The notes under the pieces: generated by a model
The model's database searches: none
What the model was told of the DNA's origin: nothing
What the model saw: the letters and a program-made list of their open reading frames with translations, nothing else
Shown here: in pieces, positions 1 through 64,000 of the stretch
Numbering within the stretch: the stretch's first letter is position 1
Layout: every line of letters begins with the position of its first letter
Made by a program: the position numbers and the translations under genes
Source: Eukaryota sp. GEM-RC1
Lineage: Eukaryota
Assembly: GCA_040285855.1 (NCBI GenBank)
Contig: JAUFOQ010000005.1
Coordinates: 1,488,001-1,552,000, forward strand
DNA length: 64,000 nt
Direction: 5' to 3'

Positions 1-119
1 GAGAAATCAGCTTGAGACACAACATAAACAAGAATGTCGTGTGGAGACTCTCCCACTGGAGAGTAAAATGTCGTGTGGTGTATATAGTCTATCCCGAAAG
101 ACCACACTTTGATCTATCA

Positions 120-1973
120 ATGGTCACCCCTCGCCCTGATTCTTTGTTGCAAAGGAGTCGTTCAATTTCTCCCGTTACCTCGTCTGTGATGTCTAACTCT
201 GACGAACTGTCTGTATTGTCTTCAACCACACATCCTCCCTCTAAACGTGTCCATGTTCAGCAGTCTTTGTTGATTCTGATACATCTACACTTGCTGAGAC
301 GTCTTCTCAACCGTACTCTTAAAAATAATCATGATCGAACTAATCCTCAACTGACTGCTTTGAAAACAGCATTACCTGCATTCTTTGGACAAGTTGGCTA
401 CGTAAGTAATCACTTCCTTGATTCTTCATTCCAAGCAGTTAAAGTCTATTTTCATTTACACACCTTTCATGCTGATCACAAACACTTTCCCAGACTAATT
501 TCACTTGCTTCTTTCTTTGGAGTAGATCTACAATCTGTTTTCTTGCACATTCCCGAAAGCTTAGAAATTGAGAAATTTCTAAATTATTCTGGTATAATTA
601 CAGGATTGAGAATCGAACTAAGGGAACCCTCTGATTTAGAGTTTCTAAACAATTCTTCTTCTTTATTTCCACGTCTTAAGCAGCTAGAAGTAGAAGTGCC
701 GAGACAACGCTCCTCTGTTTCTATGTTATTGATTGAAGCTTTGAACACCATTACTACAGTTACAAGTGTTGATCTAACTGGAAACTCTATTGGAGATGAA
801 GGTGCCAGAGCTTTGGCAGAGGCGTTGAAAGTTAATACTTCAGTTACAAGTATTAATCTACGGGGCAACTCTATTGGAGATGAAGGTGCCAGAGTTATGG
901 CAGATGCGTTGAAAGTGAATGCTTCATTTACAAGTGTTAATCTGAGTTACAACTCTATTGGAGATGAAGGTGCCAGAGTTATGGCAGATGCGTTGAAAGT
1001 TAATACTTCAGTTACAAGTATTGATCTGGGTGGAAACTCCATTGGAGCTGAAGGTGCCGAAGCTTTGGCAGATGCATTGAAAGTGAATGCTTCAGTTACA
1101 AGTGTTAATCTGAGTTACAACTCTATTGGAGATGAAGGTGCCAGAGTTATGGCAGATGCGTTGAAAGTTAATACTTCAGTTACAAGTGTTAATCTGAGTT
1201 ACAACTCTATTGGAGATGAAGGTGCCAGAGCTTTGGCAGAGGCGTTGAAAGTGAATTCTTCAGTTACAAGTATTGATCTGGGTGGAAACTCTATTGGAGA
1301 TGAAGGTGCCAGAGCTTTGGCAGAGGCGTTGAAAGTGAATTCTTCAGTTACAAGTATTGATCTGGGTGGAAACTCTATTGGAGATGAAGGTGCCAGAGCT
1401 TTTGCAGAGGCGTTGAAAGTCAATGATTCAGTTACCAATATTCATCTGCATGGCAACTCTATTGGAGCTGAAGGTGCCAGAGCTTTGGCAGATGCATTGA
1501 AAGTCAATACTTCAGTTACAAGTGTTAATCTGGGTGGAAACTCTATTGGAGATGAAGGTGCCAGTGCTTTGGCAGAGGCGTTGAAAGTCAATACTTCAGT
1601 TACAAGTATTAATTTAGGTAAAAACTCTATTGGAGATGAAGGTGCCAGAGCTTTGGCAGAGGCCTTGAAAGTTAATGGTTCAGTTACAAGTATTTGTCTG
1701 TGGAAAAACTCTATTGGAGATGAAGGTGCCAGAGCTTTGGCAGAGGCATTGAAAGTGAATGCTTCAGTTACAAGTGTTAATCTGCACTACAACTGTATTG
1801 GAGCTGAAGGTGCCAGAGCTTTGGCAGATGCATTGAAAGTCAATACTTCAGTTACAAGTGTTAATCTGAGTTACAACTCTATTGGAGATGAAGGTGCCAG
1901 AGCTTTGGCAGAGGCGTTGAAAGTTGATCATAGAGTTAAAATACAGGGTGTAGGTCAACTTAATAGATTGTAA
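120..1973 (+). CDS. RNI-like LRR protein, family copy 1 (conserved N-terminal domain + 14 x 28-aa repeats)
   Basis: Repeats SVTSxxLxxNSIGDEGARALAEALKVN in 84-bp units; first ATG at 120 (MVTPRP) matches the paralog start MVTPHS at 23515; the ORF track starts at a TTG. Confidence 0.9.
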   Translation: MVTPRPDSLLQRSRSISPVTSSVMSNSDELSVLSSTTHPPSKRVHVQQSLLILIHLHLLRRLLNRTLKNNHDRTNPQLTALKTALPAFFGQVGYVSNHFLDSSFQAVKVYFHLHTFHADHKHFPRLISLASFFGVDLQSVFLHIPESLEIEKFLNYSGIITGLRIELREPSDLEFLNNSSSLFPRLKQLEVEVPRQRSSVSMLLIEALNTITTVTSVDLTGNSIGDEGARALAEALKVNTSVTSINLRGNSIGDEGARVMADALKVNASFTSVNLSYNSIGDEGARVMADALKVNTSVTSIDLGGNSIGAEGAEALADALKVNASVTSVNLSYNSIGDEGARVMADALKVNTSVTSVNLSYNSIGDEGARALAEALKVNSSVTSIDLGGNSIGDEGARALAEALKVNSSVTSIDLGGNSIGDEGARAFAEALKVNDSVTNIHLHGNSIGAEGARALADALKVNTSVTSVNLGGNSIGDEGASALAEALKVNTSVTSINLGKNSIGDEGARALAEALKVNGSVTSICLWKNSIGDEGARALAEALKVNASVTSVNLHYNCIGAEGARALADALKVNTSVTSVNLSYNSIGDEGARALAEALKVDHRVKIQGVGQLNRL

Positions 1974-2738
1974 TTACTAATTAGTTTTCGATACAAATTG
2001 ATTCTCGCTGTCCTTCACTATATCTAAGTGTAGTGTATGTGAGGCATTGCATTTCTGACTGGATTTTTGATGACTTCTGTTTTCTCATAGTAAGACGAAT
2101 GTTTCTTGGTTATAGTCATTTCTTTACTTATCAATCATTTTAACTGAAGTTTTCAAATTTGATATCCGTAAAACCACATATTTCTGTTACATTAAGACGA
2201 ACCCAACAGCCAGACGAAAAAAGCCATACAATATTTTGGAAATCAGATACAATTTAAATCTATTTTCCTCATAAATTTCAAATCTTTCAAATCCTTAACT
2301 ACTAATATCATTTACTGCATCAACGCTTTTAAACGTGGTGTTGGCTAAGATGTAGATAGTTAGTTAGTTTCCTCGCTGCTGCTGACGTGGCCTGCTGACA
2401 TGGCCACCAAGTCTTAAACAATTGTTGTTAATGTGCTGTACAGATCTGCATTTCTTCACTTTCGGTCAATGTTGGCCTAGGTTGCGAAAGTACGTTATCT
2501 CAATCAATCATTAGTGATGAAGATTTTGAATTAAATTATTGATTGCTGACAGTGGAAAAATTATAGTACTTACTATTTGTTTTTAGCATTCTTTAATATT
2601 AAAAAAACTAAAATTTGATACCATTGAAACATCACCCATCACTAACAACAAAGCTTTGTCCTCATAAAAGGAACTCACCGTTAATAATGCTTAGGAGATG
2701 ATTTTGACTACATACACCGCACACAACTCTCTCTCCTC

Positions 2739-4364
2739 ATGTCCCGTTTTATCAAAATACAGCATGGACAATATCGTCCTTTAAAAGATAAAGTGGGTTT
2801 ACGTCACACAAAAAGCAAGAAGAACAATCGTCCCTTCTATTCTATTTACAGATTTCCAAGACAGAACAATAGTTGGACTATTGATGAAGAAAAATACTGT
2901 TTTCAGCACAATCATGAGCTAATAGAAGAAAGCTGATATGGCTTCATTTCGTTCAAAACAAATGGATGGTGAACTAAAGTCCTTGGTTTGTGCTATGTTG
3001 AATGCTTTGATTCCTGCTTCAGACATACTGAGCTGTATTCAGCAGAAATTTCCTGAATCATCTTTAGTGCTGAAAGATATTCATAACTTGCGAACTGAAA
3101 CTTATAAGGTGGATCCCTTTATTTGTCAAACCGTGGATGAATTAATTAAAAATTTCCATGGAAAGAATTGTTTTGTTGAAGTTAATTGGAATACCCTTAG
3201 CCACATTACTCATTTAATGTCCCTCAGTTTCTCTTTATCAGGAATACGGAACGGTGCTTCAAATGGATTGGACCTACAAGACTAACAGCCACAAATTGTC
3301 CCTTATGGCTTTTGTAGGTAGAATTTTTCACATTGGTTTTGCATTTCTAACTTCTGAATCATCTTTGGACTTCAATTGGTGCTTAAAACGATTTGAAGAA
3401 GTTACTCAATTAGTACCAGAATTATTTCTTACTGACCGAGACCTGGCACTCGTTAATGACATTCAATTTATTTTCCCAGAAGAAAATGGAACTCACCATT
3501 TGCTCTGTGTCTGGCACATATTTCAAAAGTGGTAAAGAATTGTGCAAAATATTTTAAGGGTCGCAATAAGGCACAATTTGAAGATTTTTTGGTGAGTTTA
3601 AAGCAATTGATTGGTATTAAAAGACCAGCAGAATATCCAGAAGCAGAGAGAATGTTCAAGGAAAAATTTAGTTTTGTCCCCAAGACTGTTAAATACCTGG
3701 ACGATGAGTGGCTGAAGTATATGGAAAAGTTTGTCCACTGTTTCTTTCAAGGAAAAATTAACTTAGGACAAGTTACAACATCCAGAGAATCTGGCCATCA
3801 AGCTGTGAAAAGAAGATTGAGGCTGAGTGTAGCCCCAATGAATGTTGTAATTGCCAAAGTTTCACAACACTTGAACCTCCAAATGCAAGCATTCAGAATT
3901 AATGGGGAAAGAGAGAAGAATTCTACTTGAACAGAGTTTCTCTCAAGTGAGTGGAAAGAGTTATTCCAACAAGTAAACAGAAAGATTTCAGGCAACGTAC
4001 TGAGGAAAGTACTTGCAGTTGCTAAGAACTGCAAGTACTTTCATCATTACATTGAGTGAAACAATTTTATTAGACGAGTGTTTAGATGAATGTTTAAAAC
4101 ACGAAGGGCTTCCCTTGTTGCAAAGAGATTCATTCATTAATTGAAACAGGGGAATCTTTGAATCAAGAACACTTCCTTCGACAATGGTCAGGGCAAAACA
4201 ACCCACAAGAAGAAGAGACTGAGAAACTGATTATCGAAATGATTGACCAAGTTAATGGAGAAGACGAAGAGTTCAAAAGAATGTTTCTTCAACATGCAAA
4301 GTGTTTCATGGAAGAGCAAAAGGGATTATTAAAGGGACCAGAGTGTAAGCGCAAGAGGGGATAA
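2739..4364 (+). mobile_element. Degenerate Mutator/MULE (FAR1-like) transposase
   Basis: Frameshifted ORFs with MULE motifs MDWTYKTN, IGFAFLTSES, FLTDRDLAL, HLLCVWHI. Confidence 0.85.
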
Positions 4365-4542
4365 GATTTCTTTAGTTAATAACTCAATATGTTTTTGATA
4401 TGGAATAGGGAAGAATGATGCAAGAGAAATCAGCTTGAGACACAACATAAACAAGAATGTCGTGTGGAGACTCTCCCACTGGAGAGTAAAATGTCGTGTG
4501 GTGTATATAGTCTATCCCGAAAGACCACACTTTGATCTATCA

Positions 4543-6396
4543 ATGGTCACCCCTCGCCCTGATTCTTTGTTGCAAAGGAGTCGTTCAATTTCTCCCGTTA
4601 CCTCGTCTGTGATGTCTAACTCTGACGAACTGTCTGTATTGTCTTCAACCACACATCCTCCCTCTAAACGTGTCCATGTTCAGCAGTCTTTGTTGATTCT
4701 GATACATCTACACTTGCTGAGACGTCTTCTCAACCGTACTCTTAAAAATAATCATGATCGAACTAATCCTCAACTGACTGCTTTGAAAACAGCATTACCT
4801 GCATTCTTTGGACAAGTTGGCTACGTAAGTAATCACTTCCTTGATTCTTCATTCCAAGCAGTTAAAGTCTATTTTCATTTACACACCTTTCATGCTGATC
4901 ACAAACACTTTCCCAGACTAATTTCACTTGCTTCTTTCTTTGGAGTAGATCTACAATCTGTTTTCTTGCACATTCCCGAAAGCTTAGAAATTGAGAAATT
5001 TCTAAATTATTCTGGTATAATTACAGGATTGAGAATCGAACTAAGGGAACCCTCTGATTTAGAGTTTCTAAACAATTCTTCTTCTTTATTTCCACGTCTT
5101 AAGCAGCTAGAAGTAGAAGTGCCGAGACAACGCTCCTCTGTTTCTATGTTATTGATTGAAGCTTTGAACACCATTACTACAGTTACAAGTGTTGATCTAA
5201 CTGGAAACTCTATTGGAGATGAAGGTGCCAGAGCTTTGGCAGAGGCGTTGAAAGTTAATACTTCAGTTACAAGTATTAATCTACGGGGCAACTCTATTGG
5301 AGATGAAGGTGCCAGAGTTATGGCAGATGCGTTGAAAGTGAATGCTTCATTTACAAGTGTTAATCTGAGTTACAACTCTATTGGAGATGAAGGTGCCAGA
5401 GTTATGGCAGATGCGTTGAAAGTTAATACTTCAGTTACAAGTATTGATCTGGGTGGAAACTCCATTGGAGCTGAAGGTGCCGAAGCTTTGGCAGATGCAT
5501 TGAAAGTGAATGCTTCAGTTACAAGTGTTAATCTGAGTTACAACTCTATTGGAGATGAAGGTGCCAGAGTTATGGCAGATGCGTTGAAAGTTAATACTTC
5601 AGTTACAAGTGTTAATCTGAGTTACAACTCTATTGGAGATGAAGGTGCTAGAGCTTTGGCAGAGGCGTTGAAAGTGAATTCTTCAGTTACAAGTATTGAT
5701 CTGGGTGGAAACTCTATTGGAGATGAAGGTGCCAGAGCTTTTGCAGAGGCGTTGAAAGTCAATGATTCAGTTACAAGTATTGATCTGGGTGGAAACTCTA
5801 TTGGAGATGAAGGTGCCAGAGCTTTTGCAGAGGCGTTGAAAGTCAATGATTCAGTTACCAATATTCATCTGCATGGCAACTCTATTGGAGCTGAAGGTGC
5901 CAGAGCTTTGGCAGATGCATTGAAAGTCAATACTTCAGTTACAAGTGTTAATCTGGGTGGAAACTCTATTGGAGATGAAGGTGCCAGTGCTTTGGCAGAG
6001 GCGTTGAAAGTCAATACTTCAGTTACAAGTATTAATTTAGGTAAAAACTCTATTGGAGATGAAGGTGCCAGAGCTTTGGCAGAGGCCTTGAAAGTTAATG
6101 GTTCAGTTACAAGTATTTGTCTGTGGAAAAACTCTATTGGAGATGAAGGTGCCAGAGCTTTGGCAGAGGCATTGAAAGTGAATGCTTCAGTTACAAGTGT
6201 TAATCTGCACTACAACTGTATTGGAGCTGAAGGTGCCAGAGCTTTGGCAGATGCATTGAAAGTCAATACTTCAGTTACAAGTGTTAATCTGAGTTACAAC
6301 TCTATTGGAGATGAAGGTGCCAGAGCTTTGGCAGAGGCGTTGAAAGTTGATCATAGAGTTAAAATACAGGGTGTAGGTCAACTTAATAGATTGTAA
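4543..6396 (+). CDS. RNI-like LRR protein, family copy 2 (14 repeats)
   Basis: Tandem duplicate of 120-1973; protein differs only in one module (ALAE..NSS vs AFAE..NDS). Confidence 0.9.
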   Translation: MVTPRPDSLLQRSRSISPVTSSVMSNSDELSVLSSTTHPPSKRVHVQQSLLILIHLHLLRRLLNRTLKNNHDRTNPQLTALKTALPAFFGQVGYVSNHFLDSSFQAVKVYFHLHTFHADHKHFPRLISLASFFGVDLQSVFLHIPESLEIEKFLNYSGIITGLRIELREPSDLEFLNNSSSLFPRLKQLEVEVPRQRSSVSMLLIEALNTITTVTSVDLTGNSIGDEGARALAEALKVNTSVTSINLRGNSIGDEGARVMADALKVNASFTSVNLSYNSIGDEGARVMADALKVNTSVTSIDLGGNSIGAEGAEALADALKVNASVTSVNLSYNSIGDEGARVMADALKVNTSVTSVNLSYNSIGDEGARALAEALKVNSSVTSIDLGGNSIGDEGARAFAEALKVNDSVTSIDLGGNSIGDEGARAFAEALKVNDSVTNIHLHGNSIGAEGARALADALKVNTSVTSVNLGGNSIGDEGASALAEALKVNTSVTSINLGKNSIGDEGARALAEALKVNGSVTSICLWKNSIGDEGARALAEALKVNASVTSVNLHYNCIGAEGARALADALKVNTSVTSVNLSYNSIGDEGARALAEALKVDHRVKIQGVGQLNRL

Positions 6397-7329
6397 TTAC
6401 TAATTAGTTTTCGATACAAATTGATTCTCGCTGTCCTTCACTATATCTAAGTGTAGTGTATGTGAGGCATTGCATTTCTGACTGGATTTTTGATGACTTC
6501 TGTTTTCTCATAGTAAGACGAATGTTTCTTGGTTATAGTCATTTCTTTACTTATCAATCATTTTAACTGAAGTTTTCAAATTTGATATCCGTAAAACCAC
6601 ATATTTCTGTTACATTAAGACGAACCCAACAGCCAGACGAAAAAAGCCATACAATATTTTGGAAATCAGATACAATTTAAATCTATTTTCCTCATAAATT
6701 TCAAATCTTTCAAATCCTTAACTACTAATATCATTTACTGCATCAACGCTTTTAAACGTGGTGTTGGCTAAGATGTAGATAGTTAGTTAGTTTCCTCGCT
6801 GCTGCTGACGTGGCCTGCTGACTTGGCCACCAAGTCTTACACAATTGTTGTTAATGTGCTGTACAGTTCTGCATTTCTTCACTTTCGATCAATGTTGGCC
6901 TTGGTTGCGAAAGTACGTTATCTCAATCAATCATTAGTGATGAAGATTTTGAATTAAATTATTGATTGCTGACAGTGGAAAAATTATAGTACTTACTATT
7001 TGTTTTTAGCATTCTTTAATATTAAAAAAATTAAAATTTGATACCATTGAAACATCACCCATCACTAACAACAAAACTTTGTCCTCATAAAAGGAACTCA
7101 CTGCTAATAAAGCTTTGAAGATGATTGGGTGAATTGTTTTAAAAACAGCAAAAACGATCCGTTTCAACCAGAACATATGATCAAAACGTTTGTTCATGCT
7201 ATTTTTAACGATTTTTCCGAAATCGTTTATACAATTCAATGTACTTTTTCCTAAACGTCCATAAATTGGAAACAACAAAAGGGCATAATTCGTTTTCAAC
7301 ATTTTTTACATGCTTGGTATGATCAGAAG

Positions 7330-8140
7330 CAGGGATGTTAAAAAATATATTTGTATTTTATTTATTGTCAGCAGCTGGATCAACAATATATGTATTGTCT
7401 CAAATCGCAATATGCAATAATAGTGCAATATATTGCAATATTGTTACAATATATTTTCATGCCAAATTGTTGTGTTTTCATTTGCAAATATCGAACTTTC
7501 TTCATTTCAATTCGCACAGTACTGTCTCAATTTTGTAACCAAGGATACAAACAGTTGATCATACCATCATGGAACAAAATGGCTAAAGAAATTTTAGTTG
7601 TTCCTTTTTTCTTGATGACTATCAAACCAAAACTTGTTGTTGAACATTACTTTCGGCTACTTGATCCACAACCTGTTCGCCCTGCTTCTGCTCATGGAAC
7701 AGAACCTTTGGGATGTGTTGAATGCAAGAAACAGAACATCCCCTCAATTAGGGTTGAGCTTGGCGGAACAATTGGATAATGTATCCAAAAAGTCAAGAAA
7801 CATCATCTGACTATATGGACCTCACTTTTATTCCTGGGACTTCAAATGAAGTTGAAAGATTGTTCAGTCGAGCAAAGCTTACTACTGGAAGATGGGGATG
7901 GAATAGATGAAGAGTAGATTATACTACGATAGCAATTTTTCAGTGATTGATCATAAACCCGGTTTTTCTACATTATACCAGTACTAAAGTTGCAGCAGAT
8001 AATATTGCCAATAAATATATTTATTTATTGTGATGCCTGACAATATCAATATATTTATTGCAAGCCCACACAATATCAATATATTTATTGCAAGCCCACA
8101 CAATAATTTAGTTATTTAAATATATTTTTTAACGTCCCTG
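7330..8140 (+). mobile_element. Non-autonomous hAT element
   Basis: TIRs CAGGGATGTTAAAAAATATATT / AATATATTTTTTAACGTCCCTG; perfect 8-bp TSD ATCAGAAG; internal hAT dimerisation remnant FIPGTSNEVERLFSRAKL (~7826-7880). Confidence 0.92.
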
Positions 8141-8979
8141 ATCAGAAGTATCTTGTTCTGTTTATTTCTAAAGATTTTAACAGTGGTTCAAGAAATGATT
8201 CAGATGAGTAGGAGATATACATAGCATACATTTGGTCACTTACAGCATCCTGCATACAAGATCGATGAGTAATGTATCGATTAGAACTTAACAAGTGGCA
8301 AAAAGTCAATTGTTTTCAACAGCTACATTGAAGATCATTCACCAAATTGTATTTTCCTAAATAGCAATAAAGTGGCTTCGTAGTGGCCCATTGATGATCA
8401 TTTAATAGTAATCCATACATTTGTGGAATTTGATTCTTGAATACCACTGCAGAACTCTCATTTAAATCGAAAACAAAATTGGCGAAAACCGTAATTATTT
8501 TCTCAGATGAGCTGAGATGAACTGTAAAATCTTTCAATTTTAAATACTTTGATGAATGATTTTGTAGCTTCTGTGATGCAAATTTAAAAGACAATATGTT
8601 TCCTCCTGGAATGTTTTTGATCTTAACAGAAATTCAAGATACAATCTAGAATTCAGCTTAATACATATACAAACATCAGTACTTAGTCTCATTGCAATCT
8701 TAGTCTCACTACAGAAATGCTGAAGTTCGACTAATTATGTCATGAAATCTCAAATGTACGTATGTACATTTTATATTTCTCTATTCAGTGTAGTTATCAA
8801 CTTATCATCCTAAAGAAGTGTGTTCACATCAATGCTAAATATACAAACTTTTTCTTCATAACAAGCACATTCACACTAGTAATAAACAACCGTTTGGATC
8901 ACTATTGATGTGCAAGCAAACACTTTGATGCCATTTTTTCCAGTATTTATCTGACTCCAAGGGCACAATATCATCTGAC

Positions 8980-9460
8980 CATATTAATTGCTTTTGCCTG
9001 CTTTGATTTATCAAACTCGACTTACAGTGTCCAAAAACACCTTCCCACAGGGAATAATAGAGTTCAACAAGAAATCTAATGATACAAATGTGTAGTACGT
9101 AACAAATAATTTATAATAAAGAATGAACCGTAATCTGATTGAGAAAATAGTCTTTTGTGGGTCTACATTGTACAATATCCCACGAACAAAACTGTGTGTC
9201 CTTCAAATTTGGCTCCTGTCAATGTACTGACGAACATTGTTGACGAAACACATGATCTTTGGAATGAAGTTGACGTCCAGAAACACATCGACACTTGTAT
9301 TGGTGAACAGGGCCTCGTTTAGAGGATGTGGTTGTAAGAGGATAGACAATTCCTGTTTTAAATGAGTTTTACGAATACAAAGTTGCAGCTAAAGAAACTT
9401 CTGGACCAAATATTTTTGAGGACATAATTAGTCTCACTGCAAAACTAGTCTCAGTGAGAT
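8980..9460. repeat. Dispersed degenerate repeat (probable TE relic), homologous to 42826-42940 + 43880-44080
   Basis: Shared blocks such as CTTTTGCCTGCTTTGAT..TCAAACTCG.CTTACAGTGT and CTGTTTTAAATGAGTTTTA.GAATAC, and a terminal TAGTCTCACT motif. Confidence 0.65.
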
Positions 9461-9759
9461 TTATTTATGGTATATTGCAATAGATACAATGTCAATAGTG
9501 ACATGTGAATTATTTCATTATTGCAAAATGATATTGTTGAGATATAGATTCAGTAAGTAACATAATATGTGTTACCACTGCTTATGTCCCAACACTGAAC
9601 TTAAGCAGCTTCAACGAAACAAGAATTGATCTAACTACTATCCACAGTTCTATGTAGGTTTTAGACAGAATTACTTAACCGACGGCTCACTAAATTTGAG
9701 TTCCATTTGAAGACATTGAAGATGACAAAAGACAAAAATAGAAGTCGATTTTTCTTCGA

Positions 9760-10877
9760 ATGGCCTCTATTTATCAAGGATTGGCCAATGCTAACACAGT
9801 AGAGCCGCTTCTGAACTGTCTGGAGGATTCTGAGGATAACGGGCGTCCTATAACTTCGATAAAGCTCTCATCTACCACAATCTCTTCTCTGTCCAGAACT
9901 CCATTATCTGACACTCATATATCTCCCATTGTTGAGCTTGTACTTACATACAAACCCCTTCTCGCTTCATTGTCTCTGCTTGATCTAGCATACAACAACA
10001 TCACATCCACATCTCTTCCTGAGTTAGCGAATCTTCTATCATCTTCCTCGATATCTACTCTAATCCTCTCTTCCAATCTAATCACTGATTCTTGGTCACC
10101 ACTGTTCTCTTCACTCCCATCTTCCAATCTCTCTACTCTCAACCTTTCTAACAACATCATCCCCTCAACTGATGCTTCTCTCTTGGCCACCGTTCACCCC
10201 AATACCCGTTTAACCTCTCTCAACCTTTCCAATACTGGTCTCTCTGATCCTGATCTTTTGACCTTTTCTTTTACTTGTCTAATGCTAATAAGATTCAAGA
10301 ACTCCTATTGGATTCCCCGGATTCCTTTTCAATGGATTCAGTGTTGCATCAACTCGCGGTGTTTCTAAAGTCTAACACGTGTCTGGAAAACTTTTCAGTG
10401 TCAAAACTTCATTTTATTGATTTGACGCTGTCTATTGTATTGTTTCCTGCGTTTGAATATTCAACAGAATTGAAAATTTTAAATTTGTCAAAAATTACGC
10501 TCGGAGTGGATTCGATTCGTGTGTTGTCCAATTTACTTGCAAATCATGTTACTTCTTTGGAGAGCTTGTCTCTAGCTTCATGTGGTCTTACGGACTCTTG
10601 TGGACTTATTCTAGCAGAAGGTTTATTCGAAAATGAAAATTTAAAATATTTGGACCTTACTCGTAATTCTCTTCATTCAACTGGATTGATTGCTATTGGT
10701 GAATCTTTGAAATTTCATGCTCAAAATTTTAAATTTGAGCTTCTTGTTCAGGGAAATTTGCTTTCAGAGGAATTTGCTCAGTTTTTTTCTCGTTTTGTGG
10801 ATAAGTCGCTGTTAGATATGGATATTGGTTTTAGAAAACATATGGATTCGTCTATAATTGAATTTTTTCACATCTAG
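9760..10877 (+). CDS. RNI-like LRR protein unrelated to the 84-bp family (one apparent frameshift near 10270)
   Basis: LxxLDLAYNNI, LNLSNTGL, LSLASCGL, LDLTRNSL motifs over two overlapping ORFs; junction at a T run. Confidence 0.75.
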
Positions 10878-12389
10878 GTTATCTTTGTGAAAATGATTAA
10901 AACATTTTGAATTCCACGGATTTTTGTATTATGTATTATTTTTCTTTGATTTTTCTCATCGCTCTTGGAAAATTTCTATTGTGCCAAGTTTAAAATTTCA
11001 ATCATTTTGAACACTAACCGGAGGTGATCTAAGTTTTGGAATTTACATTGTCATATTCGTCAGTCTTTTGATTTTAGCAAAGATTTAAAAAATTGGCCAC
11101 ATCATCTTCTTAAACAGTCAAAATTTTGTTCATTCAATTTGTATATTTTGTGTTTTCAAATCAAATTCATTGTGAATCTCGAATAAATTTCAGACTTTGT
11201 TGATGTTGTTTTACTGTTCGAAAAAGATCTTCATAGTTGTGTGTATTTGATTAGTAGTACTATTTAAACGTCAGCTGACGTCAACATTAAGGGAAGAGTG
11301 TACTATTATAGTACACACTATGTAATAAGTACGGCATAATCAGAACGAGGTTTTCTTCTTCAACAGAACCAACACGATAAAGTTCAAAGGTAATGTACAA
11401 AGGGTACCACTTTGAGTAGTGAACAAAGGTTTCAAAGGAATGTAAGGATGATATGTAACACAACAAGGAGACACCCTTCTGTCATCACTCTCATCTTTCT
11501 TCTTTTCTTTTTGTTAGGTAAAACTGATCTTATGTGACTTGCGTAGTGTCTTTCAGTGAAAAGAAGTTACAGTAGTCATGTCCCTGTGAAGGACATCTTT
11601 AGTTTTGACAAAGAGACACTATTATCCGTAGACAACGTCAGGTTCTTGAAGAAACCAGTATATCCAAAGGTACTTGTATACAAAGACTTTACGTTTTCTT
11701 GCAGTTCTTTAAATAGAGTAGACATCTTGAAAGAGCAAGGAAAAAGCAACGCGAGTCATGATGTGTTAATAAGTCAAGAAGATTCATGAGCGTCCTGCTT
11801 GAATTTTGACCTTTATCCTTAAGAAGACTGGTAACTGGCTTTTGTGCGTTATTTTGACGTCATCAACTTCTTTATCAAGGTGTCTCTTGTAGTATGAGAA
11901 CTTTATGAACTAATATCAGGTAATGATAGTAAGATTGTGATTCTCACCACGGATGCATCCTCTAGTCACGTCAAATCGCTAGGTTTTGAGGTAATGTCTT
12001 CGAATAGAACTTCAATGCCTATTGTATCTAGGTGAATTTGCTTTTGTCATCATGGTTATCTTTCCCAACATTTTTAATGTGATTTCATTACATTCTAGTT
12101 CTACTCAGTGGAGGGAAGGAATTTCCCCACTCAGAATTTCAATAATGTATCAGTTACTGGGAAAGAATTAATTTTTTCATCAATTTCTATTTTAAAATTT
12201 ACATTTCAAGTTGAAATTTTGAACTGATCGAAGACTGAACATTCAGTATCTTTCAAACAATCCTTTATAAAATGTGTGATTCGGCAAAGGATTCCAAGTG
12301 TGTACAAAATCAGGTTGTTGCAAATGGTAGTACTTATCTTAGTTTTGTACACGTTATTGAGTTGGCATACAAAAAAATAATTGACTGTG

Positions 12390-12760
12390 TTAAAAGCAAA
12401 TCAGTGTCTGCTTTCTTTCATGTGCTTCATCGACTTTAATTGTAGCAAATTTGGAAATATTTTGATTGCTGTTCAAAAAATTGAAAGTAAAAGTGGCAGT
12501 TGGTACTTCGGTATAACAAATTGATCCTGCTTCAATATCCGTGTTTTTATGCCGTGTTTGATACCCAAGTGGATAGAGATATTGGGGATAATTTACAGTA
12601 TCTACGAATTTAGATATGTTGGCAGCTGGTAAAAATTCGGGACTGGCAAACAATTACGGACACTGATTTAATTAAACATACTGCTACACCAGACATTAAA
12701 GACTTTCCGGATCCAGTAAGTATCTATGGAATAACTTTGTTAAAAGCATCTATTTTTTCA
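12390..12760 (-). pseudogene. DEAH-box RNA helicase fragment
   Basis: Walker A LTGSGKS (~12700-12720) and motif II VDEAHER; disrupted and truncated. Confidence 0.7.
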
Positions 12761-13062
12761 AAGAATTTGAGTCGAATATCGTTTAGTAATTTGATAAACT
12801 ATGGTAATCCTTCCTTCACAAAAGCAATGTCCCTCAAACGAGCGTTTCTTACCACACTGAGACCGGTGAGGACTAAATCAAGGGATGACTGGTTTTCTTC
12901 GACTTTCTCCTTCTACTATATATCTTTTTCTAATTCATCAGTGATTTCTTTCATCCAACTTTCTACTTGTACAAGGGTGCGAATTTGTACAAGAGTATCT
13001 ACAAACGGTTGGGATTTTCGATTAATTTGAAATCAACCAAATTTTGAGAAAGTGTTGTGACT

Positions 13063-13892
13063 AGGGACTGTCAAAAATATATTACATGGTGAAAAAGATT
13101 TGCAATGCAGTATTGCATTACTCAAACATTATGCAATAATTGGAAGCAATGCAAATATTGATGAGTAGACCATTTATTGTATTAATTCCATCAATAACTC
13201 ATACGATCATCACTAGGCAATATCTATGTTGATTAGTTTCTGATTAACCATCTTGCGAGCCAAAATAATGTCCCAAAATTCTCTGTTGAAGGAGAGAAAT
13301 AGTTGATTGGCAAGTCTTCGTCACATCAGTTGTGTCTTGACAACTCTTGCGCCATTTAAGATTTACTGAAAAGTACAACACTTGATGTTGCTGGGATAAA
13401 ATTTAAATTGCAGTAACCTACAGTTTCACCTCTCATTCGAGTAAAGACATTTTAAACAGAGGAAACAGGTCCAGACCGTTCAGCTTTTTTCTTCATCTTT
13501 ACTCCCGTCATTTACTATCAAAGAATTCATTGCTTGAGTTGAGTCCCAGGGGATAGGAGTAAAGTAAGCCTTCACCATCTGTTCTCGAGTGGGACTAAAA
13601 GGATTCGTCGTGTAAGATGATGTGAAGAATGATATTCGGTGTACATTTGTTAGTCAGAACTAGATGTACACTACTTCTGACTTGTAGTGTGGACTTCCAA
13701 TTGTACACAAACCGAAAACTGGTGTACTATGTCATTAAATTCCTTCCAAGTAACAGAAAAATATAGATCAAAAACATTGTTCAAAATCATAATTATTGCA
13801 ATACAAAATGAGATTGCAATACAGTATTGCAATACACAATTCTCACTATGGCAATAATTGCAAAAGTCCACAATATATTTTTGACAGTCCCT
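13063..13892. mobile_element. TIR element (hAT-like MITE)
   Basis: 21-bp TIR AGGGACTGTCAAAAATATATT / AATATATTTTTGACAGTCCCT; subterminal ATTGCA motifs like the 7330 element; no clean TSD. Confidence 0.75.
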
Positions 13893-14910
13893 TCTGTAAA
13901 GTCTCCTGGTCCAAAGTTTCGGATTCTTAACAGGCTTTTATTTTTATAGAGGATACTAGCTCAAGTTGCTTCGTCATCATCTTGTGAACAAAATTGGTCC
14001 ACCTATGAGTATATTCATACAAAGCAGAGGAATCGTCTCAAATCAAATCGACTGATAAAACTGGTCTTTATCGAAGACACCAGTAAGTTGGTGGAAAGAG
14101 TGTTTGCTGTTGACTTTAACCAGTGTTTGACATCAATTTAATCGATTAAGACTCTTGGTGGCAGGGGGGCTTTTATGTATTTACTTCTGTCTGTAATAGT
14201 ATTATTGGCACTTAATAAAAATAGAACGTTTATGATGATGTTGATAGCCTACAACTATACAAATCTACTGAATAAGAAAAATGCCCCAAAAGGTTCGTAT
14301 ATTTAAGGGGTGTGCATCCAATCACTATTCTTTGGCACCGGGTGCTGTAATTAATGCATGTAAAAGGTTGTATGAATACTCAATTGAGGACCTAACTATC
14401 AACTTGTTATTTGTAAGTCTTCGAATAAGACATTTAATATATATAGATATAACTGTTTGAATACTCCTTTTTTTTATTACGAAAATATAATAAGTCAATT
14501 AGCAGGAAGTTGTAAAAGAACTTTTGTACTGTTGACCAACAATTTTCCGTGTTCAGTAGTTCATAGTTCTATTTTGATACTTGTTTTTATCCCCTTCATA
14601 TTTAACATAACTTGTAACTACTGTTGTACTACTATCTTCATGATTCACCATTTTGATGAAACGAATAGTTTTGCGAGTCCAAATATACATCTTCAAAAAG
14701 CTTCCCCGTTCAACAGATTGCAAATTTTTTAAAAATTGCATAATTCTACAAAGAAGAACTATTAAGACGGTACTAACATAATTTTCTTACTTGAAACAGA
14801 AGTCATTGAAAATCCTTCAGAAACGCATTATCATGTGCCAACACTTCAGATTTTTAACACTCTTTTTTCTTTGGAAAAGAAGAACCATTTTTATCCAACA
14901 CTATCAAGAC

Positions 14911-16115
14911 CAGTGATGTTAAAAAAATATAAACATTTAAATAACGGCAATAAATTATTGCAAAAATAATGAATTTTTCTCAGGTAACGTACGGCAATTA
15001 TTGATTTTGCTAGTTGAAATACGGCAATCATTTATTGCTGATCTAGAAATTATTTAAATTATTGGTATTAATCTGTGTGTACTTTGTTTTAACCATTAGT
15101 GTAATTACTGATTTACCATAAGTATAGATGCCGTAAATTTATTAGTGGATAAAGTGAAGTTAACAGCAAAATCACCGAACCAGTTTTATCTACTTCATCA
15201 ATGAAAGAAGTTGCCTTGTTTTACTTCCGGAAAACTCAACCACAACCATCTGATCTTCCTGAGGGTAAAGTCTCTTACACTTGTCAGAGATGCCCCAATA
15301 TAAGTGTGTCTATTCTTAAGAACAAAGGATATGCTAACTTAATGACCCACATCAATAAATACCACAAAAACTATGTCACTGAAATGGCTGCTGCAAACGG
15401 TGATATAACTACTTATGTGCACCGAAATCCAGAGGACAAGGCTCAGAATCTCTTCGGATGGCTTGAGTGGTGTATTACAGAGGTTCAGCCCTTCAATTTT
15501 GTGGAGAAGGACTGTGTCAGAAGAAATTCCTTCCTACAACCTATCGCCAGACAGACGCTCAAGAAGTACTTCAATCTTTTACATACTGAGCTTTGTTGTG
15601 AATTATCATCTCTCTTACCCTCGAAGTTCGGGTTGATGTTTGACGGCTGGCGTCATCCAAGCTTATCAATTGAGTTTATTGGTATGCTTGCGGCTGTCCC
15701 TAAATCTGACAAGTTGATTCTATTGAGTCTTTTTCCTTTTGAAGTTGATGATGTTTACTCTGAAGACAATGTCTTCAACCCACAAGAAGTTTTACTAGGG
15801 GCAGAACAATATATCAGTAACATCGACACTGTTACTGAGTGCCTATGATAAGACTACCGCTAACGTCTGTTTTATTGTAGGGGATAATTGTGAAGTAAAT
15901 AAGCGTATTGCTAAGCACTTGAAAATTCCTCTAGTGGGTTGTTTGTCACACAAGTGGGCATTAATGATCAAAAACAACGGCCCTAGCATCGAAAATGCAC
16001 TTAAACAAATTGATGCAGTCTTTGTCGAACTACAAAAAGTGAAAAATGCTATGGTATTGCGGACAAAAACTGATTCAAGACCCATTGAGAATTATTCATA
16101 TCACCCCAGATAGTA
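14911..16115 (+). mobile_element. Left end and 3'-truncated transposase of a hAT element
   Basis: Left TIR CAGTGATGTTAAAAAAATAT resembles the 7330 TIR; ORF from 15201 has a BED-like finger (CQRC...HINKYH), FGLMFDGW, then GDNC and CLSH after a frameshift. Confidence 0.85.
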
Positions 16116-16124
16116 ATCTAGGAT

Positions 16125-16920
16125 CTCCCTTCAACGCCTCTCTCAAAGCTCTGGCCTCTTCATCTCCAATAGAGTTTCCATCTAGATCAACAGTTGTAAC
16201 TGAAGTATTGGTTTTCAACGCCTCAATCAATAACATAGAAATAGAGGTGCGTTGTGTCGCCACTTCTACTTCTAGCTGCTTAAGACGTGGAAATAAAGCA
16301 GAAGAATTGTTTAGAAACTGTCAATCAGAGGGTTCCCTTATGTCGTCTCCTTCAGTCCAGTCTTGAAAGAAAAGCTACTCAGCTCTGATCCTGGAGTGAA
16401 CTTCCCCCAACTAGCTTCTGTTGTTCCCGATTCCGCAATCCTGTAATTATACCAGAATAATTAGGAAATGTCTCAATTTCAAAGGTTCCGCTAGGGTGCA
16501 AGAAAACAGATTGTAGATCTACTCCAAAGAAAGAAGCAAGTGAAATTAGTTTGGGCAGGTGTTCAAGATCAGTATGAACGGTTTGTTATTGAAAATAGAA
16601 TTAAACTGCTTGGAATGAAAAATCAAGGAAGTTATTACTTACATAGCCAACTTGTTCAAAGAATGTAGGTAACGCTGTTTTCAAACCATCGAGTTGACTA
16701 ATAGTTCCAAAAGGATATTGTTGTAGAGTACGCTTAAGTCTCAGCAAGTGAAGATGGATAAGACTCAACAAAGTCTGCTGAACGTGGACACGTTAAGAGG
16801 GAGAATGTGAAGATGAAGACAGTATCGGCAGTTCGTCACAGTTAGCCATCACATGAGAGAGACAGGGAAGGGATGAACTACTCCTTTTCAACAGAGGTTC
16901 AGGGCGAGGTGAGAGCATTG
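16125..16920 (-). pseudogene. LRR-family pseudogene (N-terminal domain + first repeat), interrupted
   Basis: Nucleotide homology to 22900-23500 and 46600-47295; contains stops/indels and a ~90-bp foreign insert. Confidence 0.85.
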
Positions 16921-16934
16921 GGCTTTCTCTGTTG

Positions 16935-19230
16935 TGTTTATATCCAGAATTTACTTTTACCTTCCCCTATAAACATATGTTCAACTCGCACACTAATACT
17001 AGTTTCCACAGAAGTAAAGTAAACAATTATAATTGTGACCTCAACCTTGTCACTGCCGAGGATGGAAGGTGAGGGAACACTAGAAGTTACTTCAAAAATT
17101 ACCAAGACGACAATCAAGAACAAATGGTCTCACAAACATTCTATATGTTTCAAAGCCATAAAAGAATTGATCGCCAACTCCATGTCTCTCGACCTACCTC
17201 AGCCGGATGAAGCCCTAATCATCTCCACAGACTCAAGCGAATACGCTGTGTCGGGCGTCATTTGGGGACAACTGATTCCATCTAATCTATTGCCAGCCCC
17301 CAATTTCCAAGATCTCAAACTTGCACCAGTCTCGTTTATTCCAAGACCCTTACGAGTAGCCAAAAAAATGGCCGATAAATCAAAAAGAATTGTACACCAG
17401 ACTATTGTTGCCACCCTCACTCAACCTAATATATCCTATCTTTTACTAAATCGAACACTAAAACTGTACTGCGACCACAAAAACATAGCGTATCTTCTCG
17501 CCGCTCCCGAAAAATCTAGAATAGTCAAACGCTGGTTACCAACGCTCTGCGCCTTAGATTTCGAGGTGTACCATGTGGATGGAGAATCCAACCTATTTGC
17601 CGATCTCCTGTCTCGTTTAAACCTGAAGAAGCAACCTGAAGCTGTCGTGGCGAAGTCCACTAAAAATGAATCTCAGTCATGGCCGAATGCAGGATTCATG
17701 AGTGACTTGGTGTTAGGGCCGTCCCAGGTCCCATACCTCGCGATCTCCCCTGCCAGGCGAGTCAAGCTTTGCACTGCTGAGTTGGTGGTCAAGTCATGTC
17801 AGCCGATGGCTGATACTGAAGGTGATCGAGACACTGTCCGCATTTCCAAATTAACCCCAGCTATCATCGAGGAAGATAAGTTCCTCCCCCGTTTAATGCG
17901 TGGTTGGGATGGTGTCGTTATCGACCACTGGCTTGCTTCCGATCTCTATTTGCTATGCTGTGAGCAATGATTAACTTGTTTATCTTCCTTGGACGATTTC
18001 ACTGGACGATTCCCCCTTCGACATTTCCTCCTACGAAGAACATGACCAAGATGCTTAAACATTCAGACCCCATGTAGTTAGCTGCTCCGCAGATCTTCTC
18101 TCCCGACTCTGAAATCATTGATTGCGAACAATAGCGAGCGCCAATGAGCTTCCTGACTCCTCTCCGTTACCACACTCTCTTGACACCATACCAAAAAAAA
18201 GTCTCACCCCCTTTCGTGACCACTTTAGACCCCCAGAAGACCGTTTTTTGGAGGCGACGCCTCCAATGAGCTCAGAAGATCGCCTGATCCTCTCTTCTAC
18301 GCACTTAGTCCTTCGCTTTTTCTTTCAACATTAAAAAGCCTCAAAGAATCGAGAGCTGACTGGATGTCAAAACTGCAACCTGGCCAAATGTCCAACGAAG
18401 AAGAAGAATTCACAGGTCTTCAGGACAAACTCACCGAAGAAGGTCAAGTGAGCCTGGAAGAGAAGTACATCCTTTATCTCTTCCATGGAAACATCACTAT
18501 GTCTCGTAACCTTAGAAGTGAAGTGCTTCTCAACATACATGGCCTGCCTTACTGTGGCCATCTCAACTTAGCTCTTAGCACTAAAGCCCTCGAATACTCA
18601 GACTATTGGTGGCCTGAAGCCAAAGTCGACCTAGTGAATCACTTAGAAAGCTGTGCTTCATGTCAGAAGAATGCGCCAGTCCCTAAGTCTCGTGAAACTG
18701 TTCCCTCAACCGGCAACTTAATCGCCAATCATCTCTTCGACAGTTTACATGTGAACACTATTGGTCCACTACCTAAGAATATACAAGGCAACATATACGT
18801 AGTATTCTTTGTCGACTCCTTTTCCAGATTCACGGTTTTAGTTCCCTTAGCTAAATTGAATGCTACTGCAGTAGCATCAGCCCTACTGGAAAAAGTATGT
18901 TCAGTATTTGGTGTCCTAGCAGCTATACACTCCGATAATTCTCCTGATACGCCAACCATATCTTTGAAGAACTGTGCGACTTCTTAAATATTTCAATAAC
19001 AACCTCAATCCCCCACTTCCAACAATCTCACCAATCTAGCTGAATGCAGAAACCGCGACGTCCTTTTTACTTTACGAAAAGTGCTCGCGGATTTTAATGA
19101 CTACTACAACTGGTCCGGCTACTTGCCGATGACGCAACTTCTCATCAACTGCCCGAAATGTCGCCGAACGGGTTTTTCCTCCGTTCGAAGCGATCTTTGG
19201 GACCGAATCGACCATCAATTCACAAATCCC
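16935..19230 (+). mobile_element. Degenerate, internally deleted Gypsy-like retrotransposon (RNase H + integrase); possible ~91-bp 5' LTR at 16935-17025
   Basis: ISTDSSEYAVSGVIW, YCDHKN, NLFADLLSR; integrase HGLPYCGH...CASCQK, FVDSFSRF, IHSDNS; TGTTTA...TAAACA-bounded segment at the start (unpaired, tentative). Confidence 0.8.
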
Positions 19231-19299
19231 TCTCATTGAAATATAATTTGTAAATGTAGTCAAAAGATATCACTCACTCACCTATTTAATTGTTATCAT

Positions 19300-20213
19300 G
19301 TCCAGGTCAACAGGTCGGTTGTACATAATTCGAGATGAAATATCGCTAATGTGTAATTCGTACCGTTTAGAATCTTTTCTAGAAACATTGCTGAGTGATT
19401 TGAATTCGACTAACAATAATATTGAAGTTTATGGAAAGAGTTGCTCTGACAGTATGTTTTTTTTGGCGAAATACTACTAAGTAGTTTAACAATTGTTGTC
19501 GAAAATATTTCTGCGGATACTTGCAATCGTTAATAAACGATTTGCTGTGAATGATGAACAGTTTAATTGAAATTGAGGAATCCAACTTCTTTAATCTGTG
19601 ATGACGAACCCACCAAACAAGCGTCCCTGTGCTTTTTTCTCTTTTTATTGATGTTGAAAACGGTGTATTTTGTTTTTCACCAAAAAGTTCTACTCAAATA
19701 ACTGAAGACCAAATCTCATCTTTTAAATGTTTTATGAATTCGTTTTCTATTAAAGACCTTACTCTTAAGAGATGTAATTTTTCTGCTGACTCAATCTCTT
19801 CTTTGAGTGATTTGATTAGGGTCAATATGTTGTTGACCACCGTTGACTTTAGTTTCATTGGAAAGTCGAAAGAAAATTCATTTTATTGTATTGGTGACCC
19901 CATTGGTTCCAATCAGCTAACTGATGACGATTTTCTACAGTTAATCATTGCAATTCAGGCCAATACTCGATTAAAGACAATCAATCTCAGTAGTAACTCT
20001 ATTGGTCTTAATAGACTTTTAACTGTCTTTGAGTTGATTTTATCAAACCAATTAACACCAAATATTCAAATTTGTCCTCATTTTATTGATACTTCCCTCG
20101 GATTAAATAGATATCGAAATGATGTTGAAAGTATTGATGTAAAATGGCTGGTTTGGTCCCAAAGCCATGAAATTGTGACAAGAATTAGGCGGCGGGGTAA
20201 AACAGTATTGTGA
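19300..20213 (+). pseudogene. Fragment of a different LRR-containing gene
   Basis: LKTINLSSNSIG and IKDLTLKRCNF motifs; fragmented ORFs. Confidence 0.55.
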
Positions 20214-21840
20214 TAAGTCGTTCAACTAAAATTATTGGACAAACAGATTGGTGTTTTCTGCTTTCATGGCTGTTCTTCAGACGCTGAGGAGAAGTTTGAT
20301 TTCTCTTGATGATTATTACTGAGAGAAGACTCCGGACTTCTTCTGTGTAGGCAAAAGAGATTTTGAGGACATTGCTTTTTGAAAGACTAGTTTTCTGATT
20401 GTTGTATTATCTTTTTAGCAAGACCTAGTAAAATTCTATACACGATACTAGCAGTATGTTGTACTTTACAAATTCAACAACTAAACGCTCGTTCAATTTC
20501 CCAAAATTATTCATCTTTTAGTTTTAAGAAACAGACATCAATATTCGTTAGAATTGTAGCACCACAACCTTGATATTTCATCTTCTTCATTGTGCCTAAC
20601 CGCGCTTTTTTTCATGAGACGGTTCACTCAAAGTCCACTCAAAACGTCTGTAACTATATGATCCGTATTCTTCACAGAACACCTGTTGATATAACATTGG
20701 TCAAGTTCCTGGTTGTTTTATAAAATTGTTATGTAGTTTGCTTCTTTTTTCAAATACTTGACTTTTTGGGCTGAATGTAACACCATGTTGGTAAATTTTA
20801 CAGATAGAGCGTTGACATTCCCCGGCTCGGTTGTCGAATCATAATTGATTGATTTTCTGCATTCAAAAGGAAAGTAATAGTTGGACACAAATGCCACCAA
20901 AGAAGGATTCGTTTCGACACTTCTTGTATGTTCTCTAAAAAATAACAGTCAATTTTAATAATCCACAAAACATCTAACGTGGTTTCTTTGCTGTAGGTAC
21001 ACAGAATGAAGACGAAAATGCATCGATCATAAAAATTCAAACATTCATAAAACACCACCAAACATAAGATTTGAAGACGAAAACTATGAAAAAGGATCTA
21101 AACTTGTATACAATTGACATGGTACCGGCATATGGCTCGAACTGTCACTGGATTTCTTATAAGTCTAATCACCATCATCTTGGGCTGCATCATACTTGGA
21201 TGGAATCCTTCGATAAAGCTTAGATAATGCTAAATGTATGACTGTGTTATTGACACACTAGTAAACACACGTCCAAATTTAATTTTACAATACTGCTACA
21301 ACTACCAATAACAACCGTTATAACGTTCTATTGTTGGTGACGTGTCAATTTATGTGAGAGTCATATGTTCTATATTAACAAATAGTAAAAGTGAATTGTA
21401 TCTTATCATAATGTGAACTATACTCACAACAAAATCTCTATAAATATGACTGTACAATCAACAAAGAATAAGAATAAGATCAAGTCAGCTGAATTATCCA
21501 TATTTTACACATTTCATCAAGTCCAATCGATGCTTTCACAGCATTCTTTGACCAAAAGGCTGATACACCATAAAAATTGACATCATCATTTTATAATTTT
21601 TTGACGAGATTTGCTCAAAGGTGCGTTGCTGAAACTTCTGTTGTGACAGAAATCACAACTTTCTCTAGTGCAAAGTTTCGTTCTACGGTTTTTAAATCAG
21701 AAATAAAGGTAACTCAACTTTAGAAATAACTGTATTGTAGACTTTCATCACCCTTTTGGTTTTATAAAGAAAAGAACCTGATTCTATATAATACTAATGA
21801 AAACTATTTAAGGCTCATTGGGTCCAATTACTCCCACTAT

Positions 21841-23515
21841 TTAAAGTCTAAGATTAACTTTCAACACCTCTGCCAAATCTCTAGTACCTTCATCTCCAAT
21901 AGAGTTGTTATACAGATTAACACTTGTAACTGAATCATTCACTTTCAACGCCTCTGCTAAAGCTCTGGCACCTTCAGCTCCAATGGAGTTGGATCTCAGA
22001 TCAATACTGGTAACAGAATCATTCACTTTCAACGCCTCTGCTAAAGCTCTGGCACCGTCAGCTCCAATGGAATTTCCACCCAGATCAATACTCGTAACTG
22101 AAACATTAACTTTCAAGGCCTCAGCCAAAGCTCTGGCACCTTCATCTCCAATAGAGTTTCTACTTAGATCAACACTTGTAACTGAAACATTAACTTTCAA
22201 GGCCTCAGCCAAAGCTCTGGCACCTTCATCTCCAATAGAGTTTCCACGTAGAACAATTCTGGTAACTGCAGCATTTACTTTCAACGCCTCTGCCAAAGCT
22301 CTGGCACCTTCATCTCCAATAGAGTTGTCATACAGATCAACATTGGTAACTGAAACATTAACTTTCAACGCCTCTGCCAAAGCTCTGGCACCTTCAGCTC
22401 CAATAGAGTTGTGACTAAGATTAACACTAGTAACTGAAGCATTCACTTTCAACGCCTCTGCCAAAGCTCTGGCACCTTCATCTTCAATAGAGTTGTAACT
22501 CAGATTAACACTTGTTACTGAAGCATTCACTTTCAATGCATCTGCCAAAACTCTGGCACCGTTAGCTCCAATAGAGTTGGAATTTAGATCAATACTCGTA
22601 ACTGAATCATTCACTTTCAACGCCTCTGCTAAAGCTCTGGCACCGTCAGCTCCAATAGAGGTAAAACACAGATTAAAACTTGAAACTGAAGCATTCAGTT
22701 TCAACGCCTCTGCTAAAGCTCTGGCACCGTCAGCTCCAATAGAGTTTCCACCCAGATCAATACTTGTAACTGAAGCATTCAGTTTCAACGCCTCTGCTAA
22801 AGCTCTGGCACCGTTAGCTCCAATATAGTTTCCACCCAGATCAATACTTGTAACTGAAGCATTCACTTTCAACGCATCTGCCAAAGCTCTAGCACCTTTC
22901 GGTCCAATAGAGTTGGAATTTAGATTAACACTTGTAACTGTAGTATTGGTTTTCAACGCTTCAATCAATAACATAGAAATAGAGGCGTTTCGTCTCGCCA
23001 CTTTTACTTCTAGCTGCTTAAGACGTGGAAATAAAGAAGAAGAATTGTTTAGAAATTCTAAATTAGAAGGTTCCCTTAGTTCGATTCTCAATCCTGTAAT
23101 TATACCAGAATAATTAAGAAATTTCTCAATTTCAAAGGTTCCGGGAATGTACAAGAAAACAGATTGTAGATCTGCTCCAAAAGAAAGAAGCAAGTGAAAT
23201 TAGTTTGGGAAGGTGTTCAAGATCAGTATGAAAGATGTGTAATTGAAAATAGACTTTAACTGCTTGGAATGAAGAATCAAGGAAGTGATTACTTACATAA
23301 CCAACTTGTCCAAAGAATGCAGGTAATGATGTTTTCATAGCAGTGAGTTGAGGATTAGTTCGATCATCAATATTTTCGAGAGTAAGGTTGAGAAGACGTC
23401 TCAGCAAGTGGAGATGGATCAGAATCAACAAAGTCTGCTGCACATGGACACGTTTAGAGGGAGGATGTGTGGATGAAGACAATACCAACACAGGTTCAGA
23501 ATGAGGTGTGACCAT
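21841..23515 (-). CDS. RNI-like LRR protein, family copy 3 (13 repeats; one 1-nt insertion near 23180)
   Basis: Same N-terminal domain and 28-aa repeats; split by an extra A in CAAAAGAAAG vs CAAAGAAAG of paralogs (error or pseudogene). Confidence 0.85.
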
Positions 23516-23826
23516 TCTAGATTGATGGATCAAGAAATGAGAACTTTCGTTCTCTCAAACTTACTATATGTCTATCATCCATAACTAGACTTGACAATAT
23601 CTGGTAGAATCCATTTCGCTTGCACTTCCATAATAGAGTTCCACCACTTCATTTCTTAAAATCGCTTCCCTTTTACCTTTCTCGTTTACTTCACGATTAA
23701 ACCACTTTTGTTTTTCCTTCACATTACCATTGGAGTAAGTACTACTTTTGATTACCAACAAACTACGCACTACTTAAGAGATTTAATGATTCGCATCTGT
23801 TACACCTTTAACTCTGATAAGTACTC

Positions 23827-24020
23827 GTGTGTTGCCTTTGTAAGATTTTGCATCAGGGTCAAGGAGTGTTTTCCCCATATCAATATGGTATTAACACCAT
23901 TGATGGAGCTTCTATGGCTGCCCTGTCATCTGACGTTTTCTTCAATGATCTTGAAAATAATTGCATTTTCGATTTGGATTACAAGAATGTTTCTAATTCT
24001 GTAACACGATCTGCCATTTT
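23827..24020 (+). mobile_element. Non-LTR reverse transcriptase relic
   Basis: PYQYGINTIDGA...DLDYKNVSNSVTRSAI resembles non-LTR RT motifs (QxG..GA; DxxNAFNSVxR); homologous copy at 47610-47930. Confidence 0.6.
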
Positions 24021-24590
24021 TAAGATCGAACCCCTAATTTTTAAGATCAAAGTAGGACTTTAAATGTACCCCATCTCCTACGGATCTTGGGGTGGGAGTG
24101 AGTGCTTCAGTAGCAATTCTTATTGAGTCTAGGTGTATTACATTTTTACAGTATTTCATTTGTTCTATTTTATGTGACCAAAAGACGCTAAAAGATTTGA
24201 CTTTCATTAATGCCAAAATTTTGAGTATTCATTTGATTAATAGGGACAAGTACCTTAATGTGTAGGCGCCAGGGATTTTTGAAGTTGTCCATTTTTGAGA
24301 ACTAAACTGCAGTAAAGTAAAGCGCTTCAAGTACTTTACGCTTGTGCTTTTACGTTTAGGGGTATCACGGTTTACATGTTAGAACGAAGGGACAACTGAT
24401 CGAGAAATGGTGGATTGTGATCAATGATAAAAGGATGAAAGATCAGCTTGAAATATATATTGTGAAAATAATATGCTGCTGCTGCAAGTGCTTTGGTATC
24501 TTACGATGGATTAAAACCTAACGGTAGGAGTTCTATTCTGAGATAGTCAAAAAAATGACAAATGTATTACATAGGCAATGAAGAGTTAGG

Positions 24591-26640
24591 ATGTGGGAGT
24601 GTTTGGGAGATGAAGCAGCAAATAGCAATGAGGAGGGGACTTCAATACACAATAAGAAAATCAAAAGAGGACTCATCATGTTTGACTTACTCTCAGAAGC
24701 CTTAAATGAGCCCCACATGCAGATGAAAGCAGCAAAGGTACTACAGCAGAACTTCTCAGCTGATGTTTTTGCCAGCGCTCTTCTACAACTCATAGCTAAA
24801 TCCCCATCTGCTGACGAAAAACAGTCTTTCCTCTCTTTTCTCAGAACTTTTGCTAAAACTCTATCAAAAGAAGAATACAACAACATTGCTACACTTGTCA
24901 TTGACACCCTTGCCCCTTGCGATCTCTCCTCCAAAATCTCTTCCAAAGAACTAGCTCTTCATCTCCTGTCAAGCTTCTTGCTCTACCCTTTGACCGACCC
25001 TACTCCTTTAGAAACTCTTCTATCTTCATTGGTCCTAGATGAACCTTCTGTAGCCAAATTAGCTGTTTGTCTTGCTTCAGTACATTGCTTTGTCAGAGTT
25101 GTTGCTTCTACAACTCTGACGTATTCAGATGAGAAGGATTTGCTTGAAATGACTGTTCTCTTTTTCAATTCGATCACGTCATCAGTTGTCATGACTGATG
25201 ACGTGTTGCAGGTACTTGTGGACCTTTCTTCCTCGGTTTTTATGACCGTGCGTCAGCGATTTTTTTCTTGTTTGGTGGGGAAGCTTGACGTTTTTCTTAA
25301 TTCGTTAAGTTTTAAATTTATTGTTAATTTATTTAAAACTTCTTTGGCTTTGAATGATGATACTTGTCATCCTATCATCAATTACTTAATTCTAAATACG
25401 CCATCTAATTTTTGTTTCCAAATTCTTACAGACTTTATTCACCCTACCGAGTCTATTTTTGTTGAATTTGCCACTTTCCAGTTTTTCAAATGAATCAGTT
25501 GTTAATAATGAACATTTAGCAATTTTTTCTGTGTTTTGTGAGGAATTGGAGTTTGCTTTTCCTGATACATTCTCCAAAGAGGAAGCTAAAATATTGGCAA
25601 TTTTTTTAATTAAGGGTAGTCAAAAGGCTGAATTTCTTGTGAGGAATTCAGCGGAAAAAATTTAAATTTGTTGAACTTTGTCCCTGATGACTGTGTCATC
25701 AGTCTGGTCAAAGTTCTTACAGCTTCTCAATTCTTTCTTTTTTAACGAGCAGAATGAACAACTCATGTTATTGACTCCAAGAGTTATACCATTTTTAAAA
25801 AATGAAGATTTATGTTCTGAATATTTGATGTCTTCTGATTCGCAAGATCCCATAAAATATCAAATCTTGGGGTCTAATTTGAATAATTCTGTATTTATTC
25901 CTCATTTCTGGGAATCACTTGAAACAACGCCACTCACTTTTGAGTTTCTAGCTTTAGTTCATGATTTTTTAATGATTGGAAACTCCTTCGATCCAAAACT
26001 TCAAGATTTCCTTTCTGTTTTTTGTTCTTCTTCACAGTTGAGTCCCATTCATCGATTATTTGCATCAAAAATGATGTTGAATTTAGTTCTTCGTGGTTTT
26101 ATTACTGATGATGTTCTTTTCTACATTTTTGAAACATGTTTGTTGAATTTTTCAAAATTTGATGATTCTATGTTGTTGGACGTGCTTCATTTCAAAGAAT
26201 TTACTTCTTCGTCTGTACCCACGGTGGAAAGCACTGTTGAGCACTTTGCATCCCTGCTTTCTCAAAACGAGGAGATCTTTCTAAATTTCTTCAAATTTTT
26301 GGTCGATTTTGCAGATTATTCTGCTTTCTCTTTGATGATCTTCATTCTAGACACTGTACCTCTGTCATCTACTTTTATTACCAAGTTCACTTGTGTTCTC
26401 TTGTCATTTCTTTTATTCGATCCAGAATATGAACCTCTAGTTAAAGATTTATTAGGAGTTCTAAAAGTCGGTTACCTAATCAAAAACTCGTTTTTGAACT
26501 CTATCGTGTCACAATTGTCGCTAAGGTCAAAAAGGTGAAGACTTTATTGGAAAAGTTGGAGGTCTACCAGAGTTCTGAGTCTTCTATTGAAGTAGCAGAA
26601 TTAGAGGAGTTATTTGCATTAATATCAAGATCGTTTAAAT
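24591..26640 (+). CDS. Hypothetical alpha-helical (possibly HEAT/ARM-like) protein, split by apparent frameshifts
   Basis: Consecutive Leu/Phe-rich ORFs 24591-25493, 25459-25665 and 25678-26538 with junctions near homopolymers; ends uncertain. Confidence 0.55.
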
Positions 26641-27385
26641 TGTAGTTTTATTTATGTCCATATTTTAAACTTTTGTTTATTTTCTTCAATGTATTTTATG
26701 TCGCTCTCACAAATTCATATAAAGAATTTTTACATGTAAATTTTCAATAGTATTGTCTTTTTTTAAACTGTAGTTTACAGTGAATATTGTTTTATTTTGT
26801 ACAGTATGATCTGATTACTGCAATTTAGAATGCGTCTTATTTAGAATCGGTGTCCCTCCCTTCTCATCAATTACTAGTGTCTCCATCTTAAAAATCATTT
26901 AGATTTTCTAGTACAAACCTGTAGATTCATTGCTTAGATTATTGTAAGCTTAATTAAAGAAGTCAAAAAACGGAGTTACATTGTTCAGTGAAACGTCATT
27001 TTTGATACATAATCGTCTTGCAAATTACTGCGGATCCAATTTACTTAACGTCACTGTCTACCTTAGTTAGTTCAAACAAAAATTGTAGATTTAGAATCTA
27101 AGCACCACAGAAATCTAAGTTCTTAATGTCTATGTACTTCTGAGTTTTCAATATTAATGATTGAGTGAGTATATTAATCGGTAATTCTTCTCGCTCCAAA
27201 TTACACAATCAGTCGTTAGTACCATAACCATTTGCTATAAGTTTCTTATTCTTCAAATATGATGTCAAAATTTGATATTGTCAAGGTTCATTTTTAACAA
27301 TGATTCAAACCTAAGAAGTATTTGATCTTATACTTTCATTCAGAATACAGTTATATTTATAATCAACATTGTAAACTTACTATAC

Positions 27386-29127
27386 CTAATCACTTTTGAT
27401 TGAGCTAAAAAGCCTGTTAACAAATACATAAGCTGACAACCATGCAAGAGCCCCAAATACTAAAAACAAAGCAAAGCAACCAAGAAAAGTATAACCCATG
27501 TAAAAGAGAAACTGGAATCCACCAACCATTTCAGAAGTAAAGAAATAAAAGAAAGAATAAATAAACACATAGACAGCAAGCATACCGCCCATGAAAAGGA
27601 ATTTGTCCACCATCGATAATCACCAAAACTCAATTGGAAATAGGTCAAAATCAACGTTGTACACACGACAACAATGGCTAATGAGAACACAATCACCATC
27701 AAAACCCAATAGAGTTGATACGTATTGTTAGACCAAATTGAAGATAAAACAAATGACAACTCTAAAAAGATTGTTGAAAAGGGAGAAAGCCAGCCAGTGC
27801 TGCAAAAGCCATCCTACTTCTAAACCAAGGCTGAACAGGGATATCGGCTGGGAAAAGAGAAACTTTGACTGGAGGTTCAACTTGTTTGGAGAATCTTCTG
27901 GCGACAAGTCCAGAAGCAACTGATAAAGGAAATGAAATGAAAACAAATAAAATCAATAGATATAATATAGATCCAAGTGGTAATGCATGAGTATTCTGAG
28001 TAACATTTGATATAAATGACAAAATCAGAATTGTTAACAAGGCAGGTAATGAGTACAACAACGACAACACAACTAAGTTAAACGCAAAGTCTTTCCCACC
28101 TAATCTCTTGTAAAACCACCCACTTGTACTACCCCCAATGACTGACGATAGAACAAAGAGACTGATGAGTAGAGAGATTGAATGGCCACCATAGGGAGCT
28201 ACGGTGGAACTAAAGAAGACTTGGAAGAAGAGGAGTAAGCCAAGGGTAGCAGCGAGTTGAACTCCTAATGCTACGGAAGCAATCAAAAATGATAGCTTCT
28301 TTGGAGGTCGGAACACGTCAGCAGACACTTGCTTCCATCCAACATTATCAAAGTCGTCAAGAGTCAAGGTAGTGGGGAGGGCTTCTGACGACTTCTTGTA
28401 CCGTGTAACATCCTTCTTTAAGACATTGAACAGGACTAGGAACATTACCACCACTCCAAGGATAACGATACCAATAGAGTTGAGGATAGAGAACCAGTGG
28501 ATGGAGGGAAGATCGAGAGGCAAGAGTTCCATAGACGGAGAAACGGTCATCGTAGGAGAGAGAAGTAGGAACCCACGTGGTTTCATAGGTGAATGGTATG
28601 GCTACGGGTTCTTCCGTGGGGTATAGGGGGAAGGATTTGTCCTCGTAAACAGTAACATTGATTCCAACTAAATGATGACCATTGTAGTAGGCAAAGAAGT
28701 GATAGTGGTTGAAGAGGTAAGCAATGCCGTTGCCGTTGTTGAAGTAGCCTACTGGGCCCCAGAGAGGGAGGTCGTCAAGGAGCATTTCAAACCAAAACTC
28801 GTTTAGTACGGCCTTTGTGAACTTTTTGATGCCTTTGGGTGAGACAACATGGGATTCAGAACACATGGCGCGAGTTGGGATGTTTGTTTTGAACTTGAAT
28901 TGAAGTGGTGTAGACACGAAGCGGTCGCCTTGAAGAAGCTCACCAAGAGACATTAATTTAGTTTGAAGTTTGTCTGGACGGCAGTAAGGTAAGGAATAGA
29001 ATGAATATCGTTGAGAAGGACTGTGTACCGGTCCAACAACATTGTAGTAGAAAGGGACGACTTGCCCATCTTCGTAGGCTAGTGTCACTACTAATACCAG
29101 TAGAAAGATGCTGAGTTTTGTGAACAT
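27386..29127 (-). CDS. Transmembrane 9 superfamily (nonaspanin/EMP70) protein
   Basis: Signal peptide, YSLPYCRP, SLGELLQGDR, DDLPLWG, IHWFSILNS, GWKQVSADVFRPP, DYRWW, C-terminal IKSD; three small indels. Confidence 0.95.
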
Positions 29128-29159
29128 GGGGTTTTAGTTTTGTTGAATGGACAAATTTA

Positions 29160-29782
29160 CAGTGTTGCGCCATTGTTTGCCATACACGTATGGACTGCCA
29201 TACTTCCATACGCCCATACGCGTATGACATTTTCTGTTTTTGCGATACGCATTTTGACTACATGTATCATTATTAGAACTTCTTCGACGCAGAGACTCTA
29301 TGATATGTTTATAAATTTGTAGATAAATATACTTTATTGAAAACCAACCTCCACATCATCCATCTCATTGGAAACATTATCACCATCAAGATACCATCTC
29401 TGCTTCCATTGCTCTTTGATCTGAGTTCAATTGATTTGTATAGAAACCAGTTTTTGTGTGTTCCTTTATAAGTCTGTTTTTGTTATTATGTCACTTTTTT
29501 TTAAAAAGTAGTTCTACAAAGTGAAAAAAGTCTGTTTCATCGTTTTTTGTGAATGAAAGAATATGTACTCAAACTCCTTCACTCGATTCTACAGAGCATA
29601 CTTGTTCTACTAATTTGATGACAAATTGCAGTGTATGAGATGGTATTTCAACAATTTGAAGTTAAGTGATGTTGGAAAGATTCTGCTAGATATGGCTTGA
29701 TGGCCATTGTTAGCCATTCTTCCATACGTTCATACGCCCATACGCGTGTGGCAAATTTATTTTTGGTTATGGCGCAACACTG
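29160..29782. mobile_element. hAT-type MITE
   Basis: 14-bp TIR CAGTGTTGCGCCAT / ATGGCGCAACACTG; perfect 8-bp TSD CAAATTTA; subterminal CCATACG repeats. Confidence 0.92.
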
Positions 29783-30639
29783 CAAATTTACCTACAGGGA
29801 CATTTACAATTCAGGTCCTCCTCAGGCAGATTAGTTTAGATACTTTAGTTAGCGTCTGTTAGTTATTAACTTCTGCAAATGCATTTATTTAACTGATTGA
29901 TCATCAACCCCGTTTTTTCTCAGGCATACTAGTAGTTAGAAATGCGTACGGCACGTGCGATAAACTACTGTGTACGTGTGGAATATGTGAGGTTTCTTTG
30001 TTCCGTATTCCAACGTATTCTGCTTATTAATACTCCTTTCTGTTAACCAGCACCTATTTTATATTATAAAATACTATTGATGAAACAAAAACTACAACTC
30101 TTCATTAAGGTAGAGATTCACAACAATAATATCTTCTGGATCATCTTCAAGAATGTCCTGGTCCTCATCTTGAGGTTCAGCAATACAATTGATCTTACAA
30201 TGTTTCAATTCAATTGAATTTTGATCAATTTCCCAGGGGATCACAAGACCTTTTTCAGCCATTTTATTCATAGTTGGGAAATACACCACATTCGAAAATA
30301 AAATACACTAAAATCACAAAAAAACACTAAAATCACAAAAATACACAACCATACAATTTTGTAACATAATAATATTTTGTTATCTTCATTTTTTGAAATA
30401 TTATGATTACCGCTTAATATCACCAATCAATGTCAATTTCGAGGGTTGATTAGTTATTCTGATTACTAAACCTTGCATAATTCAAGGCATATGACCACTT
30501 GAATAGTCAAAATGAACGTTCTGGAAAAAATACCAAAACAAACTTAATTCGAATTTAAAAAATACCAAAAAATACCAAAAAATACAAATGATACAAAAAG
30601 TGTATTTTCCAACTACGATTTTATTTATCTGGTGTTTCA

Positions 30640-30871
30640 GTCTTTGATTGGCGCAAAGAAATACCATAGTTTGTGAACATTGTTCAAGTTAAGCATCAAA
30701 GTTACACTTTGAAGAATCAAGCAAGTGATTACTAACATTGCAAACTTGTCCCAAGAATGCAGATAAAATTGCTCTGAAAACAGAGAGTTGATGACTGATT
30801 TGAAAAGAATTCTTTTCAAGAGCACTCTTCAGTAGACGAATCAGAATCAACAAAGACGCGAACATCAACAT
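30640..30871 (-). pseudogene. Diverged fragment of the LRR-family N-terminal domain
   Basis: SLLILIRLL...AILSAFLGQVCNVSNHLLDSS vs SLLILIHLHLL...TALPAFFGQVGYVSNHFLDSS. Confidence 0.75.
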
Positions 30872-31332
30872 AATTGATTAAATTTTATAATACATAAAGA
30901 GAATTATTAAGCATGTCCCCTCAGCTCCCAATTTTAGGTATATCCCTTGATTTCATTTCTCGTCTCTCTACTTTCACTTCTGAGTCATCATAAATCTACG
31001 TTTATATACCCATTCTATTACAAAGACCAAGCCTCCAGTTCGTCTTCTTGTACATGTTACTGTGTTATGACCTGGTTGTCGACATAATCGATGGATCACA
31101 TAAATACAATAATGCATGCTAAGGAAGTTGCACCAATTTCCAAACCCAAAAATTAGCTCTTATAATTGAACAATTATTAATGCTAATCCTTTGTACTACT
31201 ATAAGTGTTAGATTCCTGACAACAAAGAATTCTTTATCTATAGCGAACAAACCGCACCGTGCTCCTGTGTACTTAGAAAAATGATAACATGAACATATTC
31301 GTTCAAGTGAAACCTGAAAGAGGTATTCAAAA

Positions 31333-34300
31333 CTAATCATGTTGTTGATTGAGTATTTCAGAAAGCGTTTCTTTTGTCCGGGAAAGAATGTCCCAAACCA
31401 TCTGATTAATTGTACTCATATTATTAATAGTGGATCTGTGGTACCTACCCCCATATACGGAACGAAATAAACAACAGTGAGTGACCGAACTATTGATGAT
31501 TAAAGCAAGTGCCTGGGCCCCTTCAGAAAATACTAAGTTCGGTGTACTACGAGTCATAGCAAAATTTCCAAGACCGATCTTAGACACTGTTAGATTAACC
31601 TTCAAAGCCTCTGCAATTGCAGAAACACCCATGCTTTTAATAAAACAATCTGTTAACTCAATATTAGAAACTGAAGAATTAACCTTCAAAGCGTCCGCAA
31701 TTGCACCAGCACCTAGACATTTGCTGGGGTTGAAACTCATATCAATATAAGAAATAGAAGAATTAACCTTCAAAGTCTCTGCCATTGCATTCGCGCCTCC
31801 GGGACCTATATGATTTTTACATAGAAAAATTTTAGAAATAGAAGAATTAACCTTCAAAGTCTCTGCGATTGCAGTCACTCCTTCAGTACCTATACCAGTG
31901 TTCCATAAAGAAATTGTAGACACAGAAGAATTAACCTTCAAAGCATCAGCAAGAAATCGATCTCCTTCAACCCCAATGTCGTTGAAACCTAGATCGAGCT
32001 CAGAAAGCGTAGTATTGACCTTCAAAGCGTCTGCAATCACTTTAGCCTTTTCATCATTGTTTTGATGATGGTCAAAACCTATATTACCCATGTTAAGAGT
32101 AAGTTTTGCCAGATCCAAAAACGATTTGTTCGAACTTTCATCATCCGTCTCATCTATATCTGATTCCGTCTCAAAGCATTCATCATCAGAGCTTGTACTG
32201 GTATTGTCTTGGAAACACATTCTGGACAGTTTTACTGTTTCTGCATAGTTTTTCTTAAAAACATACACCATTTATTGGAGAGATCTCGTTCCCAGCAAGG
32301 ACCATCACTTGATGATGTGACGTGATGACGTGATGAACTTTGCAACAATAAGTTCAAAATGTTGATAGACTTCAGCTAATGCAAATAGTTTAGTCCAGAC
32401 TGTTACAAGAGACTTCATTTTAGAAGTCAGAGAAATTTGAAAAGGTTGAACTAAGTGTTTGGTTGGCGATGAAGTAGAGTGAAGAAATATCGAAGTTACA
32501 AATTGAATACTTGCTAAAACACATGCTCGGACTTTGGCCTTATGACGCCGCATTTCTAGACGTCGTTCAGAAGTTGAGCTATTAACAACCCCAGTTTGAT
32601 AACGATGAACACATGATTCTGGCGGAATAGTAACATCAAATTTTTTTTGGAAATGAGAATGACATTGTTCGATCAAAATGTTAAAAAATCCATCAAATTG
32701 TTCTGGCAACTTAAGACAAAGTGCGAAGTAAATTTCAATTAATGTAGGCTCCAGATATGCCTTATCTAAAAGATATGAACCAGTATTTCTACGGAACTTC
32801 TCAAGATCTTCATTAGAAAATGATCTCGAACAAGAATGACGTCCAATGAAGATGTTCACAATATTAGAAAAGACTTGGTTTTTGTTAGACGGACAGATGC
32901 TTTGTAATAACTCAATAGTTTCCTTGAATGCAACGGTAGACGTACAACGAGACAATTCAACTTTCATTACATTGAGTTTTGTACTCAAATCAAACAAGTA
33001 ATGGTTTAATTCTTTTAATTGACTGTCGCGTTGATTTAAAGATTCTAAAGACTCTTTGAATAAGCAGGGGGAAAGTAAAGCGGAAAGTCGTGGATCCTCT
33101 GTTAGCTTTGAGAGAAGATTTAATACTTCAATACGGTTCACACAGGATTCAAAGTCAAAATTCAACACTTCTTTTCAACATCCTGTACCGTCCATAATTC
33201 GGTCTCTTTCCATGACTTAACAAGACAATTTATAAGAAAGATGTCATAAGAAGGGTGTAAATCATTTTTCAACGTTTTAAAAATTGTGGGAACAACACAC
33301 GGATATATGAAAGTATTTGTCACATCATTTAAATCTATGATCAATGAAAAATTTTGGGTAAAAAAATCGCAATGTAAAAGTTGACCTCCCCGGTAACTTG
33401 AACAAAAGTGCTTAAAAGTGCTTAAGCACCACAAAAACCACTCATCAGGAATGACTTGCGCATTTTGAATCCTCGAAAAGACCTTCATTGACCAAGTTTA
33501 TAGGAATTCACGAAGGTAATTCTGGTCAAATAATGGAAAGAGACGATTATAAATTTGGATGACATTTTGCTCCTGAATAACGATTTTACCGAAAACTTCA
33601 GTCAACTCATAGTAATTCCCGATATAAACTGATTCATTAATAGATAAAAGCAAACACCGATACAACCAAGAACCATTGACTACATCAAGCAAAAGAGAGA
33701 TAAATGGAAGAGGTAACAGAAAGGGATGTGAAAAATCTCTGATATCGTCTAATAATTTAAAAATTTTTGAATTCTCATTTAAAATATTGAACAGATTTCG
33801 CTCAGAAATAGTTTTCAATAAAAAGAGTATATTTGAGCAGACGTAAGAGACGAAACAAATGCATTACACGTTTCCTTCAGTTTTGTTACTTTAAAATAAA
33901 CTGCCAATTGATAAAAATCAACGACATTACACATACCAAGATCGAATGATTCACCAACAATATACTTGAAAAATGACTCAAAATTTGAAACAGAAACACC
34001 AGTAAACTCTTCACCGTAGGAAAAGTTCCGCTCATTTGAGTCAGCAAAATTTGAACAGAACAGATTTTTAAAATATTCAGAGGAGCATATCAACATCAAA
34101 GAGCTAATGGTTAGAGACTTATCTTTAAAAGAAAGCAAGACATCTTGTTGAACATTTGATCTAATAGTTTGTAAGACTTCTTCAGACTTCATTTGAAGAC
34201 GACGTGACTCAGACAATCCTTGAGATATAATCTTACCAATAGATTGTGTTAAAGAGGTGACTTCAAGAAGAGAGGATATTGTGATGATAATAGTAAAGTT

Positions 34301-34693
34301 ATCAAGGGTAAGTTCGAAAGGCTGTCCGTAACAATAGTCTAATATTCGGAAGAAGATATCAGCATCAGAAGTGATGGACTCTAGTTGAGAGAAGTGTACT
34401 TCATGATAGGAATTGAGCAACTTCTCTTTCAATACGAGACTGAATGAAGAGATGACATCAGAGCGACACGGGTAAGCCTGGCCATGGAAAAATACAAGGC
34501 TGTCAGTGAGAAGCTGATTTTGCTTATTATAAAACAGTTGAGATACTATATCACACGAATTAGAATCAACATTTATATGGTGCAAATTCAGTGGGTTTTC
34601 AGAAAATGAAGTGGTTTCAACGTTGTTCAAGATGTCAGATTGAGGAGCCATGTGAAGATTCCCTCTTGCTTCTGTTGGAAAACTCCTGGTCAT
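31333..34693 (-). CDS. BTB/POZ-domain + C-terminal RNI-like LRR protein (several frameshifts; may be a pseudogene)
   Basis: Two BTB-like segments (VISSFSLVLKEKL..ILDYCYG; LICSSEYFKNLF..F.DSNE) and C-terminal ADALKVNSSVSTISL repeats in five collinear ORFs. Confidence 0.75.
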
Positions 34694-35019
34694 TGACTTA
34701 TGTGGAGTGGAAAAATTCCACTAGCAGCAACTTGAACCAGTGTTCGAAATTTCCCACGTGTTTTTTAAAAGACACCGTGTCGGTGTTAACACGCGTGTCC
34801 ACACGGTGTCTTTGATGCAGGCTTGTTACTTGATAAAAAACGTTTAAAACGTATTTTGAAAAAAACGACGTTTTTTATTCTTGTCAACGTTTTTTATACT
34901 CTGGAATGACACAAAAAGCACGACTTTCTACTCCACTTTTGTCTTAATATGACAGGTGTTGTTTTAAGTATGTTGTTTCTGACCAAGCAAGACAGAAACA
35001 AGGCAAGAACATTTGTTGG

Positions 35020-35100
35020 TGTTAGCCAAAGGTATTAGTATAGTTACGTAGTCATTATAATTCATTTATAAATCCCTTTCCCTTTGTACTGAAGGTATCA
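35020..35100 (+). repeat. 5' LTR (81 bp)
   Basis: Identical to 41017-41097. Confidence 0.95.
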
Positions 35101-38100
35101 ATAATTATTGTCCATGGTAAAAAGGTGAAACCATGCTAACCCGAGTCCTTCTAGTGAAGACTCGTTTAATCGTAGATTCTATGAGTCCAGCTCATAAGAT
35201 TTCGTTTCTTACCGATATAAGTCCTGTTTCAGGCATTCGTAGTCCCTCTCCTTCAAAGGAGGCGGAAGCTCATCTCCCTCATCCAATTTGGAAGGCGGAG
35301 ATGATGCTGGAGACAGACCCCCATCCAATACGGGTGGCGGCTTCTTCAAGGACGTAAGTCCCCCATCCAATACGGGTGGCGGCTGTCAAGGAGGTCTAAC
35401 TTCCTCAGTAATAGACATTGAGTCTTTATTGAACAAGTTTAGACCTCCTAGAGGTTATAAGTATGGTTACGCTACCACTTTGTCAGCAGAAAGTAACCTT
35501 GAAACCTGTTTTTTTAAGCAATAGTATCAGTAGTACTGTTGTTGTTTTCAAATAAAGAATCTGTATTGAACAGAGTACCAGTTCCTTAGGTGAGTTCAAC
35601 TGAAGTGACTAATGAGATCATCGATTTATTCGTAAAGGATACTTCAATGTAGATCCAAGTCAACAACTATCCCATCTGAGCATGGATGCCTATCATTGAT
35701 AGAAGAACTCAATCATTCTTCAAGAATTCACTCACAGTCACACTCTGAGGAATTCTCAAGATTATTGACCAACATTTGTGTTGCTTGGATTGATGTTATG
35801 TCTTGAATCTGTCTCATTCGTTAATGAACCATCAAGCAATTCCCTTGTAGCAGGCTTATAAACAGATAATGTTTTCTTTTGCACTCTATTCTGGAGATAG
35901 CAGGAGCTTTTCAGTGTTTTGTTATAAATAACTGTCTATATCTGATGTTTTACCTGTACAAGGAAGATGTAAGTCCCTCCATTTCGTTAGACGGCATTAA
36001 GAGTTGATTTTGTCTACTATGTGAACCCCATGAACGATTTAGTTGGAGTTGTACTCACTTTATTTTTGCGTTCTGGTAAGGCTATAAGCCCTTCACGAAA
36101 GATAGGCATGTCCACATAGTTGTTTCAGATTGAAATCGTTTCGTCTTTGTAGACTTTTGTCTTCAAAACAGAAACGTAGATGACATAAGACCTATTTCAG
36201 GCAGTCCAGAAGAGTTCTCTTCATACAAGATGTAGATTAGAACACTACTCTAGACAAAATTTGTGTCTTTTGTAGTTCCTCATTAACAAACGGTTGATGA
36301 GATGAAACCCTAATGTCCAAGACTGAGAAAGCCTCTGTCTACCGAACTTCCTTTAAATGAAGCTCTCGACCAACAGTAAGGCCACACTGACGATATCAGT
36401 GCAAATTTAGTACATAGGTTCCCCATTTCCCCAGTTTGAGTGAAATTTTGGATGTCGGTGGGAGTCGAACCGTTGTCTTGTTGACATATAGATTTTTTAA
36501 AATAAACCAACTATCTTGATGTAATATTATATATATTGTTTGGTCAATGTTTATTGTTGCTCACTTTCATGAGTGTAGTGAATGATCTAATACAAGTCCT
36601 AGAATTTTCCAACGTAGTTGTCTCATGAAAACATTGCTTGACGAAAAGAGAAAATGTAGAGTTCACACAGAAGATTCACTGGATTGTATTACCTGAGAGT
36701 TTGTACGAAACCTCAGATGCGTGTGTTTGATTTAGAGAGATCAGTGTCTACTGACTTTTGTTGATATCAACTCACAAGAAAACCAAGTTTTGAACTATAC
36801 TGGGTTTTTGGTTTTGAGAAGACCTTGTGTCACTTTGACAAGTGAAGTCATTTGAATTTGATTCAACTCTGGCAAATCAGGTCAACACTCAACCAATCGT
36901 CACATTGGGAAACAGAAACTGAAGTCGGATGATAGCCTCCTCCAACAGTTTTTGTAACGAAGTTGAAGGGATTTGGATCACTTACATGCAATTGAATGAT
37001 GTAGTTCCATTTGCCCATCCTTTAAGAAGTCTTCAATTGAGAAGCTTCTCCTGAAATCGTGGAAACGCTCCACATAGAAATCAAGGTCCTTGTTTCAAGT
37101 GACCTCTGAACTCCCTTTGACGCTAAGACCACTCTTAATCGTGTTAACTGTGGCAAATTTGGACATTCTGCAACTGATTGCCACCTTAGAAATATGGTGC
37201 TCAATCGTAAAAAAGAAAGAAAAGACCACAAAACGTAGGCCTGGTGATAGTCGTAGTGATTTTTGTCGTTTCAATACACCAATTTTATTTTTCAAATATT
37301 AAAGGTAAACACAACTACACTAAACCAGCAAAGTACATGAACCCATTGGCTGCTTTGAACACACATTCAAGCAAGGGTAGAAGTACGTCATCTGTTGAAA
37401 CAATTCGGAGTCTCAACCAGAACTTAGGGATCGAGTCAAAGGATAACGATTTCTTGTGTATTCGATTGTTGTTTAACAATGTGCCAGTGATTGGTGAGAT
37501 TGATTCTGCAGTTACATGCTCAATCATATCCCAAGATTTGATTTGTCACTGTGAGATGGCAACGATTGACAGTTGTATTGACTACATCTCTGCGAATAAT
37601 ATTCGTGCAACATCCTTAGGTAGTGCAGTAGGTGTTCTGACGTTCAACGTTGGTAGCTTGGCCAAACAGATTCACAGAAAACACTTCTCTCTCAGTTGTA
37701 CCTGGATCCAAACAACTTCTGATTGGCAGAGATTTGCAAGATGAACTGGAGTTACTAACGTATGATGGTTTAGTCATTAGATTAGATAAAGAGCATCGCA
37801 CTTTTCTCAATGTAGAGAGTGTTTTGATGGTAGAATGAAATCACCATTACAATCAGTCAATAGTGTTCAATCAAATTTCTCAACAATAAATTTAATATTG
37901 ATTAGTACGGTAACACTCAAACTGACATCAGTTTGTTTGAAGAAACCATTGACTCTGGTTGACGATAGAATTGGATGATCCTAACAGACATAGGAGCTTC
38001 TGAGCCTACTCAGTAAATACAAACAAGTGTTCTCCGAGCAGATTCACTCATATGGTATCGATTTGTCCACCGATGACCATTTCCTTTACGATGAAAATGT

Positions 38101-41016
38101 CACTGTATTTCGTCCTCCTTAAAGGCTTAACCCTGAAGAACAGCGTATAGCCGAAATTTTTTTTTGAATGAACTTATACGACAGGATGGACCGTACCATC
38201 GACTGGTAAGTTCAGTAATCCCATTATGTTGGTTGTGTACAAAGACCACATAAGGAAGCCTCGTTTAACTGGTGACTTCGGTGTATCAGACGGGATTAAA
38301 GCTAATACCAGACCGGTGAAACCAAACGTACTTCGGTTCTGTGATATTCTAGAGTTCCTTTCCAAAGCAAATTGCATCGGAACACTCGATCTTCCTAAAG
38401 CATTCTGGCAGCTAAAGGTAGCTGAGGAAGATGTCGAGAAGACCAGTGTATCTATAATTGGAATGTCAATTAGCTTCAAACGAGCATGTTTTGGTTTGAA
38501 AAACGTACCAACAATTTTCCAAAACATCATGATGGAAATATTCGATGTGGAAGGTGTATTCATTTATATAGACGATATAATTGTAGTAGTTGACACTTTC
38601 GAACAGTTTATTTCAAGAATAAATCTAGTACTGGAACGAGCAGAACGTTTTAGAGTACGGATTGGATTACGGAAGTGTAGGTTCACCACTTCTAAACTTC
38701 TTAATAAGATTCTGGACAGACATTTTTGCAACAAAACCCGTAGCATTAATGAGAACAGAGTTTCGGCTTTGATCGAGCTTCCAGCTCCTTCATCTTTACA
38801 AGAGGAAGATTCTTCCATAGAAGATTCTTTGAACAAAAGACCATGATGCTTTACTCGCACAATTGAAGTCTGAGATCCTAAATCACATGGCATTGAACTT
38901 ACTTGATACTGATAAGAACATTATCATGTCAACTGATACATCCAACATTGTTGTTGGTGGTGTGATCTGGCAGGAAGAAAATCCCCCAGCTCCACCAGGT
39001 ACTCCGTTAGATGATCGTAGAGTTAGACCTGTATCTTTTTGTAGCCGTTTACTCAATGAAAGTCAACAGAATTGGCCAGCTATCCAGAAAGAGCTGTTTA
39101 CCATTCTCTTGATTCTGACCGAATCTAGTTTAGAAGGTTTCCTGTTAAGTAGGCACTTGACGATCTTCACTGATCATAGGAACCTTGCTTATCTAATGTC
39201 TACTCCAGAGAAGAATCGCATGGAAACGATGGATTCCCATTTTATCTGAATTTGATTTTGAGATAGAGCATGTAGCTGGTACAATCAATCAATGGGCTGA
39301 CATGTTAACACGTGTTATTGACCGACGCCCAGTTGAAACAATCAAATCTTTGACGATCTCAAATCTTTCCATCAAAAATGACTTAACCCTTTCCCAAGAA
39401 GGCTTACTCATTGATGACGCAAATTATTTTTGAGATGCTTCCACGTAACACCAACGTGCTGGCTATCAAGCGTCTTCGTGACCTCTCATACGACAATAAA
39501 ATCCCTTTATTTGATTCTTGGCTATCAACCATCAGGTTGGAACAAAGCAAGATCAACTGTTCACTGGATCGACCTTGTGTACAAAGAGTAATGTACACAT
39601 AAACTCCACGAACAAGAGATTGATTCCATCTAGCTTGATAAAGAAGGTTCTTTACATGCTGCATGGATTAGTCCAGTCAGGACATCCAAGCAAGAAACAA
39701 AGTTTGGACACACTGTGCAATAGTGGTTACTTTTGGTCAAGTATGAAAGCTGACATGATAAAACATGTTCAGTAATGCCCCCGTGTCAGAAAACGGCACC
39801 TGTTCTTGAAAAGATTATTGAATCGACGGATTCTCTATGGGCTGATAGACCTTTTGCTAGACTAATCGTCGATACAATTGGTTCACTTCCAAAAGATCAG
39901 AGTGGAAACCAATACCTCTTGGTGTTTGTAGTTTCTTTCACCAGATACACCATTCTGTGCCCCTTCGAAGAAATATCAATAGTAAAGAAATAGCATATTG
40001 TCTTGTGTGAGATGTGATTGTTATTTTCGGAATACTGTTGTGTATCATAGTGATAATGGTACTCAGTTTGCCAATGCTATTTTCGAGGCAGTTTGTAACC
40101 TACTGGCGATTGAAGAAAGTCGTTCGATTCCTCATTTCTCCCAGAGTAATGGGCTGGTGGAATGACGTCACAGAGACGTTCTGCAAAGCCTACGTCGTCT
40201 CCTTGTGGACTTCAATGTTTGAGACAATTGGTCAACGTACATTCCAACTGTATAGTTGCAAATCAACGCTAGGCATACTCCCTACGAACTGATGTTTGGT
40301 AGCGACTTAAGTCCTGGTGCAGATCCTAGTAGTTTACTAGATGCTGTTGAGAAATCAACAAAGAATGTTCCGTATATTGACGACATTAAAATGAAACTAG
40401 AACGACTAACGAAAATGAGAGAAGAGGCAGAGGTTCGACAGACGTCAATCAAGCCCAAGAAGAAATCTGAATCTAGTCAATCATTTAAGATTGGTGATTT
40501 TGTGGTAAAGATCGCCAAAACTAGTAAGCTCCATGGTAATTACTTTGGACCTTTTCTAGTTGTATCAGTTGATTCGAAATCTTCTGTGTCACTAAAGAAT
40601 CTGATCACTGGTCATGTTAGTAAGACTAGCATTCATCAATGTAAGATCTTTCAATCAGATCTACCTGCTGATCATGATCTCCACAGAACAGTTGCTTCTG
40701 GGGATTCTGTAGAACACATCGTGATTAAGATCCTAGACAGGTTCGATACATTCGATGTTCAACATTGTACTGTCCTTTGGTTTGGTGGTGATACTTCATC
40801 AGTTCCCATCAAAGACATCAAACACACCAAGGTGTATAGTGAATTTGTAATTTAGAAAATGTAGATTTATTTCATAGTAATAGTAGAATCAAGACTAGTA
40901 ACAAAAAGCCTAAGCTTAAACGTACCTCAAGTAGTAAGAGTAGTCCTAAGTCACCCTCCAAAGTTAAGACACCTGTGGCTAAGAGAACAAGGAGCTCGAA
41001 AGAAGAGAAGAGGTAA

Positions 41017-41097
41017 TGTTAGCCAAAGGTATTAGTATAGTTACGTAGTCATTATAATTCATTTATAAATCCCTTTCCCTTTGTACTGAAGGTATCA
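41017..41097 (+). repeat. 3' LTR (81 bp)
   Basis: Identical to 35020-35100; preceded by purine tract GAAAGAAGAGAAGAGGTAA. Confidence 0.95.
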
Positions 41098-42940
41098 TTG
41101 GTGACACTATTGCTGGTACAAAATATACTCTTTGGTTCTGTATCTGAGTGAAACGACCTTCAGGTACACTCGAGCAGTGTTCTTGTTGCATATACCTTGT
41201 TATCTTCCCGTCCTGACCACGTGATCACCGTCAGATGAGCACTGTACTTCATATACATGGTGTTATCCTTCCAATCTAAAAAAGAACATTGCTGCAATGA
41301 TCAAACTATGAAAGATTTGGGTGGTGAAAATGAAGTGAGAAAAAAGTGAAAAGTTGAAAAAGTTGATCTGCCCTTTCTGAACGTTTTTTATTTAATTCGA
41401 AAAAACGTAAAAAACGATAAAAAAACGTCGTTTTTTATTTTTGAGCAACGTTTTTTACAAGCCTGCTTTGATGTGTCTTTTGGGTGTTTTTGCGTGTTTT
41501 TTCGAAAAAAATTTCTCGTCAACTATACAGAGTTTGACTATCAATACATTCTTTTGGGCCAATTCTTGCCTTTATCTGACATCCCATCACGGAATCTTGG
41601 ATTCTGTGGTTCTGTTGAGTTGAATTGTGTTCTAGGTTTGTTTGACAACGCATCATGTCAGTATTTTGGCCACTTTCTGTTGGCATTGCAGTCTATTGTG
41701 GTATAACATATAGAAAAACATTCAAGTCGAACAATATTGAGGGAAATAAAAGGGTACTTTCGAAGTTTTCTAGGTTTTTTCGCAGAAAAACACGTGCACA
41801 CGCGGTGTCTTTTTTGCGTGTCTTTTTGCGTGTCTTTTTGCGTGTTTTTGAAAAGACACCGTGTCCGTGTCCAAACGTGTCTGCGTGTCCAAACGTGTCC
41901 ACGCGTGTCTTCGAACACTGCCAGCAACTGAACACTTTGAAATTGTTGTCAAACGTGTACTTTTTCCAGCAATGCGCATTTCTGTCTACCTATACTAGTA
42001 GGTGTATTTTGATTTCGAACTTGAGACACCCCTTAAATACAAATCTTTTTCGACATACTGATACTAGTACATGTACTCGTAATTCTCTATATTCCATGCC
42101 TGTTTCGAGATGTATCAAAATCCCACATCATTTGGCATCACACTATACCAACCTCCTTCCAAAGGTTCTGTTGTATCAGAAGCTACAGTTCATTGTCATC
42201 ATTGTGTCCACCAGTTCGTCACTGGAACTAATCGTTTGAAACAACACTTTGTATCGGGGACGACGTAATGTTTTCTTGTTCAAAACTGTGTTCAGAACTC
42301 GTTGAAAGTCTTTAAGCTGAGTTGAGAGCTCGAAAACGCACATCCTCTTCTCATTGATCAATCTCATTCAACAACTGTTACTGTTGATCACATACTCTAC
42401 ACAGAAAATGTGTTTCAACTTTCAGGACAAACAGTGGACGTTGGTGTCTTAATAAATGGTCTTTAATTCATATTTCATTCTGTATTTTATACAATATTAA
42501 CCGTTTATGGTTTTGTATCGATTAACACTGTTCGTAGATGTGGATAAAACAGACTTTTGATCAAAAGTTTTGGTTGAATCACACTAACTTCACAGATTTT
42601 AAATCAATTCACTTTGTGATATCAAAAGAGGTACTGCAAAACACTATTTTAAGACCAACATCACTGAGAGACATATACTGAAGCACAAATATATCTCAAA
42701 AACTCAAAGTCAAAATGCGCAAGATCACAAGATTCAAAATACGTTAAAAGTCGTCAAAATGCGCGCATTTGACGCATGTGGCACATTTCTCCAAATTGAT
42801 AACACTGATGCAGTAGTGAAAAGAACACATTGATTACTTTTGCCTGCTTTGATCCATCAAACTCGGCTTACAGTGTTCAAAGACACCTTCCCACAATGAA
42901 TAATGGAGTTGGAGAAAAATGTTAATGAGACAAATGTCTA

Positions 42941-43878
42941 CAATTGGTTTAATTAGTGTGGACCACACTAATTTTCAGTGCTTTTTGAGCTCTTAGAAAT
43001 TAGAATTAGTGTAGACCACACTAATTATAATCCACACTAATTATAATTTAATAAAAATAGTGTGGACCACACTAATTTTCTGAAAAAAGATTTAGTGTGG
43101 ATTGAAATATTTTTCAAAAAATGTTATTATACTTGTAATTGGTGTTGTGTCATTCTTGGAACAACACAAAACTATAGAAGGTCTTGCAACAATGTTTGTA
43201 ATATACTACCAATGTGAAAGTTCTATTTCACTATTACAATAAATCGTTAATTGCGTTATTGTATTGCTCACGATACTTTTTAATAATTTCTAGAAGCTCT
43301 GATTTCAACTGTTCAATTTCCCAACGACCAGTTGTGTTCAAGCTCAAACCACATACTGTATATATATTTCACATTGTTTTGCGAACATGTGAATTACCAT
43401 TATAATCAAATTTATATCTGCATTGACACATTGTTCGACTAATTCAAGAAAGAATCACTTTCCAGGATTTGAAATCTTTCCCGATCTAGAAAAGTTGTGA
43501 TTGTTAATCAATTCTTTTTCCTGGTATTGCATTTCTTTAACCATTTTGCCTTGATTTTTGAAATGACAAAAGAATCTGCGGGTTGTAGTAAGAGAGTGGT
43601 GTTGGGAGGCAGATTGGACTCCATTGAATCGATTTTTTGTCGATCAAAAGCAGTCAAGACCTCAGAGCCTAGTACCATATTAATGAATGTGGAAAAGATA
43701 AGCGTTAATTGGTTCAGTACTGGTGATTTCGTATAGATTTGGTCTGATTTTCACATATTATCGATAGAGTAATAAAATCCCCACTAATTAAGTCAAAAAT
43801 TAACACTATAAAAAACCAAGAAAATAAGAATTACTGTGGACCACACTAATTCTTTATCCACACTAAATACACCAATTG
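42941..43878. mobile_element. TIR element with palindromic subterminal repeats, inserted in an older repeat
   Basis: Termini CAATTGGT / ACCAATTG; several copies of TAGTGTGGACCACACTA or variants at both ends; splits the repeat homologous to 8980-9460. Confidence 0.7.
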
Positions 43879-44886
43879 CTGTAGTTGAAGATCAGCAACA
43901 CTTCGAAACTTGTATTGGCGAACAGGAACTCGTTTAGATAATGTGATTGTAAGAGGATATACAATTTCTGTTTTAAATGAGTTTTATGAATACATCTTTA
44001 CAGCAAAATGAACTTCTGGACTTCTCCAACCAAAAATAATTGAGGACGTAGCTGGTCTCACGACCAAATTAGTCTCACTACCAACTAGTAAATGGTATAA
44101 CACTGTAAATTATGCAATCGATGTGGCAACCATCAGGAGCCATGGTTTCTCACTAGTGTCACTACACTAACAATTCTTAAGGACAGCGGTGTAGTGTTTC
44201 ATGCCGAATGCATCCATAGATAGCGGTCCGAACGCCATGATCAATTGGGTTATGCTGATACCATACGCTGTCTCAAAAGATTCATTCAAATTAGAACTTG
44301 GAAACGTCTTTACAGCAGCTAACCGTTGTTGTTTGTTATGTTCTGTACCTATGTTTGAAGTGCTGTATTATAAATTAAGTGACGAAATTCCATTAAGAAC
44401 ATACATGACCTAGCATGAATTATTTAAGATAATTTAAAATAATTTGAATAAAAAAAAGCCAAGAATAATTGTAAAGGAGATCCTTAAGACTAAGTGACAC
44501 GTCATCAGATGTGAAGATATCTACTAGCTATCGCTATCTTCACTAACAGTTAGTTTAAAAAGTTTCAAATCCACAGTACAGAGTTTGATCTTAAAATTTT
44601 GAAAAAATATTCAATTATTTAAAAATTTAACTGTCACTACTTGGCACTGTTGGAACAGAATATTTGAAAACATACAAACAACATTGTTTTGCCAATTCTT
44701 GTCTGATATCACCACAGAAGTGATCGGAATAATACCAGAAATCGCCTGTTACATACTACTGCCTAATCTACTGTCTAAAACCAAGAAAAAGGGAGTCCGG
44801 ACACAACAACTCAGTTCACAGTTACATCATTAAAAAAACCATTTTATATCGGAAGACAATTAGTAATTACAATCAAAATTCTTGAT

Positions 44887-47294
44887 TTAAACTCTATGAT
44901 TAACTTTTAACACCTCTGCCAAAGCTCTGGCACCTTCATCTCCAATAGAGTTATACTCCAGATCAATACTTGTTACTGAAGCATTCACTTTCAACGCCTC
45001 TGCCAAAGCTCTGGCACCTTCATCTCCAATAGAGTTGTATCTCAGATCAATACTTGTAACTGAAGTATTAACTTTCAACGCCTCTGCCAAAGCTCTGGCA
45101 CCTTCATCTCCAATAGAGTTGTATCTCAGATCAATACTTGTAACTGAAGTATTAACTTTCAACGCCTCTGCCAAAGCTCTGGCACCTTCATCTCCAATAG
45201 AGTTGTATCTCAGATCAATACTTGTAACTGAAGTATTAACTTTCAACGCCTCTGCCAAAGCTCTAGCACCTTCAGCTCCAATGTGGTTGTGCCTCAGATC
45301 CATACTTGTAACTGAAGCATTAACTTTTAATGCCTCTGCCAAAGCTCTGGCACCTTCAGCTCCAATTGAGTTGCGACTTAGATCAACACTAGTAACTGAA
45401 GCATTAACTTTCAACGCCTCTGCCAAAGCTCTGGCACCTTCATCTTCAATAGAGTTGTAACTCAGATTAACACTTGTTACTGAAGCATTCACTTTCAATG
45501 CATCTACCAAAGCTTCGGCACCTTCAGCTCCAATGGAGTTATCCTCCAGATTAACACTTGTAACTGAAGCATTCACTTTCAACGCCTCTGCCAAAGCTCT
45601 GGCACCTTCAGCTCCAATGGAGTTATCCTCCAGATTAACACTTGTAACTGAAGCATTCACTTTCAACGCCTCTGCCAAAGCTCTGGCACCTTCATCTCCA
45701 ATAGAGTTTTTCCACAGATAAATACTTGTAACTGAAACATTAACTTTTAACGCATCTGCCAAAGCTCTGGCACCTTCATCTCCAATAGAGTTTTCACTTA
45801 GATGAATACTTGTAACTGAAGCATTCACTTTCAACGCCTCTGCCAAAGCTCTGGCACCTTCAGATCCAATAGAGTTATACTCCAGATCAATACTTGTTAC
45901 TGAAGCATTCACTTTCAATGCATCTGCCAAAGCTCTGGCACCTTCAGATCCAATAGAGTTATACTCCAGATCAATACTTGTTACTGAAGCATTCACTTTC
46001 AATGCATCTGCCAAAGCTCTGGCACCTTCAGCTCCAATAGAGTTTCCACCCAGAATAATACTTGTAACTGAAGAATTCACTTTCAATGCATCTGCCAAAG
46101 CTCTGGCACCTTCATCTCCAATAGAGTTGTCAACTATAACAATACTTGTAAGTGAAACATTAATTTTCAACGCCTCTGCCAAAGATCTGGCACCTTCAGC
46201 TCCAAGATAGTTTTCACCTAAATTAACAGTTATAACTGAAGTATTAACTTTCAACGCCTCTGCCAAAGCTCTGGCACCTTCATCTCCAATAGAGTTATGA
46301 ACCAGATTAACACTTGTAACAGAAGCATTAACTTTCAACGCCTCTGCCAAAGCTCTGACACCTTCAGATCCAATAGAGTTATACTCCAGATCAATACTTG
46401 TTACTGAAGCATTCACTTTCAATGCATCTGCCAAAGCTCTGGCACCTTCATCTCCAATAGAGTTATGAACCAGATTAACACTGGTAACAGAAGCATTAAC
46501 TTTCAACGCCTCTGCCAAAGCTCTGGCACCTTCATCTCCAATAGAGTTGTCATCTATAACAATACTTGTAAGTGAAACATTAATTTTCAACGCCTCTGCC
46601 AAAGCCCTAGCACCTTCAGCTCCAATAGAGTTGTTACGTAGATCAATACTTGTAACTGAAGTATTGGTTTTCAACGCTTCAATCAATAACATAAAAACAG
46701 AGGCGTGTTCGGATTTTACTCCTACTTCTAGCTGCTTCAGACGTGGAAATAAAGAAGAAGAATTGTTTAGAAATTCCAAATCAGAGGGTTCCCTTAGTTC
46801 GATTCTCAATCCTGTAATTATACCAGAATAATTAAGAAATTTCTCAATTTCTAAGGTAACATCAGCGTGCAAGAAAACAGATTGTAGATCTGCTCCAAAG
46901 AAAGACGCAAGTGAAATTAGTTTGGGAATGTGTTCAAGAACAGTATGAAAGATGTGTAATTGAAAATAGACTTTAACTGCTTGGAATGAAGAATCAAGGA
47001 AGTGATTACTTACATAACCAACTTGTCCAAAGAATATAGGTAACGCTGTTTTCAAACCAGTGAGTTGAGGATTAGTTCGACCCTGAACAGTTTCGAGAGC
47101 ATGGTTACGAAGACGTCTAAGCAAGTGAAAATGGATGAGAATCAACAAAGTCTGCTGAACATGGACACGTTTAAAGGGAGGATGTGTGGATGAAGACAAT
47201 ACCGACAGTTCGTCACCGTTAGACATCACAGAGGAGAGACTGGAAGAGGATGAACGACTCTTTTCAACAAAGGTTCAGGAAGAGGTGTGAGCAT
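44887..47294 (-). CDS. RNI-like LRR protein, family copy 4 (21 repeats)
   Basis: 780-aa open frame; homologous start MLTPLP at 47294 is separated by a 1-nt deletion; alternative ATG at 47226. Confidence 0.9.
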
Positions 47295-47609
47295 TGATGG
47301 ATCAAGAAATGAGAACTTTCTGCGTTCTCTCAAACTTACTGATGTCTGTCATCCATAACTAGACTTGACAATATCTGGTAGAATCCATTTTACTTGCACT
47401 TCCATAAAAGTGTTACGCATCTTCATTTATCTAAAATCGCTTTCCTTTTACCTTTCTCGTTCATTTCATGATTAAACCACTTTTGTTTTTCCTTCGAATT
47501 ATCATTGGTGGATATACTGTTTTTAATAACAGAAAAACTGCACACTACTTAAGAGATTTAATGATTTGCATTTGTTACACTTGTAACTCTGATATGTGCT
47601 CATATGTGT

Positions 47610-47930
47610 TGTCTCTGTAAGAATTTCCAACAAGGCCAAGGTTTGTTCACCTTACCAATATGGCTGCCCTATCATCTGATGTTTTCTTCAATGCTGTTGA
47701 AAATATTTGCATTTTCAATTTGGATTATAAGAATGTTTTTAATTATGTTAAACGATCTGCCATTTTTGTCTACAGTCTAACAAAAATTAAAAAAATTAAA
47801 ATTTCTAAAAGTTTCTAGAATTAACAACCCTCTTTCTGCTGTTTTACGGTCACTGGTTTTTAATTCATTTGTTCTTTATTCTGTTTCTGGGGTTAAACAA
47901 GGAGAGCCTCTTGATCCCTTTTTTTGTTTG
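47610..47930 (+). mobile_element. Non-LTR reverse transcriptase relic
   Basis: Homologous to 23827-24020 and additionally encodes SGVKQGEPLDPFF (~47886-47925), matching the RT motif GVxQGDPLxP. Confidence 0.7.
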
Positions 47931-48165
47931 GCTATTCATCCAATCCTCTAAGAATGGTGAATAGAAAAGTTTTTTTATTTACTATGGAGCGATATAGAAC
48001 GTTCGGCACAACAGAAGAATTAGATTGGAAGGGTTCTTCGTGTTCAGTACCAGAAATAAGAGGTCATTTCCAGATACATGTACCTTGGATAGAAACAACA
48101 TCTAACAAAGAACTAAAACCTATTTCTACTTCACAATTTGATTTTTCCGAAGGTGTGTGAAAATG

Positions 48166-49003
48166 TAGTGTTACGTGAAACGTAACAAAATTTGTCTGGA
48201 AACGTTTCCGAAACGCATTTTTATGTGTTCAATTCTCATTACTTCCTAATCCAATTTCTATTTTCCAAAATTTCTAAAATATCAACACTCTCACTGTTTT
48301 GTAGTATGTCTCAACGACAATGATGAAGGTGAATTCGTTCAGATTGCAGACAGCGACGACTCTTCGTCACTTTTCTCTCCCAGTGGCCGAACAAAAGACT
48401 CTACTGATTACCTTGTGAGACGGCCTCTTCAAACTAGATGTTTCCTTGTATTAGATGGATGTAATGATCCACATATGATCTTGAACATTGTTACACCTGA
48501 TGGTGCAAGGTTATTCGGTTGTATTATAACTTTTGCAAATTTTAAAATACAATATGGTCATGTTATTTTTATAGAAGTTAATAATGTTATTGAATAACTC
48601 AATCCAGCGTACATCAAGTTAAAAAAGATGGTCAAAGTCGGTAAACGAACGAAGAGAAGTTTCTAGGATTTATCATTAGTCATAGAAGTTGAAGAAGTTT
48701 CGCATGATTTAGTTCACCTACAGGAAGAAATTGGCATTATTTTACAGTAGGATAACGGACTATTAAGTAGGATTCCTACTTGGTAGCTTGAAATTGAGTT
48801 TTAGGGTATTATCTTCAGTTCTCACTCACAATGTATCATAATCTGTAGTAGTTGATGAGTTTCTTTGGTACCAAAACAAGTTAAAACCAGACCCGAAATT
48901 AACGTTTCCGAAACGCATTTTACGTTTCCATACTGATATGTTTATTGGAAACGTTTCGGAAACGTGGAAAGGCTGAAACGTAGAAATGTTTCTCGTAACA
49001 CTA
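48166..49003. mobile_element. hAT-type MITE
   Basis: TIR TAGTGTTACG.GAAAC / GTTTC.CGTAACACTA; TSD GAAAA(A)TG; subterminal GGAAACGTTTC repeats. Confidence 0.85.
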
Positions 49004-49377
49004 GAAAAATGCACTCAATAAAATTAAATAACTCCATGAAGATACTGTTTAAATACAACTCGTCAACATCCGTGTCGTCAATCAACCAACCGAAGCAGAT
49101 GAAGATGTCTTTAGACAAAAAGATAAATATTTCCAAATATTATTCTTCTAGTCAAGGAAGACATTAAAGTCACTAATTACTGTCTGAATTACAGAGTTGT
49201 AACGAAGTTCAAAAGCTCCACAATTGAATGATCAGATTCAGATTCCTGTTGGCGTTGTGACTGATTTTACGATCATCGCAGAGTATTTTGCCTATTCAAA
49301 ATGTAATAGTTCAATAAGTACTCAGAAACTAAAACTATTTACAAACATTCAATTTATTTAAAACAACAACAGTCCAA

Positions 49378-50805
49378 CTACCTTTGCCTGTACAACTCAA
49401 CAGCATCAATAGTCTCCCACGGAGCCCTCTCAGGTAGAATAACTGTCATTTTCTCATAGTACATCTCTACTGACGGTGGATTCCTATAACCAGGATCATT
49501 AAGACAAATGCTGAAACACTTTGGTTTTTCTATCCTCTTAAAAAGAGTCTCAACTGACTTACGTTGACCCAAATGATCAAACACAAACTCATCCTGATAG
49601 CCTAAGGTGAAATAAACAAAGATACATACAATAATGATACATTGCATTATACAAGGGAATCTTATAGTCAGTCCGAATACTCTTCTGTACCCAGTAGTGG
49701 TTAGCTAAGTGAACGAAATGAGGAAGTCCATCAGGAGGTCGGAAAGGTGTTGACACGATCTTCTGGAAAGTCTCAGCAAATTCAGTAGCTGCTTCTTGCA
49801 TAACTTTCCTATTAAGAGGATACCAAGTGTGTGCCATTGCATGCCAGCACTTTAGCTTGGGTTCAGGTCTACCAAATGTCTTTGACAATATCCCACTACT
49901 TTGGAGTAATCCTTTAATGAACTGGTTGTCTCCTGGGGGTTGTATAACACGTTGGTGTTCGATCTTTGGTAAGTTGTGGAAAGAAAACATACATGGATTA
50001 ATCTTCGTCCTGTTTGTAAATCATATAGTAGAGAAGTAGGTAGAGGTTTGACCAAGGCCATATCATCGTTAAAATAGAGAAAGTTCTGTGATAAACCTGG
50101 TATTCTCCAGAGATTTGCTTCTATAGCATAAGACGAGAATACTGGTAGAACAGAAACATCTTCAAATATATCTTCATGGTAAACTATTGTAATGTAAGGA
50201 TTTCCTGGATCCAACCAAGAAGGAATCTGAGTGGGACCAGAAACTACTAGAAAAACGTGTCGTAAGTCTGGGAGATTCTTGTACACTCCACGTAAAGAAA
50301 AGACGATCTCGCCAATATCACTAAATTCTGAAGCATGTTTATCTGAACTGCTAGGATTATCAGGATAACGTTGAGGTGGGGTCTGGGAATTAATAGTTGC
50401 AGACTCTTTTGTGTGACGTTGTTCTTGCCAAACAGGGTCACCACCATTAACATAGGTAATAACTGCATCAATTCCCCTTTTATTAAAGGCTTTCTTTCCA
50501 GGAAGTAGAAAAGTTGACATGAAGTTTTCACGAGAATTTGAGAACTCGGTCTTATATTGGCTGTGTGACTGGAGTGGATCCATTGTATCACGTGATACTG
50601 ATGGGGTTGGGTGACGTGATGCATAAGTAGGGTAAGCAGTGGTTTTGACAGAATCCGCAGGAAGTATAAGTGAAACCGAAAAGGATTCCGAGAAAAGGAA
50701 AAGACAAGTGAAAAGCGAGACAAAAAGCAGAAGTCCAAGTAGTATAGAGAGACGACGATGATTGATAGGTTTTCTGAAGGAACGATGGTAATGTAGAAGT
50801 AACAT
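49378..50805 (-). CDS. Stealth-family (GNPTAB-like) hexose-1-phosphate transferase, type II membrane protein, two introns
   Basis: CR1 IDAVITYVNGGDPVW, CR2 IEANLWRIPGLSQNFLYFNDD, CR3 AHTWYPL, CR4 ICLND; introns 49964-49992 and 49602-49629 restore the frame; start approximate. Confidence 0.9.
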
Positions 50806-51577
50806 GGTATGTGGACTGTTCAACAGAGCAGAAAGACAGTGAAGAATGAAGATAGAGTGGTTCTAGTCCATAACGGTAGAACGCACTTTGAAGAAAAACA
50901 TGAATGTTGTCCTAATCATACTGCTGTAGTACGTTTTCGTACTGACTATAAATTCAATAAGTCCGACACTGTCCACAAAACAGAGGCAAAACAAATACTC
51001 TAGGTCTCAAGCAATCACTGTTGTTTGCCAGAAATAGGCGTATTCAACATCGGTTTGGATTACAACATGAAGTCCTTTAACGAGATTCAATGCGTAACAA
51101 ACAAATTCATGCGTTGCATGAACAACAAGAAGAAAGCTCGAATATTATCTTAAGTTGAAACAATTATTGACAATTTCAATTAATTGGAAACAATAACAAT
51201 TGAAGATCCCCTATAAAAGATTAAAGAATTGGTATGATGTTGGGTAATTATGTGCAATACTGTCTGTAACAAAACATTTGATGTGGGTAATGTATGACAA
51301 TGATGACGCACATCCAGTAACTCTGTGATAATAAAACGTTATCTGAATACTATCTCATAAGTTCTTTGCTATCTGGTACAGCACTACTGAACACTACGAT
51401 CAAGACAACTCGCGGGATGGATCCACCATCCACACTAACAGAACTGAAGATTTGAGTATTCAGTGAAACACGATGTTTAAAAAAAAAGACGTCAAAATGC
51501 GGTTGTTTACACTAGGATGGATATCCCAAAACCCATCCATTCAGAATTAAATTGAGTGACATGAAAGGACAAGAAAG

Positions 51578-52221
51578 ATGCAGTTTCAAAAATTGTTCAA
51601 TTTTCTCCCTTTCCAAACCTCCTCCAAAAGCATGTCTGTCCAAATTCCTCAAAATCAATCTCAACGCTTCGAAATCGCCATCCACAACCATCTTGTAACT
51701 GGTAGTTTGAGCTATCCTTTGACAGAGATGGTTAATCGTCGACTATGGGATGACATTGTGTCAGAAATAAACCAACGTCTACCCATGAAAAACTACTAGT
51801 ATGTACCATTCATCCCTTCTCTCACCACAGTCACTGGCTTATCTTCATTGGATACATTCTGTGGATGTTTATCGCGTGGAACTTCATACCAATGTCTGGT
51901 GGATTGATTTTACTCGATTCCGTGCTATTCATTGGTGCTATCGTGGGCTTCATTATTACCTTTCGAAGTAGAAGGGATCTTGGATACGCTGCTGTCAGAC
52001 TTTATATCAGAAGTCAAGCTAACGCTGCATTGGAACAGAACAAGCTCTTTTTGAGATTAGAACGGCAACCAAAACGTGACTTTCTGATTATGGAATACGT
52101 GCCCAATGCCACTCCAGCATTAATCCAACAACAGAATGTGAATGTACAATATGTAGAGGCTCAAATACCTGGCCAAACTGCTTACCCAGTATTAAATTCC
52201 GCTCCCGTCCAAGAGGTTTAA
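51578..52221 (+). CDS. Hypothetical two-TM membrane protein with one 32-nt intron (51799-51830)
   Basis: Removing GTATGT...CACAG joins the two ORFs in frame (KNYYHWLIFIGYILWMFI). Confidence 0.75.
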
Positions 52222-53073
52222 TAGAAGGTGAGGAGATTGACGACTGTAAAATAATAGTAAGCAAACCCATGGTGTCACTTGTGACACTTAAACGGGGAGT
52301 GTGACACCGTTTTTTTTTGCTTAATAAAATCCAACACTTCATTTTTATCACCTGTTCAGACTTCGTCAAGGAAACTTGAGTAATTCCACACAAAACACCT
52401 GTATGAGTGTGACCATCAAGTGGTGTCTTGAATTTTTGAAACGTTGATCGGACTTTTTTCTACCTCACATCAAGTATAGTTGTAAACTACTTGATGTATC
52501 TGATTTTGTTGAGATCAATATGGAAATCTCTGACTGTTGGATTACAGGCATCAGTAGACACAGTATATATTTTGAACATACTTTCAATGATTTTACAAAG
52601 TAATTTGCAATTTAGAGACAACCATTTGGCTTTTACAATTAATTAACGGATACAACACAAAACGTCTAACGCCAACACACGGGTAATGATATACACAGCG
52701 TGTGGCTGTGTGTTGCGAACCCTGGATAATATACTACACTATAGAAAAATGAATGTATTTACAAGACAAGTGGAAGAAAACCAATGGGAAAAAGAGGAAC
52801 AATGAAAAGGCAATGTAACAGAAACAAAAAAATGTCTATAAAAAGAATTATGTAGTTTAAGCATAGTAAAAAAGAAAAGAACCGTCATAAGAACATCATG
52901 CAATATACAACTAGAATACAGACTAATCAAGTGTGTATCAATTTGGGTCTGTGCGTGTGTTTGTTGCCCATAACATATAAAACAGCATTGGAATTTAATA
53001 AATTAAGTAATAGTAAATTTTTTAACCACAAAAGGTGCATTCACATCTGGTTGAAATTTCTCACCCTCAAAAT

Positions 53074-55092
53074 CTAATTGAAAAGGAGAGGAAAGTAAGG
53101 AATCAAAAGACCGTTCCGATCAGGAATAAATCGCTTTTGATTGAGTTTTCTTTCTGGAATTGGTTCGTCATCACTAGGAGAAAATTCAAATATTACTAAA
53201 TTTTCACTAGAAATTTGAAGACTCGGTGGTTGATGACATAAACACGAACATTTGGGACAAACAAAAGGTCGTAGATAAGCACAAATCTTTTCAAAAGGTA
53301 AAGCAATAGAACACTGGCGTTTCTTAACCAACGGATCCTCAATCCACGCAAAATCATCAATTTTTAAAATATATTTGTTCCACCACGACACTGGAGGCTC
53401 ATGCAACACGTCATCATCCTTCAAAGTCAACAGACAACCAGAGAACTCATCAGACCACTTTGTAATCAAATTAAACACCAACTGTTTAGAGTGATCCAGG
53501 AATTGATTGGACACGTAACGTTGCAGATGCACCGTGACCTTCCTTCCTAACTTCTTGTTCACAACGTCACTTGCAATCAGCCCAACCTTGTCTAATACCA
53601 AGGAGCCAGAGTATTGATAGGAGAGGACATCGCTAGTAGTGTTAGTTAGGGGAGATGATGATCTTACCTAAAGGAGATGAGTGGCAAATGGTTGAGAAAT
53701 CAGAATATCGTGAGAAATGGTTCATGTTACGAAGCATTTCCTGCACGATTACCATATTTAAAAAGGTTTGGAAAGCGGCCGTTCGATCGGTTGAATCGAC
53801 ACAATTGATCCGGACGATCCCTTTCTGTTGTTGAATTACTTTAAATAGAATTCTAGAACTAGATTGGGGGATCAACTGACAATGAAAGAACTTTGTACTA
53901 GACAGAAGGTCTAATGCAAGGAAAGAAAGGCCGTCTTCGAACTCAGTCAAATCATGATCATGTGAGTTAAACTCATTTCTAAAATCAAAATTACAATATT
54001 TAATCATGTCACCATCATGACGTGATTTGATTGACTCAGGAATACACTTTGAATTGATAAACTCAATAGCATCTTGATAATCCCTACTAAGAATGCTTTC
54101 GCCAGTCTTCTTCTTACTCAACAAATCAACTACAAATATAGGAGCATTGTACTTGAAGAACAAATCAGAGAAATGTAAACGTGTAGCAGAACAGTAGGGA
54201 TCACGTCGAGTGAGGGTCAGTTTAGGTTTGATTTTGAACCCCCACCTTCTTGTCTCCAACATACAGGAACACTGCCACGAACACAGACATGAGAAGAGAC
54301 TGAACAAGACGTGGATACGATAACTTCTGATTCAATGAAGTTGGCGGCGTTGCCATTCATTGATACTCCTCTTTTAAGGTACCTTGGACCAGCGTATAAC
54401 CTGCTTCTCCTATTAACAAGAGTCAAAGTGAAGGCAGAAGAGGAGTGGGAGGGAAGAATGGTTCGTTCTGAGACATGGCCGTAGATGAAGTTGGTGCGGA
54501 AGGAGGTGGGGATAGTCGAATGCATAGAAGTGGAGTTCCAGACGAAGTCAGATCGGGGCTCATCGTGTGGAGATTGACGTTGTGGGTAGCACCCTTGGGA
54601 GGACCTTTTAGCAGAGGATATACAGAGATGTTGGAGGGTGTGGGAGAGGTCTAGGGAAGGGCAGAAGTAAAGGGCTTGCCAGTCAAAGAGTTCTAAGAGA
54701 GCACGATAGCTTGCTTCTGTTGCAGAGAGTGGTTCTTGTGAAAGGGAGAAGGAGATGACGTCAGCAACTTGGTAGATGGGTCGATTGAGGACAGAAGCGA
54801 CACGAGTAACAGATGATATGAGGATCATGTGATAACAGTCATGGAGTTTGAGAAAACCGAACAGGGCTTTGGCTTTGAGGATAAGCTTTGGAGTTTGGTT
54901 TGATGAAGAGAGAAGATGTTGAAGAGCTGAGTCTGTATATAACGTTTCATCTTGAGTGATGTTGAGATTTGCAGGACGAGTCCGCGAGACCCTCATCATG
55001 CGATACAGTTGAGATGAGGTTAATCCTACAAGAATTAGCTCAGACGGTGTTTCATATAGGAGAACTTCGTCAAAGCATTCACAAAGTGCCAT
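53074..55092 (-). CDS. FIG4: SAC-domain phosphoinositide phosphatase, FIG4/Sac3-like
   Basis: RRSRLYAGPRYLKRG, ANFIESE, RGSVP, DPY..RLHF..L, RINCVDSTDRT, DVLSYQYSGS; two small indels. Confidence 0.85.
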
Positions 55093-56143
55093 GCTGAAGA
55101 CTTAAGTGTCAGACAAATAGTCTTGGCTGAACAGACGGACAAGACAGAATTAGGTCTCAGTCAGGCAAGACTTTTGTTCTGATTAAATTGCTGATGTGTA
55201 TATGTAGAGTAGATGTATAAACTACAATGTATTAAACCAATCAAGTCCATATCTACTCTAGAGTCTAGACTACGTGATACTGCATTTTCTCTTCGAACGT
55301 TTCCAAACGATAATAGAGGATATGTGATTCCGGATTTTCCACTTTCTTAATTAGGTATGTACATGTACCTTTGAATATTGAAAAATACACAACATTTCTA
55401 GTTCTAAAAACGAACAACCAAACAAGCAGACATATATATATATTTATGAATATTTTATGATAATGGTGTGATTATGTTCACAGTAGGAATATGTTTAAAA
55501 CCCTTGGAATTGCAAAGGATAATTGAAATGAACCCCAAAATGACAAGACATATTACAAGAAAAAAATAACATGTGTGCAAGGTCAGGTATAGGTGAAAAA
55601 CAACATTTTATAAGTACACGTGTTCGTGCCATTTTTTTTAATAATCCATGATAACTAAATGTTGAGACCAAATTACACTGTATTTGAGTACTTCAGTCTA
55701 TTACTATAAACTGAAATATCAAGTACAACACAAGAAAACATGGAATATACGTTTTCAAAACTTTGATTGGAGTACAAAGATGGCCATTAGATTCTCGGAA
55801 AAATGAGTCCTTATAGTTTAAATTGGGTAGCAGAATACATGTGGATTCGGGAACTGAATTACTGTTGAAATAAAAAAACGGGCTTTTTGATCAGTCATTG
55901 AAATAAATGCATTTGCAGAAGTTAATAACTAACAGCTATATGTCAACTAAATACTTTTCAAAATTTTGTTCCGACTAATGTCCAATTTAATTTGTAAATT
56001 ATGTCAATGTTGGGTGTATAAGAACTCTATGTCTAGTGCTCCATGAATCTACATAGTTGTTAATGACTGTTCTATTGCAGTACATGTATATAAGATTTTT
56101 TCCCCAAAAGTTTGCTTGAATTAAAGATTTAATAATATACAAC

Positions 56144-57303
56144 TTAAATATCAGGATTAGACCACGTACAACTCGGCTGAAACTGAAACTCAATATTTCC
56201 CCCAAGCAGACCATCCACAAATCGACCAATCAAAACATGACCCCCAGTCAAAAACACCTTCCCTTTACCATGCCTCCTTCCATCTTTGAATTCTCCCTCA
56301 TATCTCTCCCCATTAGCAGCAGAGAACACCCCAAAGCCTTCCCTCTTATCATTCCTCCACTCCCCTTCATACTTCTCTCCAGAAGAATAATCTAAGGAAC
56401 CATAACCATTAGCTCTGTCATCCTGCCATTCTCCCTTGTAAACGTCACCATTAGAGTAGTGAAGTTCCCCTTGACCGTGTTTCTTAGCGCTAACAAACTC
56501 ACCTACATATCTGTCTCCACCTCCAAATATCAGTTCACCATTACCATGAGCAACGTCGTTAATCCATGAGCCCGTGTATTTCTCCCCATTGACATAATAC
56601 AAAACACCTTGTCCTTGCTTCAGATCGTTCTCGAATTGTCCTTCGTATCTATGATTAAAGACTAGTTATTCTAACAAACCGGTTACCATTGGGGAAAACA
56701 AAGGTACCTTTCCCAGACATTGTTCCCTTTTCCCACATTCCTTCGTAAACACCACCATCAGCATAATGATAGACACCAAACCCATGAAAAACTCCGTCAA
56801 CAAAATCTCCAGAAAACTTTTCAATCACGGATCCATCTTCATCCACATAAGTCACGGTTCCTTTTCCATTACGACGATCATTGAGCCACTCGCCGTCGTA
56901 AGAGTCACCGTTAGCATAAGTGTAGACACCTTTGCCATTCATCTGGCCTCTTGAGAAAGATCCTTCGTATTTGTCACCATCAGCAAAGAAGAGAATACCA
57001 GATCCATGCAGAACGCCGAATTCAAACTCACCTTCATATCTGTTACCATTGGCATAGTGGGCTACGCCAATGCCGTTAATCTTATCATCGGTCCATTGGC
57101 CTTCGTAACGACCGCCGTCTGCATAGAAATAGGTTCCAGTGCCGTGTCGTTTACCGTGAACCCAGGATCCACTGTAGCGTTCACCGTTGGGATAGAGAAG
57201 CTCGCCATTGCCATGCATTTGGCCATTAGAGATGCTACCAGAGTACTGAAGGAGAGAAGATTGGTGAGATAATCCAGTTGAAGACTGAGTCGCTAGAGAC
57301 ATA
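56144..57303 (-). CDS. MORN-repeat protein with one 31-nt intron (56649-56679)
   Basis: Tandem YEGEWxxDxxxGxG repeats; removing GTTTGT...CATAG gives NGNRYEGQF; start taken at MSLATQ. Confidence 0.9.
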
Positions 57304-57489
57304 GAAAAAGAAGTTGGATGTGAAGAAGATCTGATAAGTAGAAAATGACTCTCGAATTGTGTGTTTACTGTGAATTTCATAACAACTGCTTACTACTAGT
57401 AGTACTCCCAATTATGAAATTCACTCCTGTTTTCACAGGTTGTAAGAGACATATAGCGTCATCTGACAAAGACAATCATGATCTTCATC

Positions 57490-57720
57490 AACGGGTTACA
57501 TCACTTAGATAGACCGACTGCTTACACAGCTTACACTGCTTACACAGAACAAAGTTTCTTAGACTTAATCTATCTAAATGGATCTGACAAACATATCTAC
57601 CGGGATAGATACTTCCCCAGATCGGTCTCAAAGTGGTTTTGTTTATCATTTCTACCTATCTCTCCATTAGACTCTCCTCGACATTACCTCAGGACAGACA
57701 TATCTTCCAGGCCACAACTC
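57490..57720 (-). ncRNA. Candidate Fanzor omegaRNA scaffold
   Basis: Directly 3' of the Fanzor ORF: hairpin 57581-57623 and a 14-bp stem (57502-57515 with 57567-57580) fully paired only on the minus strand through G·U pairs; boundaries are estimates. Confidence 0.6.
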
Positions 57721-59607
57721 TGCTTTCTTCCTAGTCTGAATATTTTTAGCAGCGGAAACATCTCTGTCATATACTTGATGGCAGTTGGCACAGACTCTCA
57801 TTTGCCACCATCTGGTTGCTTCGTTTAGTGACATACAGCAGCTTGACAGTTTGCTAGTGTTGAATTCACTGGTGGGAAAGTGCTTTACTCCTTTTTGGTG
57901 ATTCAGCCATTTCCGAAAGCATCGAGCTGATCCATATCTTTTAACTTTCCTGAAATGGGAAGGAAAGTTTGCTGAGCCAACAGCCAGATACAGTTCCTCT
58001 GGATGACCAGAAATCTCTTGAAAAGTATTCAGAGCTTCACGAAAACGTCGTTCTCTGCGTCTTCGATTGTCGAACTTAATCGACTTCCACTTTGACCGGT
58101 TACTCTCTTTGTACACCTGTTTTCTTACCAAATTCCAGTGATTCAAATATAGGTGAATATTTTGCACGGAATATTGGTTCGGTGACATTTTGAGAGGAGA
58201 AGGGTTTGTTCGAAACTGGCGGCCTGTAGGACACTTGATCAGTCCGTGGTTTTCTTCATTCAAATAGTAACCACAAAGACGTGACTGACCAAGATCCACA
58301 CCCACTAATGGGCCTTCAGGAATAATCTCCTGGGCAGTTGGAGGGCGACGGCGAGGCTGCTTCTTCGATCCTTTTAAATTGATGGATTTGATGCAGTTGG
58401 CTTTAGGATCTTGCTGCATCTCAAGTTTTGTCCGCCTTTTTTTCTTTTTTGGCGGCTCTCCTTCTTTCTCCAAGGTTGGCTCAGTCCTGTGAAAGGTGAT
58501 CAGAAGCTCATTTCCGTTGGTTTTCAGTGTTAGCTTCTTGTAATTTTTTTTATAATTTTTGTTCCACATTCGAAACTTTGAATGTGGACAGGTTTTAAAA
58601 ATTCGTTTTAAAAATTCGTTGGAAATGAACAATCTTCCAGATCTTGTACCATTCGGAAATTTGGTAGAATTTCTGAAGATGTTTGGAGGTACATCCAACA
58701 GTTTTGACCCTTTGTGAGAGGCTAGGGGGATCAGTCGGAGCCGTCTCCAACAATGGGAAAAATCACTTAAATATGTTTCTAAGAATTGTGCAATTGATAG
58801 GTTAAAGATAAACAATTCACGAATTGCTTTAGGAGAAACGTTCATGTGGTCTGCAGAAGATAGAAGTCCTTCCGAGACAGGAAAACGATCGAAAAGATGG
58901 AAAATAAAATAGACAGCGTTAAGTAAAAAGATTTTTTCAGACTGATTGTCAATGGAAACATTAACAAAAGAAGGAGCATTAAATGGAAGATTATAAAAGA
59001 GATAAAGAAGATGCGAAGAAAATTGACGAGGTGTCTCAATGACCCGACAATGGGCATATAGAAAATTTTTAATCCAAGCTCTGGATATTTTGGGCAGAGA
59101 AGACTTAACGTTAGCTGCCAACTGACGAGAACGGCAAGTAAACCACTGCGAAAGATTAGGGCTATTCACCACAGAAAAGGTCTGTGTGGCTAGCCAGGAG
59201 TTCAAGAAATTCTGAAGGAGTAACCCATAAGTGAGTATATCAGAATTCCACTCAGAAATTAAAAAGTTTTGGTGTTCCAAAGTAAAAGGAGGAACAAAAG
59301 AAGCAGGGGACTCTGGAAGAAAACCATCATAGAAAACATTCAACAAAAGCCTTTGTCCTTTCGAAGTTTGAGGAGCAGGAAAGCTACTTTTGTTGATGAC
59401 GGTCATAAAGAGATACCAGACATCCTGTTCCGCAATAGCTCTGGCCGCTATAGGGAAAGTGACAAGGAAAGAATGAAGAAGCAAAGAAGCTTCATGGCAG
59501 ACTTCGGTGACATGAGGAATGTCAGACCGAATCTGGTGAACTGCTGAAGGTATAAGCAGCGAGTTCAGAGCACACGACCGAGTGAAACACTTACGTGGCT
59601 GTGCCAT
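57667..59607 (-). CDS. Fanzor (eukaryotic TnpB-like RNA-guided RuvC endonuclease), Fanzor1-like
   Basis: RuvC-I VGVDLG, AVGSANF at the canonical RuvC-II site, shifted Glu in TSEFNTSK, Zn finger SSCC...CANC, RuvC-III DRDVSAAKNI; uninterrupted ORF. Confidence 0.9.
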   Translation of the reverse strand: MAQPRKCFTRSCALNSLLIPSAVHQIRSDIPHVTEVCHEASLLLHSFLVTFPIAARAIAEQDVWYLFMTVINKSSFPAPQTSKGQRLLLNVFYDGFLPESPASFVPPFTLEHQNFLISEWNSDILTYGLLLQNFLNSWLATQTFSVVNSPNLSQWFTCRSRQLAANVKSSLPKISRAWIKNFLYAHCRVIETPRQFSSHLLYLFYNLPFNAPSFVNVSIDNQSEKIFLLNAVYFIFHLFDRFPVSEGLLSSADHMNVSPKAIRELFIFNLSIAQFLETYLSDFSHCWRRLRLIPLASHKGSKLLDVPPNIFRNSTKFPNGTRSGRLFISNEFLKRIFKTCPHSKFRMWNKNYKKNYKKLTLKTNGNELLITFHRTEPTLEKEGEPPKKKKRRTKLEMQQDPKANCIKSINLKGSKKQPRRRPPTAQEIIPEGPLVGVDLGQSRLCGYYLNEENHGLIKCPTGRQFRTNPSPLKMSPNQYSVQNIHLYLNHWNLVRKQVYKESNRSKWKSIKFDNRRRRERRFREALNTFQEISGHPEELYLAVGSANFPSHFRKVKRYGSARCFRKWLNHQKGVKHFPTSEFNTSKLSSCCMSLNEATRWWQMRVCANCHQVYDRDVSAAKNIQTRKKAELWPGRYVCPEVMSRRV

Positions 59608-61029
59608 GGTGTCGAAGTTTCCGGTCAACCATAATCACTTTCCTTTCATCATATTGAGTTTCCCACCCCCGTTATTGTCACACCTTTATAATTTGAAGCC
59701 TTGTCTTACACGGTTATTTGCTAGTCCTAGGTCCTCTTATCCTATGTATCTGCAATGCTCTGCTCTTAGTCCTACATCACTTGCTCTCGGTATCCTATTG
59801 CCATCTTCCCTTCTAGATTCCTTCCATACACCCACCACTTCCTGCTAGTCATCCCACTTCTTGTTTCTTAGCATCTCCCTTACAGTTTCTTTAGCTCTGC
59901 TTCCCCTTGTGATGTTCAAGTCTTTGCCTAGGGCTCTCCAATGAGGAAATCACTTACTAATGAGAAGAAATTCTATCCAAACTTCGCTTCTCCTTCAACA
60001 ACTAATCCATCCAGACGAAGAAGTCCCTTTGGATTGAATCTCATAAGATTCAACTTAAGAATTCGTTCTTTGCTCAATCATCAAGTTGACAGCGTTGTGT
60101 ATAGTATATGTTCGCTTTGATTCTATGTTAATCAATTTGTCTAGAGTGTTATTAATAATGAGCTCATTATGTATTTTTTCGATCGAATATTACAACGTTT
60201 TAATACACTGTATTTTTGAAAAACTTCTTATTATGTATAGATGCTATCATGTTCATCTTAATCCCTTAAAGAATGGGTATTCATGTTCACACGTTCTGAC
60301 AGTTTTTCAACAACTACAAAAAATAAGACAAATTGAAGAGAATCCCTCAATCCAAACAACTATATGTAACATCCTTTTCGTTAACCAAAAGAGTTGATAC
60401 CGTTTCTACCTGAACGAAGGATATGTGTGATGAGTTCCGCTCAGAGTAGCCAAGTGCCTGTTGAGGAAGTTGTTATGTCTATGGATCTGGCTGACATTGA
60501 ATCAGAAGAGGCGGATACCTTTCTGAAACTGGTCAGAGAGTCGAAGTGTCTATTTTTGTGATAGGAAATCACAGCAACCGTATAGCGAAATCTACGAACA
60601 AGTGTATATAAAGAAGTATGATACCTCAAAGAATTCAAATCAAACCAATCGAGTTTTCCATGACAGCAATTGCACTAGGAGGTTGAGGAAGGTTACCGTA
60701 AGGCATAACAAGATCGAAACAGATGACACAAGAGGAGAAAGAATGACAGTGAACAACGTTTTAGGAGTCTGGAGCGAAAATGGTGTTTATCACTATACCG
60801 TCTACAGTAGTATTTCATTGTTTTGATATCTGTTTGTATCTTTTTCGTCCTAAAACCATTTTTTTAAAAAATGTATATATTAAACAATATGTTTTATGGC
60901 CTCTTAGTGCCAAGTTTCTTTCAAAAACGCTGCCGAGATTGAGGTTCTTATTTTAATCGTACTGTTCAAGCCTAGATAGGAAGTAGATGAGTCCATTGTG
61001 GAGATAGATGTATCTGGGTAGAAAGGAAT

Positions 61030-61484
61030 TGACAATATTATCTGCTGCAACTTTAGTACTGGTATAATGTAGAAAAACCGGGTTTATGATCAATCAGTGA
61101 AAAATTGCTATCATAGTATAATCTACTCTTCATCTATTCCATATCCATCTTCCAGTAGTAAGCTTTGCTCGACTGAACAATCTTTCGAACAACTAAAACC
61201 TAATGTCAGTTTGTTTCATAACAGTACGAACAACTGCTTGTATCATATCTTATATAATTGAGACAACTTTGTACGAGTTGTTTGAAGAAAATTCGATAAT
61301 TGCAAATGAAAACACAACAATTTGGCATGAACAATTATTGTCACAATATTGCAATATATTGCAATATTATTGCATATTGCGATTTGAGACAATAAATAAA
61401 TTGTTGATCCAGCTGCTGACAATAAATAAATAAATAACATTTATTGCAATAAATTAAATTAAAATATATTTTTTAACATCCCTG
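61030..61484 (-). mobile_element. Truncated, internally deleted copy of the 7330-8140 hAT element
   Basis: Reverse complement of ~7330-7540 and ~7850-8005; one TIR (…TTTTTTAACATCCCTG) retained. Confidence 0.88.
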
Positions 61485-62494
61485 GTGTAATTCTCCCAAA
61501 TTTATCACATGACAATAAGAACACTGATTGATCAAATGCACTTCCAGTCACGATTTTAAAAGACTGGTAGTGAACTTCTTCGATAGAAAACAATGTTGTG
61601 GAGAGATTTGGTGTACACTCTTGTTGTTGTGATGGTTGTGGTGTATTCGTTGTTATTACTGTAGTTGTTGTCTTTGCATTGGCAAGTTCATTTCACAATT
61701 TGAATCTCCTAATCTTCAATACATTTGTTACTGTTTAATTACAACGATCTGATTTTTGCTGAAAACGCATCATGTATTCTATCTTTCTTACGTTGACTTA
61801 CTTACTTCTGCTTATTGTCCCCCAAAACAAATCATGATGACACTGTAACAAAAATTTCATAAATGGAGTTCTGAGGTTGTCCTGATATTACTATTATGAC
61901 TTGATTCACACAGCTTACATTCCGTAGCTCAAGATAGTCCACACTTTCCTACTTTCCAAATCTGCATAGTCTCCAAATCATATTACCTTTACAAGCTGTG
62001 ATTTAAAAATGGAGAAATTCTATTGGATACTGTCTCTTCTACTATTCCACATGAAAAGTAACACATTGAGCTTCATATTGAACTCATTCCAACAATCACC
62101 TGTTGATCCGTTCAGAGTAGGGTTGAGTAAACAACATTTGTATTTAAATATTTGAAATAAAAGCAGTGTATATATTTATTTTCGACAGCGGACAAACTGT
62201 TATATATATTTTTCAGAAGTGAAAAGCAATTAATTATTTTTCCCTTTTTCTCCTTCTATGAGACCTAAACTGCTCAAGATGCTAACAGTCTTCACTTTGC
62301 CGCCATTGAGACCAATCATGAAACTCCCGAGGAGATCCAATTAAAATTAAATAATCCAAGATAAAGGTTCAAACACTATATAGATAATTGATGGGTACAA
62401 GCACTATGAGGAAAATGATTCCATTACAATGAACTCAGCTGATATGTAAAAACAAGACATGTCATTTTCGAAAAGTAAAATCGTCAATAAATAG

Positions 62495-63240
62495 TGTTGG
62501 TCTTATATTCATATGATAGAGAAAAGTGAATTTATTATACAAATAGGTCCTGATGAGTCATGACACTAACATTACTTCTTCCCCCTTTTCGAGGACCTAG
62601 TCCTCTTAGCAGGTGGTGTAGTGAGAATGACGGAATTAGGAGTGTTACTAGAGTTTGAGTTACGATTACGACTACTTCTAGATTTAGCTATGAGTTTAGC
62701 TTTAGGTTTGGCGTGAGGATTTAGTTTAATCAAACTTGAGTAAGCTTTGGTGTTCTTAACCAGACTCAGAGGTTCCTCAGTAGTGTCGCCGTCAAACCAT
62801 ACGACGGAACATATGGGACCTGTAGGTGAATCACGTTGATCAAGGATCTCGATGACGACCATCTCTTCAGAGTCACAAGATGCTACTGCTTTGTGGAACT
62901 CATCAGAGGAGGGTTTGTCGGAAAGGTACTTGGTGCATAGATGGATGCTGGAGCGAAAGCGATGTCCGGTGACAAAGTTCTGCAGTTCAAGTGAGCTTTT
63001 GGAAGGTATGTCAATTACGAGGTACGGTCCCTCTTGTTTGCCATGAAGCTTCTTAGCTGCTTTGTTACTTCGTAGTACTAAGTCACCGATAGCAAATAGC
63101 GAGGGTGTATCGACTGTAGTAATGGAAGATTTGATAGATGACTGGGTGGTTTCTGCTTCTTCCCGTTTTTTCTCAATGGTTTCTCAAAACCTTTGGACTG
63201 AAGGAAGCGTAGATACTGGTACTCTGGCTTATTGCTGGAA
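62495..63240 (-). mobile_element. 3' end of another Gypsy-like element: integrase tail, chromodomain-like segment, PPT and a candidate 77-bp 3' LTR (62495-62571)
   Basis: GPY motif, VASCDSEEMVVIEILD..CSVVWFDGDT homologous to ORF 40256-40855; PPT GAAAAGGGGGAAGAAG then TAA, then TGTTAG...CCAACA. Confidence 0.85.
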
Positions 63241-64000
63241 TCGATCTGCAACAGTTGTAGAAATGACAGGAATTCCTAACTGGAGATACGATGATGCAAT
63301 CGTACTACTAGTAGAACGTAGACATGTGGATGGTTGATCTGAAATGCTGTATTGACAGGAGGTACAGTAGTCTTGGGAGGATCTACTACCTGAATTGCGT
63401 TGTCAGCAGGAGGTTCCAACACTATACGATGTCCATCTATAATGGAGTTATCGTCAAGAAACAATCACATCAAAATCAACGAGGTCATTGAATTTCTCGG
63501 ACGTACTGGTAGTGTCGCGTGATCGTGAATCTTTAGTAAATTGTTTGCAATACCAGGAGTGGAATCCTGATGGTTAAGTTGTATAGACGAAGCAACAAGA
63601 GCAGGAGTAGAATCCTGAGTGTTGGAGTCCTAAGGATTGGTTACCAGGACGGAACTGGAGTAGCTGTTTCTATTGGCCATTTGGAAACTGGACTTTATTG
63701 ATAGACATAAACAAAATGACAGTGCCTTTTGAATCTGATAGACCCAACAAGGTTGTTAGGAGAAGGCAATCCTTTGGGGAATTGGTATCCTTTCGTAAAT
63801 CTGTCTCCTCAAGCGCAGCATTAGTGATAGAAGGTTCTTTATTTTAATGCTGCATCAGCTACGTTGTAGACTACCAAACTGGTGATAGATTAATACCGTA
63901 TACCTTTGATTTCTTAACGGGGTCAGGTGTTGTTACCTGAGAGTCCGTGGAAGATGAAGAAGTGTTCGAAACAGAGACGGTCTTCTGGAGAACAGCAACC

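Follow-up and report, generated by a model that had tools for sequence, protein, structure and literature searches.

The 64,000-nucleotide stretch of the Eukaryota sp. GEM-RC1 genome analyzed here (the window) carries four genes, g1 to g4, in which a shared N-terminal region precedes an array of 84-bp leucine-rich repeat (LRR) modules that differ mainly at two adjacent codons. An earlier note on this DNA had read these arrays as a combinatorial intracellular recognition repertoire. The locus raises the questions of (i) whether the variation of the modules reflects selection or drift; (ii) how module sequences are exchanged; (iii) how widely such genes are distributed; and (iv) what the common N-terminal region might do.

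Organization of the window

Features of the window, which is eukaryotic in character with a G+C content of 32–43% and housekeeping genes (EMP70, SAC, MORN, Stealth and BTB), are collected in Table 1.

Table 1. Family genes, parts of g1 and neighboring features in the 64,000-nucleotide window
Feature	Position	Strand	Remarks
g1	120..1973	+	Intronless, 617 aa; ATG at 120 (second ATG at 189)
g1, low-complexity leader	120..230	+	Ser/Pro-rich, from sequence; similar leaders in relatives
g1, three-helix unit	231..458	+	F-box-like (lead), with ~25-aa variable insert between the half-motifs
g1, degenerate LRR units	465..755	+	Four strand-helix units capping the array (DSSP on model)
g1, module array	756..1931	+	14 modules, each 84 bp; codons 6, 8 and 9 vary
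MULE transposase remnant	2704..4423	+	Broken by stops and shifts; between the tandem copies g1 and g2
g2	4543..6396	+	Tandem duplicate of g1; array at 5179–6354, 14 modules
Family pseudogene	16129..16920	-	N-terminal domain, in-frame stops, ~90-bp insertion, one LRR module
LTR-retrotransposon remnants	17035–18987, 37244–40855	+	RT, RNase H, integrase
LRR-like fragment	19629–20213	+
g3	21841..23515	-	13 modules at 21850–22941; one-base frameshift near 23180
Decayed fragment of helical N-terminal unit	30683..30865	-	tblastn E 3.9e-8; HMM
Divergent LRR gene	31333..32271	-	Related 28-aa modules; family N-terminal domain not detected
Protein with two BTB domains	33815–34693	-	E 8.9e-18
g4	44887..47226	-	779 aa; 21 modules at 44896–46659
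Stealth-family protein	49852–50823	-	CR2 E 2.3e-29
TnpB/Fanzor-like ORF	57667–59628	-	Intact, 653 aa; Pfam Cas12f1-like_TNB E 3.2e-6

The tandem copies g1 and g2 differ at 17 of 2,703 nucleotides, five of them within the array; their strings of variable di-residues are identical, and module 7 of g2 has acquired a tail of module-8 sequence. The MULE remnant between them matches Pfam MULE at 3302–3526 (E 1.8e-11). In g3, the frameshift is due to a single additional base in a run of T and is either real or an assembly error; P0045 is the short 5' product of this gene, and four other annotated relatives (P0044, P0046, P0047 and P0048) have the same shifted tail at their ends. Upstream of g4, a further ATG at 47294 misses the reading frame by one base. 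Apparent one-base shifts also split the EMP70 gene, the SAC-domain gene and an unrelated LRR gene (27762–29127, 53642–55092 and 10200–10420), in two of the three cases at a short G or T run, and these splits are probably residual assembly errors. Since housekeeping genes are affected as well, the breaks in family genes may in part be assembly errors too.

Several neighboring sequences are recorded here in their own right. An annotated 81-aa piece of a relative of the TnpB/Fanzor-like ORF, 78% identical to it, stands at the front of the family member P0021, indicating that such elements insert beside family LRR genes; the region around the ORF, 57300–62000, showed no clear terminal inverted repeats. 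One of the LTR-retrotransposon remnants directly adjoins the family pseudogene. By eye, the fragment at 19629–20213, which had no Pfam match, looks similar to the long, divergent stretches of LRRs in distant members such as P0251. BTB adaptors, a domain found twice in one protein of the window, are another class of cullin-ligase receptors that is expanded in some lineages. Upstream of g3 (23486–24021) and g4 (47265–47767), both on the minus strand, lies a common non-coding stretch of ~540 bp with 80% identity, a candidate shared promoter region. Dispersed non-coding repeats of 80–250 bp (7357–8012/61028–61430; 8977–9453/42823–44077; 35020–35100/41017–41097) are possibly small mobile elements.

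Variation is concentrated at two codons of an RI-class module

A six-frame scan identified 14, 14, 13 and 21 in-frame modules in g1 to g4, contiguous and at an exact spacing of 84 bp, which reproduces the 62 repeats counted in the earlier note; its lists of di-residues for copies 1, 3 and 4 agree letter for letter with ours. In the module frame used here, which starts with S-V-T-S, the variable hexamer comprises codons 8–9. As g2 is nearly identical to g1 and adds no independent modules, it was left out of all diversity statistics, leaving 48 non-redundant modules of g1, g3 and g4, or 47 once one identical module had been dropped. Among the 47 distinct modules, nucleotide identity is 89% outside and 41% inside the hexamer, as expected from the nearly fixed frame and variable pair that had been claimed. 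Per-codon entropy, determined for the 48 modules, likewise peaks at position 8 (3.11 bits, 12 residues) and position 9 (2.85 bits, 10 residues), followed by positions 28 (2.34 bits), 6 (1.84 bits) and 14 (1.36 bits), with 21 of the 28 positions at or below 0.73 bits. The variation at positions 28 and 14 is among few residues, mostly small ones.

The modules conform to the 28-residue LxxLxLxxNxL strand-helix repeat of RI-class LRR proteins and are recognized by Pfam LRR_6 (E 3.8e-89 for g1); Foldseek and VIA-align matches of the LRR part are CARMIL, NLRP and tropomodulin, all RI-class. The model includes only two canonical modules, the first two, and in these the strand falls at positions 4–6, with positions 8–9 following. 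In standard LRR geometry, the strand and the positions after it form the concave face and ascending edge. The original proposal that the variable residues sit on the concave face is upheld by the model insofar as they are predicted to lie on the strand and the following loop; the repeats themselves belong to the RI class. The absence of a signal peptide was also supported for g1: in a Kyte-Doolittle scan with 19-residue windows, a crude test, the maximum was 1.57 and the first windows scored 0.43, and neither a hydrophobic N-terminus nor a membrane segment was seen. The C-termini are short and polar.

Short segments are exchanged among modules

Of the earlier interpretation, recombinational shuffling is supported by failures of the four-gamete test, seen for 211 of 351 informative site pairs, and by sequence tracts common to different genes. 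Linkage drops within 30 bp, from an r2 of 0.09 to about 0.02. Pairs of modules from different genes that share a hexamer (n=27) show extra likeness over only ~24 bp, and the modules are mosaics in which the identical flank around a common di-residue extends over ~21–24 bp. Different genes also share exact tracts, of 99 bp between g3 and g4 and of 72 bp between g1 and g4, and module distances are similar within (0.085–0.131) and between genes (0.097–0.122). Whole modules have moved as well: module 6 of g3 and module 15 of g4 differ at one of 78 bases, module 12 of g1 and module 12 of g4 at two bases, and adjacent duplications in g4 have left exact tracts of up to 194 bp.

We infer that the modules undergo concerted evolution: within the conserved frame, unequal crossing-over together with gene conversion over short tracts would relocate variable cassettes of 21–24 bp, selection would retain many cassette alleles, and every ordered array would present a different binding surface.

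The variable codons show an excess of non-synonymous change

In the selection tests, from which codons 27–28 were left out, pairwise pN was 0.67 for codons 8–9, as compared to a pS of 0.18 and a pN of 0.08 for the frame (frame pN/pS 0.47); the ratio of codons 8–9 pN to frame pS was 3.8 (bootstrap 3.4–4.3). In a maximum-likelihood codon model of the 47 modules, omega was 0.45 in the frame, 2.2 at codon 6 (p 0.014) and 4.9 at codons 8–9 (p 1e-12 against 1), the last value rising to 7.9 on a star tree. Neutral coalescent simulations were tuned to the silent diversity of the frame and run with or without recombination, each block of 3, 7 or 26 codons having a tree of its own. None of 1,800 reached a pN of 0.67 or the observed 22 kinds of amino acids, which rules out neutral drift at a uniform rate. 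The lack of any non-synonymous excess, which the earlier note had named as one outcome that would speak against its interpretation, is therefore not what was found.

The strength of this excess depends on the silent rate to which it is compared. Codons 8–9 clearly exceed the silent change of the frame; however, pS inside these codons is also raised (0.51), so the excess within them is modest. A minimum-change count found no excess in codons 8–9 (4.8 non-synonymous and 6.9 synonymous changes per site), and once these codons were given a silent rate of their own, the p values for three trees were 0.04, 0.07 and 0.14. With a shared rate, the fit failed to converge for the cassette tree. Old alleles under selection would fit this pattern, since silent sites of the same codon cannot recombine away from the selected ones. 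Silent third bases beside the hexamer are fixed at codons 4, 6 and 12 and nearly so at codon 10 (46:1), which argues against a broad mutation hotspot, although a strictly codon-limited mutator could still be the source of the hexamer diversity. Selection has likely diversified the modules at two or three codons, whose residues are predicted to form part of the binding surface.

A large family restricted to one lineage

A profile search with the N-terminal region among 1.84 billion proteins detected 182 clusters at 50% identity (E <= 0.001), 150 of which are listed. Of the close relatives, 55 of 56 are named Eukaryota sp. GEM-RC1, the remaining one being the window's own, and 42 of the 56 lie on one single contig; all ten distant relatives sampled are likewise from Eukaryota sp. 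GEM-RC1. This organism is described as a skoliomonad, a free-living, anaerobic, bacterivorous metamonad of soda lakes (PMC11316075).

The 28-aa module is present in 89 of 196 relatives. The 451 modules of the relatives contain 154 different di-residues, in which glycine, tryptophan, glutamic acid, aspartic acid and serine are enriched and proline is absent, and all 66 arrays of at least three modules are distinct. A combinatorial repertoire in the sense of a large family with unique arrays is borne out by these counts. In a tree from which 48 of 198 proteins with fewer than 120 aligned columns were left out, the window genes fall into a young clade that has a support of 1.0 and comprises 34 of 150 sequences; its frames are more uniform, with a within-protein module identity of 0.76 as compared to 0.62–0.63 in the others. 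Other members have the same N-terminus followed by long divergent LRR regions, and many members are truncated or frameshifted. A few carry an extra N-terminal segment that is RRM-like (P0025, P0027, P0183, P0230), SWIM (P0182) or RING-like (P0237), and these may be fusions or gene-model artefacts.

No relatives were confirmed in viral contigs or metagenome contigs, and the full-length proteins of the window had no exact match in the protein collection. We found no description of the family in the literature; the main text of the paper on the skoliomonad genome (PMC11316075) contains neither "leucine" nor "LRR", and its supplements could mention the family. As far as these searches reach, this is a previously undescribed, real and diversifying LRR family, and the large, lineage-restricted and intronless set of proteins that it comprises is likely cytosolic.

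The N-terminal region: an LRR cap and a putative F-box

The uncharacterised N-terminal domain of ~210 aa postulated earlier is indeed shared across members, yet about half of it is a degenerate LRR cap, as its units align with RI-class LRR solenoids (CARMIL in VIA-align: Z 10.5, rmsd 3.5, 134 aligned residues, model range 78–231). AlphaFold2 models divide the domain into the Ser/Pro-rich leader, three helices and the four strand-helix units of this cap. The closest likeness of the helices is to a divergent F-box, which is to be taken as a lead only. The AF2 model of this helical unit (98 residues, 115 sequences; pLDDT 91.9) consists of an extended segment and three helices that start at residues 11, 39 and 60 (11–32, 39–56 and 60–76).

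Three observations point to an F-box. The top ESM Atlas match of g1 is an F-box cluster (0.92; the cluster is 74% F-box-like and 31% LRR_6), as is that of P0023, a member that is 50% apart from g1, at 0.88, where scores below 0.9 count as leads only; the feature overlap was 104–121 of 256, whereas same-family matches typically reach 170. The most conserved columns of the family (L13, G56, S59 and F62) are all in the two half-motifs, between which lies the most variable stretch of the domain. When an F-box profile built from 29 Pfam-confirmed F-boxes (one of 30 loci, L131, having been dropped) was scanned over 156 positions, the best register of its N-half was the predicted one (9.8 versus 5.8 for the next), and the best ordered pair of halves was the predicted pair as well.

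None of the formal tests reached significance. Shuffled sequences did as well in the register test at shares of 0.11 (N-half), 0.29 (C-half) and 0.14 (joint), and hhalign scores against the 29 Pfam-confirmed F-boxes (8–9) were within those of shuffles. Pfam detected an F-box in none of 62 family members at E <= 0.05 and in none of 32 at E <= 1, nor was an F-box among the 25 of 98 Pfam families listed for 115 members. The conserved glutamic acid and phenylalanine positions of the F-box are serine and histidine or asparagine in the family. Structural searches with the helical unit found nothing at E <= 0.001 with Foldseek in the PDB or in BFVD, where the 26th match, an "F-box family protein" with E 4, does not count as evidence; the best VIA-align match was a designed protein (Z 7.2), with no F-box chain among the matches listed. 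Searched against PDB sequences, the N-terminal profile had a single match, attributed to chance, and a scan of viral contigs for the F-box motif found nothing. Weak Pfam matches to HOASN, SpoU, Fiji capsid and Enterotoxin_a (E 0.02) were taken as repeat or chance noise.

An SCF-type function would need a Skp1 partner. No Skp1 match from the skoliomonad lineage was among the 120 of 7,040 matches listed, and in Giardia, which belongs to the sister clade, Skp1 and cullin-1 are reported as not detected (PMC7029713). Skp1 genes were seen in the viral-contig records L001–L005, of which four are 1.8–2.5 Mb and one is 67 kb long, with Pfam confirmation in L001 and L005. In FBXL proteins, as in the family, a helical unit is followed by LRRs (PMC12475580). 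On balance, we consider the helical N-terminus slightly more probably a divergent F-box than something else.

Interpretation and alternatives

The explanation that we favor, and to which we would give an even chance, is a germline recognition repertoire of shuffled and selected LRR modules whose F-box-like N-terminus feeds an SCF ubiquitin ligase. Each gene would encode a cytosolic horseshoe with a concave face made up of an ordered string of variable di-residues, which recombination in the 89%-identical frame would reorder and exchange. The constant N-terminus would couple binding to one common output, most likely SCF-dependent ubiquitination, with the divergent F-box handing bound targets to the ligase. 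The F-box identity, Skp1 binding by the helical unit and a foreign origin of the targets (viral, symbiont or prey-derived proteins), which is suggested by analogy only, are the most tentative elements; family members would then possibly mark foreign proteins for destruction.

A selected repertoire is also compatible with helices that are not an F-box. These could constitute a lineage-specific unit for signalling, oligomerisation or docking, and the proteins could be NOD-less sensors or inhibitors built of LRRs, which, like ribonuclease inhibitor, would act through nothing but binding. Every F-box profile and Pfam test was non-significant, the same N-terminal unit fronts several LRR types, and the LRR fold matches RI-class proteins; however, both Atlas queries rank F-box clusters first, helix starts and conserved columns agree with the F-box register, and no catalytic or death domain was seen, so that we regard this as a possible but rather less probable alternative. 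Mostly functionless expansion, in which a repeat gene is copied along with transposons, its surface codons drift and its frame is homogenised, would account for the pseudogene, the fragments, the MULE and LTR remnants in the window and the recurrent frameshifted gene models. It is made unlikely by the failure of neutral simulations at the frame silent rate to attain the observed diversity, by the frame omega, and by arrays of 13–21 modules that remain stop-free, and some of the breaks are likely assembly errors given the shifts in housekeeping genes of the window.

The sharp 6-bp peak of diversity with its raised silent change, the cassette-sized identity tracts, and the converted module tail that already separates g1 from g2 could instead suggest a programmed, targeted diversifier of VLR- or DGR-like type, working by cassette conversion or codon-limited mutagenesis in vegetative growth. 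A dedicated mechanism that swaps or mutates the 21–24-bp cassettes during growth would yield antibody-like intracellular binders that an atypical F-box links to protein destruction. We consider both the diversifier and this extended version of it very improbable: the ORFs are complete, the window is without free cassettes or templates except for one pseudogene module and one divergent gene, adenines of the frame are fixed while the hexamer varies among all four bases, g1 and g2 carry the same string of di-residues, and selection together with ordinary recombination suffices. Least probable of all are variable surface or secreted antigens or adhesins; LRR surface families do occur in other protists, but g1 is without a hydrophobic signal or membrane segment and the C-termini are short and polar.

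With these genes, repeat-based recognition repertoires that arise by concerted evolution and selection gain an example in a free-living metamonad lineage, here with neither introns nor an NLR core. If the F-box assignment is true, about 200 proteins contain an F-box variant missed by Pfam, and support is gained for the view that protists turn expanded sets of ubiquitin-ligase adaptors against foreign proteins. The 154 di-residues in 451 modules of one frame also constitute a natural library that may serve as a guide to the variation-tolerant positions of RI-type LRRs.

Comparison with known systems

The likeness to NLRs and VLRs that had been suggested for the concave face does not extend to architecture. 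Membership among NLR (STAND) proteins was rejected, as the window genes and scanned relatives have no Pfam match to NACHT or NB-ARC. VLRs of jawless vertebrates are secreted or GPI-anchored and are somatically assembled from cassettes. Combinatorial LRR modules and a variable concave face are common to both systems; in contrast to VLRs, the genes described here are complete, g1 has neither signal peptide nor anchor, the repeats are RI-class and the 64-kb window contains no field of cassettes. Exon-shuffled LRR genes were likewise rejected, the modules being contiguous at 84 bp rather than encoded by one exon per repeat, and so were DGRs, in view of the four bases that vary in the hexamer and the fixed frame adenines; the RT ORF of the window lies apart from the family genes and resembles an LTR-element remnant.

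GALA proteins of Ralstonia contain an F-box. The LRR helix of the GAxALA type is shared with them (PDB 9j7j; profile E 3.4e-43), although they are secreted bacterial effectors and the match covers the LRR part only. Expanded F-box families in nematodes were reportedly described by Thomas in 2006. The family genes share a C-terminal LRR domain with FBXL adaptors, and a conserved N-terminal helical unit combined with a fast-evolving substrate-binding C-terminus is a trait of FBXL and nematode F-box proteins (PMC12475580; PMC8120010), the nematode families being large and positively selected (PMC8120010). Here, however, the F-box is putative and would have an insert of ~25 aa, and diversity arises by 84-bp shuffling rather than by point change in a non-repeat domain.

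The pattern of evolution is closest to that of three other repeat families. In Podospora, the HNWD genes, het-d and het-e carry WD, ANK or TPR repeats on a NACHT or NB-ARC core, and their function in allorecognition has been demonstrated (PMC1805685; PMC4986451). The HNWD genes have near-identical repeats that are exchanged within and between loci, with few codons of the binding face under diversifying selection; the genes of the window share the high repeat conservation with exchange and the small number of diversifying codons (p 0.04–0.14 with their own silent rate), whereas they have LRR repeats, no NOD domain and are known from sequence alone. The LRR-ROCO genes of Ectocarpus, candidate defence receptors, also combine shuffled LRR modules with positively selected residues of the concave face (PMC3341825); their 24-aa repeats are encoded by one exon each and fused to a ROC-COR GTPase, in contrast to the 28-aa repeats found here, which lie in one intronless frame without a GTPase. 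Young LRR genes of Tetrahymena, another bacterivorous protist, resemble the family in their species-specific mass expansion by unequal crossing-over near transposons and in being mostly non-membrane (PMC6564038). They differ in that they are arrays of 90-bp exons with phase-2 introns, under mostly purifying selection, and in that a common F-box-like leader is not described in the available part of that account (PMC6564038). The evolutionary pattern is thus already known from Podospora, Ectocarpus and Tetrahymena; the lineage in which it is found here is new.

Follow-up and report, generated by a model that had tools for sequence, protein, structure and literature searches.

The described systems against which this locus can be compared are the Fanzor1 nucleases SpuFz1, GtFz1 and PpFz1. 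Proteins of the Fanzor/TnpB superfamily share the pattern D-X(125-275)-[TS][TS]-xx-C4 finger-X(5-50)-RD (PMC3627910). Fanzors carry a fingerprint of DPG, described as 'near exclusively' theirs, and a rearranged Glu, with TDG as the WED motif of Fanzor1; the usual motif of TnpB is D-hydrophobic-G (PMC10711439). Fanzor1 systems have a 3' omegaRNA, take the guide from the flank and read the TAM by REC/WED; in SpuFz1 the RNA has two stems, the second ending at the guide, R291 contacts the TAM, and K312, R315 and R317 contact RNA stem 2 (PMC10432273). For GtFz1 and PpFz1, a variable WED segment flanked by conserved strands has been proposed to evolve toward different TAMs, an idea based on three very distant structures (PMC11423790). 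OMEGA nucleases cut empty sites and thereby restore their own element, which for Fanzors is a proposal (PMC13565253).

The locus lies in a window of 64,000 nucleotides from Eukaryota sp. GEM-RC1, by which we mean the whole stretch of DNA analysed here; Skoliomonas sp. GEM-RC and its relatives are metamonads of soda lakes (10.1101/2023.05.03.539051). On the whole, our analysis indicates that the frame P0001 is probably an unbroken member of a Fanzor1-lineage gene family with many copies in a Skoliomonas-type metamonad, and that it likely supplies a non-autonomous mobile element with its RNA-guided DNA endonuclease. P0001 is ordinary in kind; its host group and its branch are new, and the clade extends Fanzors to metamonads, with intronless predicted enzymes of 590-650 aa in a host that is likely salt- and alkali-adapted. 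Among the openly accessible papers covered by our literature search, none pairs a Fanzor with a metamonad, and none of the matches listed pairs one with Skoliomonas; PMC10530073 makes no mention of metamonad. The main value of the locus lies in a natural pair of WED alleles, A and B, and in sister families with predicted Exo1 fusions.

A probable nuclease of diverged Fanzor1 type

The frame is single, open and intronless, running on the minus strand from an ATG at 59607 to a TAA at 57667 and encoding 646 aa (Table 1). Its RuvC-I motif is GVDLG (residues 436-440, catalytic D438), followed toward the C-terminus by SEFNTSK (580-586, carrying E581), the finger motifs SSCC (588-591) and CANC (606-609), and DRD (614-616, including D616). 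The superfamily pattern is recovered as D438, T584-S585, Cys 590/591/606/609 and R615-D616, with a variant Cys spacing. The basic linker ahead of D438 carries PPKKKKRR and KKQPRRR, which, going by the general NLS consensus, we take to be likely nuclear localization signals. The sole match in the Pfam scan is Cas12f1-like_TNB (residues 572-623, E 3.1e-6), which passes the family cut-off. Prokaryotic IS200/IS605 TnpB proteins have about 400 aa, and their canonical Glu precedes the finger by about 50 aa, whereas P0001 has 646 aa and the rearranged Glu. As for Fanzor2/IS607 features, the IS607_TnpB model of NCBIfam reaches 23.6 bits against a cut-off of 350, no serine recombinase ORF is adjacent, and the tree placement given below also argues against them.

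Table 1. Features of the P0001 locus, in positions of the window
Feature	Position	Strand	Basis or remark
Fanzor1-type ORF, P0001	57667..59607	-	ORF list, Pfam, profile alignment to Fanzor1 (residues 9-645)
N-terminal WED strand, REC region and start of second WED part (aa 1-312), putative labels	58672..59607	-	HHalign A9 vs A6
Dimorphic WED block (aa 313-373), type A here, TNG at 363-365	58489..58671	-	fixed A/B columns
Basic linker, putative NLS PPKKKKRR (385-392) and KKQPRRR (415-421)	58345..58455	-	sequence
RuvC-I Asp D438 (DLG)	58294..58296	-	aligns to SpuFz1 D383
Rearranged RuvC-II Glu E581	57865..57867	-	aligns to SpuFz1 E541
Predicted zinc finger variant C590, C591, C606, C609 (SxCC...CxxC)	57781..57840	-	sequence
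RuvC-III Asp D616	57760..57762	-	sequence
Predicted omegaRNA stem-loop 1	57581..57623	-	most pair probabilities >0.9
Predicted omegaRNA stem 2: 13-14 pairs (p ~0.97) closing a branched interior; end likely 57502 or 57507	57502..57580	-	
Candidate guide, flank past scaffold	57486..57506	-	suggested by SpuFz1 architecture
Right copy of a 10-bp direct repeat, perhaps a target-site duplication	57497..57506	.	at predicted scaffold-guide junction
10-bp direct repeat, left copy; suggestive	59773..59782	.	would place element at 57507-59772
Imperfect hairpins and GC step 42% -> 31%; alternative left boundary ~60070	59960..60070	.	nearest 130-nt window z -1.63

We compared P0001 with solved nucleases by means of profiles. 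Profile A3 holds 14 Skoliomonas and 6 other rows, A9 holds Skoliomonas rows only, and A6 holds 12 rows of viral and environmental Fanzor1. Against the PDB, SpuFz1 is the best of the 23 matches of A3 (E 7.8e-14), with an alignment that begins in the second WED part and reaches the C-terminus; in this alignment, with a chain offset of 394, SpuFz1 D383 falls on D438 and E541 on E581, Y345 is reproduced and the C-terminal RD is aligned. The narrow profile A2 aligned across the RuvC part only. HHalign of the sequence profiles A9 and A6 gives a probability of 99.7% over 527 columns, residues 9-645, and A6 in turn matches SpuFz1 (E 1e-74), PpFz1 (2e-65) and GtFz1 (1e-57). The PDB searches with P0001, A2 and A9 gave no direct match to a solved Fanzor, so the mapping onto SpuFz1 is transitive. 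The AlphaFold2 model of P0001 on a 27-row alignment has a pLDDT of 31, too low to be usable. By profile alignment P0001 has the Fanzor1 domain order and the enlarged REC.

The phylogeny was taken from a quick IQ-TREE run on the last 400 residues of 42 rows, with no named reference Fanzor1 among them. All 8 Skoliomonas rows fall into a single clade (support 99, stem length 1.07). A split with support 100 separates the Fanzor1 rows, this clade included, from the TnpB and Fanzor2-like ones, and quick trees with 72 and 42 rows agree on the clade. Judged by its sequence, P0001 is a Fanzor1-lineage protein of a long-branched clade. The initial annotation had reported an uninterrupted 646-aa frame with a D, E, D triad, which the ORF list and the motif positions (D438, E581, D616) confirm, and a Fanzor-type RuvC layout, which is borne out by the alignment of E581 to SpuFz1 E541 just ahead of the finger. 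Its suggestion of a distinct lineage stands as regards the long stem and the 99% SH-aLRT support, but not as a new Fanzor class, since the lineage falls on the Fanzor1 side of the tree. The N-terminal 400 or so residues, which it could not match to anything by eye, turn out to be the usual WED-REC-WED of Fanzor1 in strongly diverged form, as the A9-A6 alignment implies. That annotation did not remark on DLG in place of DPG or on Ser at the first finger Cys position, nor on the predicted RNA structure at the 3' end, the WED block with its two alleles, or the relatives with a predicted Exo1 fusion.

The two motif departures deserve discussion. The DPG fingerprint is replaced by DLG, so P0001 is classed as a derived Fanzor1 variant by descent and not as a motif-typical member, and the finger reads SxCC...CxxC instead of CxxC...CxxC. 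They could mean that P0001 was recently disabled or weakened, its frame being open because the insertion is young and the DLG or SxCC enzyme being impaired; that 10 of the 12 GEM-RC1-type proteins examined are partial, with P0001 and P0009 as the full-length ones (a count that gene-model errors may lower), fits this explanation too. However, DLG is found in all GEM-RC1 and TZLM1-RC copies covering the site except one with DLC, which shows that both families multiplied with it, and D-hydrophobic-G is normal in TnpB (PMC10711439). The CC of the finger is kept in at least 90% of the rows of A9, and the same SxCC variant recurs in other Fanzor1 rows (P0060-P0062). We therefore regard a disabled enzyme as unlikely.

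The motif DLG also bears on a second alternative, in which a bacterial TnpB was captured independently by a eukaryote, making a third Fanzor class; the compact finger, whose direct PDB and NCBIfam matches are TnpB/Cas12, points the same way. Against it, the sister families P0034/P0039 have DPG and the further ones P0053/P0056/P0057 have DPN as in SpuFz1, so DLG arose later, within the GEM-RC1/TZLM1-RC branch, and does not point to a bacterial origin of its own. The TxG motif, the REC region and the tree are Fanzor1-like: at the position equivalent to TDG, copies of type A (see below) have TNG and those of type B SNG, P0056/P0039 have TDG/SDG, and TNG also occurs in other Fanzor1 rows. The NCBIfam TnpB models reach 20-24 bits with P0001, against cut-offs of 100-425. 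We consider a separate capture very improbable.

Compared with SpuFz1/Spu-1 (PMC10432273, PDB 8gkh; PMC3627910), the intact Fanzor1-lineage enzyme that we favour for P0001 agrees in size (646 vs 638 aa), in the order WED-REC-WED-RuvC-TNB, in the rearranged Glu, in being an intronless single ORF with many near-identical copies and no transposase, and in a two-stem RNA past the stop, which for P0001 is predicted. It differs in DLG instead of DP(G/N), in the SxCC finger, in that no TIR was found, in a predicted scaffold of about 125 nt against 75 nt, in a divergence too great for a direct sequence match, and in the two WED alleles within one family. The giant-virus Fanzor1 clusters of the ESM Atlas and IMG/VR resemble P0001 with a feature score of 0.98 and a profile alignment over the whole length, but have about 14-20% identity to it and lie on separate tree branches.

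A mobile family and its sisters with predicted Exo1 fusions

Two word-indexed protein searches with P0001 yielded 3 and 5 matches, each of them named from GEM-RC1 or TZLM1-RC, and another homologue search yielded 3. Named proteins 95-99% identical to P0001 agree with GEM-RC1 or a very near relative as host. The full HMMER search gave 36 matches; among the 17 clusters of them examined, the strong ones are Skoliomonas families, TZLM3-RCL contributing several of them, and Fanzor1-like proteins without names make up the weakest (E 1e-5 to 5e-4). All named members of P0001's clade come from three genomes of Skoliomonas, a metamonad. In searches for relatives by peptide pattern, none of the 294 viral candidates and none of the 318 from metagenomes was confirmed, and the phage collection gave four weak TnpB matches (E 0.4-0.6).

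The 90% cluster of P0001 has 11 members, 10 of them named, spread over 6 contigs and mostly fragments, and the corresponding TZLM1-RC cluster has 82, of which 15 were examined; the copies other than P0001 are known as predicted proteins and not as DNA. Clusters of this size show a mobile multi-copy family rather than a lone domesticated gene. The partial copies include N-terminal as well as C-terminal fragments, and one of them, P0028, is fused to an LRR gene model. In the window, P0001 is surrounded by genes of ordinary eukaryotic kinds (MORN, SacI, Stealth), and the other mobile elements consist of a MULE in three short frames (2926-3930), Ty3-type RT/RNaseH/integrase fragments (17023-18987 and 38172-40855) and non-LTR-like fragments (near 7084-8621 and 19228-20355). 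The initial annotation was thus right that every other mobile-element ORF of the window is broken and that no transposase stands beside P0001. Its phrase 'recently active or host-retained' survives in part: a recently mobile family agrees with these data, and host retention is opposed by the 11-member cluster of mostly broken copies. A single host-domesticated gene, serving as a regulator or defence nuclease, would account for an intact frame amid broken elements and just upstream of a MORN-repeat host gene; yet the near-identical copies, most of them broken and the named ones scattered over several contigs, and the fragment joined to the LRR gene model make it very improbable.

The nearest family outside is represented by P0071 (1323 aa), in which, according to the predicted gene model, XPG_N and XPG_I precede a complete Fanzor; this nuclease part is Exo1-like with its acidic motifs retained. 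Among the nine members of its cluster six were examined, and in these predicted gene models four have the Exo1 part and three are continuous through the junction. A homologous extension at the N-terminus (E 2e-26) recurs in a second family (P0050, P0099), and the remoter families P0053 and P0056 start at the Fanzor itself, with no Exo1 head. As a lead toward a similar pairing elsewhere, the ESM Atlas contains a 1312-aa Mucoromycota cluster. The Exo1 of the sister family is preceded by a 2A-like motif ending NPG-M; the 2A consensus ends NPG-P. The TZLM3-RCL Exo1-Fanzor models (e.g. KAL0209630.1, 1323 aa) form the sister clade (99) and align to P0001 with 28% identity over 746 columns spanning the whole ORF, but they have the 2A-like motif and the Exo1-family nuclease in front and keep DPG, all of which P0001 lacks; neither an Exo1 remnant nor a 2A-like motif was found upstream of P0001. 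No natural Fanzor-exonuclease fusion appears by title or abstract start among the literature matches listed. Those that join Fanzor with Exo1 are editing reviews, the one that joins TnpB with XPG is unrelated, and PMC3627910 makes no mention of XPG, FEN, flap or exonuclease. With these sister proteins one could test directly whether end resection serves Fanzor elements in promoting their homing.

Two alleles of a WED block

The GEM-RC1-type copies are 97-99% identical except in residues 313-373. Between P0001 and P0009, 38 of 61 residues are identical within this block and 574 of 585 elsewhere. Two types are distinguished, A (P0001, P0005, P0006, P0008) and B (P0009, P0003, P0010, P0013, P0028), and three fragments miss the block. 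Among columns in which each type is represented by two or more copies, fixed A/B differences occur in 24 of 63 block columns and in 0 of 530 outside. Both types are equally distant from TZLM1-RC (32/61 for A, 31/61 for B), showing that the split of the block is old and the remaining protein young. An old block in a young protein is the pattern that, as far as sequence can tell, would be expected of a cassette gained by recombination, most likely with an older related family.

The WED strand LIPL and the strand following TNG flank the block, and SpuFz1 R291, K312, R315 and R317 fall within the interval matching it, in a register that is approximate at this low identity. The non-conservative changes and a 2-residue indel concentrate at 313-335, opposite R291; the later changes are mostly of K/R type. 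We give about an even chance that the block changes the TAM and provides one family with two target specificities, and put it no higher because of that approximate register and because REC residues, which are unchanged, also read the TAM. The variable WED segment of GtFz1 and PpFz1, likewise flanked by conserved strands and proposed as a TAM tuner (PMC11423790), varies between distant species, whereas the variation here is within proteins 98% identical elsewhere. Types A and B are thus a natural paired experiment, one protein with a single block exchanged, and should their TAMs differ, a eukaryotic OMEGA nuclease would be shown to retarget by modules, and editors would gain a graftable module. 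Cas9 orthologues with exchanged PAM-interacting domains similarly combine a near-identical scaffold with a divergent motif-reading module, but belong to prokaryotic CRISPR immunity and have an unrelated fold.

Proposed homing, element ends and predicted omegaRNA

For P0001 as the nuclease of a mobile element, we propose the following mechanism. A transcript across the 3' end would give a two-stem omegaRNA of about 125 nt, with about 15 nt of the flank serving as guide, and the basic linker would bring the protein into the nucleus. There a short TAM would be read by REC and WED, the guide would pair with an element-free copy of the same site, and the nuclease would cut it; recombination repair would then copy the element back, which amounts to restorative homing. 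New insertions would depend on an enzyme supplied in trans. The A/B block would widen the set of TAMs usable by the family, and in the sister lineage the fused Exo1 would resect the cut, favouring copying over end joining. More broadly, we suggest tentatively, as a possibility still on the doubtful side, that a transposase-less metamonad clade of Fanzor1 homing elements diversifies by modules, with one family switching its TAM through a 60-residue WED cassette exchanged between nucleases identical elsewhere and, in the sisters, a cut-and-resect Exo1 polypeptide driving its own copying by homologous recombination.

No TIR was found around P0001, and a stop-broken frame upstream (59608-60117) has no convincing Pfam or NCBIfam match, which gives no support to a degraded transposase inside the element. 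P0001 is flanked by a 10-bp direct repeat; random placement produced repeats of this length in 67 and 76 of 3000 trials, about 2.5% by chance. Read as a target-site duplication, this repeat would put the element at 57507-59772 and give the scaffold a 5-nt linker, compared with 6 nt in SpuFz1. The missing TIR and the direct repeat would also suit a carrier moved by a non-LTR retrotransposon through target-primed reverse transcription, with no DNA transposase, in which the Fanzor would act in non-restorative homing. Non-LTR-like fragments do occur in the window, and the sister family's 2A-like motif before Exo1 is of a kind described for non-LTR elements (PMC3708506). On the other side, there is no poly(A) tail, and the direct repeat fits MULE- or hAT-type carriers or chance equally well. 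The copies include both N- and C-terminal fragments, and the 2A-like motif departs from the consensus at its final residue as given above. All in all, a non-LTR carrier seems rather doubtful.

Returning to the omegaRNA expected of a homing Fanzor1, we folded 54 windows of 130 nt on the minus strand, and the lowest z (-4.88) is at 57630-57501. A first fold of 281 nt had given z -1.75 (14 of 200 shuffles). The refined stretch 57625-57495, picked after the hairpins were seen, has z -5.8, and none of 300 shuffles reached its stability. Of the two likely scaffold ends 57502 is favoured, since five more pairs are formed with bases inside the repeat. Rfam gave four matches (E 0.33-1.3), none credible, and two metagenome loci found with an omegaRNA-shaped DNA pattern were rejected as chance, having 62-64% GC and no further similarity. 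One frame of 57632-57618 encodes FETDL, and the read-through tail of the TZLM1-RC copy P0022 also reads ...FETDL...; among 984 windows tested, a match of this type occurs in one, namely the expected one. The start of the predicted scaffold thus seems to be conserved across two species whose proteins share 59% identity.

Exo1-family nucleases ahead of Fanzor

An Exo1-family nuclease stands ahead of Fanzor in predicted proteins of two sister families in TZLM3-RCL, namely P0071, P0069, P0066 and P0067, and P0050 and P0099. This N-terminal nuclease matches human Exo1 with an E value of 2e-41, versus 2e-10 for FEN1, retains the acidic active-site motifs, and is itself preceded by a 2A-like motif. 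In the ESM Atlas, a Mucoromycota cluster of 1312 aa (58 members, score 0.97) has a length similar to that of the fusions. Within the window, tblastn with composition correction off gives a weak match to the linker of the fusions (49 aa, 41%, E 0.002), which is probably due to chance.

Stand-alone families and rearranged copies

DPN is also found in additional stand-alone Fanzor families, the P0053 and P0056 clusters of TZLM3-RCL and P0057 of GEM-RC1. Judging by the lengths in the two clusters, with 592 aa in 7 of 10 members and 604-605 aa in 4 of 14, these families seem to be younger and less degraded, which makes them candidates for bench work. In the TZLM1-RC copy P0102, about 400 residues interrupt the protein; Pfam gives no match to this interruption, which from its motifs we take to be a non-LTR retrotransposon end. 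The gene model P0028 joins an LRR gene to a type-B Fanzor fragment.

Type A block and surroundings of the window Fanzor

The type A block of P0001, the window Fanzor, carries a 13-bp tandem duplication, where P0005 is gapped, and a 130-nt segment spanning it has a fold z of -4.13. The likely MORN start lies about 200 nt downstream of the predicted RNA end of the Fanzor, this end being upstream of MORN. Elsewhere, a 2.7-kb stretch with an LRR gene is duplicated with 99.4% identity, and a broken MULE transposase sits between its two copies. The short non-coding repeats and the inverted repeat are likely the ends of other non-autonomous transposons.

Positions of features in the window
Feature	Position	Strand
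Duplicated LRR gene	1-2703; 4424-7126	
Related LRR genes	21841-23554; 44887-47274	
Short repeated non-coding element	61028-61430 and 7357-8012	
Short repeated non-coding element	29856-29918 and 55873-55935	
Imperfect inverted repeat, 61 nt	61412-61472 with 62129-62189	
Host genes (Stealth-family protein, SacI-domain phosphatase, MORN-repeat protein)	49378-57380	minus
13-bp tandem duplication	58592-58620	
Match to fusion linker	43445-43591
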